Both the position numbers and the translations under genes were made by a program. Below the pieces are notes generated by a model that was not told the origin of the DNA, made no database searches, and worked only from the letters and a program-made list of their open reading frames with translations. A stretch of 61,810 bases of DNA, counting the filler, from Globobulimina sp. (lineage: Eukaryota): assembly GCA_003354225.1 (NCBI GenBank). It is 7 parts of 7 records of this genome, joined end to end, with 100 filler letters (N's around TTAATTAATTAA, not from the genome) between each part and the next. Parts side by side here need not be neighbours in the genome. Positions count along the whole stretch, not along the records: positions 8,861 to 17,618 come from PIVH01000062.1; 6 more parts are not named here. One strand, written 5' to 3'. Positions 1 to 61,810 of this stretch are shown here, in pieces (positions within the stretch are counted from its first letter, which is position 1; each line of letters starts with the position of its first letter).

Positions 1-374
1 CCGATGGCAGCTGAAAATATTGACGCAGAAAACATGCCATGTATTATTGCGCCATCAAAGCCTTGCGCTTTGGCCATTGTGTCGTCATTGACATCATGCA
101 ATGGATTCCTGTTCATAGTCAATTTACCAAATGTTGTCACATCCGCAGTACTGAATGTTTTACGATATGTTGTATAATCACCAACCAATAATTTTACATT
201 TCCATTCGAAGCACGTTGTTCGTATCGTTGTGCAAATGATAATCCTGTTGCTGTTGGATCTATTTCTTGTGCAGTTATTACTGCAGTGGAATTGGAAAAT
301 AATCTGTTATGAAACTTGTGTAGCCCTAATAATCTGTTATGACTGTATAACGTCAGTAGTTTTAAGGCTGCCAT
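1..374 (-). CDS. MaoC-like hot-dog-fold dehydratase (HTD2-like) with a probable mitochondrial presequence; 3' end runs off the window
   Basis: Manual translation from ATG 374 (not in the ORF track): MAALKLLTLYSHNRLL...LLVGDYTTYRKTFSTADVTTFGKLTMNRNPLHDVNDDTMAKAQGFDGAIIHGMFSASIFSAAIG. It has the NPxH and HGM motifs of MaoC dehydratases. Confidence 0.75.
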   Translation of the reverse strand, partial: MAALKLLTLYSHNRLLGLHKFHNRLFSNSTAVITAQEIDPTATGLSFAQRYEQRASNGNVKLLVGDYTTYRKTFSTADVTTFGKLTMNRNPLHDVNDDTMAKAQGFDGAIIHGMFSASIFSAAI

Positions 375-459
375 GTTTGAGGTTTCTGGCAACAAGAATC
401 TATTTTGTAACAGAAAAATACACATTTCAAAAACTGTTTAGTTGAGAGTCAATGAGAGA

Positions 460-1968
460 ATGGGTGCCGATTCTGACAGATTATGGCATAGACAATTAGG
501 CGTAATAATCTTTACATATTTAGCATATTCAGGATTGAATGCATGTCGTAAAGGATTTGCCTACGCAAAAGACGGCATGCAGCATGAATGGAATATGGAT
601 GAATATTGGCAAGGCGCGTTTGATGGCACATTAATGTTTTCCTATGCCATTGGCTTATATGCCTCTGGCCGTATTGCCGACAAATTCAACGTGTCCTATT
701 GTTTGGGTTGGGGACTATTTTGGACCGGATTTTTAAATGTATTTTTCAGTTTAAGTTATCCATATTTTAACATGGAAATAGCAGACAATGGTTTTTATTA
801 TTTACTACTTTGGATTTTCAATGGTTTCGCGCAAGCGATCTGTTGGCCGACTTCCGTCAAATTAATTGGAAATTGGATCTCATTGAACCCCGCCGCAATG
901 ATGAAAACCTACAGCAAATCTGGTTTAATTTTTGGTTTATGGAGCTCGTGTCAGTCATTTGGCAATATTTTGGGAGCTCTGGCAGTGACCTTTACATTAG
1001 CAAATAACTTAGATATACAATTTTCTTTCTTCCTGACTGGATTTTACACCTTGTTTATGGGCATAGCAATATTATTGTTGATCCCCTCCGAGCCGGATAT
1101 TGCGTTAATTCACGCGGCGGCGGCGGATGGTGCACAGGACGCAAATCCAAGCAATCAGTTGACGCAGTTGAGCACATTGAGCAAAGCAGGCGGATATTCT
1201 CAGCAAGAGCCAGAAGAGAAAGATGAATTTGACGAAGACGAAAATGAAAATGAATTCCATCAGTTATCATATATGCAAATTATATTATTGCCGGGTGTGT
1301 TGACATACATGTTATCGTTTTCGTGCCTAAAAGCATTGAATTACACATTATTTTTTTGGTTGCCACTATATTTGGACGATATGGTGAACTCTCACATTGT
1401 GGCGGATAATGTGGCGATGACCTTTGATATTGGCCAAATAATTGGCGGTGTCACTGTCGGTTTATTGTCTGATAAGATCTCGCGCCGTTCGCCAGTTCTA
1501 TTTATTTCTATGTGCATTGCCACCATTCCTGTGTTCTTATTTAGTATGGATTCGAATAAAGTGTTTGTTTTGTTTTGTTTATGTTTTACATCTGGTTTAT
1601 TCATCGGTGGTCCGTACAATTTGATACCTTCTGCGATAGCGCAGGATTTGAGTCAGGTGTCGCAATTAAAAGGTAATAAGTCGGCGATTGCCACCATTGC
1701 GGGGGTTATAAATGGAACGGGATCGTTTGCGGCTGCGTTGTTGCAATATTTAGTGCCTGTGATTTTAGAGGGAAAGCAAACGGATCAATCATGGACTTCA
1801 TTATTCATCGTGTTAGGATTTATTTCGTTGTTTGGTGCTGCGGCGTTAATCAAATTGGTGATAAAAGATATACGATTTATAAAATCATATCCTATTAATT
1901 TGAAACAAAGAATAACTCGAATACGGTCTTTTAGTATCTCAAATTTCCGCTTATTTCGTCAACAATAA
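460..1968 (+). CDS. MFS sugar-phosphate/G3P exchanger (SLC37A/OPA family)
   Basis: About 12 hydrophobic segments. Motifs YAIGLYASGRIADK, GNW...GLIFGLWSSCQSFGNILG, YTLFFWLPLYL, GPYNLI..AIAQDL, IAGVINGTGSFAA. First ATG is at 460. Confidence 0.9.
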   Translation: MGADSDRLWHRQLGVIIFTYLAYSGLNACRKGFAYAKDGMQHEWNMDEYWQGAFDGTLMFSYAIGLYASGRIADKFNVSYCLGWGLFWTGFLNVFFSLSYPYFNMEIADNGFYYLLLWIFNGFAQAICWPTSVKLIGNWISLNPAAMMKTYSKSGLIFGLWSSCQSFGNILGALAVTFTLANNLDIQFSFFLTGFYTLFMGIAILLLIPSEPDIALIHAAAADGAQDANPSNQLTQLSTLSKAGGYSQQEPEEKDEFDEDENENEFHQLSYMQIILLPGVLTYMLSFSCLKALNYTLFFWLPLYLDDMVNSHIVADNVAMTFDIGQIIGGVTVGLLSDKISRRSPVLFISMCIATIPVFLFSMDSNKVFVLFCLCFTSGLFIGGPYNLIPSAIAQDLSQVSQLKGNKSAIATIAGVINGTGSFAAALLQYLVPVILEGKQTDQSWTSLFIVLGFISLFGAAALIKLVIKDIRFIKSYPINLKQRITRIRSFSISNFRLFRQQ

Positions 1969-2198
1969 CATATAAATACTAGTGCTTACAATAATTTATA
2001 AATATATATGTATTATACTGTTAGACGCTTGACAATTGACATATGTTCAGTTGATAACTTGATATCCAACACCGTAAATTGTCGGATTTATACTGTCAAA
2101 AATGTTTCATTTTCTACTAAGTTGTCTCAACTTTTTTTTCTTTACTCACATCTTTTTACCATTACCTCCTCCTTCACAAGCCAACTCCGGAAATAACA

Positions 2199-3024
2199 AT
2201 GTCTGATCCAAAGACTATGTACGATAATGGAGTTGATTTAGATTCAATATTGCTACCACCCTTAAAAAAGCATGCCATAAAATATACATTTAAAGGATGG
2301 AAATCTTTGGCATTATTACATTCTTGGGATGATTTAAAAATTTTTAACACTGATTTTGATGCGATGTATAAATATGAAAAATTTAAAATAGACTATAAAT
2401 ATATCATTAAAAATGAGAAAAAATTACTTCAGAAAATCGATGATTATAAAATCGCAAAAGCTAAATCCATTAAAAAAAAATCATCGAAAATATCGCTTAA
2501 AAAATCAAAAACTGCAAAAAAAACATCAAAATCAATCAAAACACCAAAGATAAATAAAAAACCGGTAAATAATAAAATGAATTCTCATAATCATTTGGAT
2601 TACAATCAACAATTTATGCCTAATATGAACAACATAAATAATGCAAATGCAAATGCTGTATATTATAATCATAACAATTATTATGCCCCGGTGCCATATC
2701 ATAATCATAGTTATCCGTATAATTACAATCCGTATCTTAACCAAACCATAGCACCGCAAATGCCATTAATTTATTATAATAAACACAACGAATACGCTTA
2801 TTATAATAATCATAATCATATCGAATACGAATACGGTGAAATTACAGAAATGATTGAGGTCGAAGGTAGTCCGCCAAGTGATGGTAATATCGCGAGTTTA
2901 TCGGACAGCAATAATTCATGTACGTATACGTTGTACCTTAAATTTCTATATTTCTATTATATTTAAACCACTCTCTTTTTCATGATCAGGTTCAACGATA
3001 ATATCAAATGATAAATTATTTTAA
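2199..3024 (+). CDS. Hypothetical protein with Lys-rich then Asn/Tyr/His-rich low-complexity regions
   Basis: 255-aa ORF. A probable GT-AG intron at 2920-2989 gives the C-terminus CSTIISNDKLF*. Confidence 0.5.
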
Positions 3025-3896
3025 ATTAAACTCACTGATTTAAATCAGAAATAATATATTTTTTGTGATCGTTAATAATAGCGATTAGCATGTATTATTT
3101 TGATATATTTAATAAAAAAAAAAGAAAAAAAAAAATATCTTCCATCTTTTGTATCCTTTTATACTTTTTTTGATATCGATGCGATTATAAATATATTTAA
3201 ACGAAGAAATATAAAAAAAATAAAAAAACGCTTATGTTCATTGAAGAAAATGAAAAAAAGATAACAATTCTTCGTAAAAGTCGTTGTAAATTACCTAATG
3301 TATGCATTGTTATTTTGTGATGAACTCAAAAGAATTTTTGTTTTTTTGCTTTTTAATTTGTGTATTTTTGTTTTTGTTTTGGGCTTTTTTTTTGGGCTTT
3401 TTTGCTTATGCTGTTTTTTTGTGTCTGCGTATGTTGTCAGTGTTTGTTACGACGAGTTTTATTTTTTGTTATTTTTTTTTATTTATTTTTGATTGCAATA
3501 AATAATTTTAAAAATACGTTGTGCGTTACGCACATTCTCCAAGTGTTGAATCGTTTGTTTAATTTTAATTTTCTGAGTCCATCCCGTGCCGATTGGTCAT
3601 TATCGGAAAAAATTAAGATGTGCTTACGTCTCGTTTTGAAGGTTAGAAAAAAATTTAATATGTGGCTCGGAATATATTCTAATTATTGTTTCAATCCGCG
3701 ACAAATAAAAGGAAATTTATTCAAACGAAATCAAATAGTCAATAGATTCGTATTTGTTGTCTCCAAAAAAACACAAAATAAGGAGTTTGGGGAATAAAAA
3801 CAAACGTATTCCAAACAACAAAACAAATCTACATAAACAATAAAAACAATATCTGAAAAATGTGAAAAGATGCAAAATATATATAATATATATGAG

Positions 3897-4943
3897 TCAA
3901 TCGAGTATATCAACAATTTCACAGTTCTTGGGTTCATGTGAAGGATATAACAAATCAAATACTTCATCTTCTGGTGATTTAATAGAATGAGTTGCGAGCT
4001 CAACCACATGATTTGATTCATGATCAATATTTTCATTAATTTTTGATTTATTTATATTGAGTATGTTCCTACAAAAACACATTCGTATTTTATATGAAAA
4101 CACAATGCAAATACAGTTAATAATTAGATCAATGTTTAAAAAATACTCTGTCGATATGCCAAAAATAAATCCAATGCATATTGTTAACGACGTGGTGGAA
4201 GCAATAATTCCCAGAAATATGTTTTTTTTAATGAATGAATTAATTATTTCATTTTGCGATGTTAATTGGCGTAATTTGTGAATGAAAATGGCAAAAAAAC
4301 TAAAATGCATAAAACTATCAATCAGAGTACTTATAAAATAGTAAATAATCGTTGCATTAATATTTGTACTCCGAAATATTTCATTTACACACATTTTAAT
4401 CATCGTATCATAGACAGCAACGTCGGTCGTCTGCAGTATTTGAGAGCCAATAATTTTATAGAACACATTTAGATGAATTACTGTCAAATAAAAGCAGTAT
4501 GTCATAGTATTTAGCCGCATAGACATGGGGTTGTTGAATGTAACCCGAATCCTACAAAGCATGAACAGAAAATAAAAATACATTCCCAATGCATATAAAA
4601 TAATATAGAGTCGCCATGTCAGATAGCATGAAGTATTGGTCATTTGTATGTTAAACCTTTCTGGATATGTTAGCAACAGCGCCATAGCAATAAATTCAAG
4701 CAAAATTGCAGAAACACTTAAATATGTAAACAATAATAATACTAATCCTTTGAGCAATCCTTTGGTTTCTTCGCCGCCATTATTCTCAGTTTGCAATTTA
4801 TCGACACGCCGGCTTTGTCGATATCTTTTATGCAATCTATTCCATATTGGCTTCAATAAAATTAATAAAAATACGTTCAGCAGTATCCCTACAGACGCTG
4901 AATAAAAACGGATATGCCTACCAATTTGTGGCGAAAACGACAT
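3897..4943 (-). CDS. Seven-transmembrane GPCR-like membrane protein
   Basis: 348 aa with about 7 hydrophobic helices, Cys at the top of TM3 and in ECL2, R-I-R-V-T-F after TM3, and DLIINCICIVFSY in TM7. Confidence 0.65.
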   Translation of the reverse strand: MSFSPQIGRHIRFYSASVGILLNVFLLILLKPIWNRLHKRYRQSRRVDKLQTENNGGEETKGLLKGLVLLLFTYLSVSAILLEFIAMALLLTYPERFNIQMTNTSCYLTWRLYIILYALGMYFYFLFMLCRIRVTFNNPMSMRLNTMTYCFYLTVIHLNVFYKIIGSQILQTTDVAVYDTMIKMCVNEIFRSTNINATIIYYFISTLIDSFMHFSFFAIFIHKLRQLTSQNEIINSFIKKNIFLGIIASTTSLTICIGFIFGISTEYFLNIDLIINCICIVFSYKIRMCFCRNILNINKSKINENIDHESNHVVELATHSIKSPEDEVFDLLYPSHEPKNCEIVDILD

Positions 4944-7407
4944 TAATCATTTTTTGGCAGTATGTTTTTCTCAAATTTATTCTATATCCATAACCATCCA
5001 ACTCTTTATCTTTTAGTTCCCATCCTTTCATTTTTAACTGTTCCTTTAATTTCCAATCTAAATCTTTCAATTTGACAAACATTTTCTCAGTTCTTTTATT
5101 TTTACTTTGCTTTCTTTTATTTATTTGATTCTCCGAAGAAGACGAATAATAATCAAAATAAACAAATTTCAATAGCATAAATTCTTTATTTCTTGTTTCA
5201 TTCAACCAGACCAAAAAGCGTTGAATATTATAATTATTAAATCTATACTTATTGAACAATGACAAGCCTTTCATATTTGGATAAATCCTGTCGATTTTAA
5301 AGAAATCAACGTTCCAAATATCGCCACCTGACATTATATCCTTTTCCTTATCATTCCGCAACATTAAACTCCTTAAACCCGGACTTATATCATCCAGAAT
5401 TACATGAAAATGATGGCTCGGTTTCAACATTATCTCGCTCATTTTTAGCAGAAACATTTCCTTACATTTTATCCCGTATTTCCTGTTTTCTTTTGTCGAT
5501 TTCAAAGCATTCTCGACTTTATTCAAATCATTCTCCATTTCATCCTCTCTGTACTCAATAGCTAATGTCAACAATTCGACATACACTTTCTCCAAAAACC
5601 TGTCCATTGAATAGATGCCTTCTAAAAACAACCGCATTGCAAAAAAATATAAACGGATTAAGTGAGCATTTTGTTTCTCAAAAACAGCAATATCGCTGTC
5701 CGGCATTATAATCGGTGTCTTGCTGAATATTTTCCTCACTCTCACATACATAAAACCAACTAAACGCTCAGACTCTTCTGGATAGTCACTGAGCTGCGAG
5801 GCGTCGAAGGCGTAACAAAGTGGCAACTGCGGATACTGCGAATTCATCTCAATGATCATTCCTTTGTCCGTTGCAAAGGTCGACGCCACGTGGTACGATG
5901 CGGTGGCACTAACAATTGAGAAACAAAAACAACATAACTTCCTATTTGCAAATTAATAGCAAATATGTATAATAGTAATATACCTCAATGGCCCCCATAA
6001 ACGTGACAAAATATTATGTCTTTGGATGATCATCAAAGGGTTGACGCCATGATAAAACCGCTTATAACCGATGGAAACAGAGAATTTCTTAATGGTCACA
6101 GTCAGACACTGCCTCCAATTCGAATACGATGACAACCTTCGTCTCATCGCTAATAATGTATCATCATCGTATTGGTAAACATAGTTCGTGATAATTCTGA
6201 AACATTTCTTTAATGCATGCTGCAGTTTATCAAAATCTGTATACAGTTTGATTGCGATGATCTCTTTCAGCGAAATAGTTTCGTTTTTCTCCCATTTCGC
6301 ATGCCTTATCTGCTCCAAATCTGAGGCATAGCCATGTTTCTCTTCGTTATGAGTCCGAATCGATTGCCCAATCCATGATCGCTTGATTTTTTTCGATTTC
6401 CGCAGCGTGTCATTCCAATCGTAGATAGTGATGATCTTAAATGGACAATGCAACACTTCATCCTTTATGTTGTCATACCTCGCTGTCACATTATACAAAT
6501 TCTTGACACCCTCCACAGATTTGATCCTCTGCCACACAAATTGTCCCATTTTCTTCTCCAATTTGATATACAACTCATTGCAAGTTTTGCTGTCACGAAC
6601 AATGCATTGCATTGTCAGTCTATCCTTGCCGCGAAATGTATTAATATCATCCTCGGCAATTTTATCATTCTCAATGTTTGCTACATTGTACGTGGCGATA
6701 TGTTTGCTTCTGATTCGAGTCATGATGGCGTATGATTTTAGCCTTAATTCCCATTCATTTTGTAATTGCAGTACCTCTCCGTCGCTGTGCACATTGAATG
6801 CATCTTTATATTCATCAGCAGATAGCACATCATCTGAACATATTGGATTCGCATATTTGAGTACACCGTGCAAAAAGTAAACATGTATTCTATCCAACTC
6901 GAGCTCCAATTCTTTCTCTGTTGAACATTCATCAGTGTTGCTCTTGTAATACAGCAGCAAATTTTCAACAGTCTTAGACTTATCTCGATGGTGTCTCTGA
7001 AAAGCAGGACATTGGTCGTTGCCGCAAACACGGTCAATACCGCACTTTCTAAGTATCATATTTTCAACATACGGAAATACGTTGTTTTGGGCGCTGTTGT
7101 TGTCTGTATGGAATCTTTGAATGTGCTGGAAATCAGCCAATATTGCCTCGTATTCGTATATTTTATAGGTGACAAAATGTGAAACAGGTTGTTTCATCCA
7201 ATACAGTGAGCAAATATAACTCTGATAACTGCACAGAATGATGATTAGTCTGCCAACACAGGGACAGAATTTGTAATCGTTGCAATCAAAGTTAACACAT
7301 TCTTCTTTAAGCCGTTGCTTGTGTTGTTGCAGCGCTATTGCGTCATTGTGGAGTATAGGAAATATTTTATCGAATTCTGCATCTTTTGTTTGGATTATAT
7401 CTGTCAT
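4918..7407 (-). CDS. ADP-ribosyltransferase-like (ART-fold) domain protein, 2 exons
   Basis: ORFs 5953-7584 and 4918-5889 join through GT-AG intron 5983-5909, giving KLYTD...FYHG...GPLSATASYHVASTFA.DKGMIIEM...SDYPEESERL. The start could be further upstream (7584). Confidence 0.65.
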
Positions 7408-8029
7408 TTGTTGCTGTTTAGTTGTTGCTATTGGTGCTGGTCGAAGGGAGTAATCAGTGTCGCTTTGTCTGTGGTTCTGTAGTGAAGATATGGCATAATA
7501 TATGTTTGTGCAAAATAATACACTATCAATCCTAAACGTTGTTATCCTGATGTTGCTGACCATGGTGTTCTTTGAATTCATCATTAGCGTTTATAATTAG
7601 GTGGTGGCCAATTTGCAGATGTTGATTGTTTTGTTGTTTATTGGACATTTAAAATGAATGAAAAAATGTATTATAAATGGTGTTGTTGTTGGCAAATATT
7701 CAATATAGTCACAAGATACTTACTCTTGAAAGGTTTTCACAGAGCTAGGTTTTGCAGTAAATTTCAAACAACACATTCAACACATTATGGTTTGTCACTT
7801 TGTCTATTTCTTTTGTAAAATCACACCAATGCCATGGTACATATATACAGTGATATTGATATTGATATGAATAAAAGTGTGGAATGAGTGAGTTCATCAA
7901 TTAAAAAAAACAAATACGAAAAAACATAATAAATAGAAATAAATAAATTAATAACAAGAATATAAATCAACAAAATAAAAAAGTCAGACCCTAACTCATC
8001 ACATTAATTAAAAAAAAATAAGTACGAAA

Positions 8030-8760
8030 AAACATAATAAATAAATAAATACATAATTTGGTTCATTTTTTTGTTGTATACCAAAGGCAAACCAAAATAA
8101 CGTTAAATACAACAATAACACAGAATAATACCCCGACATTCATCACAGTAAAAGCACTAAATTGCAAAACCACTCTCTTTGTCTTTGATGCCATATTCAT
8201 TTCGGTATCATCAAATTCCTCGTTTTCAAATAACGCATACTCGCCACTGTCTGAACTACTTTTTTGTTTTTTCTTTTTTTTCTTTTTCTTTCTCTTTTTT
8301 CTATCATCAGAATCCTCCGAATTGCTACCACTCCTTAACGCAAATAAAACATTCCATTAATAATTACAGCAAATATAAATATAAAAACGGAGGCAAAGGA
8401 AACATACATTTTACTGTCGGAAGACTCCGAAGACTCTGAAGACTCTGAAGACGTCGTAGGCGCAGAGGAAGGCGCAGAGGAAGGCGCAGCTGTACACGAA
8501 TTATCTCCAATTACATTCATCTGGAAAAATCCGGTGGCGATACCTTCGGGGCGGCCAGGTGCTGCATTACCATCCACTTGAATGTAATACTCCACACATT
8601 GGCTTACGTTATTACTGGTATTAAACGGCAATATATGTGCAGCCACAGTGTCGTTACTGTTGTCGTTTGCTTTCACCAACGTAAATGTGCTAAAATCACC
8701 ACAATCGGTGGCAGTATAAACAGCCAATTGAGTATTGATACAAACACCGGCATAACACAC
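8030..8760 (-). CDS. 3' part of a surface/single-pass membrane protein with PSSA and SES repeats
   Basis: Truncated at the contig edge. APSSAPSSAPT and SESSESSES repeats, then a probable intron (~8410-8335) to an exon with a poly-Lys tract and a TM helix (VGVLFCVIVVFNVILVCLW). End coordinate is approximate. Confidence 0.45.
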
Positions 8761-8860
8761 NNNNNNNNNNNNNNNNNNNNNNNNNNNNNNNNNNNNNNNN
8801 NNNNTTAATTAATTAANNNNNNNNNNNNNNNNNNNNNNNNNNNNNNNNNNNNNNNNNNNN
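8761..8860. other. Artificial contig spacer
   Basis: N44-TTAATTAATTAA-N44 (stops in all six frames). Confidence 0.98.
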
Positions 8861-8875
8861 GTACATGAACATTTT

Positions 8876-9057
8876 CTTATAAATGGACGCCCGTAAATGG
8901 CGAAATCGCTATATTTATAAGCTGTATAAATGGCATATAAATGACAAAAACATATTTATATAGCTATTTATAAGATTAGATTTCAATCAATATAAATAGC
9001 ATATAAATATGTTTTTTTGGATTGTCATTTATAAAGGTATTTATATAGCCATTTATA
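8876..9057. repeat. Nested imperfect inverted repeats (foldback) made of TATAAAT/ATTTATA units
   Basis: 8925 tataaatggc-atataaatgac-aaaaacatatttata-tagctatttata pairs with tataaatagc-atataaatatgttttt...gtcatttata...gccatttata 9057. A smaller stem cttataaat...atttataag (8876-8921) encloses GCGA-AA-TCGC. Confidence 0.8.
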
Positions 9058-9145
9058 TGAAATGTTTATAAATATGTTTTGAAAAAATAACATTTTTAAA
9101 AAAAATAATAAAAATTTACTAAACAAAGCAAACACAAAGCACTAA

Positions 9146-9921
9146 TTAGTTTTTTCTCCGTTTTGTTTGAGGTGGTGGATAAATATTAAATCTCCATGAA
9201 TTTCCCTCAAATGTTACGAATTTATAAGGTTTCCTTTTATTATTTCTATGTTTTCCAGATGCTAAGTTATATATTATTTATATTATATTTATATTATATT
9301 TATATTATATTTATATCTTATTTATATCGTATTTATATAATACCTTTTTTTGATTTCAAGTTTGGATGTCCTTTTTCAATCGATGCAGGTAATTGTGGTT
9401 TGGGTTCTATATATGAAGTGCAAGGATAATTCAGCGAATATGCGTAGATATTAACTGGTATGCACTAATTTGCGTTTATATGAACTTTTGATTTGTGTCG
9501 TTTTGATTGGTATCTGTAACATTGGCTTATTTTTAAAATAAATTAAATAACTTTTTAAAAGACTATCTTGCTGATTATACCATTTACTTAATATACGATT
9601 GAATTCAGTTAGAGCCGTATTCCCATTACATAATAAATTATGCAATTGTGGGGCTCTTTTAAGTAATTTACGCATTTCATAAGATTGATAAAAATGTTCT
9701 GGTTTACCACCGCCAATAAATAATTCTGAAACATATAATAATTTTTTTAAATAAGATAGTTTCCATAAATTGCAAGTGTTTAAATCTACAGCGACATCTT
9801 TACAAAAAATAGATTCTTTCAATTTTAAATTCAATGTTGATAATAAATATTCATTTTGATGTATACCAAAATTGATAATATCACTACCTGCAATATCTAG
9901 TGAAAGTCGACCTGTACTCAT
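9146..9921 (-). CDS. TGRxSLD-domain protein A (element accessory gene; frame break near 9455)
   Basis: N-terminus MSTGRLSLD. Downstream exons ~9454-9344 (..HPNLKSKK) and 9261-9146 flank intron 9343-9262, whose junctions match an intron of paralog B. The link between the 156-aa ORF and these exons needs an unusual intron or a frameshift. Confidence 0.6.
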
Positions 9922-10013
9922 GGTTAAATAAATTATGAAGTAAGTATTTAAAAAACTCTAAAGTCTGAATTGAAATCAAGAGCGTTAACTAAAAATATTA
10001 ATCCAATAAACTA

Positions 10014-11317
10014 TCATTTATCCTCATCTTCATCCAAACTATATCTTTTTGCATCATCATGAAATATATTATTTAAACATTCATCTAAACCTGAAACTGA
10101 CAAAGTTTCAAGTGTTGCCTCCTTCAAAATCAATCCCCATGTCGCTTTCATAAAATTCCGTTGCAAAGACGTATTTCTTGAATCCGTTCCCATAATCCGC
10201 ATCCGATCATGACGATGCCATGGCGCTGGCGGCCGCGCTGCTAAGTTATATATTATTTATATTAAATTTATATTTTAATTATATATTATTTATATGATAC
10301 TTATATAATACCTTTTTCTGATTCCAAGTTTCGAAATGATTTTTCAGTCCAATCAGCTGTATATATTTACATCACATTTATATACTCATTTAGATATATT
10401 TACATCACATTTATACACCATTTATATACCTCTAAATATTTTTGCATCAAAAAAATAGTCGACACTATTTATATATTATTTATATAATATTTATACATTA
10501 TATATAAAATATTTATAACATACATATTATTCGATATGTCATCATTTCCTTTCCTATTTATATATTAATTATATATCATTTATATAATATTTATATACTA
10601 TTTATGACATACTCATCAATCGGTGGCGAAAAATCAATACCATACCTGTTTATATGATATTTATATACTATTTATACACTATTTATATATTGTTTATAAA
10701 ATATATAGTGCATACGTGTCAAATCGTAGTGTTTTTAAATTTATGCCAGCAAAAATATCTTCTTTTTCTTTACGCTCTTTTTTAAACATACCAGCACGGA
10801 CACAGGCCTTTTCTTTTTCTTCTTCTTCTTGCGCTGTTTAAAAGCTATGATAGTGATGCGATTTTGCGCAAGCATATATATAAATTAATATACCATAACA
10901 CACGGATTTTGCGCAAGACACTGCACACGGATTATTCTGAATATAGATTTTATATATTTGTTTATGTAATATTTGATCAAGGCGCCAATTATCTGATATA
11001 TGCGCAAATTCTTTCGCAAATTCATCTTGGTTTTTATAAATTATTTCATACAATTCAAATGATCCCTCTTTTAACATTCGTAATGTAGAACTTTTATCAT
11101 ATGAAAAATGAATATCTTTTGTTAATTGATACATATATGCAAAATTCCATAAATCCGCTGTATAAAATTTAAATGCCACATCACACCCTGACAATAACTC
11201 AGATTGCTTATAGTTGTAATTTAATATTGATAATGTATACTCATTTTCGTCATGCAATATAAAATCAATAATCGTGCCGCCACCTTCGATATCTAACGAC
11301 AACCTTCCGGTGTTCAT
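10014..11317 (-). CDS. TGRxSLD-domain protein B, 7 exons, 303 aa
   Basis: Exons 11317-10894, 10833-10716, 10645-10613, 10553-10524, 10464-10430, 10356-10312 and 10240-10014. All introns are GT-AG and the frame stays open (912 nt). Confidence 0.75.
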
Positions 11318-11424
11318 GATTAAACTCTTTGACTGCTGACAGAGTGTGATGAAAATCAGAATTCTAAAAACCTCTTTAAATAAATTGTTTAAACACAAAA
11401 CAAAAAAAAAACAAAACTCACATT

Positions 11425-14400
11425 TTACTTATTTTTATTTTTATATGCACATCCCATCGAACTGCAATATTTCCATAATTCATTCAATTCAAATCGATCG
11501 TTAAAATAAGATTTAATTTGACTGAGTCTATTTTCATTAATAAAATGATATCTATACTTTTGTAAATAAACCCATAACGATACATTATGGGTATGTGTCC
11601 ACTTTTTATTTTGATTAAATTCTAAATTTTTCTCCAATATATCATCATAAACTTCATTTCTAAGTTCATCCAAATCCAAATCAATGATTGGTAAAAGTCT
11701 ATTTGTTCCATCCTTTGCTTTAAAAGTTCCCTCAAATAATTGCAAATTAAATGTGCCAGTAAATATTTTTTCTAACTCATTAAAAACATCAGGATACATC
11801 AAAGAATACGGCTCCCATTCAGGTTGTATTCTTTTTGACTTTTCTTTCCGTCCCTCCTCAAGCCAATATTTAAAACATTTATAATTTGCAGCAAATTCAA
11901 ATATTGCTCCATTTATATATGCCAATACTACTCCTTGTCGACCAAATTTCCATCGATATATATTTAAAAGATTATTGCGTGCCTCTAAACCCATAATTCC
12001 TAAAATAATTATATATTTATATATTAAAAAAAACTACAAACCAAAATATAGTATATAATTTGGTACCAATATTAGGAATTGCACGGTCACACAATCCACA
12101 ATTAAATAACATCATAAGATGGTTTGGCAATAATTCAATGTCTCGACGATTCCTGTATCCAAACGAATAATGATTATATACTGGATCTTGATATTTATTT
12201 TGTTTACAATCTTTTGGCTCGAATCTATTTATATATTATTTATATATTATTTATATGATAGTTATATACTATTTATATATTATTTATATATTATTTATAT
12301 AATAGTTATATACTATTTATATATTATTTATAACATACAAATAATCTGTCCATGTTCGCCAATGTGACTCCATTTCGCATTGGAATTGAACAGGAGATGA
12401 AAATGGCATTTTTAATAAAGATTTTATTTTATCACAATCACTATCTCTCATTTCCAAAATATGTTTCGCCCACCAAAGAGGCATACAAATAGGTGCAGTA
12501 TAACCCGGTATAACATCACATTGTATTTTACCATTGGGGTATTTTAAAGATCGTCTGTAATAAAGATCAAAATCATGCACGTAACAACCTTTGCCAAGGC
12601 CAAGCTTGACGCAATCAGCATTCCTCCCTTCTTTATATTTATCATATTTGATCGTATCAATATCATATCCAACGTCTTGCTTATATGCATTTTTTACATC
12701 ATCAAATTCAAATTTACCCATAAGAAATGCAAAATAATTTGGAATATCACAGGGCGCTAAATGAATTATTGCTTGTCTCATATTTACTTTCATTCTTTCT
12801 TTATCATCGTCTGTAATCTACAAAGATACATGCATTTATATACTATTTATATAGCATTTATAATACATCTATATAGCATTTATAATACCTTTTTAGTAAT
12901 ATTTTTATTTGACACTTCCCAGCATTGATGAAATGGGCGATCTGCCAATCTGGTTTCGTTTGTGTTTTTTACATATACACGGAAGGTATCAATATTATCA
13001 TCGCCGTATATATCCTCTCTGTCAAGCAAATATTGCGTCAAACCCATTTCATATTGTTTGCATGGATAATGTTTAACATGCGGTAAGTCATGGCGTCTGG
13101 TTTTTTCACAACGATCCCAAAAAGCTAATCTACTTTCTGCGGATATTCTGTAGTATTTAAGTGCGCGATATCGTCTCTTTGCAGTGATTAATAAACTTTC
13201 CCGATGAAAACCACACGCAGTTGACTATATAAACAATATGTAAATTATATATAAATACAATGTAAATATAATATAAATACTATGTAATTATACCACTGCC
13301 AACATTAATTTTACCCATGCCGTTAAATTATAATTCCATCTTCTTTTCCGGCCTGTTTTGGGATCACATTCAGGAAACAATATTGATTTCTTTGTTTTTT
13401 TATCATAATGTTCTTGTTCTAACCCGCCCATAACTAGTTTGCACACATTTTTGTTTACACCCAATCCATCCGTTCTTATTTGAAATCCTTTTTTTTCTTT
13501 TTCACATTTTTTCATATTTTCTTTGACAACACGCTTCATGACCGGAATAAAAGTACCATGCCCTTCACCTTTTGGTACTATTCCTTGATGTAATATAAAA
13601 TTGGGCCCTGTTGAAACTATTAAATATGAACATGGAATTGGTTGATCTGTCGATAAATCTGCACTCTCATCAAATGTTTCATTGTATTGCGATTCACCAA
13701 TCTCTTTGATATCATCCTGTTCATTTTCTTTTGTTTCATCTACATTTTTTTTTAATTCTTTCCATGGATTTCTTGCAGATAATATATGCGCATCGACTTT
13801 ACCATATATATTACGAAATGATTTCTCTGTCCAATCAACTAAAAAGATTTTGTAATCAATGCGCATTAAGGCATTTCTAATCAATTCTATTTATATAGTG
13901 TTTATATACCATTTACAAACTATTTATATACTAATTATAGATAAACATACGATTTGCTTTACGCAATATAAACTTTAACATCCATCGCTTAAAAAAATCA
14001 AAATGACCCCGGTTACAAATACTTTGCATAACTAAATGATCTAAATCGTGTTCGGGATAATATAATTCTTCTTTGTTTAATACAGTTTGAATTTCCCCCA
14101 CACGTTGGTTCATAAAATCAGTGACCCATTGAGACACTTTGGAATTTTGCGTTTTTAATGAATTTTTTAAAATCCATGATATCTATATATTGATTATATA
14201 TTATTTATATATTATTTATACGCTAGTTATATACTATTTATATAATATTTACATGTTATTTATATATTTTTATATGTTATTATTTATATATTATTTATAT
14301 ACTTATTTATATGATATTTATATATTATTTATATAATATTTACATATTATTTATATAATATTTACATATTATTTATATACATACCAATCGTCCAGTGATA

Positions 14401-14852
14401 AACATACCGCCAGTGCCAATACTAAATATTCTGCGTGTTTTGCCACCATCATATTCTACATACACCTTCGGTACACTAAGGACATCTTCATCTAATACGC
14501 GTATATTACGACAGAATTGTAGAGCAGGCGAGCATTTATTACTTCGTAGACATCGAATGCGTGATGACATAACTCGAATGTTACTGTTCAAACTAACAAC
14601 ATTATGATAAGCTCCTTTATTTAGACGTTCTTGAAAAGGACAATAATTTCCTGCAATTTCTTTACATTTCCGGGACCCGCAGAAACCTTTAATACTTGCA
14701 ATGTCACGGTCCATATATATTTTGCCTTTGTTAACATTTATATTATGAACATGTTGCAAAGTTGCATTCGTTGTTAGTAACAGCGCATTTAATCCATCTT
14801 GCACTGTTCTAGTCTGTTGATTAATCATCTTTGCGCTTTTTGAAAAACGCAT
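11425..14852 (-). CDS. DDE transposase (MULE/hAT-type CxxH signature), 7 exons, 946 aa
   Basis: Exons 14852-14385, 14182-13951, 13886-13294, 13224-12889, 12817-12339, 12224-12067 and 11999-11425 (2841 nt, open). Cys-rich N-terminus, then FDESAD, IRTDG 67 aa later, CGFHRESL and GIMGLEARNN. Confidence 0.72.
14183..14384. repeat. Longest intronic ~11-bp tandem array (consensus ATTTATATA[T/A/C]T)
   Basis: tattatttata-type units fill the 202-nt intron. Similar arrays occupy most introns between 9262 and 17443. Confidence 0.85.
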
Positions 14853-14938
14853 TGTAACCGGTGTAGAGTGATAAAGTGATTTAGACTGCTTTACACTTTT
14901 CAAAAAACACTTTACTTTGTAGTCGAATGACACAAACT

Positions 14939-17618
14939 ATGGCTACTGGAAGAGTCAGTCTCGACAGCATCACAGGCAACGCAGCAGAGTTCGATACGTT
15001 TGGCGAATATTGCTTGTTTAAATTGCGGATGATATTGCAACAAAATGAAGATTTTGCGGCAATCCCAATCCAAATGAATATTGGAAAAATTTGGAAATCT
15101 CGGTTTGTCATTAAATTAGCTGCGCATTTGCCAGAGCATACACGGCAAATAGCAATTGGTGGTGCGGCCTTAGATAAATCGTTAGACGGATATGAGCCGC
15201 AAAAAATTAAAAAATGTTGCCCCGTATTGTACGCTTTAATATATGACAAAGAGAACAAAGATATGCGACTAATATGCAATGAATTTGAAGAGACTATGAG
15301 TGAATGGCATGAGGAGATTAATGCATATAGAATGTTTTACATGCAACGACTTGATAAGACCTATAATATCACCAATAACAACACCAATAATAACCATAAT
15401 ATCAACAATAACAACATCAATAATAACAACACCATTGCAGGTATTGCGAATTTGCGTTATATTTATTGCGAATTTGCGTTATATTTATATATTGTTTATA
15501 TAGTATTTATATACATATTTATACCCTAGTTATATACTATTTATAACTTTATTTACTATATATAGAATTTATTCCATCCGCCACCGCAAATATTATTCTG
15601 CCACCCATTAGCAGCTTTATGGAGGCTCCCTTAACCCCACAACAAATGCCAAAGACCACTCCCATAACGATGATAAAAGATAAAAAAAAAGAAAAGGCTG
15701 AAAAAGAATTGGCAGAGAAAATAGAGAGAAAGGCAGCAATACAACGTTTAAAGAATTATTCTAAGTTTTTTAATTGGGCGGCCGGTATGTTTATGACATT
15801 AATACGTCCTCATTTGCTACCAGAGGAGGTTAGTTTGCTCATTGTGTATCGAGAGAATTGGTGGGTTATTAATAAGGACATCGTTGAAAATTGTGTTTTA
15901 GATTTAACTGCAGAGAAAAAATTAACAAATGTTAATAGTAAGGAAGCATTGTTATTTTTACACGTTAAGTTATATATAAATATATTATAAACAATATGTA
16001 AATATATAGTAAATGATATATAAATATATTATGAATATAATTTATAACTTATGTAATATTTACATATTATTTATATAATAGTTATATACTATTTATATAT
16101 TATTTATATAGAAAAAAGGTAAATTAAATATTATTAATGGACTTAAATTAAAATGCCATACTGATTACAGCTCCTTTAAATTCGGCAGTCCGTGGATTAA
16201 TGCTGAATCTTTCAATATAAATGGTCTTGGAAAGCATTTCGTCGGTGTCCCTAAAAACAGAGAGAATGATACGTGGCGTGAAGACCATCCAGATATTGCG
16301 GGTGTATTACGGTTATTTATATATATTTATATTATATTTATATATTATTTATATAATATTTACATGTTATTTATATATATATATATATATTTACATAGTT
16401 ATGCTGTTAGAAATGTTATTAATTATGCTGTTGATGAATATATGGAGCATGAAGTTATTGCGAAGTATGAGAAGGGAGTAATTGGATATAAGCGAAGAGT
16501 CGCTCGTGTCAATAAAAATTATGAAAAGAATATCATTAAATATGAAGGTAAAAGCAGAGGAGCGAAAAATGAACCAACCGTTAACGTACAATATACTCAA
16601 AGATTGGTCGACGAAAATGGACAAATAACCACAATGAAGATTGATGAACAATTAAAAGTATCAAAATTAGATCATCATTTGGATTTTGGCATATCTCTTA
16701 TTCCTGAATATGTTGGCGTTTTTCAGGATAACGCGCCAGTGCCTACGAAGCACCATTTGACTGAACAATATCTGAGCAAATTCATACTGTTTGGATATGT
16801 CCCCGGATTAAATTTACATCCGTCATATATCACTGACACATTAGAAGTCTTAGGACTTGTTGACATGACAAGTATGATATAAACACTATATAAATATCAT
16901 ATAAATATCATATAAATATTATATAAATAAGATCAAGATGATGATGTGGTTCAAAGAATGTATAAGTGGTCCCGGGAACCACCGCCACCGTCAAAAGATG
17001 AAAAAGAAAACGGTAAGTGTGTCATACCTTTATATAAATTACCTGCTTTGAATCAGCGTCATAAACTTTTATTAAAAAATCCATTACCCCGTAACATTAC
17101 AAAACCATTTTTATCGCGTGAAATACTTCTATCTAATTCAAAATATAAAGAAAAACGCGATAAAATTAGAATTAAGAAGGAAAAAAAGATGAAAAAGGCT
17201 GGAAACAGTAAAAGGGAAATGGATAGTGATGAATTGGACGATTTTGAAACTACGCTAACTGATTTTGTGCAAACTGCTGCTGAAAAGTATGGATATAAAC
17301 GAAACAACTCTCAACGAAATGATGATCCTTCACAATATGAAGAATCCCCAAAGCGCAAAAGTTATGATTTTATTTATACAATATTTATATTATATTTACA
17401 AATTATTTACATCACATTTATATACCATTTATATATTAATTAGGCAGGAATAAAGGAGATCCTGATATGATGGACGTTGACAGTGAGGAAGAAAAAAAAG
17501 AAAAAAAAAAAAAGAAAAAAAGTAAAACAGGAAAAAAAAGAAAAAAAAAAAAAGAAGGAAAAGAAGAAGGAAAAGGAAAAGGAAAAGAAAAAGACAAAGG
17601 AAGAGGAAAAGGAGAAGG
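14939..17618 (+). CDS. TGRxSLD-domain protein C, at least 6 exons, Lys-rich tail, 3'-truncated
   Basis: Exons 14939 (or 14927)-15440, 15566-15963, 16112-16311, 16399-16871, 16932-17360 and 17444 to the contig end. All introns are GT-AG and the phases are consistent. N-terminus MATGRVSLD. Confidence 0.75.
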
Positions 17619-17718
17619 NNNNNNNNNNNNNNNNNNNNNNNNNNNNNNNNNNNNNNNNNNNNTTAATTAATTAANNNNNNNNNNNNNNNNNNNNNNNNNN
17701 NNNNNNNNNNNNNNNNNN
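17619..17718. other. Artificial contig spacer
   Basis: N44-TTAATTAATTAA-N44. Confidence 0.98.
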
Positions 17719-18213
17719 GATGATATTGGTAATGGATTATATGATAAATATGGAGCAACGGGTTGGTCCAAAGCGGATCATAACGGTCAAAATAAAAATG
17801 GAACAAAACATAATATTGTTGAATTCCAAAATATATTCCCCAGTCATTCAAAAAAAAGCTCAACACATATTTTAAAATCGTTTACCATTAAAAAGACTGC
17901 ATTCTTGTTAAGGTACTACCAATATGATTATATCTTATTTAATTTATCATTGCCAGAATGGATTTGCCAAGTTATATCTAATGAATATGAACAAATGACC
18001 ATACTTATGCCACAACAAATTCATCGGAAAAATGCGATTAGATTGAAAAAAACAAACAATTTGCGAGTGTTGAGGACATCTGTTGCAGTCTACTCAGAGC
18101 TTCTTCAATTATATGTTACATTGAAAATATTTCCATCATATCTTCAACCAACATGTATGCCATTATTAACACATTGTGTTCAATACGGTGAATGTCCTCA
18201 AACGTTTAAGTAA
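17719..18213 (+). CDS. C-terminal fragment of a probable carbohydrate sulfotransferase (Sulfotransfer_2-like)
   Basis: Frame is open from the contig start: DDIGNGLYDKYGATGW...HSKKSS...LRYYQYDYILFNLSLPEWIC, a typical Y..D[YF]..F...P ending. Confidence 0.5.
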   Translation, partial: DDIGNGLYDKYGATGWSKADHNGQNKNGTKHNIVEFQNIFPSHSKKSSTHILKSFTIKKTAFLLRYYQYDYILFNLSLPEWICQVISNEYEQMTILMPQQIHRKNAIRLKKTNNLRVLRTSVAVYSELLQLYVTLKIFPSYLQPTCMPLLTHCVQYGECPQTFK

Positions 18214-18267
18214 TTTAACGCGAAAACTAAGGTTAACTACGTTGTGATATTTAATTAAATTAACTTT

Positions 18268-19434
18268 TTACAACATATTCAAGTTCTTCCCTTCATTTAT
18301 TAATAAATCCTTAGGAACAGAAGACTTTTTACCAAATGCATATAAAACTGTACCAATGTTGACAACGGCCGCAGATATTCCCATAATCCATGTAAAACAT
18401 TGGTCACTATGAGAATGACAAAATACTATACTTACAACAGCAAAACATAGAACCGATTGCAAAGCTTTATTAACCGCAGCAGTGACTGATGATGATATAC
18501 CTACAACATAATAAAAGCCGATATAATGTGCAGCGAGAAAAAATGCTTGTAAACTCCAATAAAATATTATCAATTTGTAACTTACTTTAAAATGATCACT
18601 GACAAAATTATTAAACTGTCCAGCAACACTATACATTGCAATATATGATAAAGAAATAAATAAACCAATTATTCCAACTCCTGTGGTAATCTCCCATTCA
18701 GTAATAATTATATTTAATTGTTTATTTTGTTTAAGATCCAATGCACGTTCGGAGAATACGTACATTGCTGCATCACACAAGGCCGCTATTAAAGTTGCAA
18801 ATATACCAAATATTAGTTTGATATTAAATTCATTCAATTCAGAGTCAATACATGTAAGTGCCAACCCAACAGTAATGAAAATAATTGAAAACCATTGTAA
18901 ATTCGTTAAGTTTTTCCTAAATAAAATGTATATATATTTGTAGGATTAGTGAGATGGAGATGGACATTTTCGGGTTAGAGATCACAATGTCACTAAGCCG
19001 ACAAATACCGGACCTGTTACCGGTCCATGGCTGTACCTTAAATAGAATTTACGGATTAATCCTGTGAATATTGTAACTGATGAATATAGGACAATATAAA
19101 TCGTAGCTCCAGCAGCTTCATAAGCATATGCCGCTGCACATACATCAAATACATCAAATAGAGCAATTGGTAAAATGTATTTCATTTTAATCCATGATAA
19201 TTGTAACAATGGAACGTATTCTTTATCCATTTCATTCAATTGGGTCCGCTTTACATAATCAATTATCACGGGAATCATTGAAAAACATACCATCCCAGAA
19301 TATTGAGATACATTTGCTAAAAAGGACCAAGGGTAATTACCTCCAATATATGTTTCTTTTTGATATAATAATACCATTGGCGGCCCAGTGAAAAAGAACG
19401 ATGACTGAACCAGTATTTGCATGACAACAGACAT
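18268..19434 (-). CDS. Drug/metabolite (DMT, SLC35/purine-permease-like) transporter, at least 2 exons
   Basis: Intron 19036-18917 joins ..IYIVLYSSVTIFTGLIRKFYLR|KNLTNLQWFSIIFITVGLA.., giving about 10 TM segments. The start is uncertain. Confidence 0.75.
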
Positions 19435-19577
19435 GGTCCAATACTGAGATCGAAAAAAATGACGGCAACCAAAAACATGACTGTCAGCTTCATGAAACCT
19501 GCAAAGATAAATGCATAAGTTGGTATTACAGTATTGCAACAGTAAAAGATGTAATTGAATGCAGATAAAAATCATTA

Positions 19578-20687
19578 TTATTTCTCTGATTTTCCATACA
19601 TGCATATGCATTGATTACAGAACCATTTATCATTTGGTACAGTACTCAATCCTACACATAACAAATGAAACGCATGTGGACACCCATCACAACACACCAA
19701 TTCTCCGCAGTTGCCACATTCATAACATATATCATCGTGATTACTCCCACCATCACTTCCAGCATCATCATGAAAAGAATTAACAAAATCACTGGCGTCG
19801 AATTCAGCCTTACTTACCTCATAACAACCTCGAATCAAAAACAATTCCTCTCTCAACCGCCTTCTTGCTGTGTTTGTCCGTTTAATATCATCGTTATCCT
19901 CAACATCTGCTAAAATATCAAACATATCATCCAAATTAAATCTCTTTGTGCCAATCCTAAGCAATGCCTCTTTTAATGGATTTTTGATCACTTTTAATTT
20001 TATTCTCCATTTTCCCTCCTTTTTTTCATCTGTACAAGAAGTTATTTGCCAATGTATCGGTGCAGGGGATATATATGCTGATAAATTAGTTGTTGATGCA
20101 GTACATGTCAATTGTTGTTGAATTACCTCAATTACTTGCGTAAATTGGGGTTGTTTATTCATTAAATATGTTAACAAGTGTATGGAGTGTGTATGCGATG
20201 TAGTCACAACGCTATGATATTCCATTGAATTTAACCACCTATCAATTTGTGGATATTTCTCTAATAATAATAAGACAATTTCAATTGGATTATCATTCGC
20301 AAATATTTTATTATTGTCATTGTCATTTGCTTCATCTGATTGTGTTTCTGTATAAATTCGGACTTGCTCTTGATTATTATTTTGAAACTGATTTATATTT
20401 TTTGTCCCTCGCACAATTTTTAAACATTTTTGTATTCGGTTACAATAATAATCTCGCTCTTTTTTATATTTATCTCTTTCTTGTTTTATTAAATATATTT
20501 CTTTTCTTAGCTGCCGATTTTTTTCAAATATATTTTGGATACATTTATTTAATTTTCTTTTTTGTGGTTGTGGGGATTCATTAATATTATGATTTGATTG
20601 TGAAAATTTCCTTTTTTTTGCATTCTTGTTGTTTTTGCAATGTTGGTTATAATTATTTCTTTTCTTGGTGAAGGATTTCGGTTTCAT
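19578..20687 (-). CDS. PHD-finger protein
   Basis: C-terminal C4HC3 finger DICYECGNCGELVCCDGCPHAFHLLCVGLSTVPNDKWFCNQC. N-terminal basic/coiled-coil region. Confidence 0.85.
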   Translation of the reverse strand: MKPKSFTKKRNNYNQHCKNNKNAKKRKFSQSNHNINESPQPQKRKLNKCIQNIFEKNRQLRKEIYLIKQERDKYKKERDYYCNRIQKCLKIVRGTKNINQFQNNNQEQVRIYTETQSDEANDNDNNKIFANDNPIEIVLLLLEKYPQIDRWLNSMEYHSVVTTSHTHSIHLLTYLMNKQPQFTQVIEVIQQQLTCTASTTNLSAYISPAPIHWQITSCTDEKKEGKWRIKLKVIKNPLKEALLRIGTKRFNLDDMFDILADVEDNDDIKRTNTARRRLREELFLIRGCYEVSKAEFDASDFVNSFHDDAGSDGGSNHDDICYECGNCGELVCCDGCPHAFHLLCVGLSTVPNDKWFCNQCICMYGKSEK

Positions 20688-20836
20688 TACTAGTATTTAT
20701 TATGTTAGCTGACAAAAACGTTAAACACAGTACGTAGCCGAATAAAGGCGCGTTTCTTCGCACTTACTACAAGTATATGTTACATCGGTCTTTATCATTA
20801 TATGTTACAACAAGATTCTATACATATGTTACATTC

Positions 20837-22330
20837 TCAGTGCATTGAAAACATCAATTCATCATTTTGCAGAGTGTGTGTGTCTTTATCTTTATGTTTA
20901 TCGTCCGGATCCCCACTATAAAATAAATATGAATAATCGGTCATATCAATTCCTTTTGTCTCATGTTTTAACATAAAGGTACAGACAGTAGCAACAACTC
21001 CTGCTAATCCATATAAATAAAATGAATATGTAATATCATCATACTGTGAGATGTATGTGGTGGCCATACCAGCAAACCTACTCACTGCGGTTGCTAATCC
21101 TAAGGAAGTATTCCGAATATGTGTCGCATAAAACTCACTAAAATAAACATACAACGCTAAAAATGCCATTGATATACACATTCTAGAAAGAAATGCCAAC
21201 ATTACTTTGTATGCTACTATCCATCAAAACTAATGTTGACATAGCAAATACTGCATAACTAGCAATCAATGTATTTTTTCTGCCATAACGGTCTAATGTA
21301 AAGAATGCAATTAAGACACCTGGCAATTCACTAGATGTCGTTACAACAATTTTCCAATATTTTTGACTAACATCATCATTATTATTTGCTGTTATTTCAT
21401 CAAAAAAACGTTCGCTTAAAAAGCTTATTCCATAATAACCAAATACTGTCAAACATAAAATATTGAACAATAATATGCTTGATTTAAAATATTTGGCAGC
21501 AAATATTTCTTGAAATCTGCCTCCTGCCACAATAACATGCTCTTGGCGCAGTAACTTGATTTTATTCTTTCCCTTTAAATTCTTTTTATTTTGCACTAAT
21601 GCTTTATTTAAAATATCTTCGGCTTGTTGAATATTATTTGTTGTGGCTAAAAAGCGTGCAGATTCTGGTAATTGTAATGCAAAACAGAGAATAATACATA
21701 AAGGAAAGGATGATATTATTAAATACCATCTCCAGTCCAATAATTCCAAAGTAATCCATGCTATCAATGCATTGGCAGTACAACCAACCGCCCAAAATGA
21801 TTGCTGTAAAATTAGTAATCTTCCCCTTATCTCTGTTGGTGCATATTCTGTATATTTATATATAGTGATTTATAGTGGTTTATTACGTATATATTTGTAA
21901 TCTAACCTGCATATAATGTGTAAGAACATGTGGAACCACCTAAACAAACACCGACCATAAATCGAGTGAATATCATAAAATATATACCATTTGCAGCGGC
22001 AGATAACATTCCAAATATAATTTGAAAGAAATTTGAAACAATAATGCATTTTTTTCTTCCAAATCTATCACTCAAATTTGCCACCAATAATGAACCAACT
22101 AATTCACCCGCAAAATAAGAGGAACCTATGGTGCCGGATTGAGCAGTGCTTAATGACCATTCTTCTTTGAGTGTTGGCAACAAAAATGTTAATATCATAA
22201 TCTCGATAGCATCACCAGCCCAAAGGGAACCTGTAACCAACAATATTTTCCATTGGAATTTACCTACACCAATTGCTGAGATTGCCTCATCCACAGTATA
22301 TTCAGTGATGTTTGCCTCACTGTCAGCCAT
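20837..22330 (-). CDS. SVOP/SV2-like MFS transporter (apparent frameshift near 21190)
   Basis: YTVDEAISAIGVGKFQ, LSDRFGRK, intron 21906-21848 (LYA|EYAPTEIRG), PESARFL, DRYGRK, EFYATHIRNTSLG. Confidence 0.88.
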
Positions 22331-22634
22331 TGTTGTTTTCGCAAAGATGAAAAACTATAGTGTATATTTGGGAGTTGATATCGCTTTAATTTAATAGTTG
22401 GTAGACATATCGCTTTAATTTTTGCTTTATCGTAAAAATGCCTATTAGTAAATACTGATGATTTTGATTAGTAATGTTTGAAAACGTCATTAGTATTTGG
22501 TAAATTACATTACTTATATGTTGGAATCGTCATCCAAATTATTACATTTTTAAGGTCTTTAAAATAAGCAATATTCAACTCATAAATATACACTATATGA
22601 AAAACAGCTCATTATTTGAACTAACTACAGTACA

Positions 22635-23348
22635 ATGGATATTGAATTTGATTTTGCTGAAATTGTGGATGCATTGAATCCTAACGATCCAGTCAATAAT
22701 CAAACATTATCTATTGACAATGGCGTGGAATGCTCAAATCTTGACAAAAATCACAATAATCAACAAACTAAGCACCATAATAATAATAATAATAACAGCA
22801 ATAATAAGCTGACATCTTTGCAAATACAACCAAATAGAAATAAATGTAAACTAAAAATGAATAAGAAAGCAAAAAAGCGAGATTTAAGTGCAACAAATAA
22901 ATTATTGAACAAATTAAAAGATAGAAAGCAAGATAAATTATTCTCATTGGCACAATTTCTTCAGCGTAAGAATGGTGGGGATATATTTGGAGCTCATTTA
23001 TCTGAGGAACCCACATTGCAATGTCCGTGGTGTGGTGACAACAAAGGCTACCGATATTTTACAAAGCATTTAGCTCTAAAATGCACAGCAAATCCGATGC
23101 ATATGAATCAAAATGGATTGTCATTAAAAACAAGGGCCTCAAGAAAACGGTCCACGAGAAATAATGTTGATTACCAACAATATATGAATGATAATGAGAT
23201 TGCAGATGAAACCGAGGATGATGAATATCCGCCAACCAATCAACGAAACCATCGGAATTTAAGGACACGGAGAAATCATAGCAGACACCAATCAGATGAT
23301 GATTATGCGCCGACAGCACCGCAAACCAGAAGTAAAAGAAAACGATAA
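22635..23348 (+). CDS. Hypothetical protein with a C2HC-type zinc finger
   Basis: 237-aa ORF with CPWC-x9-HLALKC and a basic C-terminus. Confidence 0.55.
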   Translation: MDIEFDFAEIVDALNPNDPVNNQTLSIDNGVECSNLDKNHNNQQTKHHNNNNNNSNNKLTSLQIQPNRNKCKLKMNKKAKKRDLSATNKLLNKLKDRKQDKLFSLAQFLQRKNGGDIFGAHLSEEPTLQCPWCGDNKGYRYFTKHLALKCTANPMHMNQNGLSLKTRASRKRSTRNNVDYQQYMNDNEIADETEDDEYPPTNQRNHRNLRTRRNHSRHQSDDDYAPTAPQTRSKRKR

Positions 23349-23491
23349 TAATTTAAATTGTTCTATCCTTGCACCATTTTTTTAAGTGACTCAAGTGACT
23401 CAAGTGAACTAGTCATCATAGCATAGAAACCTATAAATTAAACAACTCAAAGTCCATCACAACCTGTTTCCCCAATACAAACTCTAACAAT

Positions 23492-24508
23492 ATGACTGAA
23501 TTTACTGTGAAAATACCGTCTCATTGCTTAGGTATCAAAATTGATTGCTTACAAATGCAGGGATGTGCAAATTTTGGTAGCAAATTGGTGGCAATTCAAG
23601 ATGTAAAACCTGGTTCAATTGGTGAGAAATTAGGTTTATTATGTGGTGATGTACTGATATCCATTAACGATCAATGTGTATTGTACATGGAATTAGCAAA
23701 GATTTTAAATTTATTTCACTCTCAAAAATTGCCATTTATAGCAACATTTGAACGATTGGATGGCGATGTATACGAATCCGATGAGACCAGTGTTAGCGAC
23801 ATTGATATTGATTTTTATCCGCCATCACAAGAATCAGTGTCAGATACAACATTTGAAAATGGCGCAATTAAGAAGAATCTGCAATTTTTACCTGTAATTC
23901 ATAAACATATCGATATTTATACCACAGATTTGGTGAACGGATTTATTCGGAGTTATATTCGCGAAACGTTTGAAAATGATGATGCTTCTGCACATATTTT
24001 GGTTGCCACATATTTACGACATAACAGTGTTACATTGGATGTGCAAAAAGATAGAAAATCTGAAAATATAAATAAAGTGACAAGAATTTGTACATCATCC
24101 ACTGGTTTTATTTATGGTGAACATGAATGGAATATAAAAGTATTAAAAACCGATGATCGCTTACAAGAAATTGGGGTGATATCAAATAATAATTTGGAGG
24201 AGATTGAGATTTTTGAAGGCGGAATTACAGAATCAAATGGTTTCGGTGCAAAAGCGATTTATGCCAATGAAGTTTTATTAGGAAGAAATTATTATGCTTC
24301 ATTTAATGAGGATGGTCATATTCGAATCAATAAAGAATTATTAAATACGTGTTATTGGAGATGTGGTGATATTATTAAAGTGCGTTTAAATATAAACAAT
24401 GGGACCATTACATTTTATTTAAATAATAAAAAAGTTCGCAAAGTTATCAGTTTACAAACTGGAAAGATTTATTATCCGTTTATTTCATTTTCAAACAACG
24501 CTCAATGA
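23492..24508 (+). CDS. PDZ plus B30.2/SPRY-like domain protein
   Basis: LGIKI...VKPGSIGEKLGLLCGDVLISINDQ (PDZ). HEWNIKV...IGV...GDIIKVRLNINNGTITFYLN...YYPFIS (SPRY-like). Confidence 0.8.
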   Translation: MTEFTVKIPSHCLGIKIDCLQMQGCANFGSKLVAIQDVKPGSIGEKLGLLCGDVLISINDQCVLYMELAKILNLFHSQKLPFIATFERLDGDVYESDETSVSDIDIDFYPPSQESVSDTTFENGAIKKNLQFLPVIHKHIDIYTTDLVNGFIRSYIRETFENDDASAHILVATYLRHNSVTLDVQKDRKSENINKVTRICTSSTGFIYGEHEWNIKVLKTDDRLQEIGVISNNNLEEIEIFEGGITESNGFGAKAIYANEVLLGRNYYASFNEDGHIRINKELLNTCYWRCGDIIKVRLNINNGTITFYLNNKKVRKVISLQTGKIYYPFISFSNNAQ

Positions 24509-24731
24509 CATTATTGTGAAATTATTGTTTTTTTTTATCGTATAACGTATTATGTTTTTTCCAATTTTCTTTTTATATTTCTTTTTACAAGTATTTTTTT
24601 TGTATTTTTAAGCAGTATATTTATTATTGATTTAATTTTATCTCAAATTTGTTTGTTCAAAAAAAAAAACCAAACTTAATTATGCTAAACAAAACCTGGT
24701 GACATTTTTGCTGTGTAATATTTGATAGAAC

Positions 24732-25274
24732 ATGCCTTCCATTGAGTTATCACCGAGCAGTCAGGCGGGATGTCGTGAGTGCAAAGAAAAGATTTTGAAA
24801 GGTAGCTATCGATTTGGTGTTTCTTGCTCAAAACATTACAGTGGTCGTTCGAGCAAGCAGTGGTATCATATTCATTGTTATCCAAAATCAACAAAAGTGA
24901 GAATTCCAACCTATTCAAGCGATTTGGAGGGATTTACAAAATTACCAAAAAAAGAAAAACGAAAGATTCGAAAAGCATTATGGCCAAATCAAGTAAGTGA
25001 TAAAAATAAACCAAGAATAAAACTTTTAAAAGAATTTAACAAAATGACAATTAAAGATTTAATGTTGGAATTGAAAAGACGTGATCTTAAAAGAAATGGT
25101 AATAAACAAAACTTAAAAGATACATTAGAACAATATTTGAACAGCAAAAAATGTAAAAAATTAAATAAATTGTTAGTATTTGGATATTGCAGGAAACGAG
25201 AAAATAAGTATAATTTAACCATTCCTGTGTACTTACAACAAATAGTAAATCATTATTTTCCATCTTGTGTTTAA
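24732..25274 (+). CDS. PARP-type zinc finger plus SAP domain protein
   Basis: IELSPSSQAGCREC..KI.KG..R.G...WYHIHC (zf-PARP). MTIKDLMLELKRRDLKRNGNKQNLKDTL (SAP). Confidence 0.85.
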   Translation: MPSIELSPSSQAGCRECKEKILKGSYRFGVSCSKHYSGRSSKQWYHIHCYPKSTKVRIPTYSSDLEGFTKLPKKEKRKIRKALWPNQVSDKNKPRIKLLKEFNKMTIKDLMLELKRRDLKRNGNKQNLKDTLEQYLNSKKCKKLNKLLVFGYCRKRENKYNLTIPVYLQQIVNHYFPSCV

Positions 25275-25494
25275 AGAAATGAATGACTGATTATATAATT
25301 TATATTATAGACTCATGTCCAGTACTTAACAGAAACTAACTATTTATATTGTTTTGTACCCATAAATTATTTTGATCTTAGCAAATGTACATAATTCATT
25401 GAATAAGAACATATTTACAAAACCCTAAAAACTGTCATTATATTTTTTTGGATATATAGTACAAGAATTCTTCAGTTATCCCAAAACACAACGC

Positions 25495-25727
25495 CACTGC
25501 AGTCACAACTATTGAGCTAATTTTCATTGTGGTGATATGACTGCAACTTTGGAGTTAATTCACCACAATAGTTAATCTGCAGTGACTGCACTTTTGTGAG
25601 GGGTAGGCTAACTTTTGCAGGAGAAATATTGTAGAAATGGAAGAGAAACACTGCATACCAACTATTGAGCTGAAGTTGAAGTCAGATCACCACAATGAGA
25701 ATTAGCTCAATTGTTGTGACTGCAGTG
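25495..25727. mobile_element. 233-bp MITE-like element with ~54-bp terminal inverted repeats (CACTG...CAGTG)
   Basis: Left cactgcagtcacaactattgagctaattttcattgtggtgatatgactgcaact matches the reverse complement of the right end with 4 mismatches. No clear TSD. Confidence 0.8.
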
Positions 25728-25969
25728 CATGCTATATTTATGATGAAAGCTGCGGCGACAATCAAAAAGAATACATCTCGATACAATAAACCACATTTAT
25801 AATTATCAATCATTTCATTTCATACACAAATCCATTTCATACATGCCAGAAATGTACATATATAATTCATTGAATAAGTTTTTCTTTGGATCTAACACAA
25901 TCCATTTCATATATACACAAGAAAACATACATATATTATTATAACATGGTGTAATAGTGATATTTCTCT

Positions 25970-26354
25970 TTATATCTTCTTATCAGACAGTAATACACCA
26001 AACATTGGTAGAAGCAAAATCATTGCACCAAAAATCCAACCAATACCATCTTGTTTTTGATCTGAAGGAGCTGTAAATGTAAATTGAGCGTCAGTACAAG
26101 GCAATACATAGCATTTATACTCAGATCCAATAGTTTTCAATGCCATCGGACATGCTTCTCTTTCACTGTAAATTAGTTGATGTCCACATCTGGCTTCAAC
26201 AGTTGCAGTATATTCATATAATTCTCCGTCACAACTGTGCCTACTGCCGCAATCATATGAACATTTCGATGCGATAACATCTATCAATAAACATTGTTCG
26301 ATTGTTGCACTTCTCTCATATTTTTTTGCTTTAATAACAACATTAACACCATGT
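25970..26354 (-). pseudogene. 3' part of a Cys-rich membrane protein whose 5' end is cut by unrelated sequence
   Basis: Frame is open upstream of the listed ORF (HGVNVVIKAKKYERSATIEQCLLIDV...C...C...TM) until an A-run at ~26356-26364. Confidence 0.4.
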
Positions 26355-26474
26355 ATTTTTTTTTAAAGGAGAGGGAAAACAAGGCTTTGTAACTTGTGTT
26401 AATTAAAGTCGGGGGGGTCGCATCTTTTTCGGCTTGTCTCCAGAAAGGATTTAACGGCCAACACTCTCCCCCCA

Positions 26475-26574
26475 NNNNNNNNNNNNNNNNNNNNNNNNNN
26501 NNNNNNNNNNNNNNNNNNTTAATTAATTAANNNNNNNNNNNNNNNNNNNNNNNNNNNNNNNNNNNNNNNNNNNN
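26475..26574. other. Artificial contig spacer
   Basis: N44-TTAATTAATTAA-N44. Confidence 0.98.
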
Positions 26575-26698
26575 AGGCAGAGAAGATCGTCATCAAATAG
26601 TAAGTAAAATTGAGAGTGATAAATTAGAAAATTTAGTAGAAAATTTAGTACTAGAAAGATTCAAATTAATTAAAATTAGAAAATATAAATACGCTAGA

Positions 26699-29600
26699 AT
26701 GCACACTGCTAGCGGTAGAAAAGGATACTCTTCTACTCGTATAAGGAAGGATAAACGTAGACCAAGATCTAAGTTAATCCAAAAATTCGAGAAAAGTGCC
26801 ATGGAAGAAGAAGAGAAAACTAGAAATTTTATGAAAGCTGGTTATCTAGATAATCAGTCGGAAAGTGCCGACTCGGATCTAGATACAGCTGACGATATAA
26901 CCGATGATAATATTATCATTAGAGACTTATTATATGATATTATAAATGAAATAGATGATAAAACAGTTATTAAATTAGATTTTGAAAATATGTATGACAA
27001 TACTAATATGAATGGTCGGTATATACATCATAATGATGGGGTGTTCCGACCTTTGGGATCGGAGACCTCAAAATTAATTGATGCACAAGGAGACCATACT
27101 ATTATACCTGCTAAACATACCCGTATTAGTATCGTAGAAGATAAAATTATATTAAATGATTACGATAATATGGTTGTCCGATATAGAGGATGGGGGACTA
27201 TATTATATGATGATCATGTTCATATGGATGAGGTTATTCGACCCTTAAGATCGGAAGACCATTGGCATTACGATAATTTCAAGATTATCGATAATAAATA
27301 CGTAATAAAAACTTGTACGTACCATATGGAAGGAAATTATGAATATGAGTATGGAGAAAATTGGTATAATGTAGAAAATTCTATATTCATAACTGATAAA
27401 ACTAAAAATATAAATTACAAAAATTTATACAATATTTTATTTGATGAATCAAAATCAGTTATAAGTATAGAAAATTATAATATGTATAAAACCCGGTATA
27501 CACAAACTCCGGACCGTACGAGAAACTCTCCGGAACATAGAATTAATATACGCAGTTTGAATAACAAACTATGTAATTATTCCATATTATGTGTGGAGAG
27601 TGAAACTAAAGATGATAATATAAGATTAAATATCATCTGGGATAAATTAGCTTGGATACAACTCCAAATTATGGAAACTTCTAAAACAGTAGAAGGAAAA
27701 CGCATCCATAAAGTTATAAATAATGTACTTCGAGACTTGAACGAAAACTTTACTAATTTAGATGATAATTCTATAGAAGATATACGACGATTTTATAACT
27801 ATGCCGAGCAAAGATTGACTAAATTAGATGAATTTTGTACAAAAGCATATACTAATAAATGTACCCCTATTTCAGGTATGGCAGAACAAAAGCCCATAGA
27901 CGATCAAACAACATCTTCAACTATAACTGAAACAGCAAGCGGGTCACTCGACTCCTCTGCTTTAGCAGGAGGTTTGTCTGGCCTTAGCACTGCTGAGAAA
28001 TCCTCCGATAAAACTTCAGAAAATATAGAAAATGTAGAAATGGTAGAAAATAAGGATGCTTGGAAAACCTCTGCATCTACTAGAGCCATTCCGGATGACC
28101 CGGATAAATATGAAGAATTTGTATCACAATACAAATACCCTGCAAAACTAGAAAAATTTATAAATAAATTATACAACGAAAAGGATTATGTATTTAGAGA
28201 TAGTGAAGAAATTGAACATACAATAGAAATCGGTACAGACCCTATACCTAGAAAGGCTATGTCCGATGCAGAAGTAGAATTATATACAATTAGAAATGAA
28301 TTTATATACAATATGGCATCAGGAATGGGATATGAAGATACTGAATGCCCAGAACATAGAGAATTAAACTTAGAAATTATTCGAAAACTTCGTTTTTATA
28401 TAAACGATACAGAAAGTAAGCCAGACATACCTGTTCTAGGGGTACATCTGGCCGAAATATTAAAATGTATAGAGAAGAAAAATTTGTACGATATTGCAAG
28501 AAGTATAGATGTCGGCGAATCATTACAGAAAATTATGAAAGAAATCACTATTATGATGTTATCTACAAATAAATGGATTTTCACAATTAACAAAAATGTG
28601 AGAATCCTTATTCAAAATGATAAATATCTTACAGAACAGGTTAGAAAATTAAATAAAATAGCAGTAAAAAATGAAGAAAAGAACAAAGAATTAGAACAAT
28701 ATAAAACGGCTAAAAATCAAGAAATTCAAAAGTTGAATAACGATATAACTGCTATGAAAAACGAAATGATAGAAATTAGAAAATTGTATACCACCGTCCC
28801 TCCTCCAGTTATACAACCAGATATAACGGTGGAAGTAATGCCGGAAGCAAGAGATAAAATGGACTTATTAATTGGAGGAACATATGATTGCCCTTTCAAT
28901 TTGGATAAAACCACAGACATTAAACTATTAACTAAAATAAATGAAGATGGTGAAGAAAGATTCGTAACATACCATTCTTTCAACCATTACTTATATATGC
29001 AAACGGCGATCACTTGTCTTGATTGGGACATGGTTCGCAGATTGTCAAAAATTAAAAATAAAATATGTTTCGAATTAATACTACAAAAATGTCCTATTGA
29101 ACGATACCAAGAAAATATAACAACGTTCACAGAATCATGGATTGCCAATTGTTATTATAACTTTATGGATTATGTAATAAAAAGAAATTTAACCTTGGCT
29201 ATGATTTGCGGTAAAATAGGACATGAAAAATATAATACTAAATTCCTTATAAAAGATGAATTATTAGGTATCGGATATAACATAAGCCAAGAAAATATAT
29301 ACTTATATAAATATGAAAACATTACAGCAAAAAATAATTTATTAGGAAAATCTATTATATATTTATGCAACAAATATATTGCAACATATGTAGAACTTGA
29401 TGCAGCAGATAAAAAATTAGCAGATCACGAGTTTGCTACAAATGCAGCAACTTGGATGATTACTAATAAAAATGAAGATAAAGCATTAATAAATGCACGT
29501 ATAAAATGTTTACAAAATATAAAATGGGAAAAGAAATATCCAATAAAAGGGAATATTCAGATAATTAGAAATGAAAGATTCTCCTTCGCTGACACTCAAT

Positions 29601-31390
29601 TCAGTCGAGGATTTAACCTAGGTGACGCACCTTGGAATTCCTTTCTATCTCGAGGAGAACTCAACGAAGCAAGAAAATTAGCTGCAGAACAATATGATAA
29701 AAAAACCCCTGAATATCAAGAAGAATTAAAGAAAACGATAAGAGAAATGTCAAGTAGAAAAATGGAAGAAACTAAAATCAGACTGGAAACTGCTTCAGCT
29801 GAAAATATATTCGAGAAATTTGCTAGTGAAGATCTGGATACGTCATCAGAAATTTTAGACAAAAATCCACATCCAGAATCAAATATAAAATTAGAACCTG
29901 AAGAAAAAAAGAAACAATCTGCCGGATCTGTCCAAGGTGATCCCGACCGGCAAACCCCTATATCATCTGAAGGAAGTATAAAAAATATAGAAAGTGCAGA
30001 TGATGATAGTTTCAAAAAACCCAATGAGTGGCAATTACAACGTGGTAGAAAACATAGAAGTCCTGGACGCGGGAGAGGATATGGTCGTGGATATGGCGGA
30101 AGAGGATACAACAGAGGACGTCAAAGTAGACCATATTCTTCAACCCATATATCTAGAGACCCTTCATCAGAGGGAGAATATAAACAACCATATATAGCTG
30201 GTAAACCAACAGAATTCTCGGCTGCTGGAATATTTGGTTTACCCAATATAGCAAAAAATATACCAAAAAGAAAATCGTCTCAATCTAGGGATAGAACGGG
30301 CTCCCAAGGAAGCCAAGATCCAAATATTAAACAACAACGTTTATCTATAAAGTCGGGCATAGAAATTATAGACGAAGCACATAAACGTCTACCTGATAAT
30401 AAATTACCGCCCATATCTCAAACTTATAACTTAGAAAATTTATTGGATGCAAATATATTTTTGGGACTCATTAATGACCCCTACGAGGGTAAAATCCATG
30501 CATATCCAGCAGGAAAAATTTTCCTGCAACCTATAGAAATGAAACCAAAGAGAATTCCATTAAATTTGTCGCCTCTAGCTGAAAGACACGGACAAATATT
30601 AGATCCTACATTAATTGATAGTACAAAATCATTCCGAGTTCCTAATAACTTGAATCTCTCCATTTTGGGAGACTCTACGACTTATGGATTGGAGGATTTT
30701 ATATTAGCCACAACTAAAGAATATGACGTTAAAAATTTTGTACATTATAACGGTATGAGATCATCCGGAAGTGCCTTTTTGAGCCTTCGTTTGAGATCTA
30801 TGATGACATTAATGCCAGCATTGGTTTCCAATGATGAGCATGTTATTGTTATAAAAGGAATCCTTGATTGTGCTGACATTGTCAATAATCAAGTTTACCA
30901 ATCTCAAGTTTTTGAGGATTGGAAACATTATTGCGGTCAACTAGTCAAAGATATTAGTAAATTATGCCATAATATACATAGTATAAATCCAAAAGCATTA
31001 ATGTTGATATCATTAACAGCTCCGATCTTGGGTCACTCTAATTATATGAGAAGTGAAGAAGATCCTGGATTTTTGATATTAATAAATGAAATAGAAAAAT
31101 ATTTAACTTTAGAAATTAATTTATTAGCAGAAAAATCTGCACTGCCGATTAGATACATTGCTCTAACAGCAGCTATAAATCATGAAGTACATAGATTAAA
31201 GAAAGAAGCTGAAAGACAGAGTAATTCACCAGTAGAAATTACCGATTCAGTAGAAAAATTTATAACTGGTATAAAATTAACTAGAAATGGCCAAAAAATA
31301 TTGGCTAATGAAATAATCAGAGAATCAATAGTTGGATGGATTAAATTCTCAAGTCCCGACTCAAATTTATTGCCTTCGGGAAACTTATAA
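26699..31390 (+). CDS. LINE ORF1: coiled coil, NADAR-like domain, RG-rich tract, SGNH-hydrolase-like domain
   Basis: Coiled coil ~28630-28790. GGTYDCPF...YHSFNHYLYMQTA...D...DELLGIG...NNLLGK at ~28867-29375. RGRGYGRGYGGRG at ~30070. ILGDS...G..DC...TGIKLTRNGQKILA at ~30658-31320. Confidence 0.8.
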   Translation: MHTASGRKGYSSTRIRKDKRRPRSKLIQKFEKSAMEEEEKTRNFMKAGYLDNQSESADSDLDTADDITDDNIIIRDLLYDIINEIDDKTVIKLDFENMYDNTNMNGRYIHHNDGVFRPLGSETSKLIDAQGDHTIIPAKHTRISIVEDKIILNDYDNMVVRYRGWGTILYDDHVHMDEVIRPLRSEDHWHYDNFKIIDNKYVIKTCTYHMEGNYEYEYGENWYNVENSIFITDKTKNINYKNLYNILFDESKSVISIENYNMYKTRYTQTPDRTRNSPEHRINIRSLNNKLCNYSILCVESETKDDNIRLNIIWDKLAWIQLQIMETSKTVEGKRIHKVINNVLRDLNENFTNLDDNSIEDIRRFYNYAEQRLTKLDEFCTKAYTNKCTPISGMAEQKPIDDQTTSSTITETASGSLDSSALAGGLSGLSTAEKSSDKTSENIENVEMVENKDAWKTSASTRAIPDDPDKYEEFVSQYKYPAKLEKFINKLYNEKDYVFRDSEEIEHTIEIGTDPIPRKAMSDAEVELYTIRNEFIYNMASGMGYEDTECPEHRELNLEIIRKLRFYINDTESKPDIPVLGVHLAEILKCIEKKNLYDIARSIDVGESLQKIMKEITIMMLSTNKWIFTINKNVRILIQNDKYLTEQVRKLNKIAVKNEEKNKELEQYKTAKNQEIQKLNNDITAMKNEMIEIRKLYTTVPPPVIQPDITVEVMPEARDKMDLLIGGTYDCPFNLDKTTDIKLLTKINEDGEERFVTYHSFNHYLYMQTAITCLDWDMVRRLSKIKNKICFELILQKCPIERYQENITTFTESWIANCYYNFMDYVIKRNLTLAMICGKIGHEKYNTKFLIKDELLGIGYNISQENIYLYKYENITAKNNLLGKSIIYLCNKYIATYVELDAADKKLADHEFATNAATWMITNKNEDKALINARIKCLQNIKWEKKYPIKGNIQIIRNERFSFADTQFSRGFNLGDAPWNSFLSRGELNEARKLAAEQYDKKTPEYQEELKKTIREMSSRKMEETKIRLETASAENIFEKFASEDLDTSSEILDKNPHPESNIKLEPEEKKKQSAGSVQGDPDRQTPISSEGSIKNIESADDDSFKKPNEWQLQRGRKHRSPGRGRGYGRGYGGRGYNRGRQSRPYSSTHISRDPSSEGEYKQPYIAGKPTEFSAAGIFGLPNIAKNIPKRKSSQSRDRTGSQGSQDPNIKQQRLSIKSGIEIIDEAHKRLPDNKLPPISQTYNLENLLDANIFLGLINDPYEGKIHAYPAGKIFLQPIEMKPKRIPLNLSPLAERHGQILDPTLIDSTKSFRVPNNLNLSILGDSTTYGLEDFILATTKEYDVKNFVHYNGMRSSGSAFLSLRLRSMMTLMPALVSNDEHVIVIKGILDCADIVNNQVYQSQVFEDWKHYCGQLVKDISKLCHNIHSINPKALMLISLTAPILGHSNYMRSEEDPGFLILINEIEKYLTLEINLLAEKSALPIRYIALTAAINHEVHRLKKEAERQSNSPVEITDSVEKFITGIKLTRNGQKILANEIIRESIVGWIKFSSPDSNLLPSGNL

Positions 31391-34300
31391 AGGTCAGTTC
31401 AATTTTTACCACAACTAATCCCATAATTAACACAAACTTTTCAGATTCAAATATTGATGTGTATAAAGATGTGTATAAAGACCAACCTATAAAAGATAAA
31501 GATGTAGAAAATAAAGATAAAGACAATGAAATAATATTAATTGATCAAACAATTGATATATTATATAACAATGTGTGTTCTATGAACACCAAATTTGAAT
31601 TAATAAATGATAACATAAAACTTATAAAACCAGATGTTATTTGTTGTGTTGAAACAAAATATAAAACTGTCTTAGACTTGCATAAATTTGATGAATATGA
31701 GAGTTTTCATAAAATGCAGATTGGCAAACCTACAGGCGGTATTAGCATTTGGGCTAAATCTGAAACTAGACCAAGCAGATTAGATATAGATGACATCGAT
31801 GATGAAATATCTATGAATTATTTATGGATATTATGTCAAAATAAAGCAATGACTGCTATATGTGCTGTATACCTTAGAAATCAAAGTGATCCAGACGCTA
31901 GAGAAACAAATACAACAATATGCCAAAGATTAATGCAACACATTAACTGGTGTAGATTACATAATTATAAAGTCTTTGTTATTGGAGACTTTAATGGACA
32001 CATCGGCAATGATGAATGGGGAATAAACGAAAACCATGACGATATAAATAATAATGGATTCATAATAAGAAATTTTATTAGAGACTCAGATTTAAAATTA
32101 TTGAATTCAGACTTAGAAACTGAAGGTAAATGGACATGGGGTTATAATAAAAATAATACAAAGCCCCAAATTCTCGATATAGCATTGAGAAGTCCAGATA
32201 TTACAAATATTAAAACGATTATTGACGAAAAAAATAATATATATGGTAATATTGGTAATAAAGATCATTGCTTTATACATAGTAAAATAAGTATTAAAGC
32301 TAAAAATAAAATATTACAAACTAAACTAATTAAAGATAAATGGAAAATAAACGATGAAACTAACTGGCAACAATATCAAGAAGAAATTAGAATTAAAATT
32401 ACTGAAATGGACAGTAATGATAAAATAACAGAAAATTCAATATTTAAAATAATAGAAGAAGCGGGAGTCAAAAGTATTGGATATAAAAATAAAAATATTA
32501 AGAAAAAGAAAGAATCAAAGAAGATTAGACAATTAAATTTAGAAATTAGTAATTATAGGAAAGAACTACGTAAAAATCCTGAATTTAAAGGAAATATATT
32601 AAATGAATTATTTAAGAAAATACGAGAAAGACGACAAATTAGACAGAGAGCTGAAATGGCTAGAATAGAAAATGCCCATAATAAATGGATTAATAATCCA
32701 AAAAGGAAATTTCATCAACTATATGATACTATGAAAAATCTAAAAAGAGGTATAAGTGAAAAGGTGACACTAATAGACGAGGATAATATACCAATAATTG
32801 GAGAAGAAAAGATAAATTCACACATAACAGATTTCTGGGAAAGTATTTTCACATTAGGAATATGGCCCGAATCGAATGATGAAATGAAGAGATTAGGAAT
32901 GAGTAATATTATAAATGGACCAGATAAATTAGACCTAGAAAATGAAATTTCAGTGAAAGAAATTAAAGATGCTATACATAAACTTAAAAATAATACATCA
33001 GCTGGAACTACTAATATCCCTCCAGAATTTATTAAAAATTGGCCTGAAGAAATGACACATTTATGTCATACACTTTTTAATAAATGGTTTGATTCCAGTT
33101 ATTTTCCAGAAATAGGGAAAACTCAGGAAGTAACATTATTACATAAAAAAGGATCAAAAAGTAAAATTAAAAATTATAGAACTTTATGCTTGGGATGTAA
33201 TTTATGTAAATTATATCTACTAATATTAACTGGAAGATTAGAAAAAATAACAGAAAAGAAAAATATATTAGGATATATACAACACGGATTTAGAGCAAAT
33301 AAAAGAATTGAAGACTGTATTTTAGTTATCCAACATACAGTACAGAGAGCTAATAAATTGAGAAGATCCGAATCCCCTATTGTAGCTCTACTAGATATTT
33401 GTAAAGCATATGATAGAGTGTGGAGGAAAGGTTTATGGAAAAAATTAAAAGATTATGGATTCCCAGATAAATTGATAAATGCGATAAAAAGTAGCTACCT
33501 GGATCCGGGTGCTACAATAACATTTCAAGATACTAAAACTAATAGACTAAAAATGCCAGTAGGATTAAGACAAGGATGTACGATGTCACCTATATTATGG
33601 GCATTATTCATAGCTGATTTAGGTAAAGAAATAGAAATGTGTCACCTTGGTATTGAAATAGGAACTACAGAAAATAAACAAAACATATCTGGATTATTTT
33701 TTGCTGATGACATGTTATTATTCGCAAAAAACGAAAATAACATGAAAAAATTATTAAACATTGTAGGAAATTACGCTAATAAATGGAAAATAGAATTTTC
33801 AGGCCCTAAAAGCCTAATTATACCATTAAAAAGACCGGTAGAGAAGGAACGAAACTGGTCTTTAGGACATAAATATATCTCGGAAGGAGAAAAGAAGGAA
33901 ATATACATACAGGAAGAAAAAGAAGCTAAATACTTAGGAATTACTCTATGCCAAAATAGCATGGATATAATGAGGAAACATAAATTAGATTTAGTAGAAA
34001 GAACTAGAAAAGAAACATACAGATGCTACAAACCCGCTACAGTAACATCTAGACCGATATTATATGGAACTAAAATATGGCAAACATATGTTATACCAAA
34101 AATATTACATGGTATAGCAGCAATTCCATTTTCAATAGAAACCTTTAGATGTATAGAAACTCAACAAAGAGAATATATAAGAACGATTGCCAGATTACCT
34201 AGAGGATGCAATAATATGGTACTATATGGAGAAACAGGTTTAATTCCCATGAAAATGGAAGCTGAAAAACGAACCATTAACTACCTTGCTCACATACAAA

Positions 34301-34971
34301 AATTAAATTTAGATAATATAGTAAAAACTGTATTATTAGAACAATCAGAGATATATAACAACAAGGATACAAGCCAAATATGGCTTACTCATGCCATAAA
34401 TTGCTGTAGAAAATATAATATCGATTATACAAATATACCAAAAAAGGATATAATTAAAGATATTATAAAGGAGGCGTGGATAACAGAATATAACACGACA
34501 CTAAATGAATCCGTATCATTATCAACTTTTTATGCAGAAAAAATTAGACCCAAAATTAATTATAAATTAAACCTACAAACAGGAGGAGACTTTTGGCTGA
34601 AAGCTAGAAGTGGATGTTTAACATTAAATTACAAAACAAACCAACCCTGCTCGAGATGTGATGAAAATGCATTAGAAACAATTAACCATTTATTATGGGA
34701 ATGTCCGAGTAACATATTAACAGAAACGTATGAAAATCATATACAAAATCTTTGGGGATTACTCCCACCCAATATAAACGGACATATAAAACCAGAATAT
34801 AGAACATGTAACGATAATGAAAGATATGGTTACTTAATGTTAAGTACAGATTATATATTTAATGACAAGGTAAATGGCCAAATCATAAATATAGTGGGTA
34901 CTATTATTAAAGAACTATATAAAATTAGACCTGAAACGTTACAATATACTATTATGAAAAATAGAAATTAA
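31345..34971 (+). CDS. LINE ORF2: apurinic-like endonuclease, reverse transcriptase and C-terminal CCHC finger
   Basis: YNNV, CVET, GDFNGH, LDIAL, DHC (APE). NYRTL, QHGFR, LDICKAYDRV, GLRQGCTMSP, FADD, KYLG (RT). CSRC..ETINHLLWEC. Frame is open from 31345 with no ATG before the APE motif. Confidence 0.95.
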   Translation: MLKSRLKFIAFGKLIKVSSIFTTTNPIINTNFSDSNIDVYKDVYKDQPIKDKDVENKDKDNEIILIDQTIDILYNNVCSMNTKFELINDNIKLIKPDVICCVETKYKTVLDLHKFDEYESFHKMQIGKPTGGISIWAKSETRPSRLDIDDIDDEISMNYLWILCQNKAMTAICAVYLRNQSDPDARETNTTICQRLMQHINWCRLHNYKVFVIGDFNGHIGNDEWGINENHDDINNNGFIIRNFIRDSDLKLLNSDLETEGKWTWGYNKNNTKPQILDIALRSPDITNIKTIIDEKNNIYGNIGNKDHCFIHSKISIKAKNKILQTKLIKDKWKINDETNWQQYQEEIRIKITEMDSNDKITENSIFKIIEEAGVKSIGYKNKNIKKKKESKKIRQLNLEISNYRKELRKNPEFKGNILNELFKKIRERRQIRQRAEMARIENAHNKWINNPKRKFHQLYDTMKNLKRGISEKVTLIDEDNIPIIGEEKINSHITDFWESIFTLGIWPESNDEMKRLGMSNIINGPDKLDLENEISVKEIKDAIHKLKNNTSAGTTNIPPEFIKNWPEEMTHLCHTLFNKWFDSSYFPEIGKTQEVTLLHKKGSKSKIKNYRTLCLGCNLCKLYLLILTGRLEKITEKKNILGYIQHGFRANKRIEDCILVIQHTVQRANKLRRSESPIVALLDICKAYDRVWRKGLWKKLKDYGFPDKLINAIKSSYLDPGATITFQDTKTNRLKMPVGLRQGCTMSPILWALFIADLGKEIEMCHLGIEIGTTENKQNISGLFFADDMLLFAKNENNMKKLLNIVGNYANKWKIEFSGPKSLIIPLKRPVEKERNWSLGHKYISEGEKKEIYIQEEKEAKYLGITLCQNSMDIMRKHKLDLVERTRKETYRCYKPATVTSRPILYGTKIWQTYVIPKILHGIAAIPFSIETFRCIETQQREYIRTIARLPRGCNNMVLYGETGLIPMKMEAEKRTINYLAHIQKLNLDNIVKTVLLEQSEIYNNKDTSQIWLTHAINCCRKYNIDYTNIPKKDIIKDIIKEAWITEYNTTLNESVSLSTFYAEKIRPKINYKLNLQTGGDFWLKARSGCLTLNYKTNQPCSRCDENALETINHLLWECPSNILTETYENHIQNLWGLLPPNINGHIKPEYRTCNDNERYGYLMLSTDYIFNDKVNGQIINIVGTIIKELYKIRPETLQYTIMKNRN

Positions 34972-35329
34972 ATGCACAATCATGGATGGTAAGAATCAAA
35001 CAAATGGATCAATGATGCATTCAAGTGATGATCAAACAACCTCCATTGATATGCACCAAAGCCAGTCTGCCAAATAATCATCAACAAAATGAGATGCTGA
35101 AGGACCAGATGATGCTGAAAAGAAGAAAATAGAAAATATCTGATAACATATTAACTTTCTTAATAACCTGTGATTAATTTTGTGATAGTCTGTGATAATA
35201 GCCTTGTACTTATATTATAAGTCTGTGCTAATTTAAATAAATTGAACTGACCAAAAAAATATACAGCTATACTCTATTTGTAAAGTATTCGGTACCATGC
35301 TGTTAGTATGAATATTCTGATGTTCTTGA

Positions 35330-35429
35330 NNNNNNNNNNNNNNNNNNNNNNNNNNNNNNNNNNNNNNNNNNNNTTAATTAATTAANNNNNNNNNNNNNNN
35401 NNNNNNNNNNNNNNNNNNNNNNNNNNNNN
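35330..35429. other. Artificial contig spacer
   Basis: N44-TTAATTAATTAA-N44. Confidence 0.98.
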
Positions 35430-35690
35430 TCTGCGCTTTCTGCTGCATCCTCTAGGGCTTTAAATTCTTCTGTTGTAGCATTAGAAACGGCTGCAACATT
35501 AGCAAGACTTTGCTCTGTTTGTGCAAAAACTGTAATTGCTTTTTTAAATGCGACTGTGATAATCCCTATAGCTGCAACACCAGCAAGACCAATCTTCTTA
35601 AAATTACTGGTCATTGTTTTTTCTGTTGACGTTGAACTGGCTTTTAAATTAGTAGTTGTCTCTTTTTTTTTAGTTTCAGCCTTGAAATTT
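35430..35690 (-). other. Phage tail tape-measure protein fragment (TP901-like) at the contig end
   Basis: KKIGLAGVAAIGIITVAFKKAITVFAQTEQSLANVAAVSNATTEEFKALEDAA resembles the start of the TP901-family tape-measure core. Confidence 0.65.
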
Positions 35691-35720
35691 AAAAAAAAAC
35701 AGTTTTTTGAGTAAGTCACT

Positions 35721-38530
35721 TCACTTTAAACATGTCGACATGAACATGCCGCACTTAACTATGGGTTCAGGCTCTTTCTTCTTCGAACTCGTCAATGCGC
35801 CTTTCAACACATCGCCGACAGACCGACGCCGTTCCTTTTTGTCCTTCTTTTTCCTGTGAGTCTTTGCCTCTTTTTTAGTTTGCTCCAACGACTTCATAGG
35901 ATCCATTTTCTTCAAATCCACAGTCTTTGCATTTCTCTTATTCTTCGCCTGTCTCTTTTCCCTTTCCTTCCTCTCTTTCGCTTCTTTCTTGGCCTCTTTC
36001 TTCTTTTCTTTCTCCTTCCTCTCCTTCGACTTCTTCCTTTTCTTCGCCTCTTCTTTTTCTTTTTTCTTCTGCTTTTTGCCCGATCGCATATTGGATATCT
36101 TATTCTTCAGCACCTGGCCCACCGATTGCTTTCTTTTCTTATCCCTGCGTTTGGGCCGCTTCTTTTTCTTACTCTTCGTCTGCCACTCACTGATATTGTT
36201 ACGACTGCGACTGTTGCTCTCTGGCTCCGAATCGCCGGAACTGCCTTCATTCCCTACACAGTACACACAAACCAACAAATTAATAATCTCAAACCACGCA
36301 CTATGCAGATACTGCATACATACATACATACCTTCATTAAGTGCCGCTGTATTGATTTCAAAGGTGCCCGACTTGCGCTTCCCGGGGATATTTTTCGTAT
36401 TCATATCGTAGTGGGCATCATCGCCAAATAATTTCTCCCTCGATTTCCTCCGTTGATGCACCTTATTATCGATGCCCTTAAACGGTGTATGAGTCCTTCT
36501 ATGCTGCGCTGGCGACGCATTCTCACCCTTTGTCGGTGGCGATTCATTGTCATCGTCACTCGCTAATATCCGGCCGGGGGGCTTGGGCTTTTTGCGCGGT
36601 TTTCGCTTCGCTTTGTGCGGTTTATTGATATTATTCGGTTTCAATTGATTGGCCCCCGGGATGTTATTAGCTTTGTTGTAATATCCAGTGCCATACGGCT
36701 TGCTGCTGCGGTTTTTGTTGTTTTTCAGATTGCCCGCTTCCGCTACACCGCGATTCTTACGGTTATGCCGCCGTTTTTCGTCGTCATCTGCCTGTGCTGC
36801 AGCGTTGTGGTACGCGGTATTGGAGGGTGTGGGCGATATGGATCTGTGGCCATTGCGCGAGTTACTGGAATATGTGCTGCGTGGAGAGGGCGGCCGGCGG
36901 CCGAAACTAGCGGACCCTGCACGCGATGGAGGCGACGGAGGGCGGCGGCCAAAGGAGTTGGAGTGTTTGCGCCGTTTGGATATGACACCCTGTCGTTTCT
37001 CCTGTACTTCCCTGTGTACATAACATTGTTTTTTTTCTCTATGTATAATAGAAAAACACTTAACAATCTATACAGTTCTCTGAAGGCGTCGAGCCAATCA
37101 TCCATTTGTATGGAATACTGTGTGGACAAAAAAAACTCGCCGGCACTGGTCTTGAGAGAGAATACGAATTTGTTCTTGCCGCTGCAAGCCGGGTGGTTTC
37201 GGTCCAGTTCCTTGATTTTCCTGTTTCGCAGAGGTATCAGTCCCTGGACGTGCTGAGCCAGAGCGAGCGTATACAAATCCTCTTGGAAATACGCAGAAGA
37301 TTTAAACGTATCAAAGGAGGCCTTATTTTTGAAGAAAAATAGGTATTCCACGTCCATGGCAAAGTATCCCTTCATCCATTTCTTTGCGCGGTCGTTCCTT
37401 TTATAGCTCAGTTCGTTGGAATATAAGGGATCTAACCGCTGCACGTTGGGCACGACCTGCACCACGCGGTTGAACCACAGCTCCTGCACAGATTTGTGCG
37501 TTTGTACGTGTTTACATAGTACGCAAATTCGCAAAGTATATATCTCAACTCTTTCCTCCTTTGAATTTGCATACAAAACCCACTTCCGACCACCACAGAC
37601 CAGCTCGAATATATTCTTCTTTTTATACACAGATTTGGCCTGTTTGTCCTCCAACAAATTGAGAATCTGCAGGTCGTCCAAGATGATGCTGCCTTTCTCC
37701 TGCGAGGTTTTCTCGTTGTCGTAGTAGCGAATCTCGCGCGTATCGAAGATGACAAACCATCGTTTCTTCCACGACTTGTTCTTACTGCCTTGCTTCGTGA
37801 GCCAGCCGCCATAGATTTTCTTGCCAAAAGTCACATTTCGCAAATGCTCCAACCAGTCGTTGAAGGAATAGGCGTCCAAACAGCATAATAAATAGGTACG
37901 GGCCGGGCACACTATTTCAAACGGGAACTCCGCCTGGAATATATTCAGACGGTCAGCGCTGTCGTCGTTGCTATGGAAGCTGTCGTTGCGGCTGAACTCG
38001 TCGAAATCGTCTGAGACGTTGCTGTGATGCGCATTGTGGTTGGTGTGGGCGCGGAGAGCCTCTACGGATAATTTGTTGCTTTTGTGCGATTTCTTGCCCA
38101 TTAGAGACTTGAAGGAGAGCCGCAAACTGTTGCTTTGTGAGGGTAACGGGGAGTCGGTGTATGAGGATTGCGAGGCATAGGAATCCTCCACGTCGTCGGT
38201 GATGCGACGTACACTTAATGGGCTATGCGCGGAGGAGGAGGAACGACCGAAGATGGATTTTTTGCTTTTTTTCTGTTGGTTGTGTATGTCGATGTTGACG
38301 GGCTGGATGGCAGTCACTTGCTTGAGGTCTATAGTGCTGACCGGGCGTTTGGAGTCTTGGAATTCTTCGCGATTGTGGTAATAGGCACATTGGCGGTTGT
38401 CGAAGAGCACAAACCAGCGCTCTTTCCACGACTTGTGGAACTCTCCTTTTTTCATTAGGATGCCGGAGTAGAGGATCTTAGCGTTTATTGGGGCGCGGAT
38501 GGGCGACCTTGGCGTGTTTGGTTGAGCCAT
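35721..38530 (-). CDS. Multi-PH-domain protein with a Lys-rich C-terminus, several introns
   Basis: YSGILMKKGEFHKSWKERWFVL and YGGWLTKQGSKNKSWKKRWFVI, plus a third divergent PH domain. In-frame intron 37549-37484. Further likely introns link to ORF 35721-36644. The 3' end is uncertain. Confidence 0.85.
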
Positions 38531-38630
38531 TTATATGAAATATTTACATCCAAGCTTGACGGGATGGTATTCTTGCAAAAGATGTTGAAAAGTTTAATAA
38601 AAACTTTCAAGTACTTGTCCGAAAGCGGTA

Positions 38631-41600
38631 ATGGGAAATGAAACAACAATGGAAGAAAAGGAGAAGGTACATGTTGCTAACTTCAGCTTTGGATTCGATG
38701 AGGTGACGCCCAATGATATTGAGGAGCTGTTGGATGAAATAGAAATAGAAACAGAACAGAAAGAGAAAACAAATGATAATAATGATGTTAATGTTGTTTG
38801 GGATGGGGATTGGGATAAAATATTAAAAGAGATTAGAAATAGTAATCTCCAGTACATTAAAAATTTAATCACATCGAATGAGATTGGTATAAATTCACAG
38901 AATCCAATTAATGGGAAAACATTGTTAATTTATGCCGTAATTATTGGTAATTATAATTTAGTGAAAGCAATTTGCAATTTTGGCGCCGATGTTCATGTCA
39001 CAGATAATGACAATATGGACGGCCTCAAATATGCGCTAAAATATGGACGCTATAAAATAACAGAATTATTATATTATCAACAATTATCAGGCAAATTAGG
39101 CAATGATTTAAAAGATATTGCAACGAAAATACATTTAAAAAATAAAGAAAGTGAAAATATTAAGAAATATGGAAAGGATGAATATTTCATCACAAGTTTT
39201 ATGATATTAGCAATTCAAAATAAACTTGAATTTGGTCAAGATATGTTATATTATGCCTGGTATTTGACCTTAAACAGTCGAAATGATTCAGAAAATCCTT
39301 TACAATCAAAATTATTCAAAACTATGATGAAAACGTTTGAGAAAATATTATCAAACACATCAGATAAAACTGGATGGGAATGGTTGAAGAAATATTTTAT
39401 AAATTCGTTAATTTGGTTTCTACCGCATCCTATAAACAGTAAAATGAATGATAATAAGGATGGTGATGAGGAGGAGGATGAGGATGATATGGAAGGAATA
39501 TTGAAAACAACTTTGTTTTATGAATTATTAGTCCGCGTCAGAAAGGAATCAAAGAAACAAAGTGATAAATTATTAAAACAAAAAATTAATAAAATAAAGT
39601 CCGAAAAAAGCAATGAATGGACACAATTAATAGCGTATAATGTAAATAGTAAATATTCAAAAAAAGCAAGACAAGATTTGTGTGGTTGCGTGCCATCGGA
39701 ATACGAAGAAAATGATTTATCCGAAGAACGATATCCGCCATCAACACATTTTAGCGCTAAAAAACATTATGATACAAATATATATTTAAATAAATTAATA
39801 TTCAAAGCCAATATTTTAGATTCATTATTTCAAAAAGATATGAAGTTGATTTCAAAACAAATATCATTGGAAAGTGGTGGTGCTATCAATGTAAAATACA
39901 GAGCGGGCCCAATAAAAACGTTAACGAGGTCACAAACAAAAGTTGAAAATGATTATATCAACGAAAAGTATCCAACGTCAGCAAAGATACTGGATATTAA
40001 TCGATGTGCTTTGCAATTTTATTCAATACAAGAAATGATGAAATATATAAACGTATTTGCAGAAAAAATTGAAAATAAAGAGGCCAACTCCATTGTTGAT
40101 ATAATTCGATGTAAAAATGGATGGAGTATTTATAACCAACAATATCCGCAATATACAGATATTAAATTAAATGTTTTGGTCCAGTCAGCTGATAACGGAA
40201 CAATCATCGCTGAAATTCAGTTCTTGTTAGATTTGATGAGCGCGTTTAAAAAGAAAGCACACAAATTATATTCTATTGAGAGGAAACATGAAATTGTATA
40301 CAATTTCGGGACACTTGAAAATAAAATGAATAAATTTAATGATAATGTTGGAATTAACGGTGTTTGTATCAATTTGACACAAAATGATGATATCAAATAT
40401 TTTAAGCTATTATTTAATACAATCAATCCAAATCAGAATACATTGATTGATTACAAAACAATATCACAAAATGTATGGCATACAGCAATATTCCATATTA
40501 TATATAAAAATGGTGAAATTAATAAATATTTGCAAAATAACTTCAAAGATTTGTATTTAAATACGATATCAAATTATATCTTAAAATATATTAAAATACA
40601 AAAAGATGGCTATGAGGCGATGTTGAAATCAATTTCGTCATTAAATGATAAACAATATAAAGAAACTGATAATTCATTGGTAAAACAATTATTTTATTTG
40701 ATCGAAAATAATAGAAAACGAAGAGAAACATTGATATATTTACTGTCAGCGAGAGAGGCAAAAGCATCCAATCAAAATACAATGATCGAAGCACTGTGTT
40801 GTTACGGAGATAATGCATTTAATAAATCAATTAAATTCATGTTAGGTTCAAATATGATGAATGATGCAGAGAAATCAATATTATTTTTGGCTAAAAAAGC
40901 ACGTAATTTCTCGTTTTTTTTTGCTTGCAAAGATCCAAAATATTTACAAAATGCTTTAAATATTTTAGAATATGCTAAAAATGATAGAAAATTGATATTG
41001 AAATTATGCGCACAAAAGTGGTCTGGAACAACCGCATTGGAATTTGTGTGCAAAAAACGATGTTCATCATCCACAAAAATATTCAAATTATTGTTAAAAC
41101 AGTCCGCATTGCTCGAGGAGGATAAAATAAATTTATTTGTTAAAAATGCAAATATTATAAATTATACATTGCACGACGGCTATTATGGCAATTTTGAAAT
41201 GATATTAAATTATTTTTGTCCAAAACGTGATATTACAAATAGGAAACAAATAAAATGGATTATAAACAATGTAAATTTATGTGAGGCGACGGTTCAGCAT
41301 ATTTTAGAAATATTAAGCACATATTTCGAAAACGATAAGTATTTATTTTCAATTTTATCGCAAAAAAACAACCAATTATTCAATAAAATATGTTCAAATG
41401 GATTATATAATTCCGCTAAAAGTAATTATGATAACACTCAATTATTACAATTCATTCTCAATGGTTCCGGTTTGAGCGATAAAACAATCATCAATTTTAT
41501 GTCACAAATGAATAAAGAATATAATACATTGTATGGAGTCTCAGGGAATGAGCAAAGGTTAACAAATACAGGAAGAGAATTGATGAATTATTGTAAAAAT

Positions 41601-44051
41601 GATCGGTTATTATTATTAAAATTATTATACTCGAATACCATGGATCGGCAAAATAAACCACAAATATGTTTTTTTGGAATTTGTCGTAATCCGGAGGATG
41701 TTTTGTCGATTTTGAGTAATAAGGTATTAACTAACAAAGATAAATTAAAATTGCTGCAACGTAAAGATTACCACGGCGCGACAACATTATATTATATGTT
41801 TAAAAGAAAAAAACAGTTTGGTGTCACTGACAAAGTAACAGTCAGCGATATATTGCAAACACTATCATTTGGTATTAAGTTTAATGTGAATTGGATTATT
41901 AAATTATTGCTACAATTAAGCGGAAAGGAAGACAGAGCGTGTTTTTTGCATTGCAAATACGCCAAAGATATGGAACGAATATTTGATATTATTAACGATA
42001 ATGACGTGATATACAATAAATTATTATCTGTTTATAAATTAAAAGATTTTAATTCTTCAAGTTTTCCAACAGAAAACATACGAGCTGTTATTCAAAAATA
42101 TAATGATTATTTGCGATTTGATAAATCATTGGGTAACGATGATAACATTGCAATTGATTCAACGTTCAAGGAATATAAAACCAATCCATTTCTGACAACA
42201 TGTCATTTTGGAAAAATTGGCACAATTAAAAAATTGGTGAATGTGCTGAATGGAGAGAAATTGGTGAAATTATTACAAATAAAAGAAAAGAAAAATCCAC
42301 ATTACTCCGCTTTACTGAAAATTGGATGTTGTACATATAATAATGGCGATGATCGATTAAATGCGAAAATGTTACAATGCATTTTATTAAATAACTGTTC
42401 AATTTCAGATGAAATTAAATTTAAATTAATAGCAACAAAAGGTACTGTATACAAACAAAGTTTGTTAATGATAGCAACATTGCATTGCCGTTTAGAAATA
42501 TTGAGACATTTTAAAATGAATAAGGAGTATTTTATGCAGTTACTATTTGACAAAGATAGCAATGGTACAACATCATTTATGTATATTTGTAACTATAATA
42601 ATGAAAATAATGATGAATTACAAAGAAAAATATTGCAATTAATCTTTGAAAATAATTTAATTTCTGATAAAGAGAAATATAAATTATTGTCATTAAAAGG
42701 TGGTAAAAAAACAAAAAAAAACATTGATTCAAATTATGCAAAAAAAAACATAATGACCGCAACAAACAAATGTCGTCTATTTATAATAAACTATTTTAAT
42801 CACAAAAGCAAAAAAAAATATTTATTCAAATTATTAAATCAAACGGATGAAGAAAATAACAGCGCATTGTATTATATGTCGGAAGCAAATGATGTTAAAT
42901 CATTGGAAAATATATTGCATTCATTACATTTATCTGATCAGGAAAAAATAAAACTATTTCAATCAAATCCTGTGCATTGTGGTGGTTTTTTACTTTCAAT
43001 GTTAAAGTTCATGGAAAATGATAAAAAATATTTAAATAAATTATTATCTCAACAACAATCATATTCAGCATTAAATTTTGCTTGTCGCGATCCAACAAAA
43101 TCCAGCGATATATTGAAAATATTAAACTATTTTATAAATGAAGAAAAGGAATGGATCCAAGCATTATCGCATCGGACAAAAACGAAATCAATCAAATCAA
43201 ATTCATGGAGCAAAGAGAAAAATGAATGGACGACATGTTTAATGACAGCAGCGCGGTATCAAAAAGACGGAAAAGTTTTAAATTTAATATTAAAATGTAT
43301 TCAAAAAATGGATATTGATTTACAATCGAAATTATTATCAATTAAGAAAATGTCAAATAAAAAAGAAGGTGGAACTTTTATTTCCAACATAAAGCATGAA
43401 AATGACATGAAGACAGTATTCAGCACAATAAATAATAAAATATTGAATAAATTATGGAGAGGAAACAAAGGGAGATATTCACGCTCAAATTATAAAATGG
43501 ATTCGATGCTTGAAAAATGTGAAAATTATTTGCAATTTCATCGCTTGTTGCAAAATAATGAAAATAATGATATCGATATTGTTGATTTATCATTTAATAA
43601 ATTCTCAACTAATCCGTTTATGACCTCGTGTTATTTTGGAAAATATGAAACAATAAACAACGTATTGAATTATGTTAGAAATGATTCAGATAAATTAAAA
43701 TTATTATTATTAAACAATTATCAACAAAAGAATGGAAATAACTGTCTAATGGAATTGGCACAAAATGGCTATCATCAAATCATTATTCATGTGTTAGATT
43801 TTTTGAATGTAAATAATTCAAAGGAGATAAAAACGGAATTATTATCAATGAAAAATTTGTATTCAGGACAAACATTATTGATGGATTTATGTAAAAATGA
43901 TAATAATTTGAGTGTAATTTGTAAAATAATAAATAATATTTCTGATAATAAAACAATTCGAATGCTTTTCATTCAAAAGGATAATCAAAATAAAACATGT
44001 ATTAATTATGCACAACAAAATATTTCCAATCTCATTCAACAATATTTGTAA
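38631..44051 (+). CDS. Ankyrin-repeat protein with an internal RelA/SpoT-like nucleotidyltransferase domain, 1806 aa
   Basis: N-terminal ankyrins (GKTLLIYAV...GADVH). GPIKTLTRSQTKV...ILDINRC...RCKNG...YTDIKLNV...AEIQF. Many degenerate ankyrin-like repeats downstream. Confidence 0.8.
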   Translation: MGNETTMEEKEKVHVANFSFGFDEVTPNDIEELLDEIEIETEQKEKTNDNNDVNVVWDGDWDKILKEIRNSNLQYIKNLITSNEIGINSQNPINGKTLLIYAVIIGNYNLVKAICNFGADVHVTDNDNMDGLKYALKYGRYKITELLYYQQLSGKLGNDLKDIATKIHLKNKESENIKKYGKDEYFITSFMILAIQNKLEFGQDMLYYAWYLTLNSRNDSENPLQSKLFKTMMKTFEKILSNTSDKTGWEWLKKYFINSLIWFLPHPINSKMNDNKDGDEEEDEDDMEGILKTTLFYELLVRVRKESKKQSDKLLKQKINKIKSEKSNEWTQLIAYNVNSKYSKKARQDLCGCVPSEYEENDLSEERYPPSTHFSAKKHYDTNIYLNKLIFKANILDSLFQKDMKLISKQISLESGGAINVKYRAGPIKTLTRSQTKVENDYINEKYPTSAKILDINRCALQFYSIQEMMKYINVFAEKIENKEANSIVDIIRCKNGWSIYNQQYPQYTDIKLNVLVQSADNGTIIAEIQFLLDLMSAFKKKAHKLYSIERKHEIVYNFGTLENKMNKFNDNVGINGVCINLTQNDDIKYFKLLFNTINPNQNTLIDYKTISQNVWHTAIFHIIYKNGEINKYLQNNFKDLYLNTISNYILKYIKIQKDGYEAMLKSISSLNDKQYKETDNSLVKQLFYLIENNRKRRETLIYLLSAREAKASNQNTMIEALCCYGDNAFNKSIKFMLGSNMMNDAEKSILFLAKKARNFSFFFACKDPKYLQNALNILEYAKNDRKLILKLCAQKWSGTTALEFVCKKRCSSSTKIFKLLLKQSALLEEDKINLFVKNANIINYTLHDGYYGNFEMILNYFCPKRDITNRKQIKWIINNVNLCEATVQHILEILSTYFENDKYLFSILSQKNNQLFNKICSNGLYNSAKSNYDNTQLLQFILNGSGLSDKTIINFMSQMNKEYNTLYGVSGNEQRLTNTGRELMNYCKNDRLLLLKLLYSNTMDRQNKPQICFFGICRNPEDVLSILSNKVLTNKDKLKLLQRKDYHGATTLYYMFKRKKQFGVTDKVTVSDILQTLSFGIKFNVNWIIKLLLQLSGKEDRACFLHCKYAKDMERIFDIINDNDVIYNKLLSVYKLKDFNSSSFPTENIRAVIQKYNDYLRFDKSLGNDDNIAIDSTFKEYKTNPFLTTCHFGKIGTIKKLVNVLNGEKLVKLLQIKEKKNPHYSALLKIGCCTYNNGDDRLNAKMLQCILLNNCSISDEIKFKLIATKGTVYKQSLLMIATLHCRLEILRHFKMNKEYFMQLLFDKDSNGTTSFMYICNYNNENNDELQRKILQLIFENNLISDKEKYKLLSLKGGKKTKKNIDSNYAKKNIMTATNKCRLFIINYFNHKSKKKYLFKLLNQTDEENNSALYYMSEANDVKSLENILHSLHLSDQEKIKLFQSNPVHCGGFLLSMLKFMENDKKYLNKLLSQQQSYSALNFACRDPTKSSDILKILNYFINEEKEWIQALSHRTKTKSIKSNSWSKEKNEWTTCLMTAARYQKDGKVLNLILKCIQKMDIDLQSKLLSIKKMSNKKEGGTFISNIKHENDMKTVFSTINNKILNKLWRGNKGRYSRSNYKMDSMLEKCENYLQFHRLLQNNENNDIDIVDLSFNKFSTNPFMTSCYFGKYETINNVLNYVRNDSDKLKLLLLNNYQQKNGNNCLMELAQNGYHQIIIHVLDFLNVNNSKEIKTELLSMKNLYSGQTLLMDLCKNDNNLSVICKIINNISDNKTIRMLFIQKDNQNKTCINYAQQNISNLIQQYL

Positions 44052-44183
44052 CGCACATATTAACGTCATGTTTTTGTATCAATTATTTATTAACTTGATT
44101 TGTTTCAGTTTCTCTTTATATTATTTGGTATATATACGTATTATTTTTGTATTACTACTTTCCTACTTTTTGCTATTTTCTCT

Positions 44184-44283
44184 NNNNNNNNNNNNNNNNN
44201 NNNNNNNNNNNNNNNNNNNNNNNNNNNTTAATTAATTAANNNNNNNNNNNNNNNNNNNNNNNNNNNNNNNNNNNNNNNNNNNN
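44184..44283. other. Artificial contig spacer
   Basis: N44-TTAATTAATTAA-N44. Confidence 0.98.
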
Positions 44284-44652
44284 AACTGGTGTTGGCAGAG
44301 TCGAATGTAATGGTATGCCAGATTCATGTTTGGGGGAAACGTATTTCATGTTCAAACAGTGCCTGGTGCGTCCTTTTCATGCGTTGGAGCTAATTGTCCG
44401 ATTTAGAATAATATGACTGTTTCTTTATTTAGTGTTCTTTTATTATTTTTTTTACTCTTATTTTTTTCGTTCAATATCTAAATTATTGATATATTTTTCC
44501 AAAGTTTGTTTTATCCAAATATTGAGGTATGGTAAAGACGGGAGCTGAACTACAAACATCTAGATCTTTAAGGGTTTAGTGCACTGTTTTTTTGGACGTT
44601 ATGTCTTCAAAACACTAAGAAATCAATTTGCCCCCCTAAGATCTGAACTTAC

Positions 44653-46080
44653 ATGCTTGCATTTTTTGGTTTCCTTTTCTACGTAAACGTCGCTGTCCTT
44701 ATACAAGTTAGTCTATCGATTATCAAAATTGCTCACGCAAATGATATCGAAAAAAGACAGAAAAACACAATATATCAATATGAATCTTTCCCCACAAATC
44801 AATATATTATTATCCTATTAAAATTCCTATTTTCACATTTAAATCCTATACTTTATATTCTAAATGCAGTCATATATAAAAATCCTATTATCTGTTTGTA
44901 TTCCCCTTCAAATATCCATTATAAAACAGTATACAATAATATGTACACAGCCCCGCATTCCCGCACTGCAATGGATCAAAAACATAATAACCAACAATCA
45001 GAACATTCGAGGAATCATAATAATGCAAATGTATATAATATTGAAATTGCATTAAAGCCATCCCGCTTACAACGTGAATCTGTCCCCGTCGAAGCACAGA
45101 AGATTTATCATATTAAAGACAGCTTAGATGTATCCGATCCAAATAAAATCAAAGCTTCATTCGCTGCTGAAATCTGCGCGACCAACGCAGTCCCAACTTG
45201 GACGCATAAAACAAATGAATATGTGATTAGCGCATTTGATATGCATGGCGTGCGTTTCTATGCGCTGGATTGGGAAAAAGATATTGATGATGACGATGAG
45301 AAAAAACAGGAAAACGTTACTATAACTCCTGCGATTCCCCCTTCCCAACCAAATACATTTACGCGCGGCGATAGTATAACTCCACCAATATATAAAAAAC
45401 ACCCCTCTGCCTTAAGCCTGTCCCAATACCCTCAACAGCAACGTAATAAAAACCGATTTACCAAACCCCATAAAAGAAATAAATCCAATAAGAAACCTAC
45501 CAAACCCAAACAAGAGAATAGCCAACAAATCAATAACGGCAATGATGATCGTATTAAAAATATCAAAAGAAGTGGAGCCTTCGTCCAATATGAAATTAAA
45601 GAGAACGGCAAATTTTGGGACCGACGCACTGAAGGTATTGATTTAAAAGAAGCCGCCGAAGACTTAGCGGACTTTAAAGAAACGTGGGTTGCTGAGAATG
45701 AATGCAATATGAGCAACGTTGACGTTTCGCTCAATTCGTTATCAATTTATTCGCCGGTCAGTGCCTTCCAAGACCTAATCCGTGATCCAAACCCCGACTA
45801 CGAACAAGCGATTTTAATTGTGTATCAAAATGCAATTAACGACCATCCCATTCATCGGCTGGTGATCTCCCAATTAATTCCAACTACGGAGATCGATGCG
45901 AAAGAAAGGACCATTTTGAAATTGACCCCGATTGCCGGAAGGCACAGAGTTATTATTGATGGATTTGAACTGGAAAGTCCCGTATCCGCGCTATGGAAGA
46001 AATGCAATCCAGATTGTATACAATGGGAAGAAATTAAATTGGCGCCCAACACAAATGTGCTTATTAAATGTGCCGATTAA
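44653..46080 (+). CDS. LINE ORF1a (unknown domain; the true start may be ATG 44941 or 44971)
   Basis: 475-aa ORF upstream of, and overlapping, the knuckle ORF on the element's sense strand. Confidence 0.55.
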   Translation: MLAFFGFLFYVNVAVLIQVSLSIIKIAHANDIEKRQKNTIYQYESFPTNQYIIILLKFLFSHLNPILYILNAVIYKNPIICLYSPSNIHYKTVYNNMYTAPHSRTAMDQKHNNQQSEHSRNHNNANVYNIEIALKPSRLQRESVPVEAQKIYHIKDSLDVSDPNKIKASFAAEICATNAVPTWTHKTNEYVISAFDMHGVRFYALDWEKDIDDDDEKKQENVTITPAIPPSQPNTFTRGDSITPPIYKKHPSALSLSQYPQQQRNKNRFTKPHKRNKSNKKPTKPKQENSQQINNGNDDRIKNIKRSGAFVQYEIKENGKFWDRRTEGIDLKEAAEDLADFKETWVAENECNMSNVDVSLNSLSIYSPVSAFQDLIRDPNPDYEQAILIVYQNAINDHPIHRLVISQLIPTTEIDAKERTILKLTPIAGRHRVIIDGFELESPVSALWKKCNPDCIQWEEIKLAPNTNVLIKCAD

Positions 46081-48061
46081 TATATTACATAATAACAGTT
46101 TAGGCAGAATGGTGCAGCATAAAATACGAGCCGCTATAAACTCGACCTGCATATTATATACGATAATTAGTGCAATGCGCAATAAATATGATGTGATTCA
46201 AATTAATTATAAACCATTGATGGTCTCATTAATCCAGCCATATGCCATTAAATTAGAGCGGAAAGCAGCCGCTAAACTTGAATTAATAAAAATGCAGAGA
46301 GACAGAGAACACTCGCCAATGGATGAAGATAATGATGATTCAGCAAATGAGAGCGATGCCGGATTGTCGGATACGGACTTATGGTATCAAAATGAATTAA
46401 AAAATATTAACATTAAGTATGCGAATATGATTCAGTTAATGGAGAAGAGAATGGTGCAATTAACAGATATAATAAATTCAAACAAATTACAAACGCGTAG
46501 ATGGTGTCAAGCGGCGCTATTCCAACTGCAAAATGAAACTGGCGGTGATTTGGCAATGCCAACGTGGATAACCTCGATAGGATGGAACCGAATGTTGAAA
46601 TTAATTGTGGCCGACAATACAATCAGAAATATACAAAAGCCGTTTCGATCTGATTTATTATTTGAAGATAAAAATGTATACGTAACGCCCTTCACTGTCT
46701 GCGGCATTAACCCGATGTTATTAGTTGGCGATGCACCGAGAATCCCGTTAATGAAATTTAGATTTGGCACCATCACCAAATATGTATTATTATTCCGAAG
46801 AAATTTCTATTTTGATTTCATTGCGACCGCACGTACGTGTGCATGCGGCAAAAAATTCACGAATCACGACAAATGTCCCGAGCAAGCTAACTATATTAGA
46901 AAGAGAGCGAATGCCATTAAACAAAGATGGAAAGATGGCAAAATCACAGAGAAACAAATGCGGAAAGAAATGTCGAAGATTAAAGGCATTAAATGTATTA
47001 ACTGTGCGATTTGGGGACATTGCATCAATGGATGTAAATGTGATGTGTCGCGGTGCCTTTGTTGCTATAAAACCGGCCATATCCGATCATTAAATCCGGT
47101 GGTTTGCGAGGATGCGGCTAATTTGATCAATCTATTTAGGAATTTGAATGATATTAATTCGAATTGGAATGATGTGGATTTTGCCAATATTGATCATTAT
47201 AAATTAGTCCAATGCACAGTCGATGCGAATTTAGTCCTATCGGACTTGTATAAATCCATAAATTCAAACAACAATCCCATCCCACAAACCATACTCCACT
47301 CAAACAGCCCAAACGATGTAGAATCAAAATCTAATTCATTTCGCGATGCGGCACAGAGGAATACGAACAGAAAGAATAAGAAGAATACCAATCAGAAGAA
47401 GAATAATGCAAATTCGAATTCGGCGCAGTCAGAATTGGATGAATTATTACACACTGATGTGTCGCTGCTAAATCATGGATTAATCGATGCCGACTTTGAT
47501 GAAGACTCTGCGGTGGAAATCGACGAGGAAAAGAATATTGAACTCGCCGCAGACGACAATGATACCATAACCACGCCGCCAAATACCAACCCATTTGCCA
47601 ATGTGAACTATGTACAAAAAATCAAGAATGCCCAGATTCCAAACATTAGGAATTCAGAAATTGCCGACGTTCCCCCACAACCAACCAATGAAGCCACCAC
47701 CAATGACTCCAATGACTCCAATAATAACTACTCCAATAACACCACGTTTACACCAATGACTTTCACGTTTACGGATGGCCCGATCTCCACAGTTAACCAT
47801 AAACGAAATCGTAAACCGCAGCCACCGTCAGAAGTCCATTCAGTTACAACTCCCCCATCGATGCCAAAATACACTCAAAATCGAAGAGGTTCGGCCGAAT
47901 CCTTCCATGTAAATATCATTGACAATAAATTGCAGCAAACCCGGAAAAAGAAACATATCAAAAATAAATTGCCATTTCCTTCAAGACGACATAACAAAGA
48001 CAAAAAACATAAAAAAGTAACTCGCGCGGACCATACGACCAATGATAAACAAGAAACCTAA
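45932..48061 (+). CDS. LINE ORF1b, gag-like Cys/His knuckles
   Basis: CACGKKFTNHDKC, CINCAIWGHCINGC and CLCCYKTGHIRSLNPVVC, followed by a low-complexity tail. Confidence 0.7.
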   Translation: MPEGTELLLMDLNWKVPYPRYGRNAIQIVYNGKKLNWRPTQMCLLNVPINILHNNSLGRMVQHKIRAAINSTCILYTIISAMRNKYDVIQINYKPLMVSLIQPYAIKLERKAAAKLELIKMQRDREHSPMDEDNDDSANESDAGLSDTDLWYQNELKNINIKYANMIQLMEKRMVQLTDIINSNKLQTRRWCQAALFQLQNETGGDLAMPTWITSIGWNRMLKLIVADNTIRNIQKPFRSDLLFEDKNVYVTPFTVCGINPMLLVGDAPRIPLMKFRFGTITKYVLLFRRNFYFDFIATARTCACGKKFTNHDKCPEQANYIRKRANAIKQRWKDGKITEKQMRKEMSKIKGIKCINCAIWGHCINGCKCDVSRCLCCYKTGHIRSLNPVVCEDAANLINLFRNLNDINSNWNDVDFANIDHYKLVQCTVDANLVLSDLYKSINSNNNPIPQTILHSNSPNDVESKSNSFRDAAQRNTNRKNKKNTNQKKNNANSNSAQSELDELLHTDVSLLNHGLIDADFDEDSAVEIDEEKNIELAADDNDTITTPPNTNPFANVNYVQKIKNAQIPNIRNSEIADVPPQPTNEATTNDSNDSNNNYSNNTTFTPMTFTFTDGPISTVNHKRNRKPQPPSEVHSVTTPPSMPKYTQNRRGSAESFHVNIIDNKLQQTRKKKHIKNKLPFPSRRHNKDKKHKKVTRADHTTNDKQET

Positions 48062-48515
48062 TTACCACGCTATCGTCAATAATAAAATAATAATTATACT
48101 AAATCCTTACGATTTAATATGTAAATATATCACCAACCCACGCCATTTATTCGCCACCTTTTATTCTAAAACTGATCACAAAGCCAGAGACCATCTTATA
48201 TTTACAGCTTTGCGATATGATTCTTCTTCTCATTGCATCCTGTGTTACAATATAAAATACTCTACTTTCAATCGTTTAATTTTCTTTTTAATCCTAATTC
48301 AATTCAATTCAATATCCAACTCCTTGCTCTTTCGGTGGTGTCCATTCATTTGTGAAAAAAACACAGCTTATTCAAAAACTTACACTTACTACACTGAAAC
48401 GCCCAGATAAGACGTGGCCAAAAAAGTGGCACTGTACACGCGCTCTATACCTACACTCGAACACAACTAACAAATATAATCACCAAAAAAACGCTATACA
48501 ATATACCCCGTCTGA

Positions 48516-51500
48516 ATGGTGACATATAATATATTACAATATAATATCGGCGGTTTGATAAGTCCGTCGAGAATGTCCCAAGAAGATAAATGTAAGCGAA
48601 TCAATCAAATTTTACTCTCTAAACAAATCGATTTCCTATTGCTCCAAGAATGGAGCGCTACACTCCGATATCAAATCACACCAACGCAGAATTACTACAT
48701 TGATACAAATAACACCAGACACACTTTAAAATTCCCAATCCAATACTTTCCAAACTATAAAGTACATCACGTGGGCACCGAAACTGCAGTGCTATATAGA
48801 AACACTCTCAATGTCACTCCGCTTGATTCCCCATTGCATTATAACCAAACGGCCCGCACCAAAAATTGCCATATCACCAGCGTAATATTACATAGTGGGG
48901 AACAGGACATTGGTGTTCATTCACTATACAACTGCCCGCGCAATCCCAATATAGACCAGTTATTTAATTACCCACTGCCTGTCGATAGCAATATAATTGC
49001 TGGGGACTTTAATATACCCAATGTCGTATGGGGCAGTTCCAGATCGACCACAGAATCAATGAATTTCATTGACGGCATCAATTTCCTTGAAATGCAAATA
49101 TTAAATATAAATAATCCTTCTTATACACATATCCATAAATCCTATGGTACAAAATCATCTATAGACTTAACCATATTATCCAATAATCTAAAACATTCCA
49201 AATGGAATATCCTTCATTCTCTGTATAATAAAAATTGTTCTGATCATATTCCCATAATCACCTCCTTTGAAGTTGAGCAGTCCTTTGGTTTCGAAGAGAC
49301 TAAAAAAACCTGGAACTTGTCAAATCCGCATAAATGGGCAAAATACTCCGATCTCCTTGAAACAAACCTAAATGACACAATATTCGATCCGGATCCAAAC
49401 CTATACACAGAACAACTCACCTATTTGATACTGTACACAGCTGAACAGACTATAGGCTACAAAACTTACTACAGAGGCCACAAGCCGTGGTGGAATAACA
49501 AAATTAAAAAACTAAAACGAAAATGCAAAAGAATCCGACGCAGACTACAACGCATGAAACGTAATGCAAAACGACTCCATGCGGACTTCCATAACTTCCC
49601 GAGATATAAATTTGAGAGAAAAAAGCTCAACAAATTCCAATCCAAGAAATTGACAGCAATCAAAACTGCTAAAAATAACCATAATAAAAAAATAAACCGC
49701 TATATACAATCCTGTAAAGATTATGGCCGCAGATTCTGGCGTACCATATCTAACAATAAATCGAATCAAACTGACACCAATAACATCCCACCACTAAACT
49801 ATAAAAACCAAACAAATATAACCAATCCGAAACAACAGGCAAAGGCACTGCACGAAGCAATGACTAGACCCCCTAAGCCTCCCTCCAGCCCACAACATAT
49901 AGAATGGCATAATTATATAAATACATTTGTACCAAATTACCTCCGTAAGAATAGAAACAACCATATAGATATAGATAAATCCAATGATCAGCATAGCACC
50001 ATGAATGACAAAATCATACAAAATGCGAGCACCAAATCCAAAACACCATCACAAGTTAATAACCATATCAATCTACAAAGTGATCAGTACCAAATCCTTA
50101 ATAATCCAATCCTTCGATATGAAATAAAAAAAGTGATAACCAAACTAGATACCCATAAAGCTTACGGTCCAGATAGAATCCATAACCAAATGATAAAAAA
50201 TGGTGGTGAGAAATTGATTGATTATCTCATCCCTTTGTTCAATTCGTGTATGACTAAAGGTGTCTTTCCAGGATACTGGAACTTTGCACATATACTGCCA
50301 ATCCCTAAGCCGAAGAAGGATCACAGCAATCCAAAGAACTACCGGCCCATTGCAATATCTTCTTGCCTCGGTAGAGTTTTTGAAAAAGTCCTAGCAAATC
50401 GACTGCAACACTTTTGTATAAAAAATAAAATATTCAATAATTACCAGTGCGGATTCCAGATAAATAGATGCTGTGATGATGTACTATCCTCATTCATCTC
50501 CGATATACAAACCTCCCTTGATATGGTCAGTGAGACAGATGTTGTCTTCACGGACTTCTCCAAAGCATATGACAGCGTTTGGCACAATGGATTGCTGTAT
50601 AAACTCATTAAAAATAATATCAATGGTGCTATCCTAAATGTCCTCGCATCCTTTATCCAGACAAGATACACCAAAGTGATAGCCAAAAAAGCCGAATCCA
50701 ACTGGGTTGCTCAACCAATTGGAGTGCCCCAGGGATCGGCATTATCACCAATCCTATACATACTGTTCACAAATGATTATATAGTAAAACATCCAAACTT
50801 TGTCAGATTGGCATGCTTTGCCGATGACACTGCCTTTTGGACCTCCCCTGGGTCGAAGGATCCAATCCGATACCGATTCCTCCAAAAAGAACTAAATAGC
50901 TTCAATGAGTGGTGCAATAAATGGCAGCTTATGCTAAACCCTTCGAAATGTTCCTCCATGACCCTCTCCCACAGCAATCCATTAAAGTTCCATCCAAAGT
51001 CGGTATCCATAATAAACCCCCAAACAAATAAAACTGAAACAATAAGCAAATACACTATAAACTCCCTGCCAATAAAATATGAGCCAGTGATAAGATATCT
51101 TGGGCTGTGGTTCGATGAGAGACTCAATTTCAAAGCCCACATCGAACGAATTAAGGCCAAATCATTAAATTGTTACTGGCGTTTGTTTTTTACTATGAAA
51201 TCTGGCATAAATCTATCACCATTATCCATTTCAATACTATACAAATCTTTGGCCAGATCCCGATTGGAATATGGCATATCGCACTATCACCCCTATGATA
51301 CGTCCAATTCTCTCAAAATCATTCAAAACAAATTCCTCCGCTTAGCTGTTCCATGCCGGCTTGACTCACCTATGGATGTACTCCAATACATCCTTAAAAT
51401 AGAACCGATTGAATATAGGGCCAAATATCTAACAATCAGACAGCTGGCCCGCGCATACTATAATAATGCATATCACCCGCTCCATAAATCATTCGTAGCA

Positions 51501-52862
51501 CTTTCAAAACAAATCCAAATAATTAAATCCCATAAATACAGAAGAAACCATAATAAAAATCCAAGAATAAATCAATCAAAACATTCAAACAAATTTGCCA
51601 ATCTTAAACGAAATTCATTGCTAATTGCGTATAATCACTGTAAATTGGACAAAACCATTAAAGCCCTTAACCTGGACATTGGACAGATGAACAAAACCCA
51701 GATTACCTCCTCGCCGACATACAATATCCAGCTGATACCTACAAACTATTCAGTAAGAGAATCCACAGAGGATCCCTCCACACCAACCGACCCCTCAATC
51801 ACCATTGCCTTCACAGATGGATCCTGCGAACCTAACCCAGGGAAAGGTGGCGCAGCGATCTATATACCACCACAACCATCACACCCCACACCATTTAAAG
51901 AAGCATACTATTTCAAAATGCCAGTCACTATTACTACTGCAGAAATAGAGGCAGTCCATATGATACTTAATTATATAATAAATAATCCGTATAACCATAA
52001 CATAAAATACCGGATTTATATTGATAATCTCCCGGTATTGCAATTTATTAACGGCTCAATCTTCCCCAAATACCAAGATACAAAGATATCAATCGAAAAT
52101 ATATATATTAAATTAACCCAGATACAGCAAATTAAACCGAACATACACATAACATTTATTAAAATAAAATCCCACAGCAACAACATCCACAACGACGCTG
52201 TTGACTCGCTCGCCAAATTTGCAGCTCAACATACAAAATATGACCCAGCGCTTTATAATGAGATCACATATAATACCACGGCCACGCAGCTTCATAACCA
52301 GATCAATTATAATTGGCAGGAATCATGGCGTAATAGGGACACCCAACCAAATCAAGATAGCTATGGAATGTACGTAAATAACCCATCATTAAACAATAAA
52401 ATGAATAAAATAATTAAATATATGAACCGAGATGAAGCTGCATTAATTAATCGATTAATATCTGGACACATCGAGCTAAATTCGTTTCTATTTAAACACC
52501 ATTTCAAAGATTCGGATAAATCAATAATTGACTCGCCTCATTGCGCCAATTGTAATTCCCAAGATAATGAATCCATTAACCATTACCTATTAAAATGCCC
52601 TAAATATATTCATCAAAGACATCGAATGACTGCCTCGCTTTGCAAAATATGGAATGGATTTCGTAACAACGATGAGATACATATAGAAAACCTATTCTAT
52701 CCCTACGCCATCCGACATCCTCCAGACCTTACAGAGTCACTAGATATAACTACTCAAGTAGCAATCTGGAAAACTGTTCTCCAATACATAAAAGAAACAA
52801 AAAGATTTAATTACCTATATCAAGTAAACCTAATGAATTTATCTCCGATCATTTCGGATTAA
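48516..52862 (+). CDS. LINE ORF2: APE endonuclease, reverse transcriptase, RNase H and CCHC finger
   Basis: QYNIGG, LQE, AGDFN, IDLT, SDH (APE). NYRPIA, QCGF, DFSKAYDSV, GVPQGSALSP, FADD, RYLG (RT). FTDGS, AEIEA, IDN, KSH, NDAVDSLAK (RNase H). CANC..ESINHYLLKC. Confidence 0.96.
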   Translation: MVTYNILQYNIGGLISPSRMSQEDKCKRINQILLSKQIDFLLLQEWSATLRYQITPTQNYYIDTNNTRHTLKFPIQYFPNYKVHHVGTETAVLYRNTLNVTPLDSPLHYNQTARTKNCHITSVILHSGEQDIGVHSLYNCPRNPNIDQLFNYPLPVDSNIIAGDFNIPNVVWGSSRSTTESMNFIDGINFLEMQILNINNPSYTHIHKSYGTKSSIDLTILSNNLKHSKWNILHSLYNKNCSDHIPIITSFEVEQSFGFEETKKTWNLSNPHKWAKYSDLLETNLNDTIFDPDPNLYTEQLTYLILYTAEQTIGYKTYYRGHKPWWNNKIKKLKRKCKRIRRRLQRMKRNAKRLHADFHNFPRYKFERKKLNKFQSKKLTAIKTAKNNHNKKINRYIQSCKDYGRRFWRTISNNKSNQTDTNNIPPLNYKNQTNITNPKQQAKALHEAMTRPPKPPSSPQHIEWHNYINTFVPNYLRKNRNNHIDIDKSNDQHSTMNDKIIQNASTKSKTPSQVNNHINLQSDQYQILNNPILRYEIKKVITKLDTHKAYGPDRIHNQMIKNGGEKLIDYLIPLFNSCMTKGVFPGYWNFAHILPIPKPKKDHSNPKNYRPIAISSCLGRVFEKVLANRLQHFCIKNKIFNNYQCGFQINRCCDDVLSSFISDIQTSLDMVSETDVVFTDFSKAYDSVWHNGLLYKLIKNNINGAILNVLASFIQTRYTKVIAKKAESNWVAQPIGVPQGSALSPILYILFTNDYIVKHPNFVRLACFADDTAFWTSPGSKDPIRYRFLQKELNSFNEWCNKWQLMLNPSKCSSMTLSHSNPLKFHPKSVSIINPQTNKTETISKYTINSLPIKYEPVIRYLGLWFDERLNFKAHIERIKAKSLNCYWRLFFTMKSGINLSPLSISILYKSLARSRLEYGISHYHPYDTSNSLKIIQNKFLRLAVPCRLDSPMDVLQYILKIEPIEYRAKYLTIRQLARAYYNNAYHPLHKSFVALSKQIQIIKSHKYRRNHNKNPRINQSKHSNKFANLKRNSLLIAYNHCKLDKTIKALNLDIGQMNKTQITSSPTYNIQLIPTNYSVRESTEDPSTPTDPSITIAFTDGSCEPNPGKGGAAIYIPPQPSHPTPFKEAYYFKMPVTITTAEIEAVHMILNYIINNPYNHNIKYRIYIDNLPVLQFINGSIFPKYQDTKISIENIYIKLTQIQQIKPNIHITFIKIKSHSNNIHNDAVDSLAKFAAQHTKYDPALYNEITYNTTATQLHNQINYNWQESWRNRDTQPNQDSYGMYVNNPSLNNKMNKIIKYMNRDEAALINRLISGHIELNSFLFKHHFKDSDKSIIDSPHCANCNSQDNESINHYLLKCPKYIHQRHRMTASLCKIWNGFRNNDEIHIENLFYPYAIRHPPDLTESLDITTQVAIWKTVLQYIKETKRFNYLYQVNLMNLSPIISD

Positions 52863-53015
52863 GGGAACTATATACTTTTGTATTAGTTTCAAATATTTTT
52901 TATTTACCTTTGTTCATTGGTTTCGCCCCCAAATAAAAGGGCCTGTATCCTTGTTTGTTTATACTATTTATTAGTGTTTCTTGCTTGTGTATTAGGTGAA
53001 ATCTTTAATTGATTT

Positions 53016-53115
53016 NNNNNNNNNNNNNNNNNNNNNNNNNNNNNNNNNNNNNNNNNNNNTTAATTAATTAANNNNNNNNNNNNNNNNNNNNNNNNNNNNN
53101 NNNNNNNNNNNNNNN
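53016..53115. other. Artificial contig spacer
   Basis: N44-TTAATTAATTAA-N44. Confidence 0.98.
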
Positions 53116-54006
53116 TTTAAGCACATCAATGTGTCCTTGCTCAATTCTGCCGGTTATGACATCACCAACACCGCGGATTTTATACATACATTCGATTGGC
53201 ATCAAAAATGGCATCTGTTTATTGTCTTTATCTTTAATTAAATGACTTCTTTTTGGGTTTGTTACAACTTTATCCAAAGCATCAAATAGCGTATATCCAT
53301 GAATTTGTTTTTTTTTAATGGTGACAGTAAATCCATTCCACCATGACATGTTTGCAGATTTTCTGGTCAAATTATCATTGAAATATCCAGAGATTGGAAT
53401 AAAAGCAATTCTTTTAGTTTTTTTAAACCCCAATTTTGATAATAACGCAATTGTTCTGGTTTTTATAGCAAGGAATCTATCTTTATTATATCCAATAAGA
53501 TCCATTTTGTTGATACAAACAATTATTTGTTTGATGCCCATTAACCAACATAACCGGGAGTGGTGTCTGGTTGCTCCCAATCTTATTCTTCTTCGGTCTC
53601 TGATTATTGAGTGTTCAAACTTGTCGCCATCGGCGGATATCACTAATATAGCAACATCGGCCTTTGATATGCCATATATTGTGTTTTTGATAAAGTCTTT
53701 GTGTCCGGGAGCATCAATCAAATTGTAATTGTATTTATTTGTTTCAAATTTGCGTGAACAACATATGATTGTAATGCCACGGGCTCTCTCATGCCGAGAT
53801 TTATCAAAATAAAATGCCCACATAAATGATGCTTTACCTAATTCGGTTGCTTCACGCCGTAATCTTTCCAAATCACGACGTGGTAATAATCCTAATTCAT
53901 GTAATAACCTGGCACACATTGTAGACTTACCACAATTTATTTGACCGGTTACTACAACTCCTAAATTTATTTTTTCTTCTCCTTCAACTTGATTTTGAAC
54001 AGCCAT
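53116..54006 (-). CDS. EFL: Divergent elongation factor-like (EFL, EF-1alpha family) GTPase, 3'-truncated
   Basis: GQINCGKST, RLLHELG, FMWAFYFD, ERARGITI, DAPGHKDFIKN, EFL-type insertion before TRHHSRL, NKMD, PISG, IRGVGDVITGRIEQG. Confidence 0.78.
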
Positions 54007-54217
54007 TTGATTGTTTGATTTTAACGTTTTCAATATATATATACTCAAGAAAACACTAGTTTGAATTACAATGCATCAAAATCAAGCTATCAAGAAAGAA
54101 ATAGCAAAAAGAAATTCCAGGGCAAAAAATAGGTTCCCAACATCTCGATGTTTAGCTGTATGTTATGTGTTTTATCATTAAACATAATATATCGGAAATA
54201 CAGACCTTTCGAAAACT

Positions 54218-56164
54218 ATGCCAATTAAAACAAACCGTACATCCACTGCACGTTCGTCAAATAGAATTCGCGATCCATTGATACAAATTAGAATCAAACA
54301 TGGATCGTTGACCATATCTTCAGCTCAAAACGAAATAAAAATAAAAATATGCAATGCAATGAGCCAATTAAATGACATTGATTCACGAGGTGTTGGATTG
54401 TCTGTATTGCAGTCAATTGTTAATACTATACCTGAAAAATTAATACTTCTAATCATAGAACCATTTTTCTGCATAAATAATGATTTAAAAGCATTGTGCA
54501 GAAAAGAACTTGCATTGTTAATTGGATATATTGGTTCAAAACGAGGTAACACACCATTATTCTACAAATATTTAGCTAGACTTCTTAATAATTTATGCAA
54601 ACGAGCACAAGATTGTGACTCACGCGTAAGAGAGGCGTGCGGCGATTCATTTGGTAGAATTAGTAAACAATGCATAAGATATACTGATAACCAATCAAAT
54701 ACTAATAAATGTAATGAAGTAATTCACAAAATCATGAAACCAATAATTAAACACATCGAGAAATGCATTTCTCCACATTCGGTGACTGGGAATTTTCTTT
54801 GTTTATCCCATGTTATTTTATCAGCAGATAATTATTTAAATCTACAACATATAATTGTTATTTGTAAATGTATCATTTCAAATATTATAAATATACGTGA
54901 CACAAAAACGCATTGTGCTTTATTGATTTGTATAGAAAAATTAATGATTGTTGCTGCGCCATTAATATCGTCGACGACCAATAAGAATAACAATAATAAT
55001 ACAGATTATTTTAGTGCTTTGTTAGCGATTATTATTGATGGTTTGTCAAATAATGATTGGAATATTCGTAATTATTCATTAAAAGCAATCTACGCCGTTG
55101 GTGTTATATTTGTAAATATTAAAAATAAGCCAGAAATTAATAAAAATAAAATTGAAATAGTTGCTCATTTACAGCGATTGAAATATGACAAAATATCGAA
55201 TGTTCGAAATGCAGCTATCATGACATTGTCGGTGTGGAATGATATTGCGAATCTCAATGAAAATGATGAGCAAAATCAAGAAAGCATTGAATTACATAAC
55301 AACACGCAGAACAATGACGATATCGATGATGAGGACATTGAATTGGATTTGCGAACTAAGGAAATTACAGAACAACCATGGTTTGATAAAAAAGATGATG
55401 AAGCAAATACAAATAATGTAGGTAAGAATGCAGATAGTAATGATCCAGAGGTACCGGTCAAGGATATTGTGGAAGATAACAGCAATGCTTTATTGTTGCA
55501 ACAACAGCAATTAATGCTAAAAACAATAAAAAATTTAGAATCCTATATTCATCGCGAAGTTGGAAATATAAAATCAAGAATTCATTCCGTTGAGAGAGAT
55601 ATGCAAAGATTTAAAGTTTTGTATCAAAATAATGAATGGATGAATGATAATAAAAAAGTAAATCGACAATTGCAAATTAAGGATGATGATAAAACAATAA
55701 CTTATGATGACGCTGACATCGATGATGAAAGTACTGAGATTAAAGAAAATGAGGAAAATGTAGAAAATACAAATAATACAACATTAAATGTATCTGAAAC
55801 TATATCAATTTATTCCGATGAAACGAGGATAATTGACTTAAATGAACAGTTATTGAATACCATTCAAATGGATAATAATACAGAATTGATACGATGGTTG
55901 GTACAAAATAACAATTATCATTTATTCCAACTTATTGATGAAAGATTAATGATATCATTAATATACAGAATCACTCAATTACTCAAAAATAAAACCTATA
56001 TAAATGATATTTGTGATTTTCTGAAAAAAGAATTTGTTACCGGTGCGCATACAATACCGAAATCATTTTCATTACCAAACCAATTGAAAATTGAATTTTT
56101 AAATACTATAAAGGAACATGAAAACGTGGAACAATTTATATCCAAAATCTCAGAGCTTGTTTAA
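54218..56164 (+). CDS. HEAT-repeat microtubule-associated protein, TORTIFOLIA1/SPIRAL2-like
   Basis: RKELALLIG, DCDSRVREAC, LSNNDWNIRNYS, LKYDKISNVRNAA..W, followed by a coiled coil (IKSRIHSVERDM). Confidence 0.7.
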   Translation: MPIKTNRTSTARSSNRIRDPLIQIRIKHGSLTISSAQNEIKIKICNAMSQLNDIDSRGVGLSVLQSIVNTIPEKLILLIIEPFFCINNDLKALCRKELALLIGYIGSKRGNTPLFYKYLARLLNNLCKRAQDCDSRVREACGDSFGRISKQCIRYTDNQSNTNKCNEVIHKIMKPIIKHIEKCISPHSVTGNFLCLSHVILSADNYLNLQHIIVICKCIISNIINIRDTKTHCALLICIEKLMIVAAPLISSTTNKNNNNNTDYFSALLAIIIDGLSNNDWNIRNYSLKAIYAVGVIFVNIKNKPEINKNKIEIVAHLQRLKYDKISNVRNAAIMTLSVWNDIANLNENDEQNQESIELHNNTQNNDDIDDEDIELDLRTKEITEQPWFDKKDDEANTNNVGKNADSNDPEVPVKDIVEDNSNALLLQQQQLMLKTIKNLESYIHREVGNIKSRIHSVERDMQRFKVLYQNNEWMNDNKKVNRQLQIKDDDKTITYDDADIDDESTEIKENEENVENTNNTTLNVSETISIYSDETRIIDLNEQLLNTIQMDNNTELIRWLVQNNNYHLFQLIDERLMISLIYRITQLLKNKTYINDICDFLKKEFVTGAHTIPKSFSLPNQLKIEFLNTIKEHENVEQFISKISELV

Positions 56165-56355
56165 TTTTATCTGTTTATGTTGAGTTCTGTATTAATAGTT
56201 TGAAGTGACAATTATTTAAAATTAAAATTTAATTTTTTTTGCCAATACTGAATCTGGTTTGTAGTTTGTACTTTGTAGACAGTCATCAAATATCAAACGA
56301 ATGGGAAACTATACATATACTAATTATAAAAAATTTACAAAATAAAATATATATA

Positions 56356-59300
56356 TTACAAAAACATCAATTCTGTGCCCATTTTATAAGAATTGACGAT
56401 TAAATTATAAGATTGATAACTTTCAATTTCATCGACAGCAATACCATAATCTTTTCCATTAATTTTAAATGATAACGTATTATCTGTAAAATCCAACATC
56501 ATCTCTACAACATCAGAAACCGCTAAATGTTTGCCGTATCCTTCATGCATGGTCAATCCACCATTTTTAACAAATGTTCGTTTTTTATCTGAATGAAATC
56601 CATAACAATCACTTCCTGATCCTGGATATTTGTGATAATAACTGGAATAATTTGATGCTATTCCAATAAATACATATTTATCCGCAGCAAGATTTTTAAT
56701 GAAAATTTTCCAGACATACTTATTTGGTGATTCACAATCCGTATTTCCATAAACACTGTGATATAAACCATCTCCCAATAATGTAATACAAACTCCATTT
56801 AACACCGCACAAGAAATACCACATTGATTCCATGTATCGTAAAATGATGGAATCCAATCCATTGGATATTTAAACCGAACATCAATTTTATTTGCTTCCA
56901 ATTCCAATTCATGATCATTTCCCTTTGTTTCTTCTTCATTTCCCTTTGTTTCGTCTTTATCGAATTGTAAGCCCTTTTGTAATTGAATATATTCCGCAGC
57001 AAAATACTCACCAAATAATTCAAATTCCTCTCGTGAGATTACACCGTCATTATTTTTGTCAATTTGTGGCTTTAAATCTAAAGCAATCTTTTTAACAAAA
57101 GGGCAACATTCCGCTCTCGGTGTTGGTGGCATATCCGGTTCTCTTTCGAGACAAAATAAATTTAATACGCCATATATCAAATCCTCCAATTCTTCCTGGT
57201 CAATTATTCCGTTTCCATCTTTATCGGATCGCTTCCATATTTTATCCAAATTTAATTTGCCGCCAGTTGGGGATTGGATAGTCGCTCTAGTTTTTGTTAG
57301 CTGTCTCATGGCGCATTTTTCACACAAATCATACCCCTCTTCATGTACTGGAGAATCTTTTCCTTTTTTGCAATGATAAACAGTTTCATCTCCCATGACA
57401 TGTTCACCACAATCATCACACTCAACGGTTGCTCCCATGCCATATACTTCGGCATCAGTTCTAAGCAAATCACCGCCACAAATACAAAAAGGATCGGAAC
57501 TGCCACCATATAGCAACATTTCCTTTAATACGCAAGAAAAACATAAATCATATCCAGCGTCATGAGCATTGGACTTTCCATTTGGACAATGATAGACTAT
57601 GTCGACAGCATCGATTGATTTCTCACATATGTCACATCCAACAGGCGTACCGGAATAGCATCTTTCAGCTAATATGAGTTCAAAAGGTTCGCCACAAATA
57701 CATATACATTCTTCGTTGTATATACAATCATCATTATCCTCGTTTACTTGTAATACATTTCCAAATGAAAACTGTCTGTTTAACGCATGCACATTCTTTC
57801 CAATTGACTCATGACGTGATTCGATTTCATATATTATATCTTCTTTCTTCTGAATTCTTTTTAATCGTTGCAAAGTTTCATTACTTAAACCTGCATTAAT
57901 CTGCAATACTTGGTCGATATATTCACCAACAGTGGACAGCTTTGGTCTGAACATAGTGTAAGAATTCAAACAATGGATATATGCTTGAAATAAATTATAT
58001 ATTTCTGTTTCTGTTAACGTTTTCTGTATATAATATACAGCAGAAATATAATTTATTTCAATCACAACAATTTAGAAAAACCCATTGTTTTAATGCCAGT
58101 GTATAGTACCTCAATGCATTCATTTCTAAGTATCGGAAATCTTTTAATATATTCTTCATTTTGTCGGCTATATTCGTTTCTATTTCTTGTTTGCGTGCCA
58201 ATAATATTTTGTTTTCATTCTGAGCTTGAGATTTATTGTCCATTGCATTATCATATTGAACTTTAATATCAACGCCATCGGATTGATTCCAATTTGTTGT
58301 CGTATCTGATATTTCTCTACGAATCCAAATATAATCAGTGCTCTCATGTTCAGTGTAATGGCATCCGCAAACATCACAACATGCATCGTCATTCATTACA
58401 TGACAAGTTTTAACACCAACTTTCAAACAGTTTCGATGACATGTTTTCTTACAATGAGAGCAGGTCGTAATTGTGTCGGTACTCTGATATTCTTTTATCG
58501 TATCCATATGTTTTGCAAGTTGTGAGGTTTCCTGATTTTGCATAATAACTGCATCATATTTATTAATTAATTTTTGATGTTGTACAATACTTTGGGTCGC
58601 ACGCAATAAATTATCCTTTTCATTCAATATAATCTCAATTTTATTATCAATTTTCGCCCTTTGTCTTAATACAAGCCGCGAATTAGTGGTTGGTTTTGGT
58701 TTTGTAGTATCTAATGCTTTAAAAAACGATCTAAATCCATTTTCGCTCATTTTCCAATACATTTTATTGAATTGATGGGTGAGTTCGTCGGCATCTTTTG
58801 TCGGATCGTGGCAATACGCGGTATTATTAAATTGAAATACATTTTTACAATGCGCAAACTGTGCGTGTTGAGCTAATGAGTTCATAATTTGTGCTTTTTT
58901 ACTTTCACAAAATGTCAATAATATAAACATATTTGGCTCAATATCGGCTGCCCATAAATTCAATACATTGTTGAATACATATTGTTGGGCAGCGGTCAAT
59001 CGATTTGTTGTGGATTTCATTACAAAACAAACCGCATCGATCCCATTCAATGTATTATCCAATAAATACCTCAAATCGACTAAAATTTCAAAATCTTTCG
59101 ATATGCCACGAGTGTCACCAAAACCGGGCGAATCGATTATATTCAAATTATATTCAATATTTGAGTCAATTTCAGGCGCAGACACTTGATAAACGGATAC
59201 ATGATCGGTTTGGCTCTCTGCCTGTTTACATTCTTTTTCCTTTTCTTCAATTAGTCGCAATCGATAATTATCCTCATACCGAATATTATAAATATAATTC

Positions 59301-60292
59301 AGCATTCCATTGATTAGTGTTGTTTTGCCAGCGCCTGTTTGGCCAATAATTAATATTGTTTTTGAAATCGATGCGGTTGTGTTTGCATCACCAGACTCTA
59401 CCATTGAATTCCACGAAATGCACAGTTTTTTGGCTGCCATTCCAATCGATTTCGGAACGATATATTCTGTTTTTTTATGCGGTGCAATGGAAAAACCAGG
59501 CGCTAGATTTCGTATTGTCTTTTTTTCTTTTTCTGGTTCATTGTACAGTGCTTTTATGGCTTGTTTGAATCTGTTTTTAACCACATATTTGATGCCTAAT
59601 TCAACACATAAGTCAGCAATGTCATCTTTGCTTTGTTCGGCGAAGTCTGCAGTTGATGTAAAGCCATATTCTGTTAACTTTTTATAGCATTTTGCAAATC
59701 CATTATTTATGCACCAAGTGTCCAATGCTGATTCAATGTGTAAATGTAAAACTTGATGATGTCCATTATCGTCTTGTTTATCGCCTAAAATTTCAGTGAA
59801 ATCATCCCAATCATCACAATAAATCCTTTTACCTGAAACATCTTCATATATTTTGCCAATTTCTCCTTTGATTTTAAATTTAGCTTTGATTTCATCCACA
59901 AATTCATCAAATGTTTCGTCATCAATTTCATTTAATTTGTCGGTGATAAAATGTGTAAATGTATCACATTCAGAATGAACAATAATTTTCCACCCTTCCT
60001 TTAATGTTTCTATATTTTCTGTAATAATATCGACTTTTGCGTCATGTGAATGTGATGGTTTATTTGCAGATTTATTATCATCTGATTTGGGTGGAGTTGG
60101 TATTGCGGCGACTATTGCCTTTGCGGTACTTTTTTTTTGTTCTTCATTTTCTTTGGTTCCCCACATTGCGGTTATTTTGGATTTTGATTTTTTTCTTCGC
60201 CTTTTTGGTTTTGTTTTATTATCATTATTACCTTTAAATGCTGTTTCCCAAAATGATGTATTTAATTTTCCAGGGTTTTTAGTTCCTTTCAT
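56356..60292 (-). CDS. SAM-like, septin/AIG1-like P-loop GTPase, Cys-rich repeats, EF-hands and SPRY-like multidomain protein, 2 exons, 1257 aa
   Basis: Intron 58109-57947 joins NALR|PKLST. Motifs GQTGAGKTT, DSPGFGDTRG, TFC, FNN. Two C.CG..CD.C..YHC..H..GYDLC repeats. EF loops DKDGNGIIDQEE and DKNNDGVISREE. SPRY-like end. Confidence 0.82.
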
Positions 60293-60368
60293 TGTGTGGA
60301 AAAAATGTCAGCTAAATATCTGTACTAGAAAGTTTTCAACAAAACAATCATTGCTTCGTAATCACAAC

Positions 60369-61407
60369 ATGCAACGAAGAAACGCTCGTCTAAGAAGAGA
60401 ATACATCTTTAGAAAAGTTATGCAAAATAACCCAAAAAAAAGTCAATTTCATTCAATAATAACTTATTATGATTGCACACAGAGTTTACAACCTAGATAC
60501 CGCGCAGAATACAAAGCAAAAAGGAAACTTCAAAATGCATTAAACTGTTAAGTGACTCATTACAATATTTTTTTGCAACTTATGCAAAAACAAAAACAAA
60601 AAAAACATTTATAATTATAATTCAGCGGGAGGCAAAGTACCCTCATCAATCCAGAATAAATTTGATCGAATCAGCACTGCACTGAAAGCAGATGATGTTC
60701 ACACCAAAGACATTGGGAAAAGAGCGAAATTCTTGGATGATGAATACGCTTTGTCCGGGGTCAAAGATCCAAAAATATTAATCACGACATCACGCGATCC
60801 CACCGATAAATTATTACGTTTTGTGAAAGAAATGAAACTTTGTTATCCAAATTCAGTGCGTATAAACAGAGGAAATATCTCTACAAACGAGCTAATCTCA
60901 GAAGGCCGCAATACGGGTTTTAGTGACATTATAATATTCCATGAACATTCCGGCACCGCGGATGGTATGATTGTGTGCCATTTGCCCTATGGTCCCACTG
61001 CCTACTTCTCGTTGAAAGATGTGATTGCCAGACACGACTTACCCAAACATTCATTGCATAGTGTTTCTGAACAAATGCCACATTTAATATTTAATAATTT
61101 TAGCACATTGTTGGGAGAGAGGGTCACTCGAATTGTCAAGTATTTATATCCAGTGATTGAGGATAAACATAAACATAAAATAAGGAGAGTCATATCGTAT
61201 TCAAATGTGAATGATTTTATTTTATTTCGACATCATGTTTACAGGAAAGTGCTTCAAAATCAGGACATCGATTTAATTGAAATTGGACCAAGGTTTACAA
61301 TGCGATTATACCAAATAAAATTGGGGACGCTCGATCAAAAGGAAGCTGCCACTGAATGGGTATTGCGCCCTCATTTTAATACGGCATGGAAACGTAAAGC
61401 ATTGTGA
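60369..61407 (+). CDS. IMP4: U3 snoRNP protein IMP4 (Brix domain), 2 introns in the 5' part
   Basis: MQRRNARLRREYIFRK; DDEYA..GVKDPKILITTSRDP; HEHSG..DGMIVCHLPYGPTAYF; EIGPRF; LGTL...EWVLRP. Confidence 0.93.
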
Positions 61408-61551
61408 TTATATTTTTTATAACGTTGTAACTTGTTTCAGACTTTTTTATTGAATGCAATTGGAAAACGAGTGTTCTTCAAACTAATATTGCAAATACTA
61501 ACGAATAATAATTATAATGTGTACAAGGTAAATAAAAAAAAAATATAAAAT

Positions 61552-61810
61552 TTATTTCTTTGTTCTAAATCCATATAACTGATGAATTTTTGTTTGATCT
61601 CCATCTTTTAAAATTCTTTGAATCATTAATTCCTGGTCTTTGCATTTCATTAATTGTTTAATTTTTGCATTATCTCTGGTTGGACTATATTCCTCATTTT
61701 GTATTAATTGATCAATATAATCGCCAAACGTCGATAATGAAGGTCTCAATGCTACTTTTTCTAAATAATTACGATATTTTAATATATCCGCAATCATTCC
61801 ATGTACTTCC
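61552..61810 (-). CDS. 3' end of a paralog of the septin/AIG1-like GTPase
   Basis: YLEKVALRPSLSTFGDYIDQLIQNE matches YLEMNALR|PKLSTVGEYIDQVLQ in the 56356-60292 gene. Confidence 0.7.
   Translation of the reverse strand, partial: EVHGMIADILKYRNYLEKVALRPSLSTFGDYIDQLIQNEEYSPTRDNAKIKQLMKCKDQELMIQRILKDGDQTKIHQLYGFRTKK

Follow-up and report, generated by a model that had tools for sequence, protein, structure and literature searches.

An intron-rich gene cluster around an RNase H-fold, DDE transposase-like protein on a Globobulimina sp. contig

We analyzed a window of 61,810 nucleotides from the Globobulimina sp. assembly GCA_003354225.1, which consists of seven contigs of ~8.7 kb each joined by N44-TTAATTAATTAA-N44 linkers. 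In this layout the second contig (PIVH01000062.1) spans exactly 8861-17618 and is present whole (8,758 bp). It carries a cluster of four genes, here called T, C, A and B, around a transposase-like enzyme that had no earlier annotation (Table 1). A preliminary description had proposed that fragmented ORFs in this contig splice through GT-AG introns into four genes of a multi-gene, intron-rich locus. Our models bear this out: T, C and A are spliced, B has at least one exon, and the four models carry 12 introns. We compared the cluster with three related loci, namely L001 in a metagenome-assembled genome (MAG), L002 on a metagenome contig, and L003, with L002 and L003 coming from one assembly series. 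The contig is best explained as the greater part of a conserved multi-gene unit whose source is an AT-rich eukaryote with few introns otherwise.

Table 1. Features of the second contig, in window coordinates.
Feature	Position	Strand	Description
Gene T	11425..14852	-	946-aa RNase H-fold, DDE-type transposase-like protein; 7 exons
T exons 1-4	14852-14385, 14182-13951, 13886-13294, 13224-12889	-	spliced ORF
T exons 5-7	12817-12339, 12224-12067, 11999-11425	-	spliced ORF
T four-Cys N-terminal block	14550..14681	-	C58, C63, C71, C101, then RSN
T D251 in DWTEKSF	13834..13836	-	proposed first catalytic aspartate, strand beta-1; codon checked
T D373 in RTDG	13468..13470	-	proposed second catalytic aspartate, right after strand beta-4
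T C435-G-F-H438	13204..13215	-	(C/D)xxH motif, start of exon 4
T E761 in MGLEARNN	11983..11985	-	proposed catalytic glutamate
T intron 1	14183..14384	-	202 nt, 11-nt array, 10 sense-type units
T intron 2	13887..13950	-	64 nt, 11-nt array
T intron 3	13225..13293	-	69 nt, array in opposite orientation
T intron 4	12818..12888	-	71 nt, 11-nt array
T intron 5	12225..12338	-	114 nt, pure array, ~10 units, donor to acceptor
T intron 6	12000..12066	-	67 nt; missing in P0027-P0029
Gene C	14927..17618	+	at least 729 aa, cut by contig end; transcribed divergently from T
C exons	14927-15440, 15566-15963, 16112-16311, 16399-16871, 16932-17360, 17444-17618	+	spliced frame
C intron 1	15441..15565	+	125 nt, array
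C intron 2	15964..16111	+	148 nt, arrays as internal foldback, inverted repeat I20
C intron 3	16312..16398	+	87 nt, array
C intron 4	16872..16931	+	60 nt, array
C intron 5	17361..17443	+	83 nt, array
Gene B	10841..11317	-	first exon, 159-aa ORF; at least 1 exon; N-terminal M-x-TGRLSLD domain
Mini-T	10014..10700	-	micro-exons resembling T exon ends; candidate gene or remnant, as read from the sequence
Gene A	9146..9921	-	193 aa; exons 9921-9456 and 9261-9146
A intron	9262..9455	-	194 nt, GT-AG; array and decayed DWTEKSF micro-exon copy
Foldback of 11-mer-like units	8894..9084		contig end behind gene A; inverted repeats I1-I8

The spliced frame of T reads through 946 codons to a stop with zero internal stops, and all six of its introns (64-202 nt) are of the GT...AG type. 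All four motifs previously noted in this protein were found, FDESAD at residues 305-310, IRTDG at 370-374, CGFHRESL at 435-442 and GIMGLEARNN at 756-765, and the reported spacing of 67 aa from the first to the second matches that between D306 and D373. The tblastn matches in L002, L001 and L003 stop where the exons of T are predicted to end; searched exon by exon, T is 46-75% identical to L002, with matches also in L001 and L003. Intron 6 is missing from three of the five exon-7 relatives, and because these run straight through the predicted junction they confirm it. Over 903 codons, T and L002 differ with a dN of 0.307 and a dS of 1.05 (dN/dS 0.29); as judged from these substitutions, T is under purifying selection.

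Gene C has an open spliced frame with five GT-AG introns; for introns 3-5 the junctions are provisional, since 24 other donor/acceptor combinations are in frame as well. Over its first ~130 aa it is a paralogue of A and B; a long middle and a K/E-rich tail follow, and a C homologue occupies the equivalent divergent place in L002 (E 3e-42). The protein of gene A consists of an all-alpha TGRLSLD domain, modelled by AF2 as helices only (pLDDT 75), and a basic C-terminal exon ending in ...FNIYPPPQTKRRKN. The intron phase of its two-exon model is identical in the window and L002, and over its last 29 aa the protein shares 76% identity with L002. A matches B by blastp at 35% identity (E 2e-14), a B homologue is found in L002 at 6836-7231, and A, B and C share an all-alpha N-terminal domain of ~130 aa. 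The mini-T pieces read ...VDYFFDAKIFR / ADWTEKSFRNLESEK / AARPPAPWHRHDRMRIMGTDSRN...DEDEDK stop, with 11-nt arrays between them and without the RTDG region; the DWTEKSF micro-exon is kept in L002 at 8670-8714 (80% aa).

Each of the 12 introns of the cluster consists of tandem copies of an 11-nt unit, TATATAAATAN, with the core TATATWAATR. Variants of the unit occur in the three related loci, and we did not find it in the other six contigs of the window. The array of T intron 3 is antisense-type in L001 and L003 too, and sense-type in L002. The A intron is 82% identical to 10246-10356 over 111 nt (family D4). The same unit also builds the terminal foldback, a feature of the preliminary description that is present and modest, with arms of 16 nt (perfect) and 27 nt (74%-complementary); the counterpart at the end of L002 (10066-10132) has 19-nt, 95%-complementary arms.

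We then considered whether T carries the D-D-CxxH-E signature attributed to it, in which FDESAD had been taken to supply the first aspartate. The conserved acids, the CxxH motif and an RNase H-like core were recovered, but we rejected FDESAD: D306 is kept as aspartate in just 11 of the 18 relatives in alignment A1 and falls within a low-confidence acidic loop of the exon-3 model (pLDDT <50 at model residues 38-72). The candidate in its place, D251, lies within strand 13-19 of the model, and D-W-T/A was found in each of the 13 sequences that extend over the block. D373, which comes after strand 134-138, is identical in 18/18 sequences, as are R371, G374, E341 and Y419. In M-x-L-E-x-R-N the E, R and N are unchanged in six of six sequences. 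Between D373 and E761 stands the (C/D)xxH motif, seen in all three loci that reach exon 4 (CGFH in the window and L002, CRWH in L001). We propose that the conserved residues D251, D373 and E761 form the catalytic triad; since the beta-1 aspartate would be D251 and not D306, its spacing would be D(122)D(388)E rather than D(67)D. The four N-terminal cysteines are invariant in 4/4 loci, no histidine of the Cys-rich N-terminus is invariant, and the block may be a zinc-binding, DNA-binding module.

An AF2 model of exon 3, made with the 18 sequences of alignment A1 and limited to the N-terminal half of the catalytic domain, had a pLDDT of 79.4 and a pTM of 0.70 and showed the order beta1-beta2-beta3-alpha1-beta4-alpha2. 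The best Foldseek rows were RNase H-fold proteins (Argonaute PIWI, the IS256-family transposase ISCth4, RNase H1 and Mos1), with no row at E<=0.001 (ISCth4, E 0.089). In a wide VIA search only 6 of 48,161 chains reached Z>=5; Argonaute PIWI came first (Z 6.3), followed by retroviral integrase cores (5.0-5.3), ISCth4 (4.0), IstA (3.9) and P element transposase (3.9). A second VIA comparison was topped by the HIV-1 integrase core (residues 56-134, Z 5.9, rmsd 2.9, 76 residues aligned), and ISCth4 scored 4.0-4.9 over both comparisons; all these scores are middling, and a Z <8 may reflect a common arrangement. The best single match of the half-domain is Argonaute PIWI and not a transposase. The RNase H fold looked for in T was thus recovered in the model, as an RNase H-like half-domain in exon 3, at middling scores and short of the Foldseek threshold.

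No curated family claimed the protein. Ten window exon pieces gave no Pfam matches at E<=1; in five C exons and five L001/L002 exons no family matched, and three rows at E 0.05-0.2 were put down to chance; for the 18 sequences of A1 Pfam gave only acidic low-complexity rows and no family. The hAT dimerisation domain and BED finger had no Pfam matches at E<=1 in any T exon or L001/L002 exon. Pfam likewise found no MULE transposase domain (PF10551), SWIM, THAP finger (PF05485), PF21787, PF21788 or PF21789 in the window exons, the L001/L002 exons or the A1 members, and no KDZ, Tnp2 or DUF6729 domain on exon 1 or the other exons; a search of the full-text literature found no mention of DUF6729. 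The suggested kinship of the N-terminus with DUF6729-type MULE-like proteins hence found no backing from any DUF6729 or MULE model or from an invariant histidine beside the four cysteines, and the likeness to Buster-type hATs had none either, with no hAT model matching any exon. The statement that T fits neither group cleanly holds in Pfam. Among 1.84 billion proteins only 20 relatives were found, all short and without annotation; exon-3 relatives (23-52% identity), at least 20 in number, come from contigs of metagenomes or MAGs at NCBI and ENA. In the ESM Atlas, 20 of the 30 nearest clusters carry PF21787, the RNase H N-terminal domain of P element/THAP9 (scores 0.90-0.92), at a recognition value of 2169, which falls short of 2300, the level attained by 91% of known families. 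VIA gave the exon-3 half-domain a Z of 3.9 against residues 208-335 of 6p5a.

Comparison with known transposases places T near several groups. As in P element, THAP9 and Galileo, the RNase H-fold catalytic domain of T appears to be interrupted by a long insertion ahead of the glutamate. P element and THAP9 proteins are marked by a THAP finger and by TNP-like RNase H N and C domains with a GTP-binding insertion. The P superfamily has a DG...N motif after the second aspartate, to which T has a comparable pattern, and its first aspartate stands in a DE context where T has D251 in DWT. Unlike the P element, the T cluster has several genes and twelve introns, and unlike in the P superfamily its repeats occur within introns too and are not confined to the end. 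The long TIRs of Galileo are repetitive (PMC3688188), and its ends are described as foldback-like, with internal repeats and multiple binding sites for the transposase (PMC3688188, PMC3573991). Foldback-type Mutator-like elements (Muta1, Tm1) resemble T in placing (C/D)xxH after the second D and before the E. Tm1 is reportedly such an element with subterminal short repeats. The MULE glutamate stands in an E-x-x-N context, as in T; the MULE first-aspartate motif is DGT where T has DWT, and the second D and E of MULEs lie ~100-130 aa apart, far less than the 388 aa from D373 to E761. In hATs the first aspartate has a D-x-W-T/S-like context similar to DWT. The hATs (Hermes, Ac, Buster) also share with T the CxxH motif and a long insertion ahead of the glutamate, all-alpha in the hAT comparison, and their D...D...E spacing is of the same order of magnitude, except that D1 and D2 of T are 122 aa apart because of the acidic disordered loop. 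Hermes was absent from the best 50 rows of either VIA list, which is no proof of difference from hAT. According to one MULE study, (C/D)(2)H is common to MULE and hAT transposases, and subterminal repeats are important when foldback MULEs transpose (PMC5499845). Mutator-like elements have prokaryotic relatives in IS256, the family of ISCth4.

With moderate confidence, we read T as an RNase H-fold DDE nuclease and most probably as the transposase of a lineage of cut-and-paste DNA transposons, unclassified so far and putatively mobile. Such an enzyme would bind the element ends, perhaps via its four-Cys block and the 11-nt units, much as foldback-type MULEs and P elements use subterminal repeats. 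It would then cut and rejoin DNA, using D251, D373 and E761 to hold two metal ions, and the 388-aa stretch would correspond to the insertion domain that hAT and P transposases carry. The other proteins, A, B and C, could have accessory or regulatory roles.

It is also possible, at a clearly lower probability, that this is a resident host locus in which T is a domesticated transposase-derived gene accompanied by C, B and A at a set position on the chromosomes of related protists, and that the window contig and L002 are orthologous in two species. L002 keeps the order and orientation C, T, B, DWTEKSF micro-exon, A and last exon of A, with the same intron positions and phase, at 69.9% nucleotide identity to the window contig over 3,024 nt. 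Intron positions kept to 35% identity and five-part synteny at a dS of ~1 would fit an old host locus equally, and the low dN/dS speaks for it as well. So does copy number wherever it was checkable: tblastn with spliced T, A, B and C found no further copies in the other six contigs (~52 kb), and in the MAG containing L001 the T family is on one contig only. Paired terminal inverted repeats and a target-site duplication could not be read from the contig, which has one end and C running off the other; such duplications measure 8 bp in hATs and 9-11 bp in MULEs. Against a host locus, without being decisive, stand the exon-3 relatives in metagenome or MAG contigs and the two diverged copies (L002, L003) in one assembly series. 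Partial duplicates or decayed pieces of T also adjoin T in L001 (an inverted DWTEK fragment at 68-406), in L002 (6263-6418 and 6498-6669, 84% and 96% identical to portions of its own T) and in the window, and the window contig and the L002 contig both end at equivalent, repeat-rich places, as at the borders of multi-copy elements; these points too are not decisive.

We consider it improbable that T is some other RNase H-fold nuclease, PIWI- or integrase-like, acting in RNA/DNA processing or defence within an operon-like cluster unrelated to transposition. Its best structural matches, Argonaute PIWI and retroviral integrase cores (Z 5.0-5.9), and the lack of any transposase Pfam match would agree with this. 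However, 1-2 Z units on a half-domain cannot separate RNase H families, the ESM neighbours are P-transposase N-domains, and the Cys block, self-derived flanking debris and short-repeat foldback suit a transposon. D...D...CxxH...E with a long insertion before the E is moreover the pattern ascribed to MULE and hAT transposases in PMC5499845. That the gene models are artefacts of chance frames in AT-rich repetitive DNA or of chimeric assembly is highly improbable: the contig is short and repeat-rich, the models are predicted from DNA alone and several C junctions have alternative in-frame solutions, but the 946-codon frame is kept exon by exon in three independent loci with a dN/dS well below 1, the exon-3 fold is confident, and one public run, possibly the source sample, contains 93% of the contig's sampled words.

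If T is a transposase, it would represent a eukaryotic DNA transposon lineage missed by all curated profiles, so far known only from unannotated exon-sized ORFs on eukaryotic contigs that had been mis-binned into bacterial MAGs. Such a lineage would extend the list of DDE superfamilies and the scant knowledge of the mobile DNA that uncultured marine protists carry.

More surprising still are the introns. That every intron of the cluster is an 11-nt array is a new observation, unusual and unexplained. Introners of algae, fungi and dinoflagellates are introns of one genome that share sequence and their own splice signals, as the cluster introns do, and, like introners, C intron 2 and the T intron 3 of L001 are small foldbacks. 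Unlike introners, the cluster introns are tandem arrays and not copies of a defined element, and since their positions are kept between relatives at 35% protein identity they are old rather than recent insertions. The arrays may be tolerated in genes because each unit, whichever way it points, provides GTAT-type donors and ATAG-type acceptors. A speculative and rather doubtful extension is that the unit is a functional part of the element and not filler, offering dozens of phased, one-helical-turn binding sites for the element's own proteins, which its splice signals would allow to be hidden in genes as spliceable arrays. Candidate binders would be the four-Cys block of T or the TGRLSLD domain of A, B and C, and the arrays could also yield portable, introner-like introns. 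Two testable questions follow: can short repeats with their own splice signals spread as introns, and can a transposon put protein-binding repeats within its own genes? Variants of the unit are conserved across relatives at 35% protein identity, and the unit is nearly unchanged, with slight differences between element lineages, at distances that saturate synonymous sites (dS 1 to 2).

The 61,810-base window comprises seven contigs of ~8.7 kb each, joined by linkers of the form N44-TTAATTAATTAA-N44, and the second contig occupies exactly positions 8861-17618, where the preliminary description had observed a spliced multi-gene locus, an observation that our analysis confirmed. Short exons set this contig apart from the other six, which are eukaryotic and carry long ORFs without interruption, the largest of 1,816 aa, with Pfam domains that include ankyrin, MFS, EF-hand/SPRY, septin-like GTPase, PHD, PDZ and a LINE-type ORF. 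On the minus strand of contig 2, seven exons of T, a transposase-like gene, join into 946 codons with zero internal stops. All six introns are GT...AG and 64-202 nt in length, and four of them start with GTATG or GTATA. The GIMGLEARNN motif reported earlier was recovered in T, where the intron 6 donor at 12066 keeps the frame open. The divergent gene C, on the plus strand, has six exons encoding at least 729 aa and continues past the contig end; it allows 24 in-frame splicing solutions, with the variation confined to introns 3-5. Gene A encodes 193 aa from two exons, gene B has at least a first exon of 159 aa, and between B and A lies mini-T, a chain of micro-exons resembling T exon ends. Mini-T retains DWTEKSF together with PWHR and MGTDSRN, remnants of CGFH and MGLEARN, respectively, and is without the RTDG region. 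Directly behind B are two copies of GATTTTGCGCAAG with the palindromic core TTGCGCAA, possibly a regulatory site; the same stretch is kept in the related locus L002, where it reads as 'CAKSH'.

Contig searches yielded one related locus among GTDB genome contigs, two among JGI metagenome contigs and no relative among the viral contigs. When spliced T was used in tblastn, matches in three independent loci stopped at the predicted exon borders. The seven-exon layout of T is identical in the related loci L001 and L002, the A intron phase is identical in L002, and intron 6 is missing from three of five exon-7 relatives, whose frames run through the predicted junction. These four observations lend indirect backing to the predicted introns. 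Comparison of T with L002 gave a dN of 0.307 and a dS of 1.05 (903 codons), and with L001 a dN of 0.547 and a dS of 2.00 (901 codons); because of these values, we regard T as a constrained coding sequence. Among public sequencing runs, our search identified one that contains 93% of the words sampled from the contig and may be the source sample; no RNA run containing them was identified.

Gene order and orientation are the same as in the window in L002, a 10,143-bp metagenome contig that shares 69.9% nucleotide identity with contig 2 over 3,024 nt. In both, one end lies in the purine repeat that encodes the K/E stretch of C and the opposite end lies 160-285 bp past the A stop codon, within a foldback of short units. 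Mobility of the unit, as read in the preliminary description, is at most a candidate interpretation, and a conserved host locus is a serious rival to it. T-derived debris is also present: immediately behind its T gene, L002 has a second, incomplete copy of that gene, made up of the beginning of exon 4 plus the preceding intron and of the end of exon 7. No such duplicate occurs in the window. L001 contains an inverted DWTEK fragment.

Features of the related locus L002 and minor features of the window
Feature	Sequence	Position (strand)	Remarks
C homolog	L002		divergent from T
T homolog	L002		46-75% identity per exon
B homolog, DWTEKSF micro-exon, A homolog	L002		window order and orientation
A last exon	L002		76% identity over 29 aa
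Partial T duplicate, adjoining T	L002	6263-6418 and 6498-6669	84% and 96% nucleotide identity
GATTTTGCGCAAG stretch	L002	7764-7790	
Pair of GATTTTGCGCAAG copies	window, contig 2	10856-10900 (-)	
Likely intron with 11-mer-like units	window, third contig	21843-21901 (-)	59 nt
LINE-type ORF	window, sixth contig	48516-52862 (+)	1,448 aa, uninterrupted
GC-rich island	window, fifth contig	35721-38530	47.5% GC vs ~30% elsewhere
Two very long ORFs	window	26576-34971 (+)	1,604 and 1,208 aa; 45-nt overlap
Secreted-looking protein fragment	window, end of first contig	8335-8760 (-)	cut by linker

Pfam searches gave zero matches, both for the exons of the four genes T, A, B and C and for those of L001 and L002. 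Exon 3 of T, used as the query in an exhaustive HMMER search of 1.84 billion proteins, matched 20 at E<=0.001. Each of these is an exon-sized ORF of 65-389 aa, with no relative above 389 aa; of ten that were checked, four came from NCBI and six from ENA, and the sole name among these was a hypothetical protein from a Planctomycetota MAG. An exon-7 profile search for proteins of 428-2000 aa, a kind of search that the tool itself rates as weak evidence, found none, and a PDB profile search with an 18-sequence alignment of exon-3 relatives returned just chance rows of acidic low-complexity sequence (E about 2). In this alignment E341, R371, D373, G374 and Y419 are invariant, and all 13 sequences that extend over this region carry the DWT(E/Y)K block, D251 included. 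FDESAD had been proposed to hold the first catalytic aspartate, an assignment that we abandon: its D306 is an aspartate in just 11 of the 18 aligned sequences and sits in a disordered acidic loop, with a pLDDT under 50 at residues 38-72 of the AF2 exon-3 model. CGFH or CRWH occurs in the three of three loci that reach exon 4, and the glutamate of M-x-L-E-x-R-N is invariant (6/6). The proposed catalytic spacing of T is D251-(122)-D373-(62)-CxxH-(322)-E761, and its N-terminus has four invariant Cys. A (C/D)(2)H motif is common to MULE and hAT, according to PMC5499845. Four relatives have 'C(M/L)W(F/I)SS' tails that match a wrong-frame reading of the window exon-4 start, NCVWFSS; judging from sequence, these tails probably conceal a motif of the CGFH/CRWH type.

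Fold predictions took single exons as input. AF2 modeled exon 3 with a pLDDT of 79.4, giving three strands (13-19, which contains D251; 85-92; 97-104), then a helix (109-126), a fourth strand (134-138) with D373 immediately after it, and a second helix (147-158); in this predicted structure, exon 3 forms the N-terminal half of an RNase H-like core. Foldseek with this model found nothing at E<=0.001, its top rows being Argonaute PIWI, the IS256-family ISCth4 transposase, RNase H1 and Mos1. Structure alignment with VIA against 48,161 chains reached Z>=5 in six; scores were 6.3 for PIWI, 5.0-5.3 for integrase cores, 4.0 for ISCth4, and 3.9 each for IstA and the P element transposase. In a second VIA comparison, residues 56-134 of the HIV-1 integrase core scored a Z of 5.9. 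These structure scores, middling and for a half-domain, back the predicted fold class, not any one family. In the ESM Atlas, a language-model neighbor search, PF21787 (P element/THAP9 RNase H N-domain) was on 20 of 30 hits at 0.90-0.92, a proximity that we treat only as a lead because the recognition value is under the level most known families reach. The DDE reading of T is supported for the fold class and conserved residues, with its first aspartate corrected to D251, and T is best described as a predicted DDE-type protein whose placement in hAT, MULE, P or KDZ goes beyond present support.

Genes A and B and the N-terminal ~130 aa of C form a set of paralogs, with blastp E values of 2e-14 for A-B and 4e-10 for A-C and just 0.11 for B-C. 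A 7-sequence alignment of this domain revealed the blocks M-x-TGRLSLD, NEY-L-KL, LWK and EF-EILS-W. For A, the predicted structure is all-alpha (pLDDT 75), and a search for relatives of A sized 85-273 aa found none. Foldseek on this model gave a best E of 1.4, and the best VIA Z was 5.3 among scattered helical matches, of which certain HTH regulators and SAM domains score a Z of 4-5; no fold was assigned. A weak ESM Atlas DTW lead for A (0.81) was rejected as inside the chance range.

The most unusual feature of the contig 2 locus is its array introns. The window contains 45 copies of the 10-mer TATTTATATA vs 1.99 expected, a count reached in 0 of 100 shuffles, and 42 of the copies are in contig 2, with three in the other 52 kb. 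Of those 42, 34 are in the 12 predicted introns, six in the B-A interval and two in the terminal foldback; the exons contain none. All 13 period-11 rows from Tandem Repeats Finder fall within contig 2, and in T intron 5 the array spans donor through acceptor. The 11-nt unit starts with TAT and finishes with ATA in either orientation, and therefore a flanking G completes a donor (GTAT) and an acceptor (ATAG). L002 holds 64 copies of TATTTATATA; L001 has period-11 arrays of TATATTAATGC at each of the six T intron positions and an inverted pair directly behind T; and L003, a related locus that ends after T intron 3, has arrays of ATATTAATGT. T introns 1, 2, 4, 5 and 6 are sense-type wherever units occur across loci, with units of both orientations in L003 intron 1. 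In intron 3 the units are antisense-type at three loci (the window, L001, L003) and sense-type at the fourth, L002. Between lineages with saturated synonymous sites, the unit differs at two or three of eleven positions, which suggests either constraint or strong concerted evolution. Arrays as a general host non-coding feature are unsupported in this sample, with 0 of 13 period-11 rows and just 3 of 45 TATTTATATA copies outside contig 2. Candidate introns on the other contigs, whose junctions are guesses, are 42-70 nt and not arrays. The likely intron on the third contig has two 11-mer-like units, CACTATAAAT and CACTATATATAAATA, with one exact 10-mer match, which hints that the 11-nt unit is similar to the host's own intron signals. 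Ciliate-type IES, for which the end consensus is TAYAG, were rejected as a reading of the interruptions because of the GT...AG ends with GTATG donors, the 200-aa exons open in the standard code, and the TAYAG mismatch. Our literature search for introns built of tandem repeats found nothing relevant, and passages of the Astrammina study (PMC3079666) had no bearing on them.

On the remaining contigs, the first of the two very long overlapping ORFs had no Pfam match at E<=1e-5, and the pair is probably a single gene with a short intron. The GC-rich island on the fifth contig has long overlapping ORFs on both strands, and the fragment at the end of the first contig is rich in Ser/Ala/Pro/Thr and SE repeats. 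The LINE-type ORF on the sixth contig encodes an Exo_endo_phos_2 endonuclease, a reverse transcriptase and an RNase H, and represents an intact-looking non-LTR retrotransposon.

Follow-up and report, generated by a model that had tools for sequence, protein, structure and literature searches.

Why should nearly every intron of one small set of genes be built from the same short tandem repeat, and does that repeat act as DNA, act as RNA or do nothing at all? The question is raised by a stretch of 61,810 nucleotides from Globobulimina sp. (GCA_003354225.1; hereafter the window), which consists of seven pieces with N spacers between them. The finding is confined to one of these, the 8758-bp piece 8861-17618, on which 16 of the 18 putative introns are arrays of an 11-bp unit, TATTTATATA-N (Table 1). 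This contig is best explained as the larger part of a DNA transposon-like element with several genes. The host of the mobile element is an AT-rich protist, and according to PMC6783311 the PJEL contigs are those left unassigned in a metagenome associated with Globobulimina.

Table 1. Genes, putative introns and foldback of the element-bearing contig, in window positions.
Feature	Position	Strand	Evidence or remark
Foldback: long imperfect palindrome of ATTTATA/TATAAAT motifs with G/C-containing spacers	8911..9075	.	DNA fold
Small gene g1: N-terminal M-x-TGR-L-SLD helical domain, two introns	9146..9921	-	
g1 array intron: ~7 units, ATTTATA on the + strand	9262..9343	-	lag-11 match 0.85, 0/500 shuffles
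g1 intron, non-array	9455-9551	-	one of three possible models
Small gene g2: TGRxSLD N-domain; 3' half of micro-exons between five arrays	10014..11317	-	
g2, five arrays	about 10243-10313, 10359-10431, 10460-10523, 10549-10612, 10640-10716	-	splice sites ambiguous
Large gene: 946 aa, six introns, Cys-rich N-terminal exon, probable RNase H-like core in exon 3	11425..14852	-	
Large-gene intron 1: array, ~17 units	14183..14384	-	GT-AG, TRF, shuffles
Large-gene intron 2: array	13887..13950	-	GT-AG, TRF, shuffles
Large-gene intron 3: array, inverted relative to its neighbours	13225..13293	-	GT-AG, TRF, shuffles
Large-gene intron 4: array, 22-bp higher order	12818..12888	-	GT-AG, TRF, shuffles
Large-gene intron 5: array	12225..12338	-	45-nt exact stretch in common with array 16049-16110
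Large-gene intron 6: no array	12000..12066	-	L001 counterpart likewise without array
Gene g4: TGRxSLD N-domain, at least 724 aa, Lys-rich low-complexity tail running off the contig	14942..17618	+	
g4 intron 1: 5' part a 22-bp duplicate, remainder array	15441..15565	+	
g4 intron 2: head-to-head, inverted half 15971-16039, forward half 16049-16110	15964..16111	+	
g4 intron 3: array plus (TA)n run	16312..16398	+	weakest periodicity, attained by 37/500 shuffles
g4 intron 4: inverted array	16872..16931	+	
g4 intron 5: array	17361..17443	+	

Arrays of period 11, 22 or 33 were returned by TRF at all modelled array sites. In 16 of the 18 putative introns, self-match at lag 11 or a multiple of 11 exceeded that of 500 dinucleotide shuffles; no shuffle attained the observed value in 12 array introns, and 2, 2, 11 and 37 of the 500 did so in the four weaker ones. 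The count in the original prediction, about 16 array introns in 18, is thus borne out, and the periodicity is stronger than in composition-matched shuffles. All 13 introns modelled in the large gene, g4 and g1 have GT-AG borders and restore the reading frame on removal, and by these borders and the restored ORFs we regard the array introns as putatively spliceosomal. The arrays fill them nearly from donor to acceptor, a single base at the free position of the unit yielding TAG in either orientation, and no constant unit phase was seen at the intron ends. They are strictly AU-rich whichever way they run, and where the sense strand reads TATAAAT a retained intron would meet TAA stops at once. 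In g2, more than 200 ORF-preserving exon chains are possible and no unique chain can be derived; a short DWTEKSFRN exon in this gene is similar to the third exon of the large gene. The two introns of the piece that are not arrays lie in the large gene (intron 6) and in g1. The controls were three introns of host type, together with some 52 kb elsewhere in the window. Introns 5909-5983, 18917-19036 and 57947-58109 all have GT-AG borders and none is an array, as had been noted before. Piece 8861-17618 has 37 forward and 5 reverse copies of TATTTATATA; none of the other six has more than one, which is background level, and the enrichment over each is at least 37-fold.

Relatives of the element were located among metagenome contigs by search with a 6-sequence alignment, a 17-sequence alignment being too diverse; the same 6-sequence search of viral contigs found no relatives. 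Two related contigs, L001 and L002, come from one public assembly. L001 has the same gene order as the window element and 59% amino-acid identity to it in the large gene, and their exons differ at a dS of about 1.09 and a dN of 0.30 (dN/dS about 0.28), with 54 of 123 four-fold sites identical. L002 is more distant, at about 35% identity. Intron presence and absence among copies, a comparison proposed with the original prediction, showed that all six large-gene positions and four in g4 are common to the window and L001, and that three are shared with L002.

The arrays of L001 have the 9-bp core of the window and its two loose positions. Unit profiles match between ~114 window units and ~135 L001 units, with 1.3-2.0 bits at positions 1-9, 0.7-0.9 at position 10 and 0.1-0.2 at position 11, and even minor variants recur in both (C at positions 1 and 7, G at position 2). 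Under neutral drift of the consensus at the synonymous rate, the chance that nine sites all stay unchanged would be about 5e-5, and at half that rate about 7e-3. In L002 period-11 arrays fill the introns as well, but they are built on another core, ATATTAATG-Y-N, again with nine fixed and two loose positions; L002 has hardly any copies of the window motif, and the window hardly any of the L002 motif. We set aside a TATA-box/TBP interpretation of TATAAATA, the L002 core not being TATA-like. Isolated arrays of at least four units in three giant-virus MAG contigs and three bacterial genomes were likewise dismissed as chance look-alikes rather than relatives; in the four-unit pattern scan all were intergenic, in AT-rich genomes, and none lay beside a relative of the element proteins. 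Conservation of the motif core between two diverged copies suggests a DNA-level role. Such a role, proposed when the arrays were first noted, is plausible, and the case for it has gained strength: the core has been kept in L001, whose synonymous sites are saturated, and the more distant L002 has another core at the same intron positions. The arguments then given for it, from orientation and from a period near one helical turn, are weak: the 11-bp period is common to the three lineages by descent and is therefore not independent evidence of function.

The arrays had also been described as oriented to the element and not to transcription, with two inverted arrays (large-gene intron 3 and g4 intron 4) and one mixed array (g4 intron 2). 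The exceptions are as described, and the rule holds in part. Within the window, the way the unit runs on the + strand does not depend on gene strand (10:1 versus 3:1, Fisher p 0.48) and orientation relative to transcription differs between genes (p 0.033); two L001 genes fit this pattern, but the small genes of L001, on the same strand as its large gene, have mostly the opposite array orientation (3:8 versus 5:0, p 0.026). Orientation is identical between the window and L001 at seven of nine comparable introns, so it looks largely inherited. Head-to-head arrays occur in g4 intron 2 and in L002 at 1540-1688 and 520-650; the L001 homologue of g4 intron 2 is one-directional.

The intron motif also builds a foldback, as originally claimed, at the contig end, which is not proven to be the element end. 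It lies at least 70 bp past the g1 stop, outside genes, and folds at -49.5 kcal/mol (z -9.4; none of 200 shuffles folds as well). A similar inverted motif is found at the end of L001 (10060-10143, z -4.2). The foldback is present at one contig end only, the other breaking within a Lys-rich coding repeat, and no element ends, TIRs or TSDs were seen on the contig.

What the element encodes bears on what the arrays might bind. The large gene, divergently transcribed from g4 across a gap of ~90 bp, probably encodes a transposase of the DDE type, built on an RNase H-like core. In its AF2 model (pLDDT 77), exon 3 has the element order b1-b2-b3-a1-b4-a2 with invariant D/E residues, and two acidic residues, the D of DWT(E/Y)K and D141 of RTDG, are conserved; the third acidic residue was not located. 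Structural comparison brings up RNase H-like domains (the cores of Argonaute PIWI and retroviral integrase) at a VIA Z of 5-6, below the level of a clear match, and Foldseek gave no match at E<=0.001. No Pfam model matched any of 14 exon pieces or the 17 aligned relatives. An ESM Atlas lead connects exon 3 with P-type transposases (PF21787 on 21 of 30 feature hits, score 0.91, recognition below threshold); membership of the P element/THAP9 superfamily is not supported by Pfam, PF21787 and related models matching neither the exons nor the 17 relatives. A THAP C2CH zinc finger in the N-terminal exon is not supported either, given no invariant His among the three lineages and no Pfam or Atlas match; five Cys (C58, C63, C71, C101 and C114) are invariant there across the three. 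The TGRxSLD N-domain present in g1, g2 and g4 forms a bundle of helices for which Foldseek gave no informative match, and no DNA-binding fold was identified in the element proteins. An exhaustive phmmer search returned only 20 relatives, all exon-sized ORFs; a word-index protein search gave no match, with longer or near-length targets, and a PDB profile search only low-complexity noise.

We tentatively favour the explanation that the arrays are lineage-specific cis-acting DNA sites in introns, probably binding sites for an element protein; neutral concerted evolution and an introner-like origin are serious rivals. Observed are the arrays, the intron positions, a core that is conserved and yet specific to the lineage, and exchange between arrays, whereas we infer splicing and transposition as well as protein binding and the identity of the binder. 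The old, putatively spliceosomal introns are almost wholly occupied by repeats of an element-specific 11-bp unit, a TATTTATAT core plus two loose positions. As binder, the transposase (through its Cys-rich N-terminus) and the TGRxSLD proteins are candidates. The sites would be spread along the element because introns are the sole non-coding space in so compact an element; gene conversion between arrays, together with selection on the core, would keep them alike within a lineage, and the core would shift with the element lineage, being TATTTATAT in the window and L001 and ATATTAATG in L002. Points against this explanation are the exchange between arrays, the subterminal position of known transposase-binding repeats and the chance occurrence of similar isolated arrays in other AT-rich genomes. 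A broader version, in which a transposon family stores dozens of lineage-specific predicted protein-binding sites in introns along the whole element and its arrays occasionally make introns, seems to us possible yet doubtful.

It may instead be that the arrays are minisatellites evolving neutrally and in concert, anciently seeded and homogenised by slippage and gene conversion within and between copies, with a functionless unit and with L002 drifted beyond exchange. Arrays of different introns contain exact matches of 45 nt in the window and 63 nt in L001, the result of sequence exchange within an element, and such exchange means that molecular drive could homogenise the arrays without selection. 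Higher-order periods of 22, 33 and 44 bp occur, as is typical of unequal exchange, L001 has tandem exon-plus-intron duplications with periods of 149 and 104 bp, and descent accounts for the 11-bp period and for the mostly inherited orientation. If the window element and L001 resided in one genome, ectopic exchange could explain their common core as well. Yet neutrality leaves unexplained the initial seeding of ~15 introns with unrelated flanks, the concentration of variation at two unit positions that are the same in all three lineages, the core unchanged at a dS of about 1.1 and the presence of the motif in the terminal foldback, and L002 keeps a different core though it is in the same public assembly as L001. 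We consider this account rather unlikely on balance.

A third account would have the repeats create the introns, the arrays being non-autonomous foldback derivatives of the element ends that were mobilised by the transposase and spliced out, much as introners are. The near-complete filling of the introns, the TAG supplied by a single free-position base in either orientation and the foldback-like head-to-head arrays would suit such an origin. So would the only two introns that look lineage-specific: an extra in-frame, V...K-bounded, GT...AG-compatible array-like insert inside exon 3 of one relative (P0012), missing from the other 16 aligned sequences, and the array intron that stands right before the DWTEKSF codons in g2-type genes, where the large gene has none. 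At the position of large-gene intron 3, ORFs of relatives run on into array-like sequence. Intron positions shared at 35-59% amino-acid identity nonetheless mean that the introns are old rather than recent gains, so that the recent lineage-specific positions of introners are not what we found; neither TIRs, TSDs nor a constant unit phase was seen at the intron ends, no arrays turned up in the three host-like introns or elsewhere in the window (52 kb), and the account addresses origin, not later conservation of the core. Repeat-driven intron gain, the alternative offered with the original prediction, thus draws limited support from the P0012 insert and has against it the old, conserved positions of the main introns; we hold it unlikely.

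A role at the RNA level (splicing or regulation, for instance AU-rich intron definition, control of intron retention or small-RNA hairpins) would agree with the AU-richness and immediate TAA stops described above and with the RNA hairpins that head-to-head arrays would form, but is highly improbable, because both orientations within single genes would give different RNAs, which argues against a strand-specific signal, the head-to-head form of g4 intron 2 is not conserved in L001, host-like introns need no such arrays and the motif also lies outside genes, in the foldback.

Binding arrays are familiar in other mobile elements. Subterminal transposase-binding repeats, such as the 12-bp TnpA motif of En/Spm-CACTA elements, the Ac hexamers and the internal 10-11-bp sites of the P element, are, to our knowledge, subterminal, within a few hundred bp, and none is known to be spread over all introns. 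The arrays described here resemble them in being a short element-specific motif with many direct and inverted copies, found by the contig end and accompanied by a probable DDE-type enzyme; they differ in being strict head-to-tail 11-bp tandems in nearly every intron over at least 8.7 kb, with binding only predicted. Foldback-type elements (Drosophila FB, and Galileo of the P superfamily) end in short tandem repeats able to fold back on themselves. The window foldback is likewise made of short repeats, and the ESM lead ties exon 3 to P-type transposases; unlike FB and Galileo, the foldback was seen at one contig end and the Pfam P-type model found no match, and we know of no description of internal intron arrays in either. 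Introners, known from Micromonas, Aureococcus, fungi and dinoflagellates, are near-identical copies dispersed in host genes, often with TIRs or TSDs. Here too a repetitive family makes up whole putative spliceosomal introns, with some lineage-specific gain (P0012), but the arrays are 11-bp tandems confined, as far as visible, to the element's own old introns. Plasmid iterons are direct-repeat binding sites spaced at about one or two helical turns, replicon-specific and co-evolving with their protein; they are prokaryotic, non-intronic and few. The window arrays are also direct repeats with a period of about one helical turn, but they are intronic and many, and neither a replication protein nor signs of an origin were seen in the element. 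Our literature search found neither a report linking introners to tandem arrays in transposon introns nor a description of introns housing DNA-level cis elements of a mobile element, and the accessible part of PMC3079666 has nothing relevant on arrays in introns.

If the arrays are functional, introns would be kept as housing for the DNA-level cis elements of a mobile element. The full-length element might then be marked or coated in cis, so that, for example, complete copies are mobilised over deletion derivatives; assembly of a filament-like transpososome would be another possible use. Site and binding protein would co-evolve between lineages, and the two cores, TATTTATAT and ATATTAATG, offer a co-evolution pair in related lineages for testing how a transposase recognises its own element. 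If the arrays are neutral, they would represent an unusually clean case of minisatellites, dispersed over one 9-10 kb element, evolving in concert. Either way, they bear on how repeats can give rise to introns, or come to occupy them, in protists, a group with barely studied genomes.

Testing which GT-AG pairs join neighbouring open frames, we rebuilt the gene models on the piece that carries the element (window 8861-17618, the second of seven; GC 0.287) and obtained four genes: g1, g2 and a large gene on the minus strand, and g4 on the plus strand, which starts ~90 bp from the start of the large gene. The large gene encodes 946 amino acids and has six introns, g4 has five, and g1 has two, the second of which admits three possible models; g2 holds five more arrays between micro-exons, with putative splice sites and >200 frame-keeping exon chains. 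The original observation that about 16 of 18 introns are tandem arrays of an ~11-bp unit was borne out: self-match at a lag of 11 or its multiples exceeded dinucleotide-preserving shuffles (500 each) in 16 of the 18 putative introns, the observed value being reached by 0 of 500 shuffles in 12 of these and by 2, 2, 11 and 37 of 500 in the four weaker ones, and the other two are not arrays. The check proposed with it, Tandem Repeats Finder on the element's introns, returned arrays of period 11, 22 or 33 at 17 sites along the piece. Of introns on other pieces, the three said to be free of arrays are all GT-AG and indeed lack them; TATTTATATA is found in the element's piece 37 times in forward and 5 times in reverse orientation, and 0-1 times in each of the other six. 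As also described, the array motif builds the terminal foldback, a long hairpin beyond g1 (-49.5 kcal/mol, z -9.4).

The pieces of the 61,810-base window measure 8760, 8758, 8756, 8755, 8754, 8732 and 8695 bp, in descending order, and are separated by spacers of 44 N + TTAATTAATTAA + 44 N; judging from these sizes, each piece is probably an entire contig from a fragmented assembly, placed in order of length, so that the 'ends' of the element's piece would be contig ends. One of them falls in a poly-A/G-rich run, the low-complexity tail of g4 rich in Lys and Glu, which is also a break point of the related contig L001, and at the opposite end both sequences break inside or beside the motif foldback, which suggests assembly breaks at repeats common to many copies. 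The other six pieces encode ordinary eukaryotic proteins, including MFS, PH, ankyrin, SPRY/EF-hand and TORTIFOLIA-like domains.

Coordinates of features in the window and in the related contigs L001 and L002
Feature	Sequence	Position	Strand	Remarks
(A/V)DWTEKSF(R/S)N exon	window; L001; L002	10325-10366; 8676-8710; ~700-735	minus (L002)	b1 strand motif of large-gene exon 3
Motif hairpin	window	8911-9075
Introns that are not arrays	window	12000-12066; 9455-9551
g4 low-complexity tail at break	window; L001	17480-17618; 1-151
Tandem duplications	L001	7303-7580; 8766-8969		149-bp and 104-bp periods; unit is micro-exon + array intron
Duplicate of large-gene parts	L001	6324-6668		downstream of large gene; aa 429-459 + 889-946, separated by arrays
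LINE-like retroelement ORF	window	31345-34971		endonuclease + reverse transcriptase domains; long, without introns
LINE-like retroelement ORF	window	48516-52862		endonuclease + reverse transcriptase + RNase H; long, without introns
1619-aa open frame	window	26531-31390		no Pfam match; immediately upstream of the first LINE-like ORF

No exon of the element's genes matched Pfam. The small genes and g4 have in common an N-terminal M-x-TGR-x-SLD domain, modelled as a helical bundle for which structural searching gave no informative match, and the N-terminal exon of the large protein has five invariant Cys and no invariant His. When exon 3 of the large gene was searched exhaustively with phmmer against 1.84 billion representatives, just 20 proteins came back, each an exon-sized ORF. 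Modelled from an alignment with 16 of these, exon 3 has the order b1-b2-b3-a1-b4-a2 (pLDDT 77), with conserved acidic residues in DWT(E/Y)K and RTDG. Foldseek gave no match to this model at E<=0.001, and the top rows in VIA-align were Argonaute PIWI and retroviral integrase cores (Z 5-6, middling by the tool's scale). In the ESM Atlas, exon 3 lay nearest to clusters with PF21787, the RNase H domain of P-element type (21 of 30 hits at a score of 0.91, recognition lying under the threshold of the tool); Pfam's own PF21787 model matched neither exon 3 nor any of the 17 aligned sequences. Given the predicted fold, the acidic residues and these weak structural and ESM Atlas leads, the large protein is probably a DDE-type transposase, not placed in a superfamily.

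Two related public contigs, L001 (PJEL010005580.1, 10,143 bp) and L002 (PJEL010057540.1, 2,744 bp), were found with a 6-sequence alignment; according to a passage in PMC6783311, the PJEL accession holds contigs of a Globobulimina-associated metagenome assigned to neither the bacteria nor the draft genome. Gene order is the same in L001 and the window: g4 and the large gene diverge, and the small TGRxSLD genes come after the large gene. All six large-gene intron positions are shared, the first five introns being arrays and the sixth a non-array in both, as are four intron positions in g4. Identity between the two large proteins is 58.8%; dN is 0.30 against dS ~1.09 (pS 0.575; only 54 of 123 four-fold sites identical), so that synonymous sites are nearly saturated and purifying selection acts on the protein. 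The large gene of L002 is 29-36% identical to that of the window (tblastn segments), and L002 has introns at the positions of large-gene introns 1-3, filled with period-11 arrays of another unit. The arrays are old occupants of old introns. Within L001, modules of exon plus intron have been duplicated en bloc, and the short duplicate downstream of its large gene represents either an incomplete second copy or a small chimeric gene.

The unit in the window and L001 is of the type TATTTATATA-N, and ~114 window units and ~135 L001 units give an identical profile: T-A-T-T-T-A-T-A-T at 1.3-2.0 bits per position, a weaker position 10 (A ~71%) and a free position 11 (0.1-0.2 bits); the minority bases agree too, with C at positions 1 and 7 and G at position 2. 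If the consensus of such a concertedly evolving family is assumed to drift at the synonymous rate, nine unchanged positions would be highly improbable (P ~5e-5 at K 1.09, or ~7e-3 at half that rate). In L002 the unit is ATATTAATG-Y-N (A-T-A-T-T-A-A-T-G-Y-N), again with nine fixed and two loose positions. Since the window motif has only five scattered hits in L002, and the L002 motif three in the window piece and two in L001, none of them in arrays, the unit is specific to the element lineage, while the 11-bp period is most simply common to the lineages by descent. We also scanned 2.9 million viral contigs and a prokaryote collection with a four-unit pattern of the window motif, which matched three contigs, all of giant-virus MAGs, in the first and three bacterial contigs in the second. 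Each has one intergenic array of 4-8 units in AT-rich DNA, and no relative of the element's proteins was found on any of the six. Isolated arrays can therefore arise by chance; 17-21 arrays at one locus are another matter.

What has to be explained is a 9-bp core kept within a lineage and changed between lineages, exchange within the element, and the same motif in the foldback. We tentatively favour the reading that the arrays, housed in introns, serve an element-encoded protein as cis-acting DNA sites. The main rival, which we consider rather unlikely, is neutral concerted evolution of dispersed minisatellites. It draws direct support from exchange tracts: 45 exact bases, including a distinctive variant unit, recur between the array of large-gene intron 5 and the forward-oriented half of g4 intron 2, and 63 between introns 1 and 5 of the L001 large gene, so that arrays within one element exchange sequence. 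The best match between the window and L001 is 29 bases. Yet it explains poorly the initial seeding of many introns, the position-specific conservation and an unchanged core at saturated dS, although the last difficulty vanishes if arrays are exchanged between lineages living in one genome.

How the arrays arrived may be explained by an introner-like origin from foldback derivatives, which we regard as doubtful and which fits both views of how they are maintained. The exon-3 relatives bear on intron gain. Their ORFs mostly end at one exon-3 border, reading on into array-like translations (e.g. IYILFIY), so that the intron there and its repeat content are widespread in the family. In P0018, a relative richer in GC, the ORF continues past this border into a CT-rich simple repeat instead (CLCLCLSLSI...), and the putative repeat-filled introns there are not limited to the AT-rich motif. 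Another, P0012, carries inside exon 3 an extra 23-residue, V...K-bounded, array-like insert that is absent from the other 16 sequences and is consistent with a gained array intron, as seen in protein only. In the g2-type genes of the window and L001 an array intron lies right before the DWTEKSF codons, where the large gene has none; at each of the three loci the corresponding short exon recurs in the small accessory genes, with an array intron before it every time.

The original description of inverted and head-to-head arrays proved correct on recheck. The accompanying claim, that orientation follows the element and not transcription, stands for the window and for g4 and the large gene of L001, which show the same pattern. 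In the window, 10 of 11 arrays in minus-strand genes and 3 of 4 in g4 (its mixed intron left out) read ATTTATA on the plus strand; plus-strand orientation does not vary with gene strand (Fisher p 0.48) and orientation relative to transcription differs (p 0.033). The arrays in these counts are not independent, since an intron of g1 and one of g2 are related by descent (family D4). The rule is not general, because the small genes of L001, on the same strand as its large gene, mostly have the opposite orientation (8 versus 3, against 0 versus 5; p 0.026). Orientation is the same at seven of nine comparable introns of the window and L001 (large-gene introns 1, 2, 4 and 5 and g4 introns 3, 4 and 5, with g4 intron 2, mixed in the window, not counted), and differs at large-gene intron 3 and the last g1 intron, whose homology is probable, not certain; array orientation thus looks mainly inherited. 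Single genes contain arrays of either orientation, which speaks against an RNA signal specific to one strand; a role for the arrays in RNA is very improbable, the least likely of the readings.

The known kinds nearest to this finding are transposon cis-repeat arrays or repeat-built introns. In the literature we found no description of transposon introns built from element-specific tandem arrays, which is weak evidence of absence from a search that covered few subscription journals. For this element, splicing, protein binding and transposition are processes that we infer. If its arrays are cis-acting sites, an element-encoded protein would act on the DNA at these arrays, and introns would house them because non-coding space elsewhere in the element is scarce.

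Follow-up and report, generated by a model that had tools for sequence, protein, structure and literature searches.

Three paralogous genes with an undescribed N-terminal domain form, together with a central gene, a conserved four-gene unit with repeat-rich introns in Globobulimina sp.

Three open reading frames of Globobulimina sp. (Eukaryota) begin with nearly the same nine residues and surround a larger gene that an earlier note had taken for a transposase, which raises the question whether they encode accessory proteins of a mobile element or belong to a gene cluster of the host. The window, i.e. the whole stretch of DNA analysed, comprises 61,810 nucleotides including filler (assembly GCA_003354225.1) and consists of seven whole contigs joined by 100-nt linkers. 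The three frames, which will be referred to as genes A, B and C, and the central gene, X, are all located within one contig (PIVH01000062.1, positions 8861-17618) and consist of the following parts:

9523..9921, minus strand: gene A exon 1, TGR domain (open frame on to a stop at 9451; family HMM E 1.5e-53)
about 9344-9400, minus strand: gene A candidate mini-exon, just upstream of the last exon
9146..9261, minus strand: gene A predicted last exon, basic C-terminus with a KRRK-type end (GT..AG, phase-1 junctions read from the sequence)
10928..11317, minus strand: gene B exon 1, TGR domain (ORF 10838-11317 runs into intron 1; family HMM E 1.2e-41)
10322..10366, minus strand: gene B mini-exon, ADWTEKSFRN, a duplicate of the start of X exon 3
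10014..10256, minus strand: gene B candidate last exon, acidic tail ending DEDEDK (ORF; acceptor ...AACTTAG as in gene A)
11425..14852, minus strand: gene X, seven exons, about 950 codons (exon ORFs), a possible DDE transposase
14939..15440, plus strand: gene C exon 1, TGR domain to about 15358, then an Asn-rich linker (family HMM E 1.8e-48)
15566..17618, plus strand: gene C downstream exons, Lys/Glu-rich (ORF segments about 15566-15965, 16112-16310, 16399-16882, 16931-17361 and 17435-contig end)

The frames of A, B and C have in common an N-terminal domain of ~130 aa, here called the TGR domain, with the near-invariant start M-x-T-G-R-(L/V)-S-L-D (MSTGRLSLD in A at 9921, minus strand; MNTGRLSLD in B at 11317, minus strand; MATGRVSLD in C at 14939, plus strand). 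The codons of this motif differ synonymously among the copies of A, B and C, and therefore its conservation acts at the protein level. The three-way alignment contains 23 invariant columns, including E24, Y25, L27, W53, L93, E106, F107 and W114; both the N-termini and the motifs downstream of them are present in the sequence as the earlier note had described. The paralogy that it had deduced from them was confirmed by BLASTP, with 35% identity over 140 aa between A and B (E 3e-15) and 24% over 136 aa between A and C (E 5e-11), and with 27% over 67 aa between B and C, a match that is marginal taken alone (E 0.007). A failure of C to align with A and B, which the note had considered, was not observed, as C aligns with A. 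Profile statistics gave the same result. A seven-member family profile matched all six domain exons of the contig and of the comparison locus introduced below with E values from 1e-41 to 1e-53, and beyond these exons no frame scored better than E 1 among the 1374 ORFs of at least 25 aa in the window and the comparison locus. With a profile of the three window copies, no fourth copy was found among 1197 window ORFs (next best E 0.15). These three genes are old paralogs, related through their N-terminal domain. Their C-terminal parts differ, as had been noted: that of A is short with a basic last exon, that of B is acidic, and C is long, with at least five exons beyond exon 1 reaching the contig end.

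The earlier note had recognised no known domain in these proteins, and no Pfam, PDB-sequence or fold match was found here. Pfam returned no family for the domains of A and B and a sub-threshold TACC_C match alone for C (E 0.057, 13.6 bits compared to a cut-off of 29.9), and a profile search of PDB sequences with the TGR domain gave a best E value of 0.6. The AF2 model of the A domain, calculated from a seven-sequence alignment, is predicted to be all-alpha with eight helices (pLDDT 74, pTM 0.68). Using this model, no match at E<=0.001 was obtained by Foldseek in the PDB (best E 1.5) or in the BFVD (best E 1.2), and none at Z>=5 by VIA against 48,161 chains (best Z 4.8), an outcome still compatible with a known fold. 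Model residues about 47-135 showed a weak likeness in VIA to winged-helix domains plus a long helix (Z 3.6-4.0, about 10 of the best 50 rows); PadR-like proteins, LysR-type N-domains and Sso10a resemble the predicted model in having short helices followed by one long helix. These Z values lie far under the noise that the tool states for helical proteins; the model differs from these domains in having no beta wing, and their sequences are not similar to that of the TGR domain. Five matches at E<=0.001 were obtained when 1.84 billion representatives were searched all-against-all with HMMER, namely one spurious repeat protein and four real relatives, three of which are located on a 10,143-nt contig (L001) and the remaining one on a 495-nt contig. 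Plant proteins were not among the matches of this search, and no sequence relation to VANC was detected in it. A match to a known host family, which the note had named as speaking against its proposal, did not turn up in the Pfam, PDB, fold and HMMER searches. The TGR domain is a lineage-restricted helical family that was undescribed before, and it is a new family for the databases whether its genes belong to a transposon or to a host cluster.

The contig L001, used as comparison locus, contains the counterparts A', B', X' and C', whose order and orientation are those of the window's contig. There, A, B and X share a strand, whereas C is arranged head-to-head with X, the two ATGs being 86 nt apart. 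The co-occurrence of the domain with the central gene, which had been proposed as a check, was found at both loci examined (2/2). The two units are ~70% identical at the DNA level. All seven exons of X align with those of X' (52-77% amino-acid identity), the DNA being 69.9% identical over 3024 nt with dN 0.29, dS 1.05 and dN/dS about 0.27; X is under purifying selection. The domain exon of gene A is 51% identical to its ortholog-like copy P0001 (E 4e-40), and the last exon of A (9232-9146) is 76% identical to L001 9897-9983 over 29 codons in tblastx. The domain exon of gene C is 35% identical to C' (P0003, E 5e-20), and the downstream exons of C, in which no Pfam match above cut-off was detected, are conserved in L001 as well (E 2.6e-10, 2.5e-20, 1.7e-30 and 1.6e-16); the acidic tail of B was not found conserved there (best E 0.35). 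A groups with A', as B does with B' (P0002; support 93/93), and the triplication is therefore older than the duplication of the unit, each type having been retained. Among C, C' and P0004 the best BLAST matches are reciprocal, yet the three form no supported clade (40/6). Genes A, B, C and X thus constitute a single conserved unit of four genes, of which at least two diverged copies exist; two full copies and one fragment are known. Since homology and the unit fill both contigs to their ends, the ends of the unit, terminal repeats and target duplications lie out of view. Exons 4 and 7 of X' are additionally present in L001 as recent partial copies, along with a TGR start that is truncated.

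The non-coding parts of the unit carry two kinds of short repeat:

9267..17434, no strand assigned: 11-bp-period arrays of TATTTATATAN in nearly every intron (TRF), for example 9267-9342, 10466-10605, 12225-12332, 13887-13939, 14179-14379, 15480-15561, 16314-16393, 16873-16929 and 17362-17434
15442..15488, plus strand: second motif, (A)TGCGA(A/T)TTTGCG, a tandem pair where C intron 1 begins
about 10853-10868 and 10898-10913, in the region of B intron 1, and about 9459-9474, following the A domain, plus strand: single or partial copies of the second motif

None of the 69 copies of the 8-mer array core (TATTTATA/TATAAATA) that the contig contains falls within the exon set, and at least one copy is present in 14 of the 15 inter-exon gaps. 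Specificity was evaluated against the six other contigs of the window (52 kb) and L001. The density of the core amounts to 7.9 per kb in this contig and 9.7 in L001 compared to 0.46 in the six other contigs (24 copies), corresponding to an enrichment of about 17-fold over the latter, and the 10-mer TATTTATATA occurs in 37+5 copies here and in 0-1 in each of the six others. The 11-bp arrays are non-coding and, relative to these six contigs, unit-specific. Each array has kept its orientation between the two copies of the unit, and the core is identical in both. The TGCG motif is located just after each domain exon; all copies are on the plus strand, though A and B are minus-strand genes and C a plus-strand gene, and counterparts are present in L001 at 2058 and 2082 (C') and at 7278 and 7785 (B').

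Gene X had been called a transposase, a name that the database searches did not bear out. No exon of X or X' matched Pfam or PDB sequences, including MULE/Transposase_mut, PF21787, PF21788, PF12017, THAP and the solved P-element transposase, when the exons were scanned one by one, a procedure that a domain split across exons could escape; word-based searches detected no relatives. The sole lead came from a language-model atlas search with X exon 3 and points to the P-element/THAP9 type and not to Mutator: 21 of 30 matches carry PF21787 (TNP-like_RNaseH_N) at a score of 0.91, a value that shuffled proteins also attain at times, with a recognition of 2188 (below the 2300 mark) and 161-167 shared features (below 170). 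The AF2 model of this exon was unusable (pLDDT 36.7). By eye, X and X' have in common candidate residues D (FL(V/A)DWTEK), D (RTDG), C-x2-H (ACGFH) and E (QCEMESH). Their order resembles the P-element/THAP9 signature D, D, [C/D](2)H, E; the spacings are longer, with about 122 aa between the two candidate D residues of X compared to 70-73 aa in PMC8230255. The signature is accompanied by an insertion domain, which is GTP-binding in the P element, and the exon-wise scans gave no PF21788 match. Exon 1 of X and X' contains a conserved five-Cys cluster, by eye without C2CH spacing, and gave no Pfam match to a THAP zinc finger. The assignment of X to the P-element/THAP9-type RNase H transposases is thus a lead only.

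As a tentative explanation, which we prefer without regarding it as established, we suggest that A, B and C act as accessory proteins in a unit that is transposon-like or domesticated, and that the TGR domain is their common docking module. The unit would be a transposon-like element, possibly old or domesticated, with X as its enzyme, possibly a DDE transposase of P-element/hAT type, and A, B and C as accessory factors of X. The TGR domain would dock three different tails, the short basic one of A, the acidic one of B and the long Lys/Glu-rich one of C, onto one partner, most plausibly X, and the 11-bp intron arrays would serve as cis marks of the unit. The pI of the seven domain members ranges from 4.95 to 9.86, four of them being acidic with a pI of about 5, and this wide range argues against a generic DNA-binding surface and would better fit protein docking. 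That X is a transposase, that the domain acts in docking and that the proteins have any link to the arrays is inferred. That X may be a transposase was counted in favour because of the PF21787 matches and the candidate residues. The transposon reading is weakened because the conserved introns and the codon usage resemble those of a resident host cluster, and because copies are few at this level of DNA identity. MURB of MuDR and the Myb-like protein of PIF/Harbinger are likewise non-catalytic, poorly conserved second ORFs that act with the transposase; the trio differs from both in being three paralogs with a common N-terminal domain and different tails, and no sequence or domain relation was detected. 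We know of no accessory genes carried by P elements, and to our knowledge there are hardly any eukaryotic DNA transposons besides plant VANDALs and MuDR whose accessory proteins and cis motifs have been described in detail. If derived from a transposon, the unit would represent a second, independent case, outside plants. Its three paralogs, its candidate enzyme and its two non-coding motifs, both of them sharply defined, make up a testable set, for which the two diverged copies provide a natural comparison.

The main rival, a real possibility though again not a probable one, is an ordinary cluster of host genes, specific to the lineage, that underwent segmental duplication; X would then be a host enzyme or scaffold, the trio its regulators or partners, and the arrays functionless AT-rich microsatellites inherited locally. 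Introns of the canonical GT-AG type are numerous in the genes of the unit, and both copies have them at conserved positions. The codon usage of these genes agrees with that of host-type genes from the other window contigs (r 0.77-0.86), on which gene density is also similar. The purifying selection on X, the number of only two to three copies at ~70% identity and the lack of a detected transposase family in the exons of X and X' also agree with such a cluster. However, no relatives of any of the four genes outside the window contig, L001 and the 495-nt contig were detected in the searches run, and the atlas lead for X is a transposase RNase H domain. The near absence of the array 10-mer from the other contigs, the retained array orientation and the fragmentary recent X' copies in L001 also speak against it. 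A host cluster would be a clean case of a multi-gene unit that stayed intact through duplication, and its introns, made up nearly entirely of a single 11-bp repeat, would be informative about the way in which AT-rich protists fill and maintain their introns.

The earlier note had compared the trio to VANC, proteins with an anti-silencing function that Arabidopsis elements of the Mutator-like VANDAL type encode (PMC5735166). According to that paper, VANDAL21 carries short motif arrays in its own non-coding DNA that are dense, mostly in one orientation and rare elsewhere. The part of the analogy that stood concerns AT-rich arrays confined to the non-coding parts of the unit; a relation to VANC was not found in the HMMER search, nor a Mutator signature in X in the exon-wise scans. 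Both the VANDAL system (PMC5735166) and the present unit have a fast-evolving accessory protein, putative in the latter, encoded beside the main enzyme gene and tandem short-motif arrays in introns and other non-coding parts of their own genes, whereas three paralogs are present here instead of one and the motif is the same in both unit copies. That TGR proteins recognise the TATATAAATA arrays and/or the TGCG motif of their own unit, for anti-silencing or for marking it for X, appears unlikely. The arrays are dense, non-coding and unit-specific, with 58 of 69 cores of the window's copy in one orientation; these features, which are those reported for VANDAL21/VANC21 (PMC5735166), are consistent with such recognition, as are a conserved (R/K)K(L/I)KK patch inside the domain, the winged-helix DNA-binding domains among the VIA rows and the fast evolution of the domain (dN/dS about 0.66 in A and about 0.57 in B, faster than X). 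On the other hand, the Z values of these rows lie within the noise range, most domain members are acidic, the orientation bias is weak in L001 (57 versus 41), and the identical array core in both diverged copies gives no sign of co-evolving specificity. We also consider it improbable that the unit is a self-contained protist element and convergent counterpart of VANDAL, in which a divergent P/hAT transposase and three accessory proteins reading the arrays and the TGCG motif would mark the element for expression or for its own enzyme. Chance or decaying frames, i.e. pseudogenes or relics of a dead element without functional proteins, are very improbable: the B tail is not conserved and the domain dN/dS is fairly high (about 0.6-0.7), but despite about 30% DNA divergence the frames have stayed open in all six domain exons and throughout the seven exons of each X copy, the N-terminal motif is retained through synonymous changes, the last exon of A is well conserved and the AF2 model is confident for an alignment of seven sequences.

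A minor observation concerns the mini-exon of gene B, which is 71% identical to X exon 3 (13848-13807; E 5e-4), matches X' exon 3 with an E value of 8e-5 (tblastx/tblastn) and is kept in L001 at 8670-8714.

Three neighbouring genes (A, B and C) on the contig at 8861-17618 encode predicted proteins that start with M-x-T-G-R-(L/V)-S-L-D and have an N-terminal domain of ~130 aa in common, which will be referred to as the TGR domain. They flank gene X (11425..14852, minus strand, seven exons, ~950 codons). The reading frames carrying the domain are as follows.

9921-9451, minus strand: ORF A, 156 aa, N-terminus MSTGRLSLD
11317-10838, minus strand: ORF B, 159 aa, N-terminus MNTGRLSLD
14939 (start), plus strand: ORF C, within an ORF at 14927-15529, N-terminus MATGRVSLD

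A three-way alignment yielded 23 invariant columns, the E-Y-x-L, W and E-F-x6-W positions included, and BLASTP connected A with B (35% over 140 aa, E 3e-15), A with C (24% over 136 aa, E 5e-11) and B with C (27% over 67 aa, E 0.007). The codons of the N-terminal motif show synonymous differences among the copies, which argues that conservation acts on the protein. No fourth domain copy was detected when an A/B/C profile was compared with 1197 ORFs of the window (next best E 0.15). An Asn-rich coding microsatellite (15354-15434) ends the first exon of C, adjoining the domain exon.

Relatives of the domain were obtained by running HMMER over all 1.84 billion representatives, which returned five proteins at E ≤ 0.001: P0001 (3e-31), P0002 (2e-21), P0003 (6e-13), P0004 (2e-9) and P0005, a repeat protein that matched in five short stretches and was treated as spurious. 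P0004, which is C-like, comes from a 495-nt contig, and P0001-P0003 each come from a 10,143-nt contig. The latter (L001), which was retrieved in a pattern scan based on four aligned sequences, carries a second copy of the unit with the genes A', B', X' and C', of which P0001, P0002 and P0003 represent A', B' and C', respectively. A 7-member HMM compared with 1374 ORFs from the window and L001 matched exactly the six domain exons. In seven out of seven members the domain is located at the extreme N-terminus, with residues 1-9 as its best-conserved part. Its pI ranges from 4.95 to 9.86 and it is acidic in four of the seven; net charge is not kept.

L001 is collinear with the window contig along its full length, in the order C', X', B', the B mini-exon, A' and the last exon of A. 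The seven exons of X and X' are 52-77% identical at the amino-acid level, the last exon of A is 76% identical in the two copies, and DNA identity across X, introns included, amounts to 69.9% over 3,024 nt. Each domain pairs with its counterpart (A with A', 51%, E 4e-40; B with B', 34%, support 93/93; C with C', 35%, E 5e-20), indicating that the three paralogs predate the split of the two copies and that each type was retained. Nei-Gojobori estimates between the copies were dN 0.29 and dS 1.05 for X, dN 0.35 and dS 0.53 for domain A, and dN 0.55 and dS 0.96 for domain B, with dS saturated for domain C. Judged by these substitution estimates, X is clearly under constraint and the domains are changing faster than X, with their reading frames intact. 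Between X' and B', L001 contains a local rearrangement (6073-6680), absent from the window copy, with a truncated second TGR start (MSTGRVA...) and two recent fragments duplicated from X', one from exon 4 (6330-6419, 90% identical) and the other from the end of exon 7 (6498-6668, 89% identical).

Pfam searches assigned A and B to no family and returned for C a single match, to TACC_C, that stayed below threshold; PDB sequences yielded no significant match to the domain profile (best E 0.6). AlphaFold2, given a 7-sequence alignment, modelled the A domain as entirely alpha-helical, with eight helices of which the last is long (residues 101-130); mean pLDDT was 74 and pTM 0.68. With this model Foldseek found nothing in the PDB at E ≤ 0.001 (best E 1.5), VIA-align found none of 48,161 chains at Z ≥ 5 (best 4.8), and a BFVD fold search with the domain model found none at E ≤ 0.001. 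About 10 of the top 50 VIA rows showed a winged-helix DNA-binding domain with a long helix after it; their Z of 3.6-4.0 falls inside the noise range of the tool. A DTW-domain reading from a language-model atlas (best score 0.83, recognition 1851) was rejected as noise, the model being all-alpha. A word-based protein search with the domain alignment retained 0 of 209 candidates and also overlooked P0001, later recovered by the exhaustive search, so that blanks from word-based searches are weak. The string TGRLSLD did not occur in the searched literature. Both the common N-terminal domain with its named motifs and its lack of a recognised family, as claimed in the earlier note, were borne out, the former by ORFs, alignment and BLASTP, the latter by Pfam, PDB, Foldseek, VIA and BFVD. 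Beyond these contigs the TGR domain has no detectable relatives, and by sequence and predicted fold it forms a new family; orphan families are frequent in the genomes of protists.

No family was recognised for gene X either. Pfam scans of each X and X' exon singly gave none even at E ≤ 10, and in the PDB sequences neither individual X exons nor X/X' profiles reached an E below 0.06. Word-based searches, again weak blanks, retained 0 of 36 candidates for X exon 3 and 0 of 8000 scored longer proteins for X/X' exon 3. The AlphaFold2 model of X exon 3 (2-sequence alignment, pLDDT 36.7) was unusable and was left out of the fold search. An atlas feature search of exon 3 against named clusters gave 21 of 30 matches carrying the P-element/THAP9 TNP-like_RNaseH_N domain at a score of 0.91 (recognition 2188, 161-167 features in common), a result rated as a lead by the tool. 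Furthermore, a candidate D, D, C-x2-H, E string, assigned by eye, is conserved in X and X' as FL(V/A)DWTEK, RTDG, ACGFH and QCEMESH. The order of these residues agrees with the signature reported for the P superfamily (PMC8230255); the spacings in X are longer. By our estimate, X is about as likely as not to be a DDE transposase or a descendant of one.

In the predicted gene models the unit is compact: A starts ~90 nt past the stop of B, B starts ~108 nt past the stop of X, with a 40-nt stretch in the X-B gap conserved in L001, and X and C stand head-to-head, their ATGs 86 nt apart. By inspection of the sequence, the introns have canonical GT...AG borders, many of them starting with GTATGT, and their phases are consistent. 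Downstream of the domain the three tails differ. Gene A continues with a small exon and a conserved basic last exon, B with a mini-exon and an acidic last exon not conserved in L001, and C with at least five further exons that are conserved in L001 and lead into a Lys/Glu-rich region truncated by the end of the contig. The mini-exon of B corresponds to the start of X exon 3 in both loci.

10322-10366, minus strand in the window, and L001 8670-8714: B mini-exon, 15 codons, ADWTEKSFRN, a copy of the start of X exon 3
13807-13848 and L001 3574-3615: start of X exon 3, copied in the B mini-exon

The copied stretch contains the candidate first catalytic Asp. A more diverged counterpart of the mini-exon is seen in gene A at ~9344-9400. 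B and B' differ strongly 3' of the domain, and A' has a CACAAC-type coding microsatellite (L001 9797-9873, His/Thr-rich by frame) directly before the conserved last exon. Derivation of the last exon of B from X exon 7 was not significant (E 0.35-0.75). Homology of X exon 3 with the latter half of the A' domain was also rejected; tblastn gave E 7e-4, but the 7-member HMM matched no X exon at E < 20.

Almost every intron in the block is an 11-bp-period tandem array of TATTTATATAN, as is the case in L001 too. The 10-mer occurs in 37+5 copies in this contig versus 0-1 in each of the six others, which alone constitute "elsewhere" in this comparison. Copies of its 8-mer core number 69 in the window contig (8.76 kb), 98 in L001 (10.1 kb) and 24 in the remaining six contigs (52.4 kb in all). 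None of the 69 copies falls in the 6,382 bp assigned approximately to exons, and at least one is present in 14 of the 15 inter-exon gaps. A short intron on contig 1 contains no such array. On the DNA, 58 of the 69 cores in the window copy are oriented alike, whatever the strand of the gene, compared to 57 to 41 in L001; in C and X, array orientation matches between corresponding introns of both copies. For the Arabidopsis transposon VANDAL21 and its protein VANC21, a motif has been reported that is rare elsewhere, dense, in one orientation and tandemly repeated in introns of the element's own genes, and the array properties found here match these features (PMC5735166). Unlike VANDAL families, both copies here have the same core. 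Searches of the literature on foraminiferan and rhizarian genomes and introns found no description of such arrays.

At both loci, each domain exon is followed by an intron that carries near its start, within a few tens of bases, a second motif resembling ATGCGATTTTGCG, in which TGCG occurs twice at a spacing of 8 nt.

15442-15488: C, two copies
~10853-10868 and ~10898-10913: B, one full and one partial copy
~9459-9474: A, partial copy
L001 2058 and 2082 (C'), 7278 and 7785 (B'): two in C', two in B', and a variant in A'

All copies have one DNA orientation, though A and B lie on the other strand from C, and this constancy argues for a role of the motif at the DNA rather than the RNA level. The B' introns also carry longer tandem repeats with 149-bp and 104-bp units (L001 7303-7580 and 8766-8969), which embed the 11-bp array and a GCGCA(C)AAAATCGCA motif.

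The N-terminal position, the non-conserved charge, the three different tails and the retention together with X favour a docking function. The TGR domain might be a shared docking module through which the three tails reach a single partner, X being the most plausible, in a transposon-like or domesticated unit; we hold this reading tentatively. Structure-based interaction prediction for the A and B domains, run without controls, scored 0.00 and gives no verdict. A plain duplicated host gene cluster is nearly as likely as the docking module. In codon usage the block matches host-type genes on other contigs (r 0.77-0.86) as well as those genes match one another, with no sign of an origin of the block in another organism than the other contigs. 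The earlier note had interpreted the three proteins by analogy with VANC, and this interpretation is supported in part; the linkage to X and the likeness of the array features to VANDAL hold, whereas direct, VANC-like binding of the arrays by TGR proteins is unsupported and seems improbable. The point of interest is that four genes have been conserved as a unit that has a non-coding repeat code of its own.

The window is made up of seven whole contigs of decreasing length (8,760 to 8,695 nt), joined by 100-nt linkers composed of N44, the six-frame stop linker TTAATTAATTAA and N44 (8761-8860, 17619-17718, 26475-26574, 35330-35429, 44184-44283 and 53016-53115). The joints are artificial and features cannot be read across them; the sequence past 17618 belongs to an unrelated contig, and an ORF at 17671-18213 does not belong to gene C. 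Two long LINE-type ORFs are found on other contigs.

31345-34971: LINE-type ORF, endonuclease and reverse transcriptase
48516-52862: LINE-type ORF, endonuclease, reverse transcriptase and RNase H

Each is preceded by a long ORF without a Pfam family (26531-31390 and 45926-48061). A PH-domain gene (36746-38530) has a GC3 of 0.63 versus 0.24 in the ankyrin gene of the same contig (38601-44051), and its codon usage correlates negatively with that of every other gene examined (r -0.35 to -0.23).
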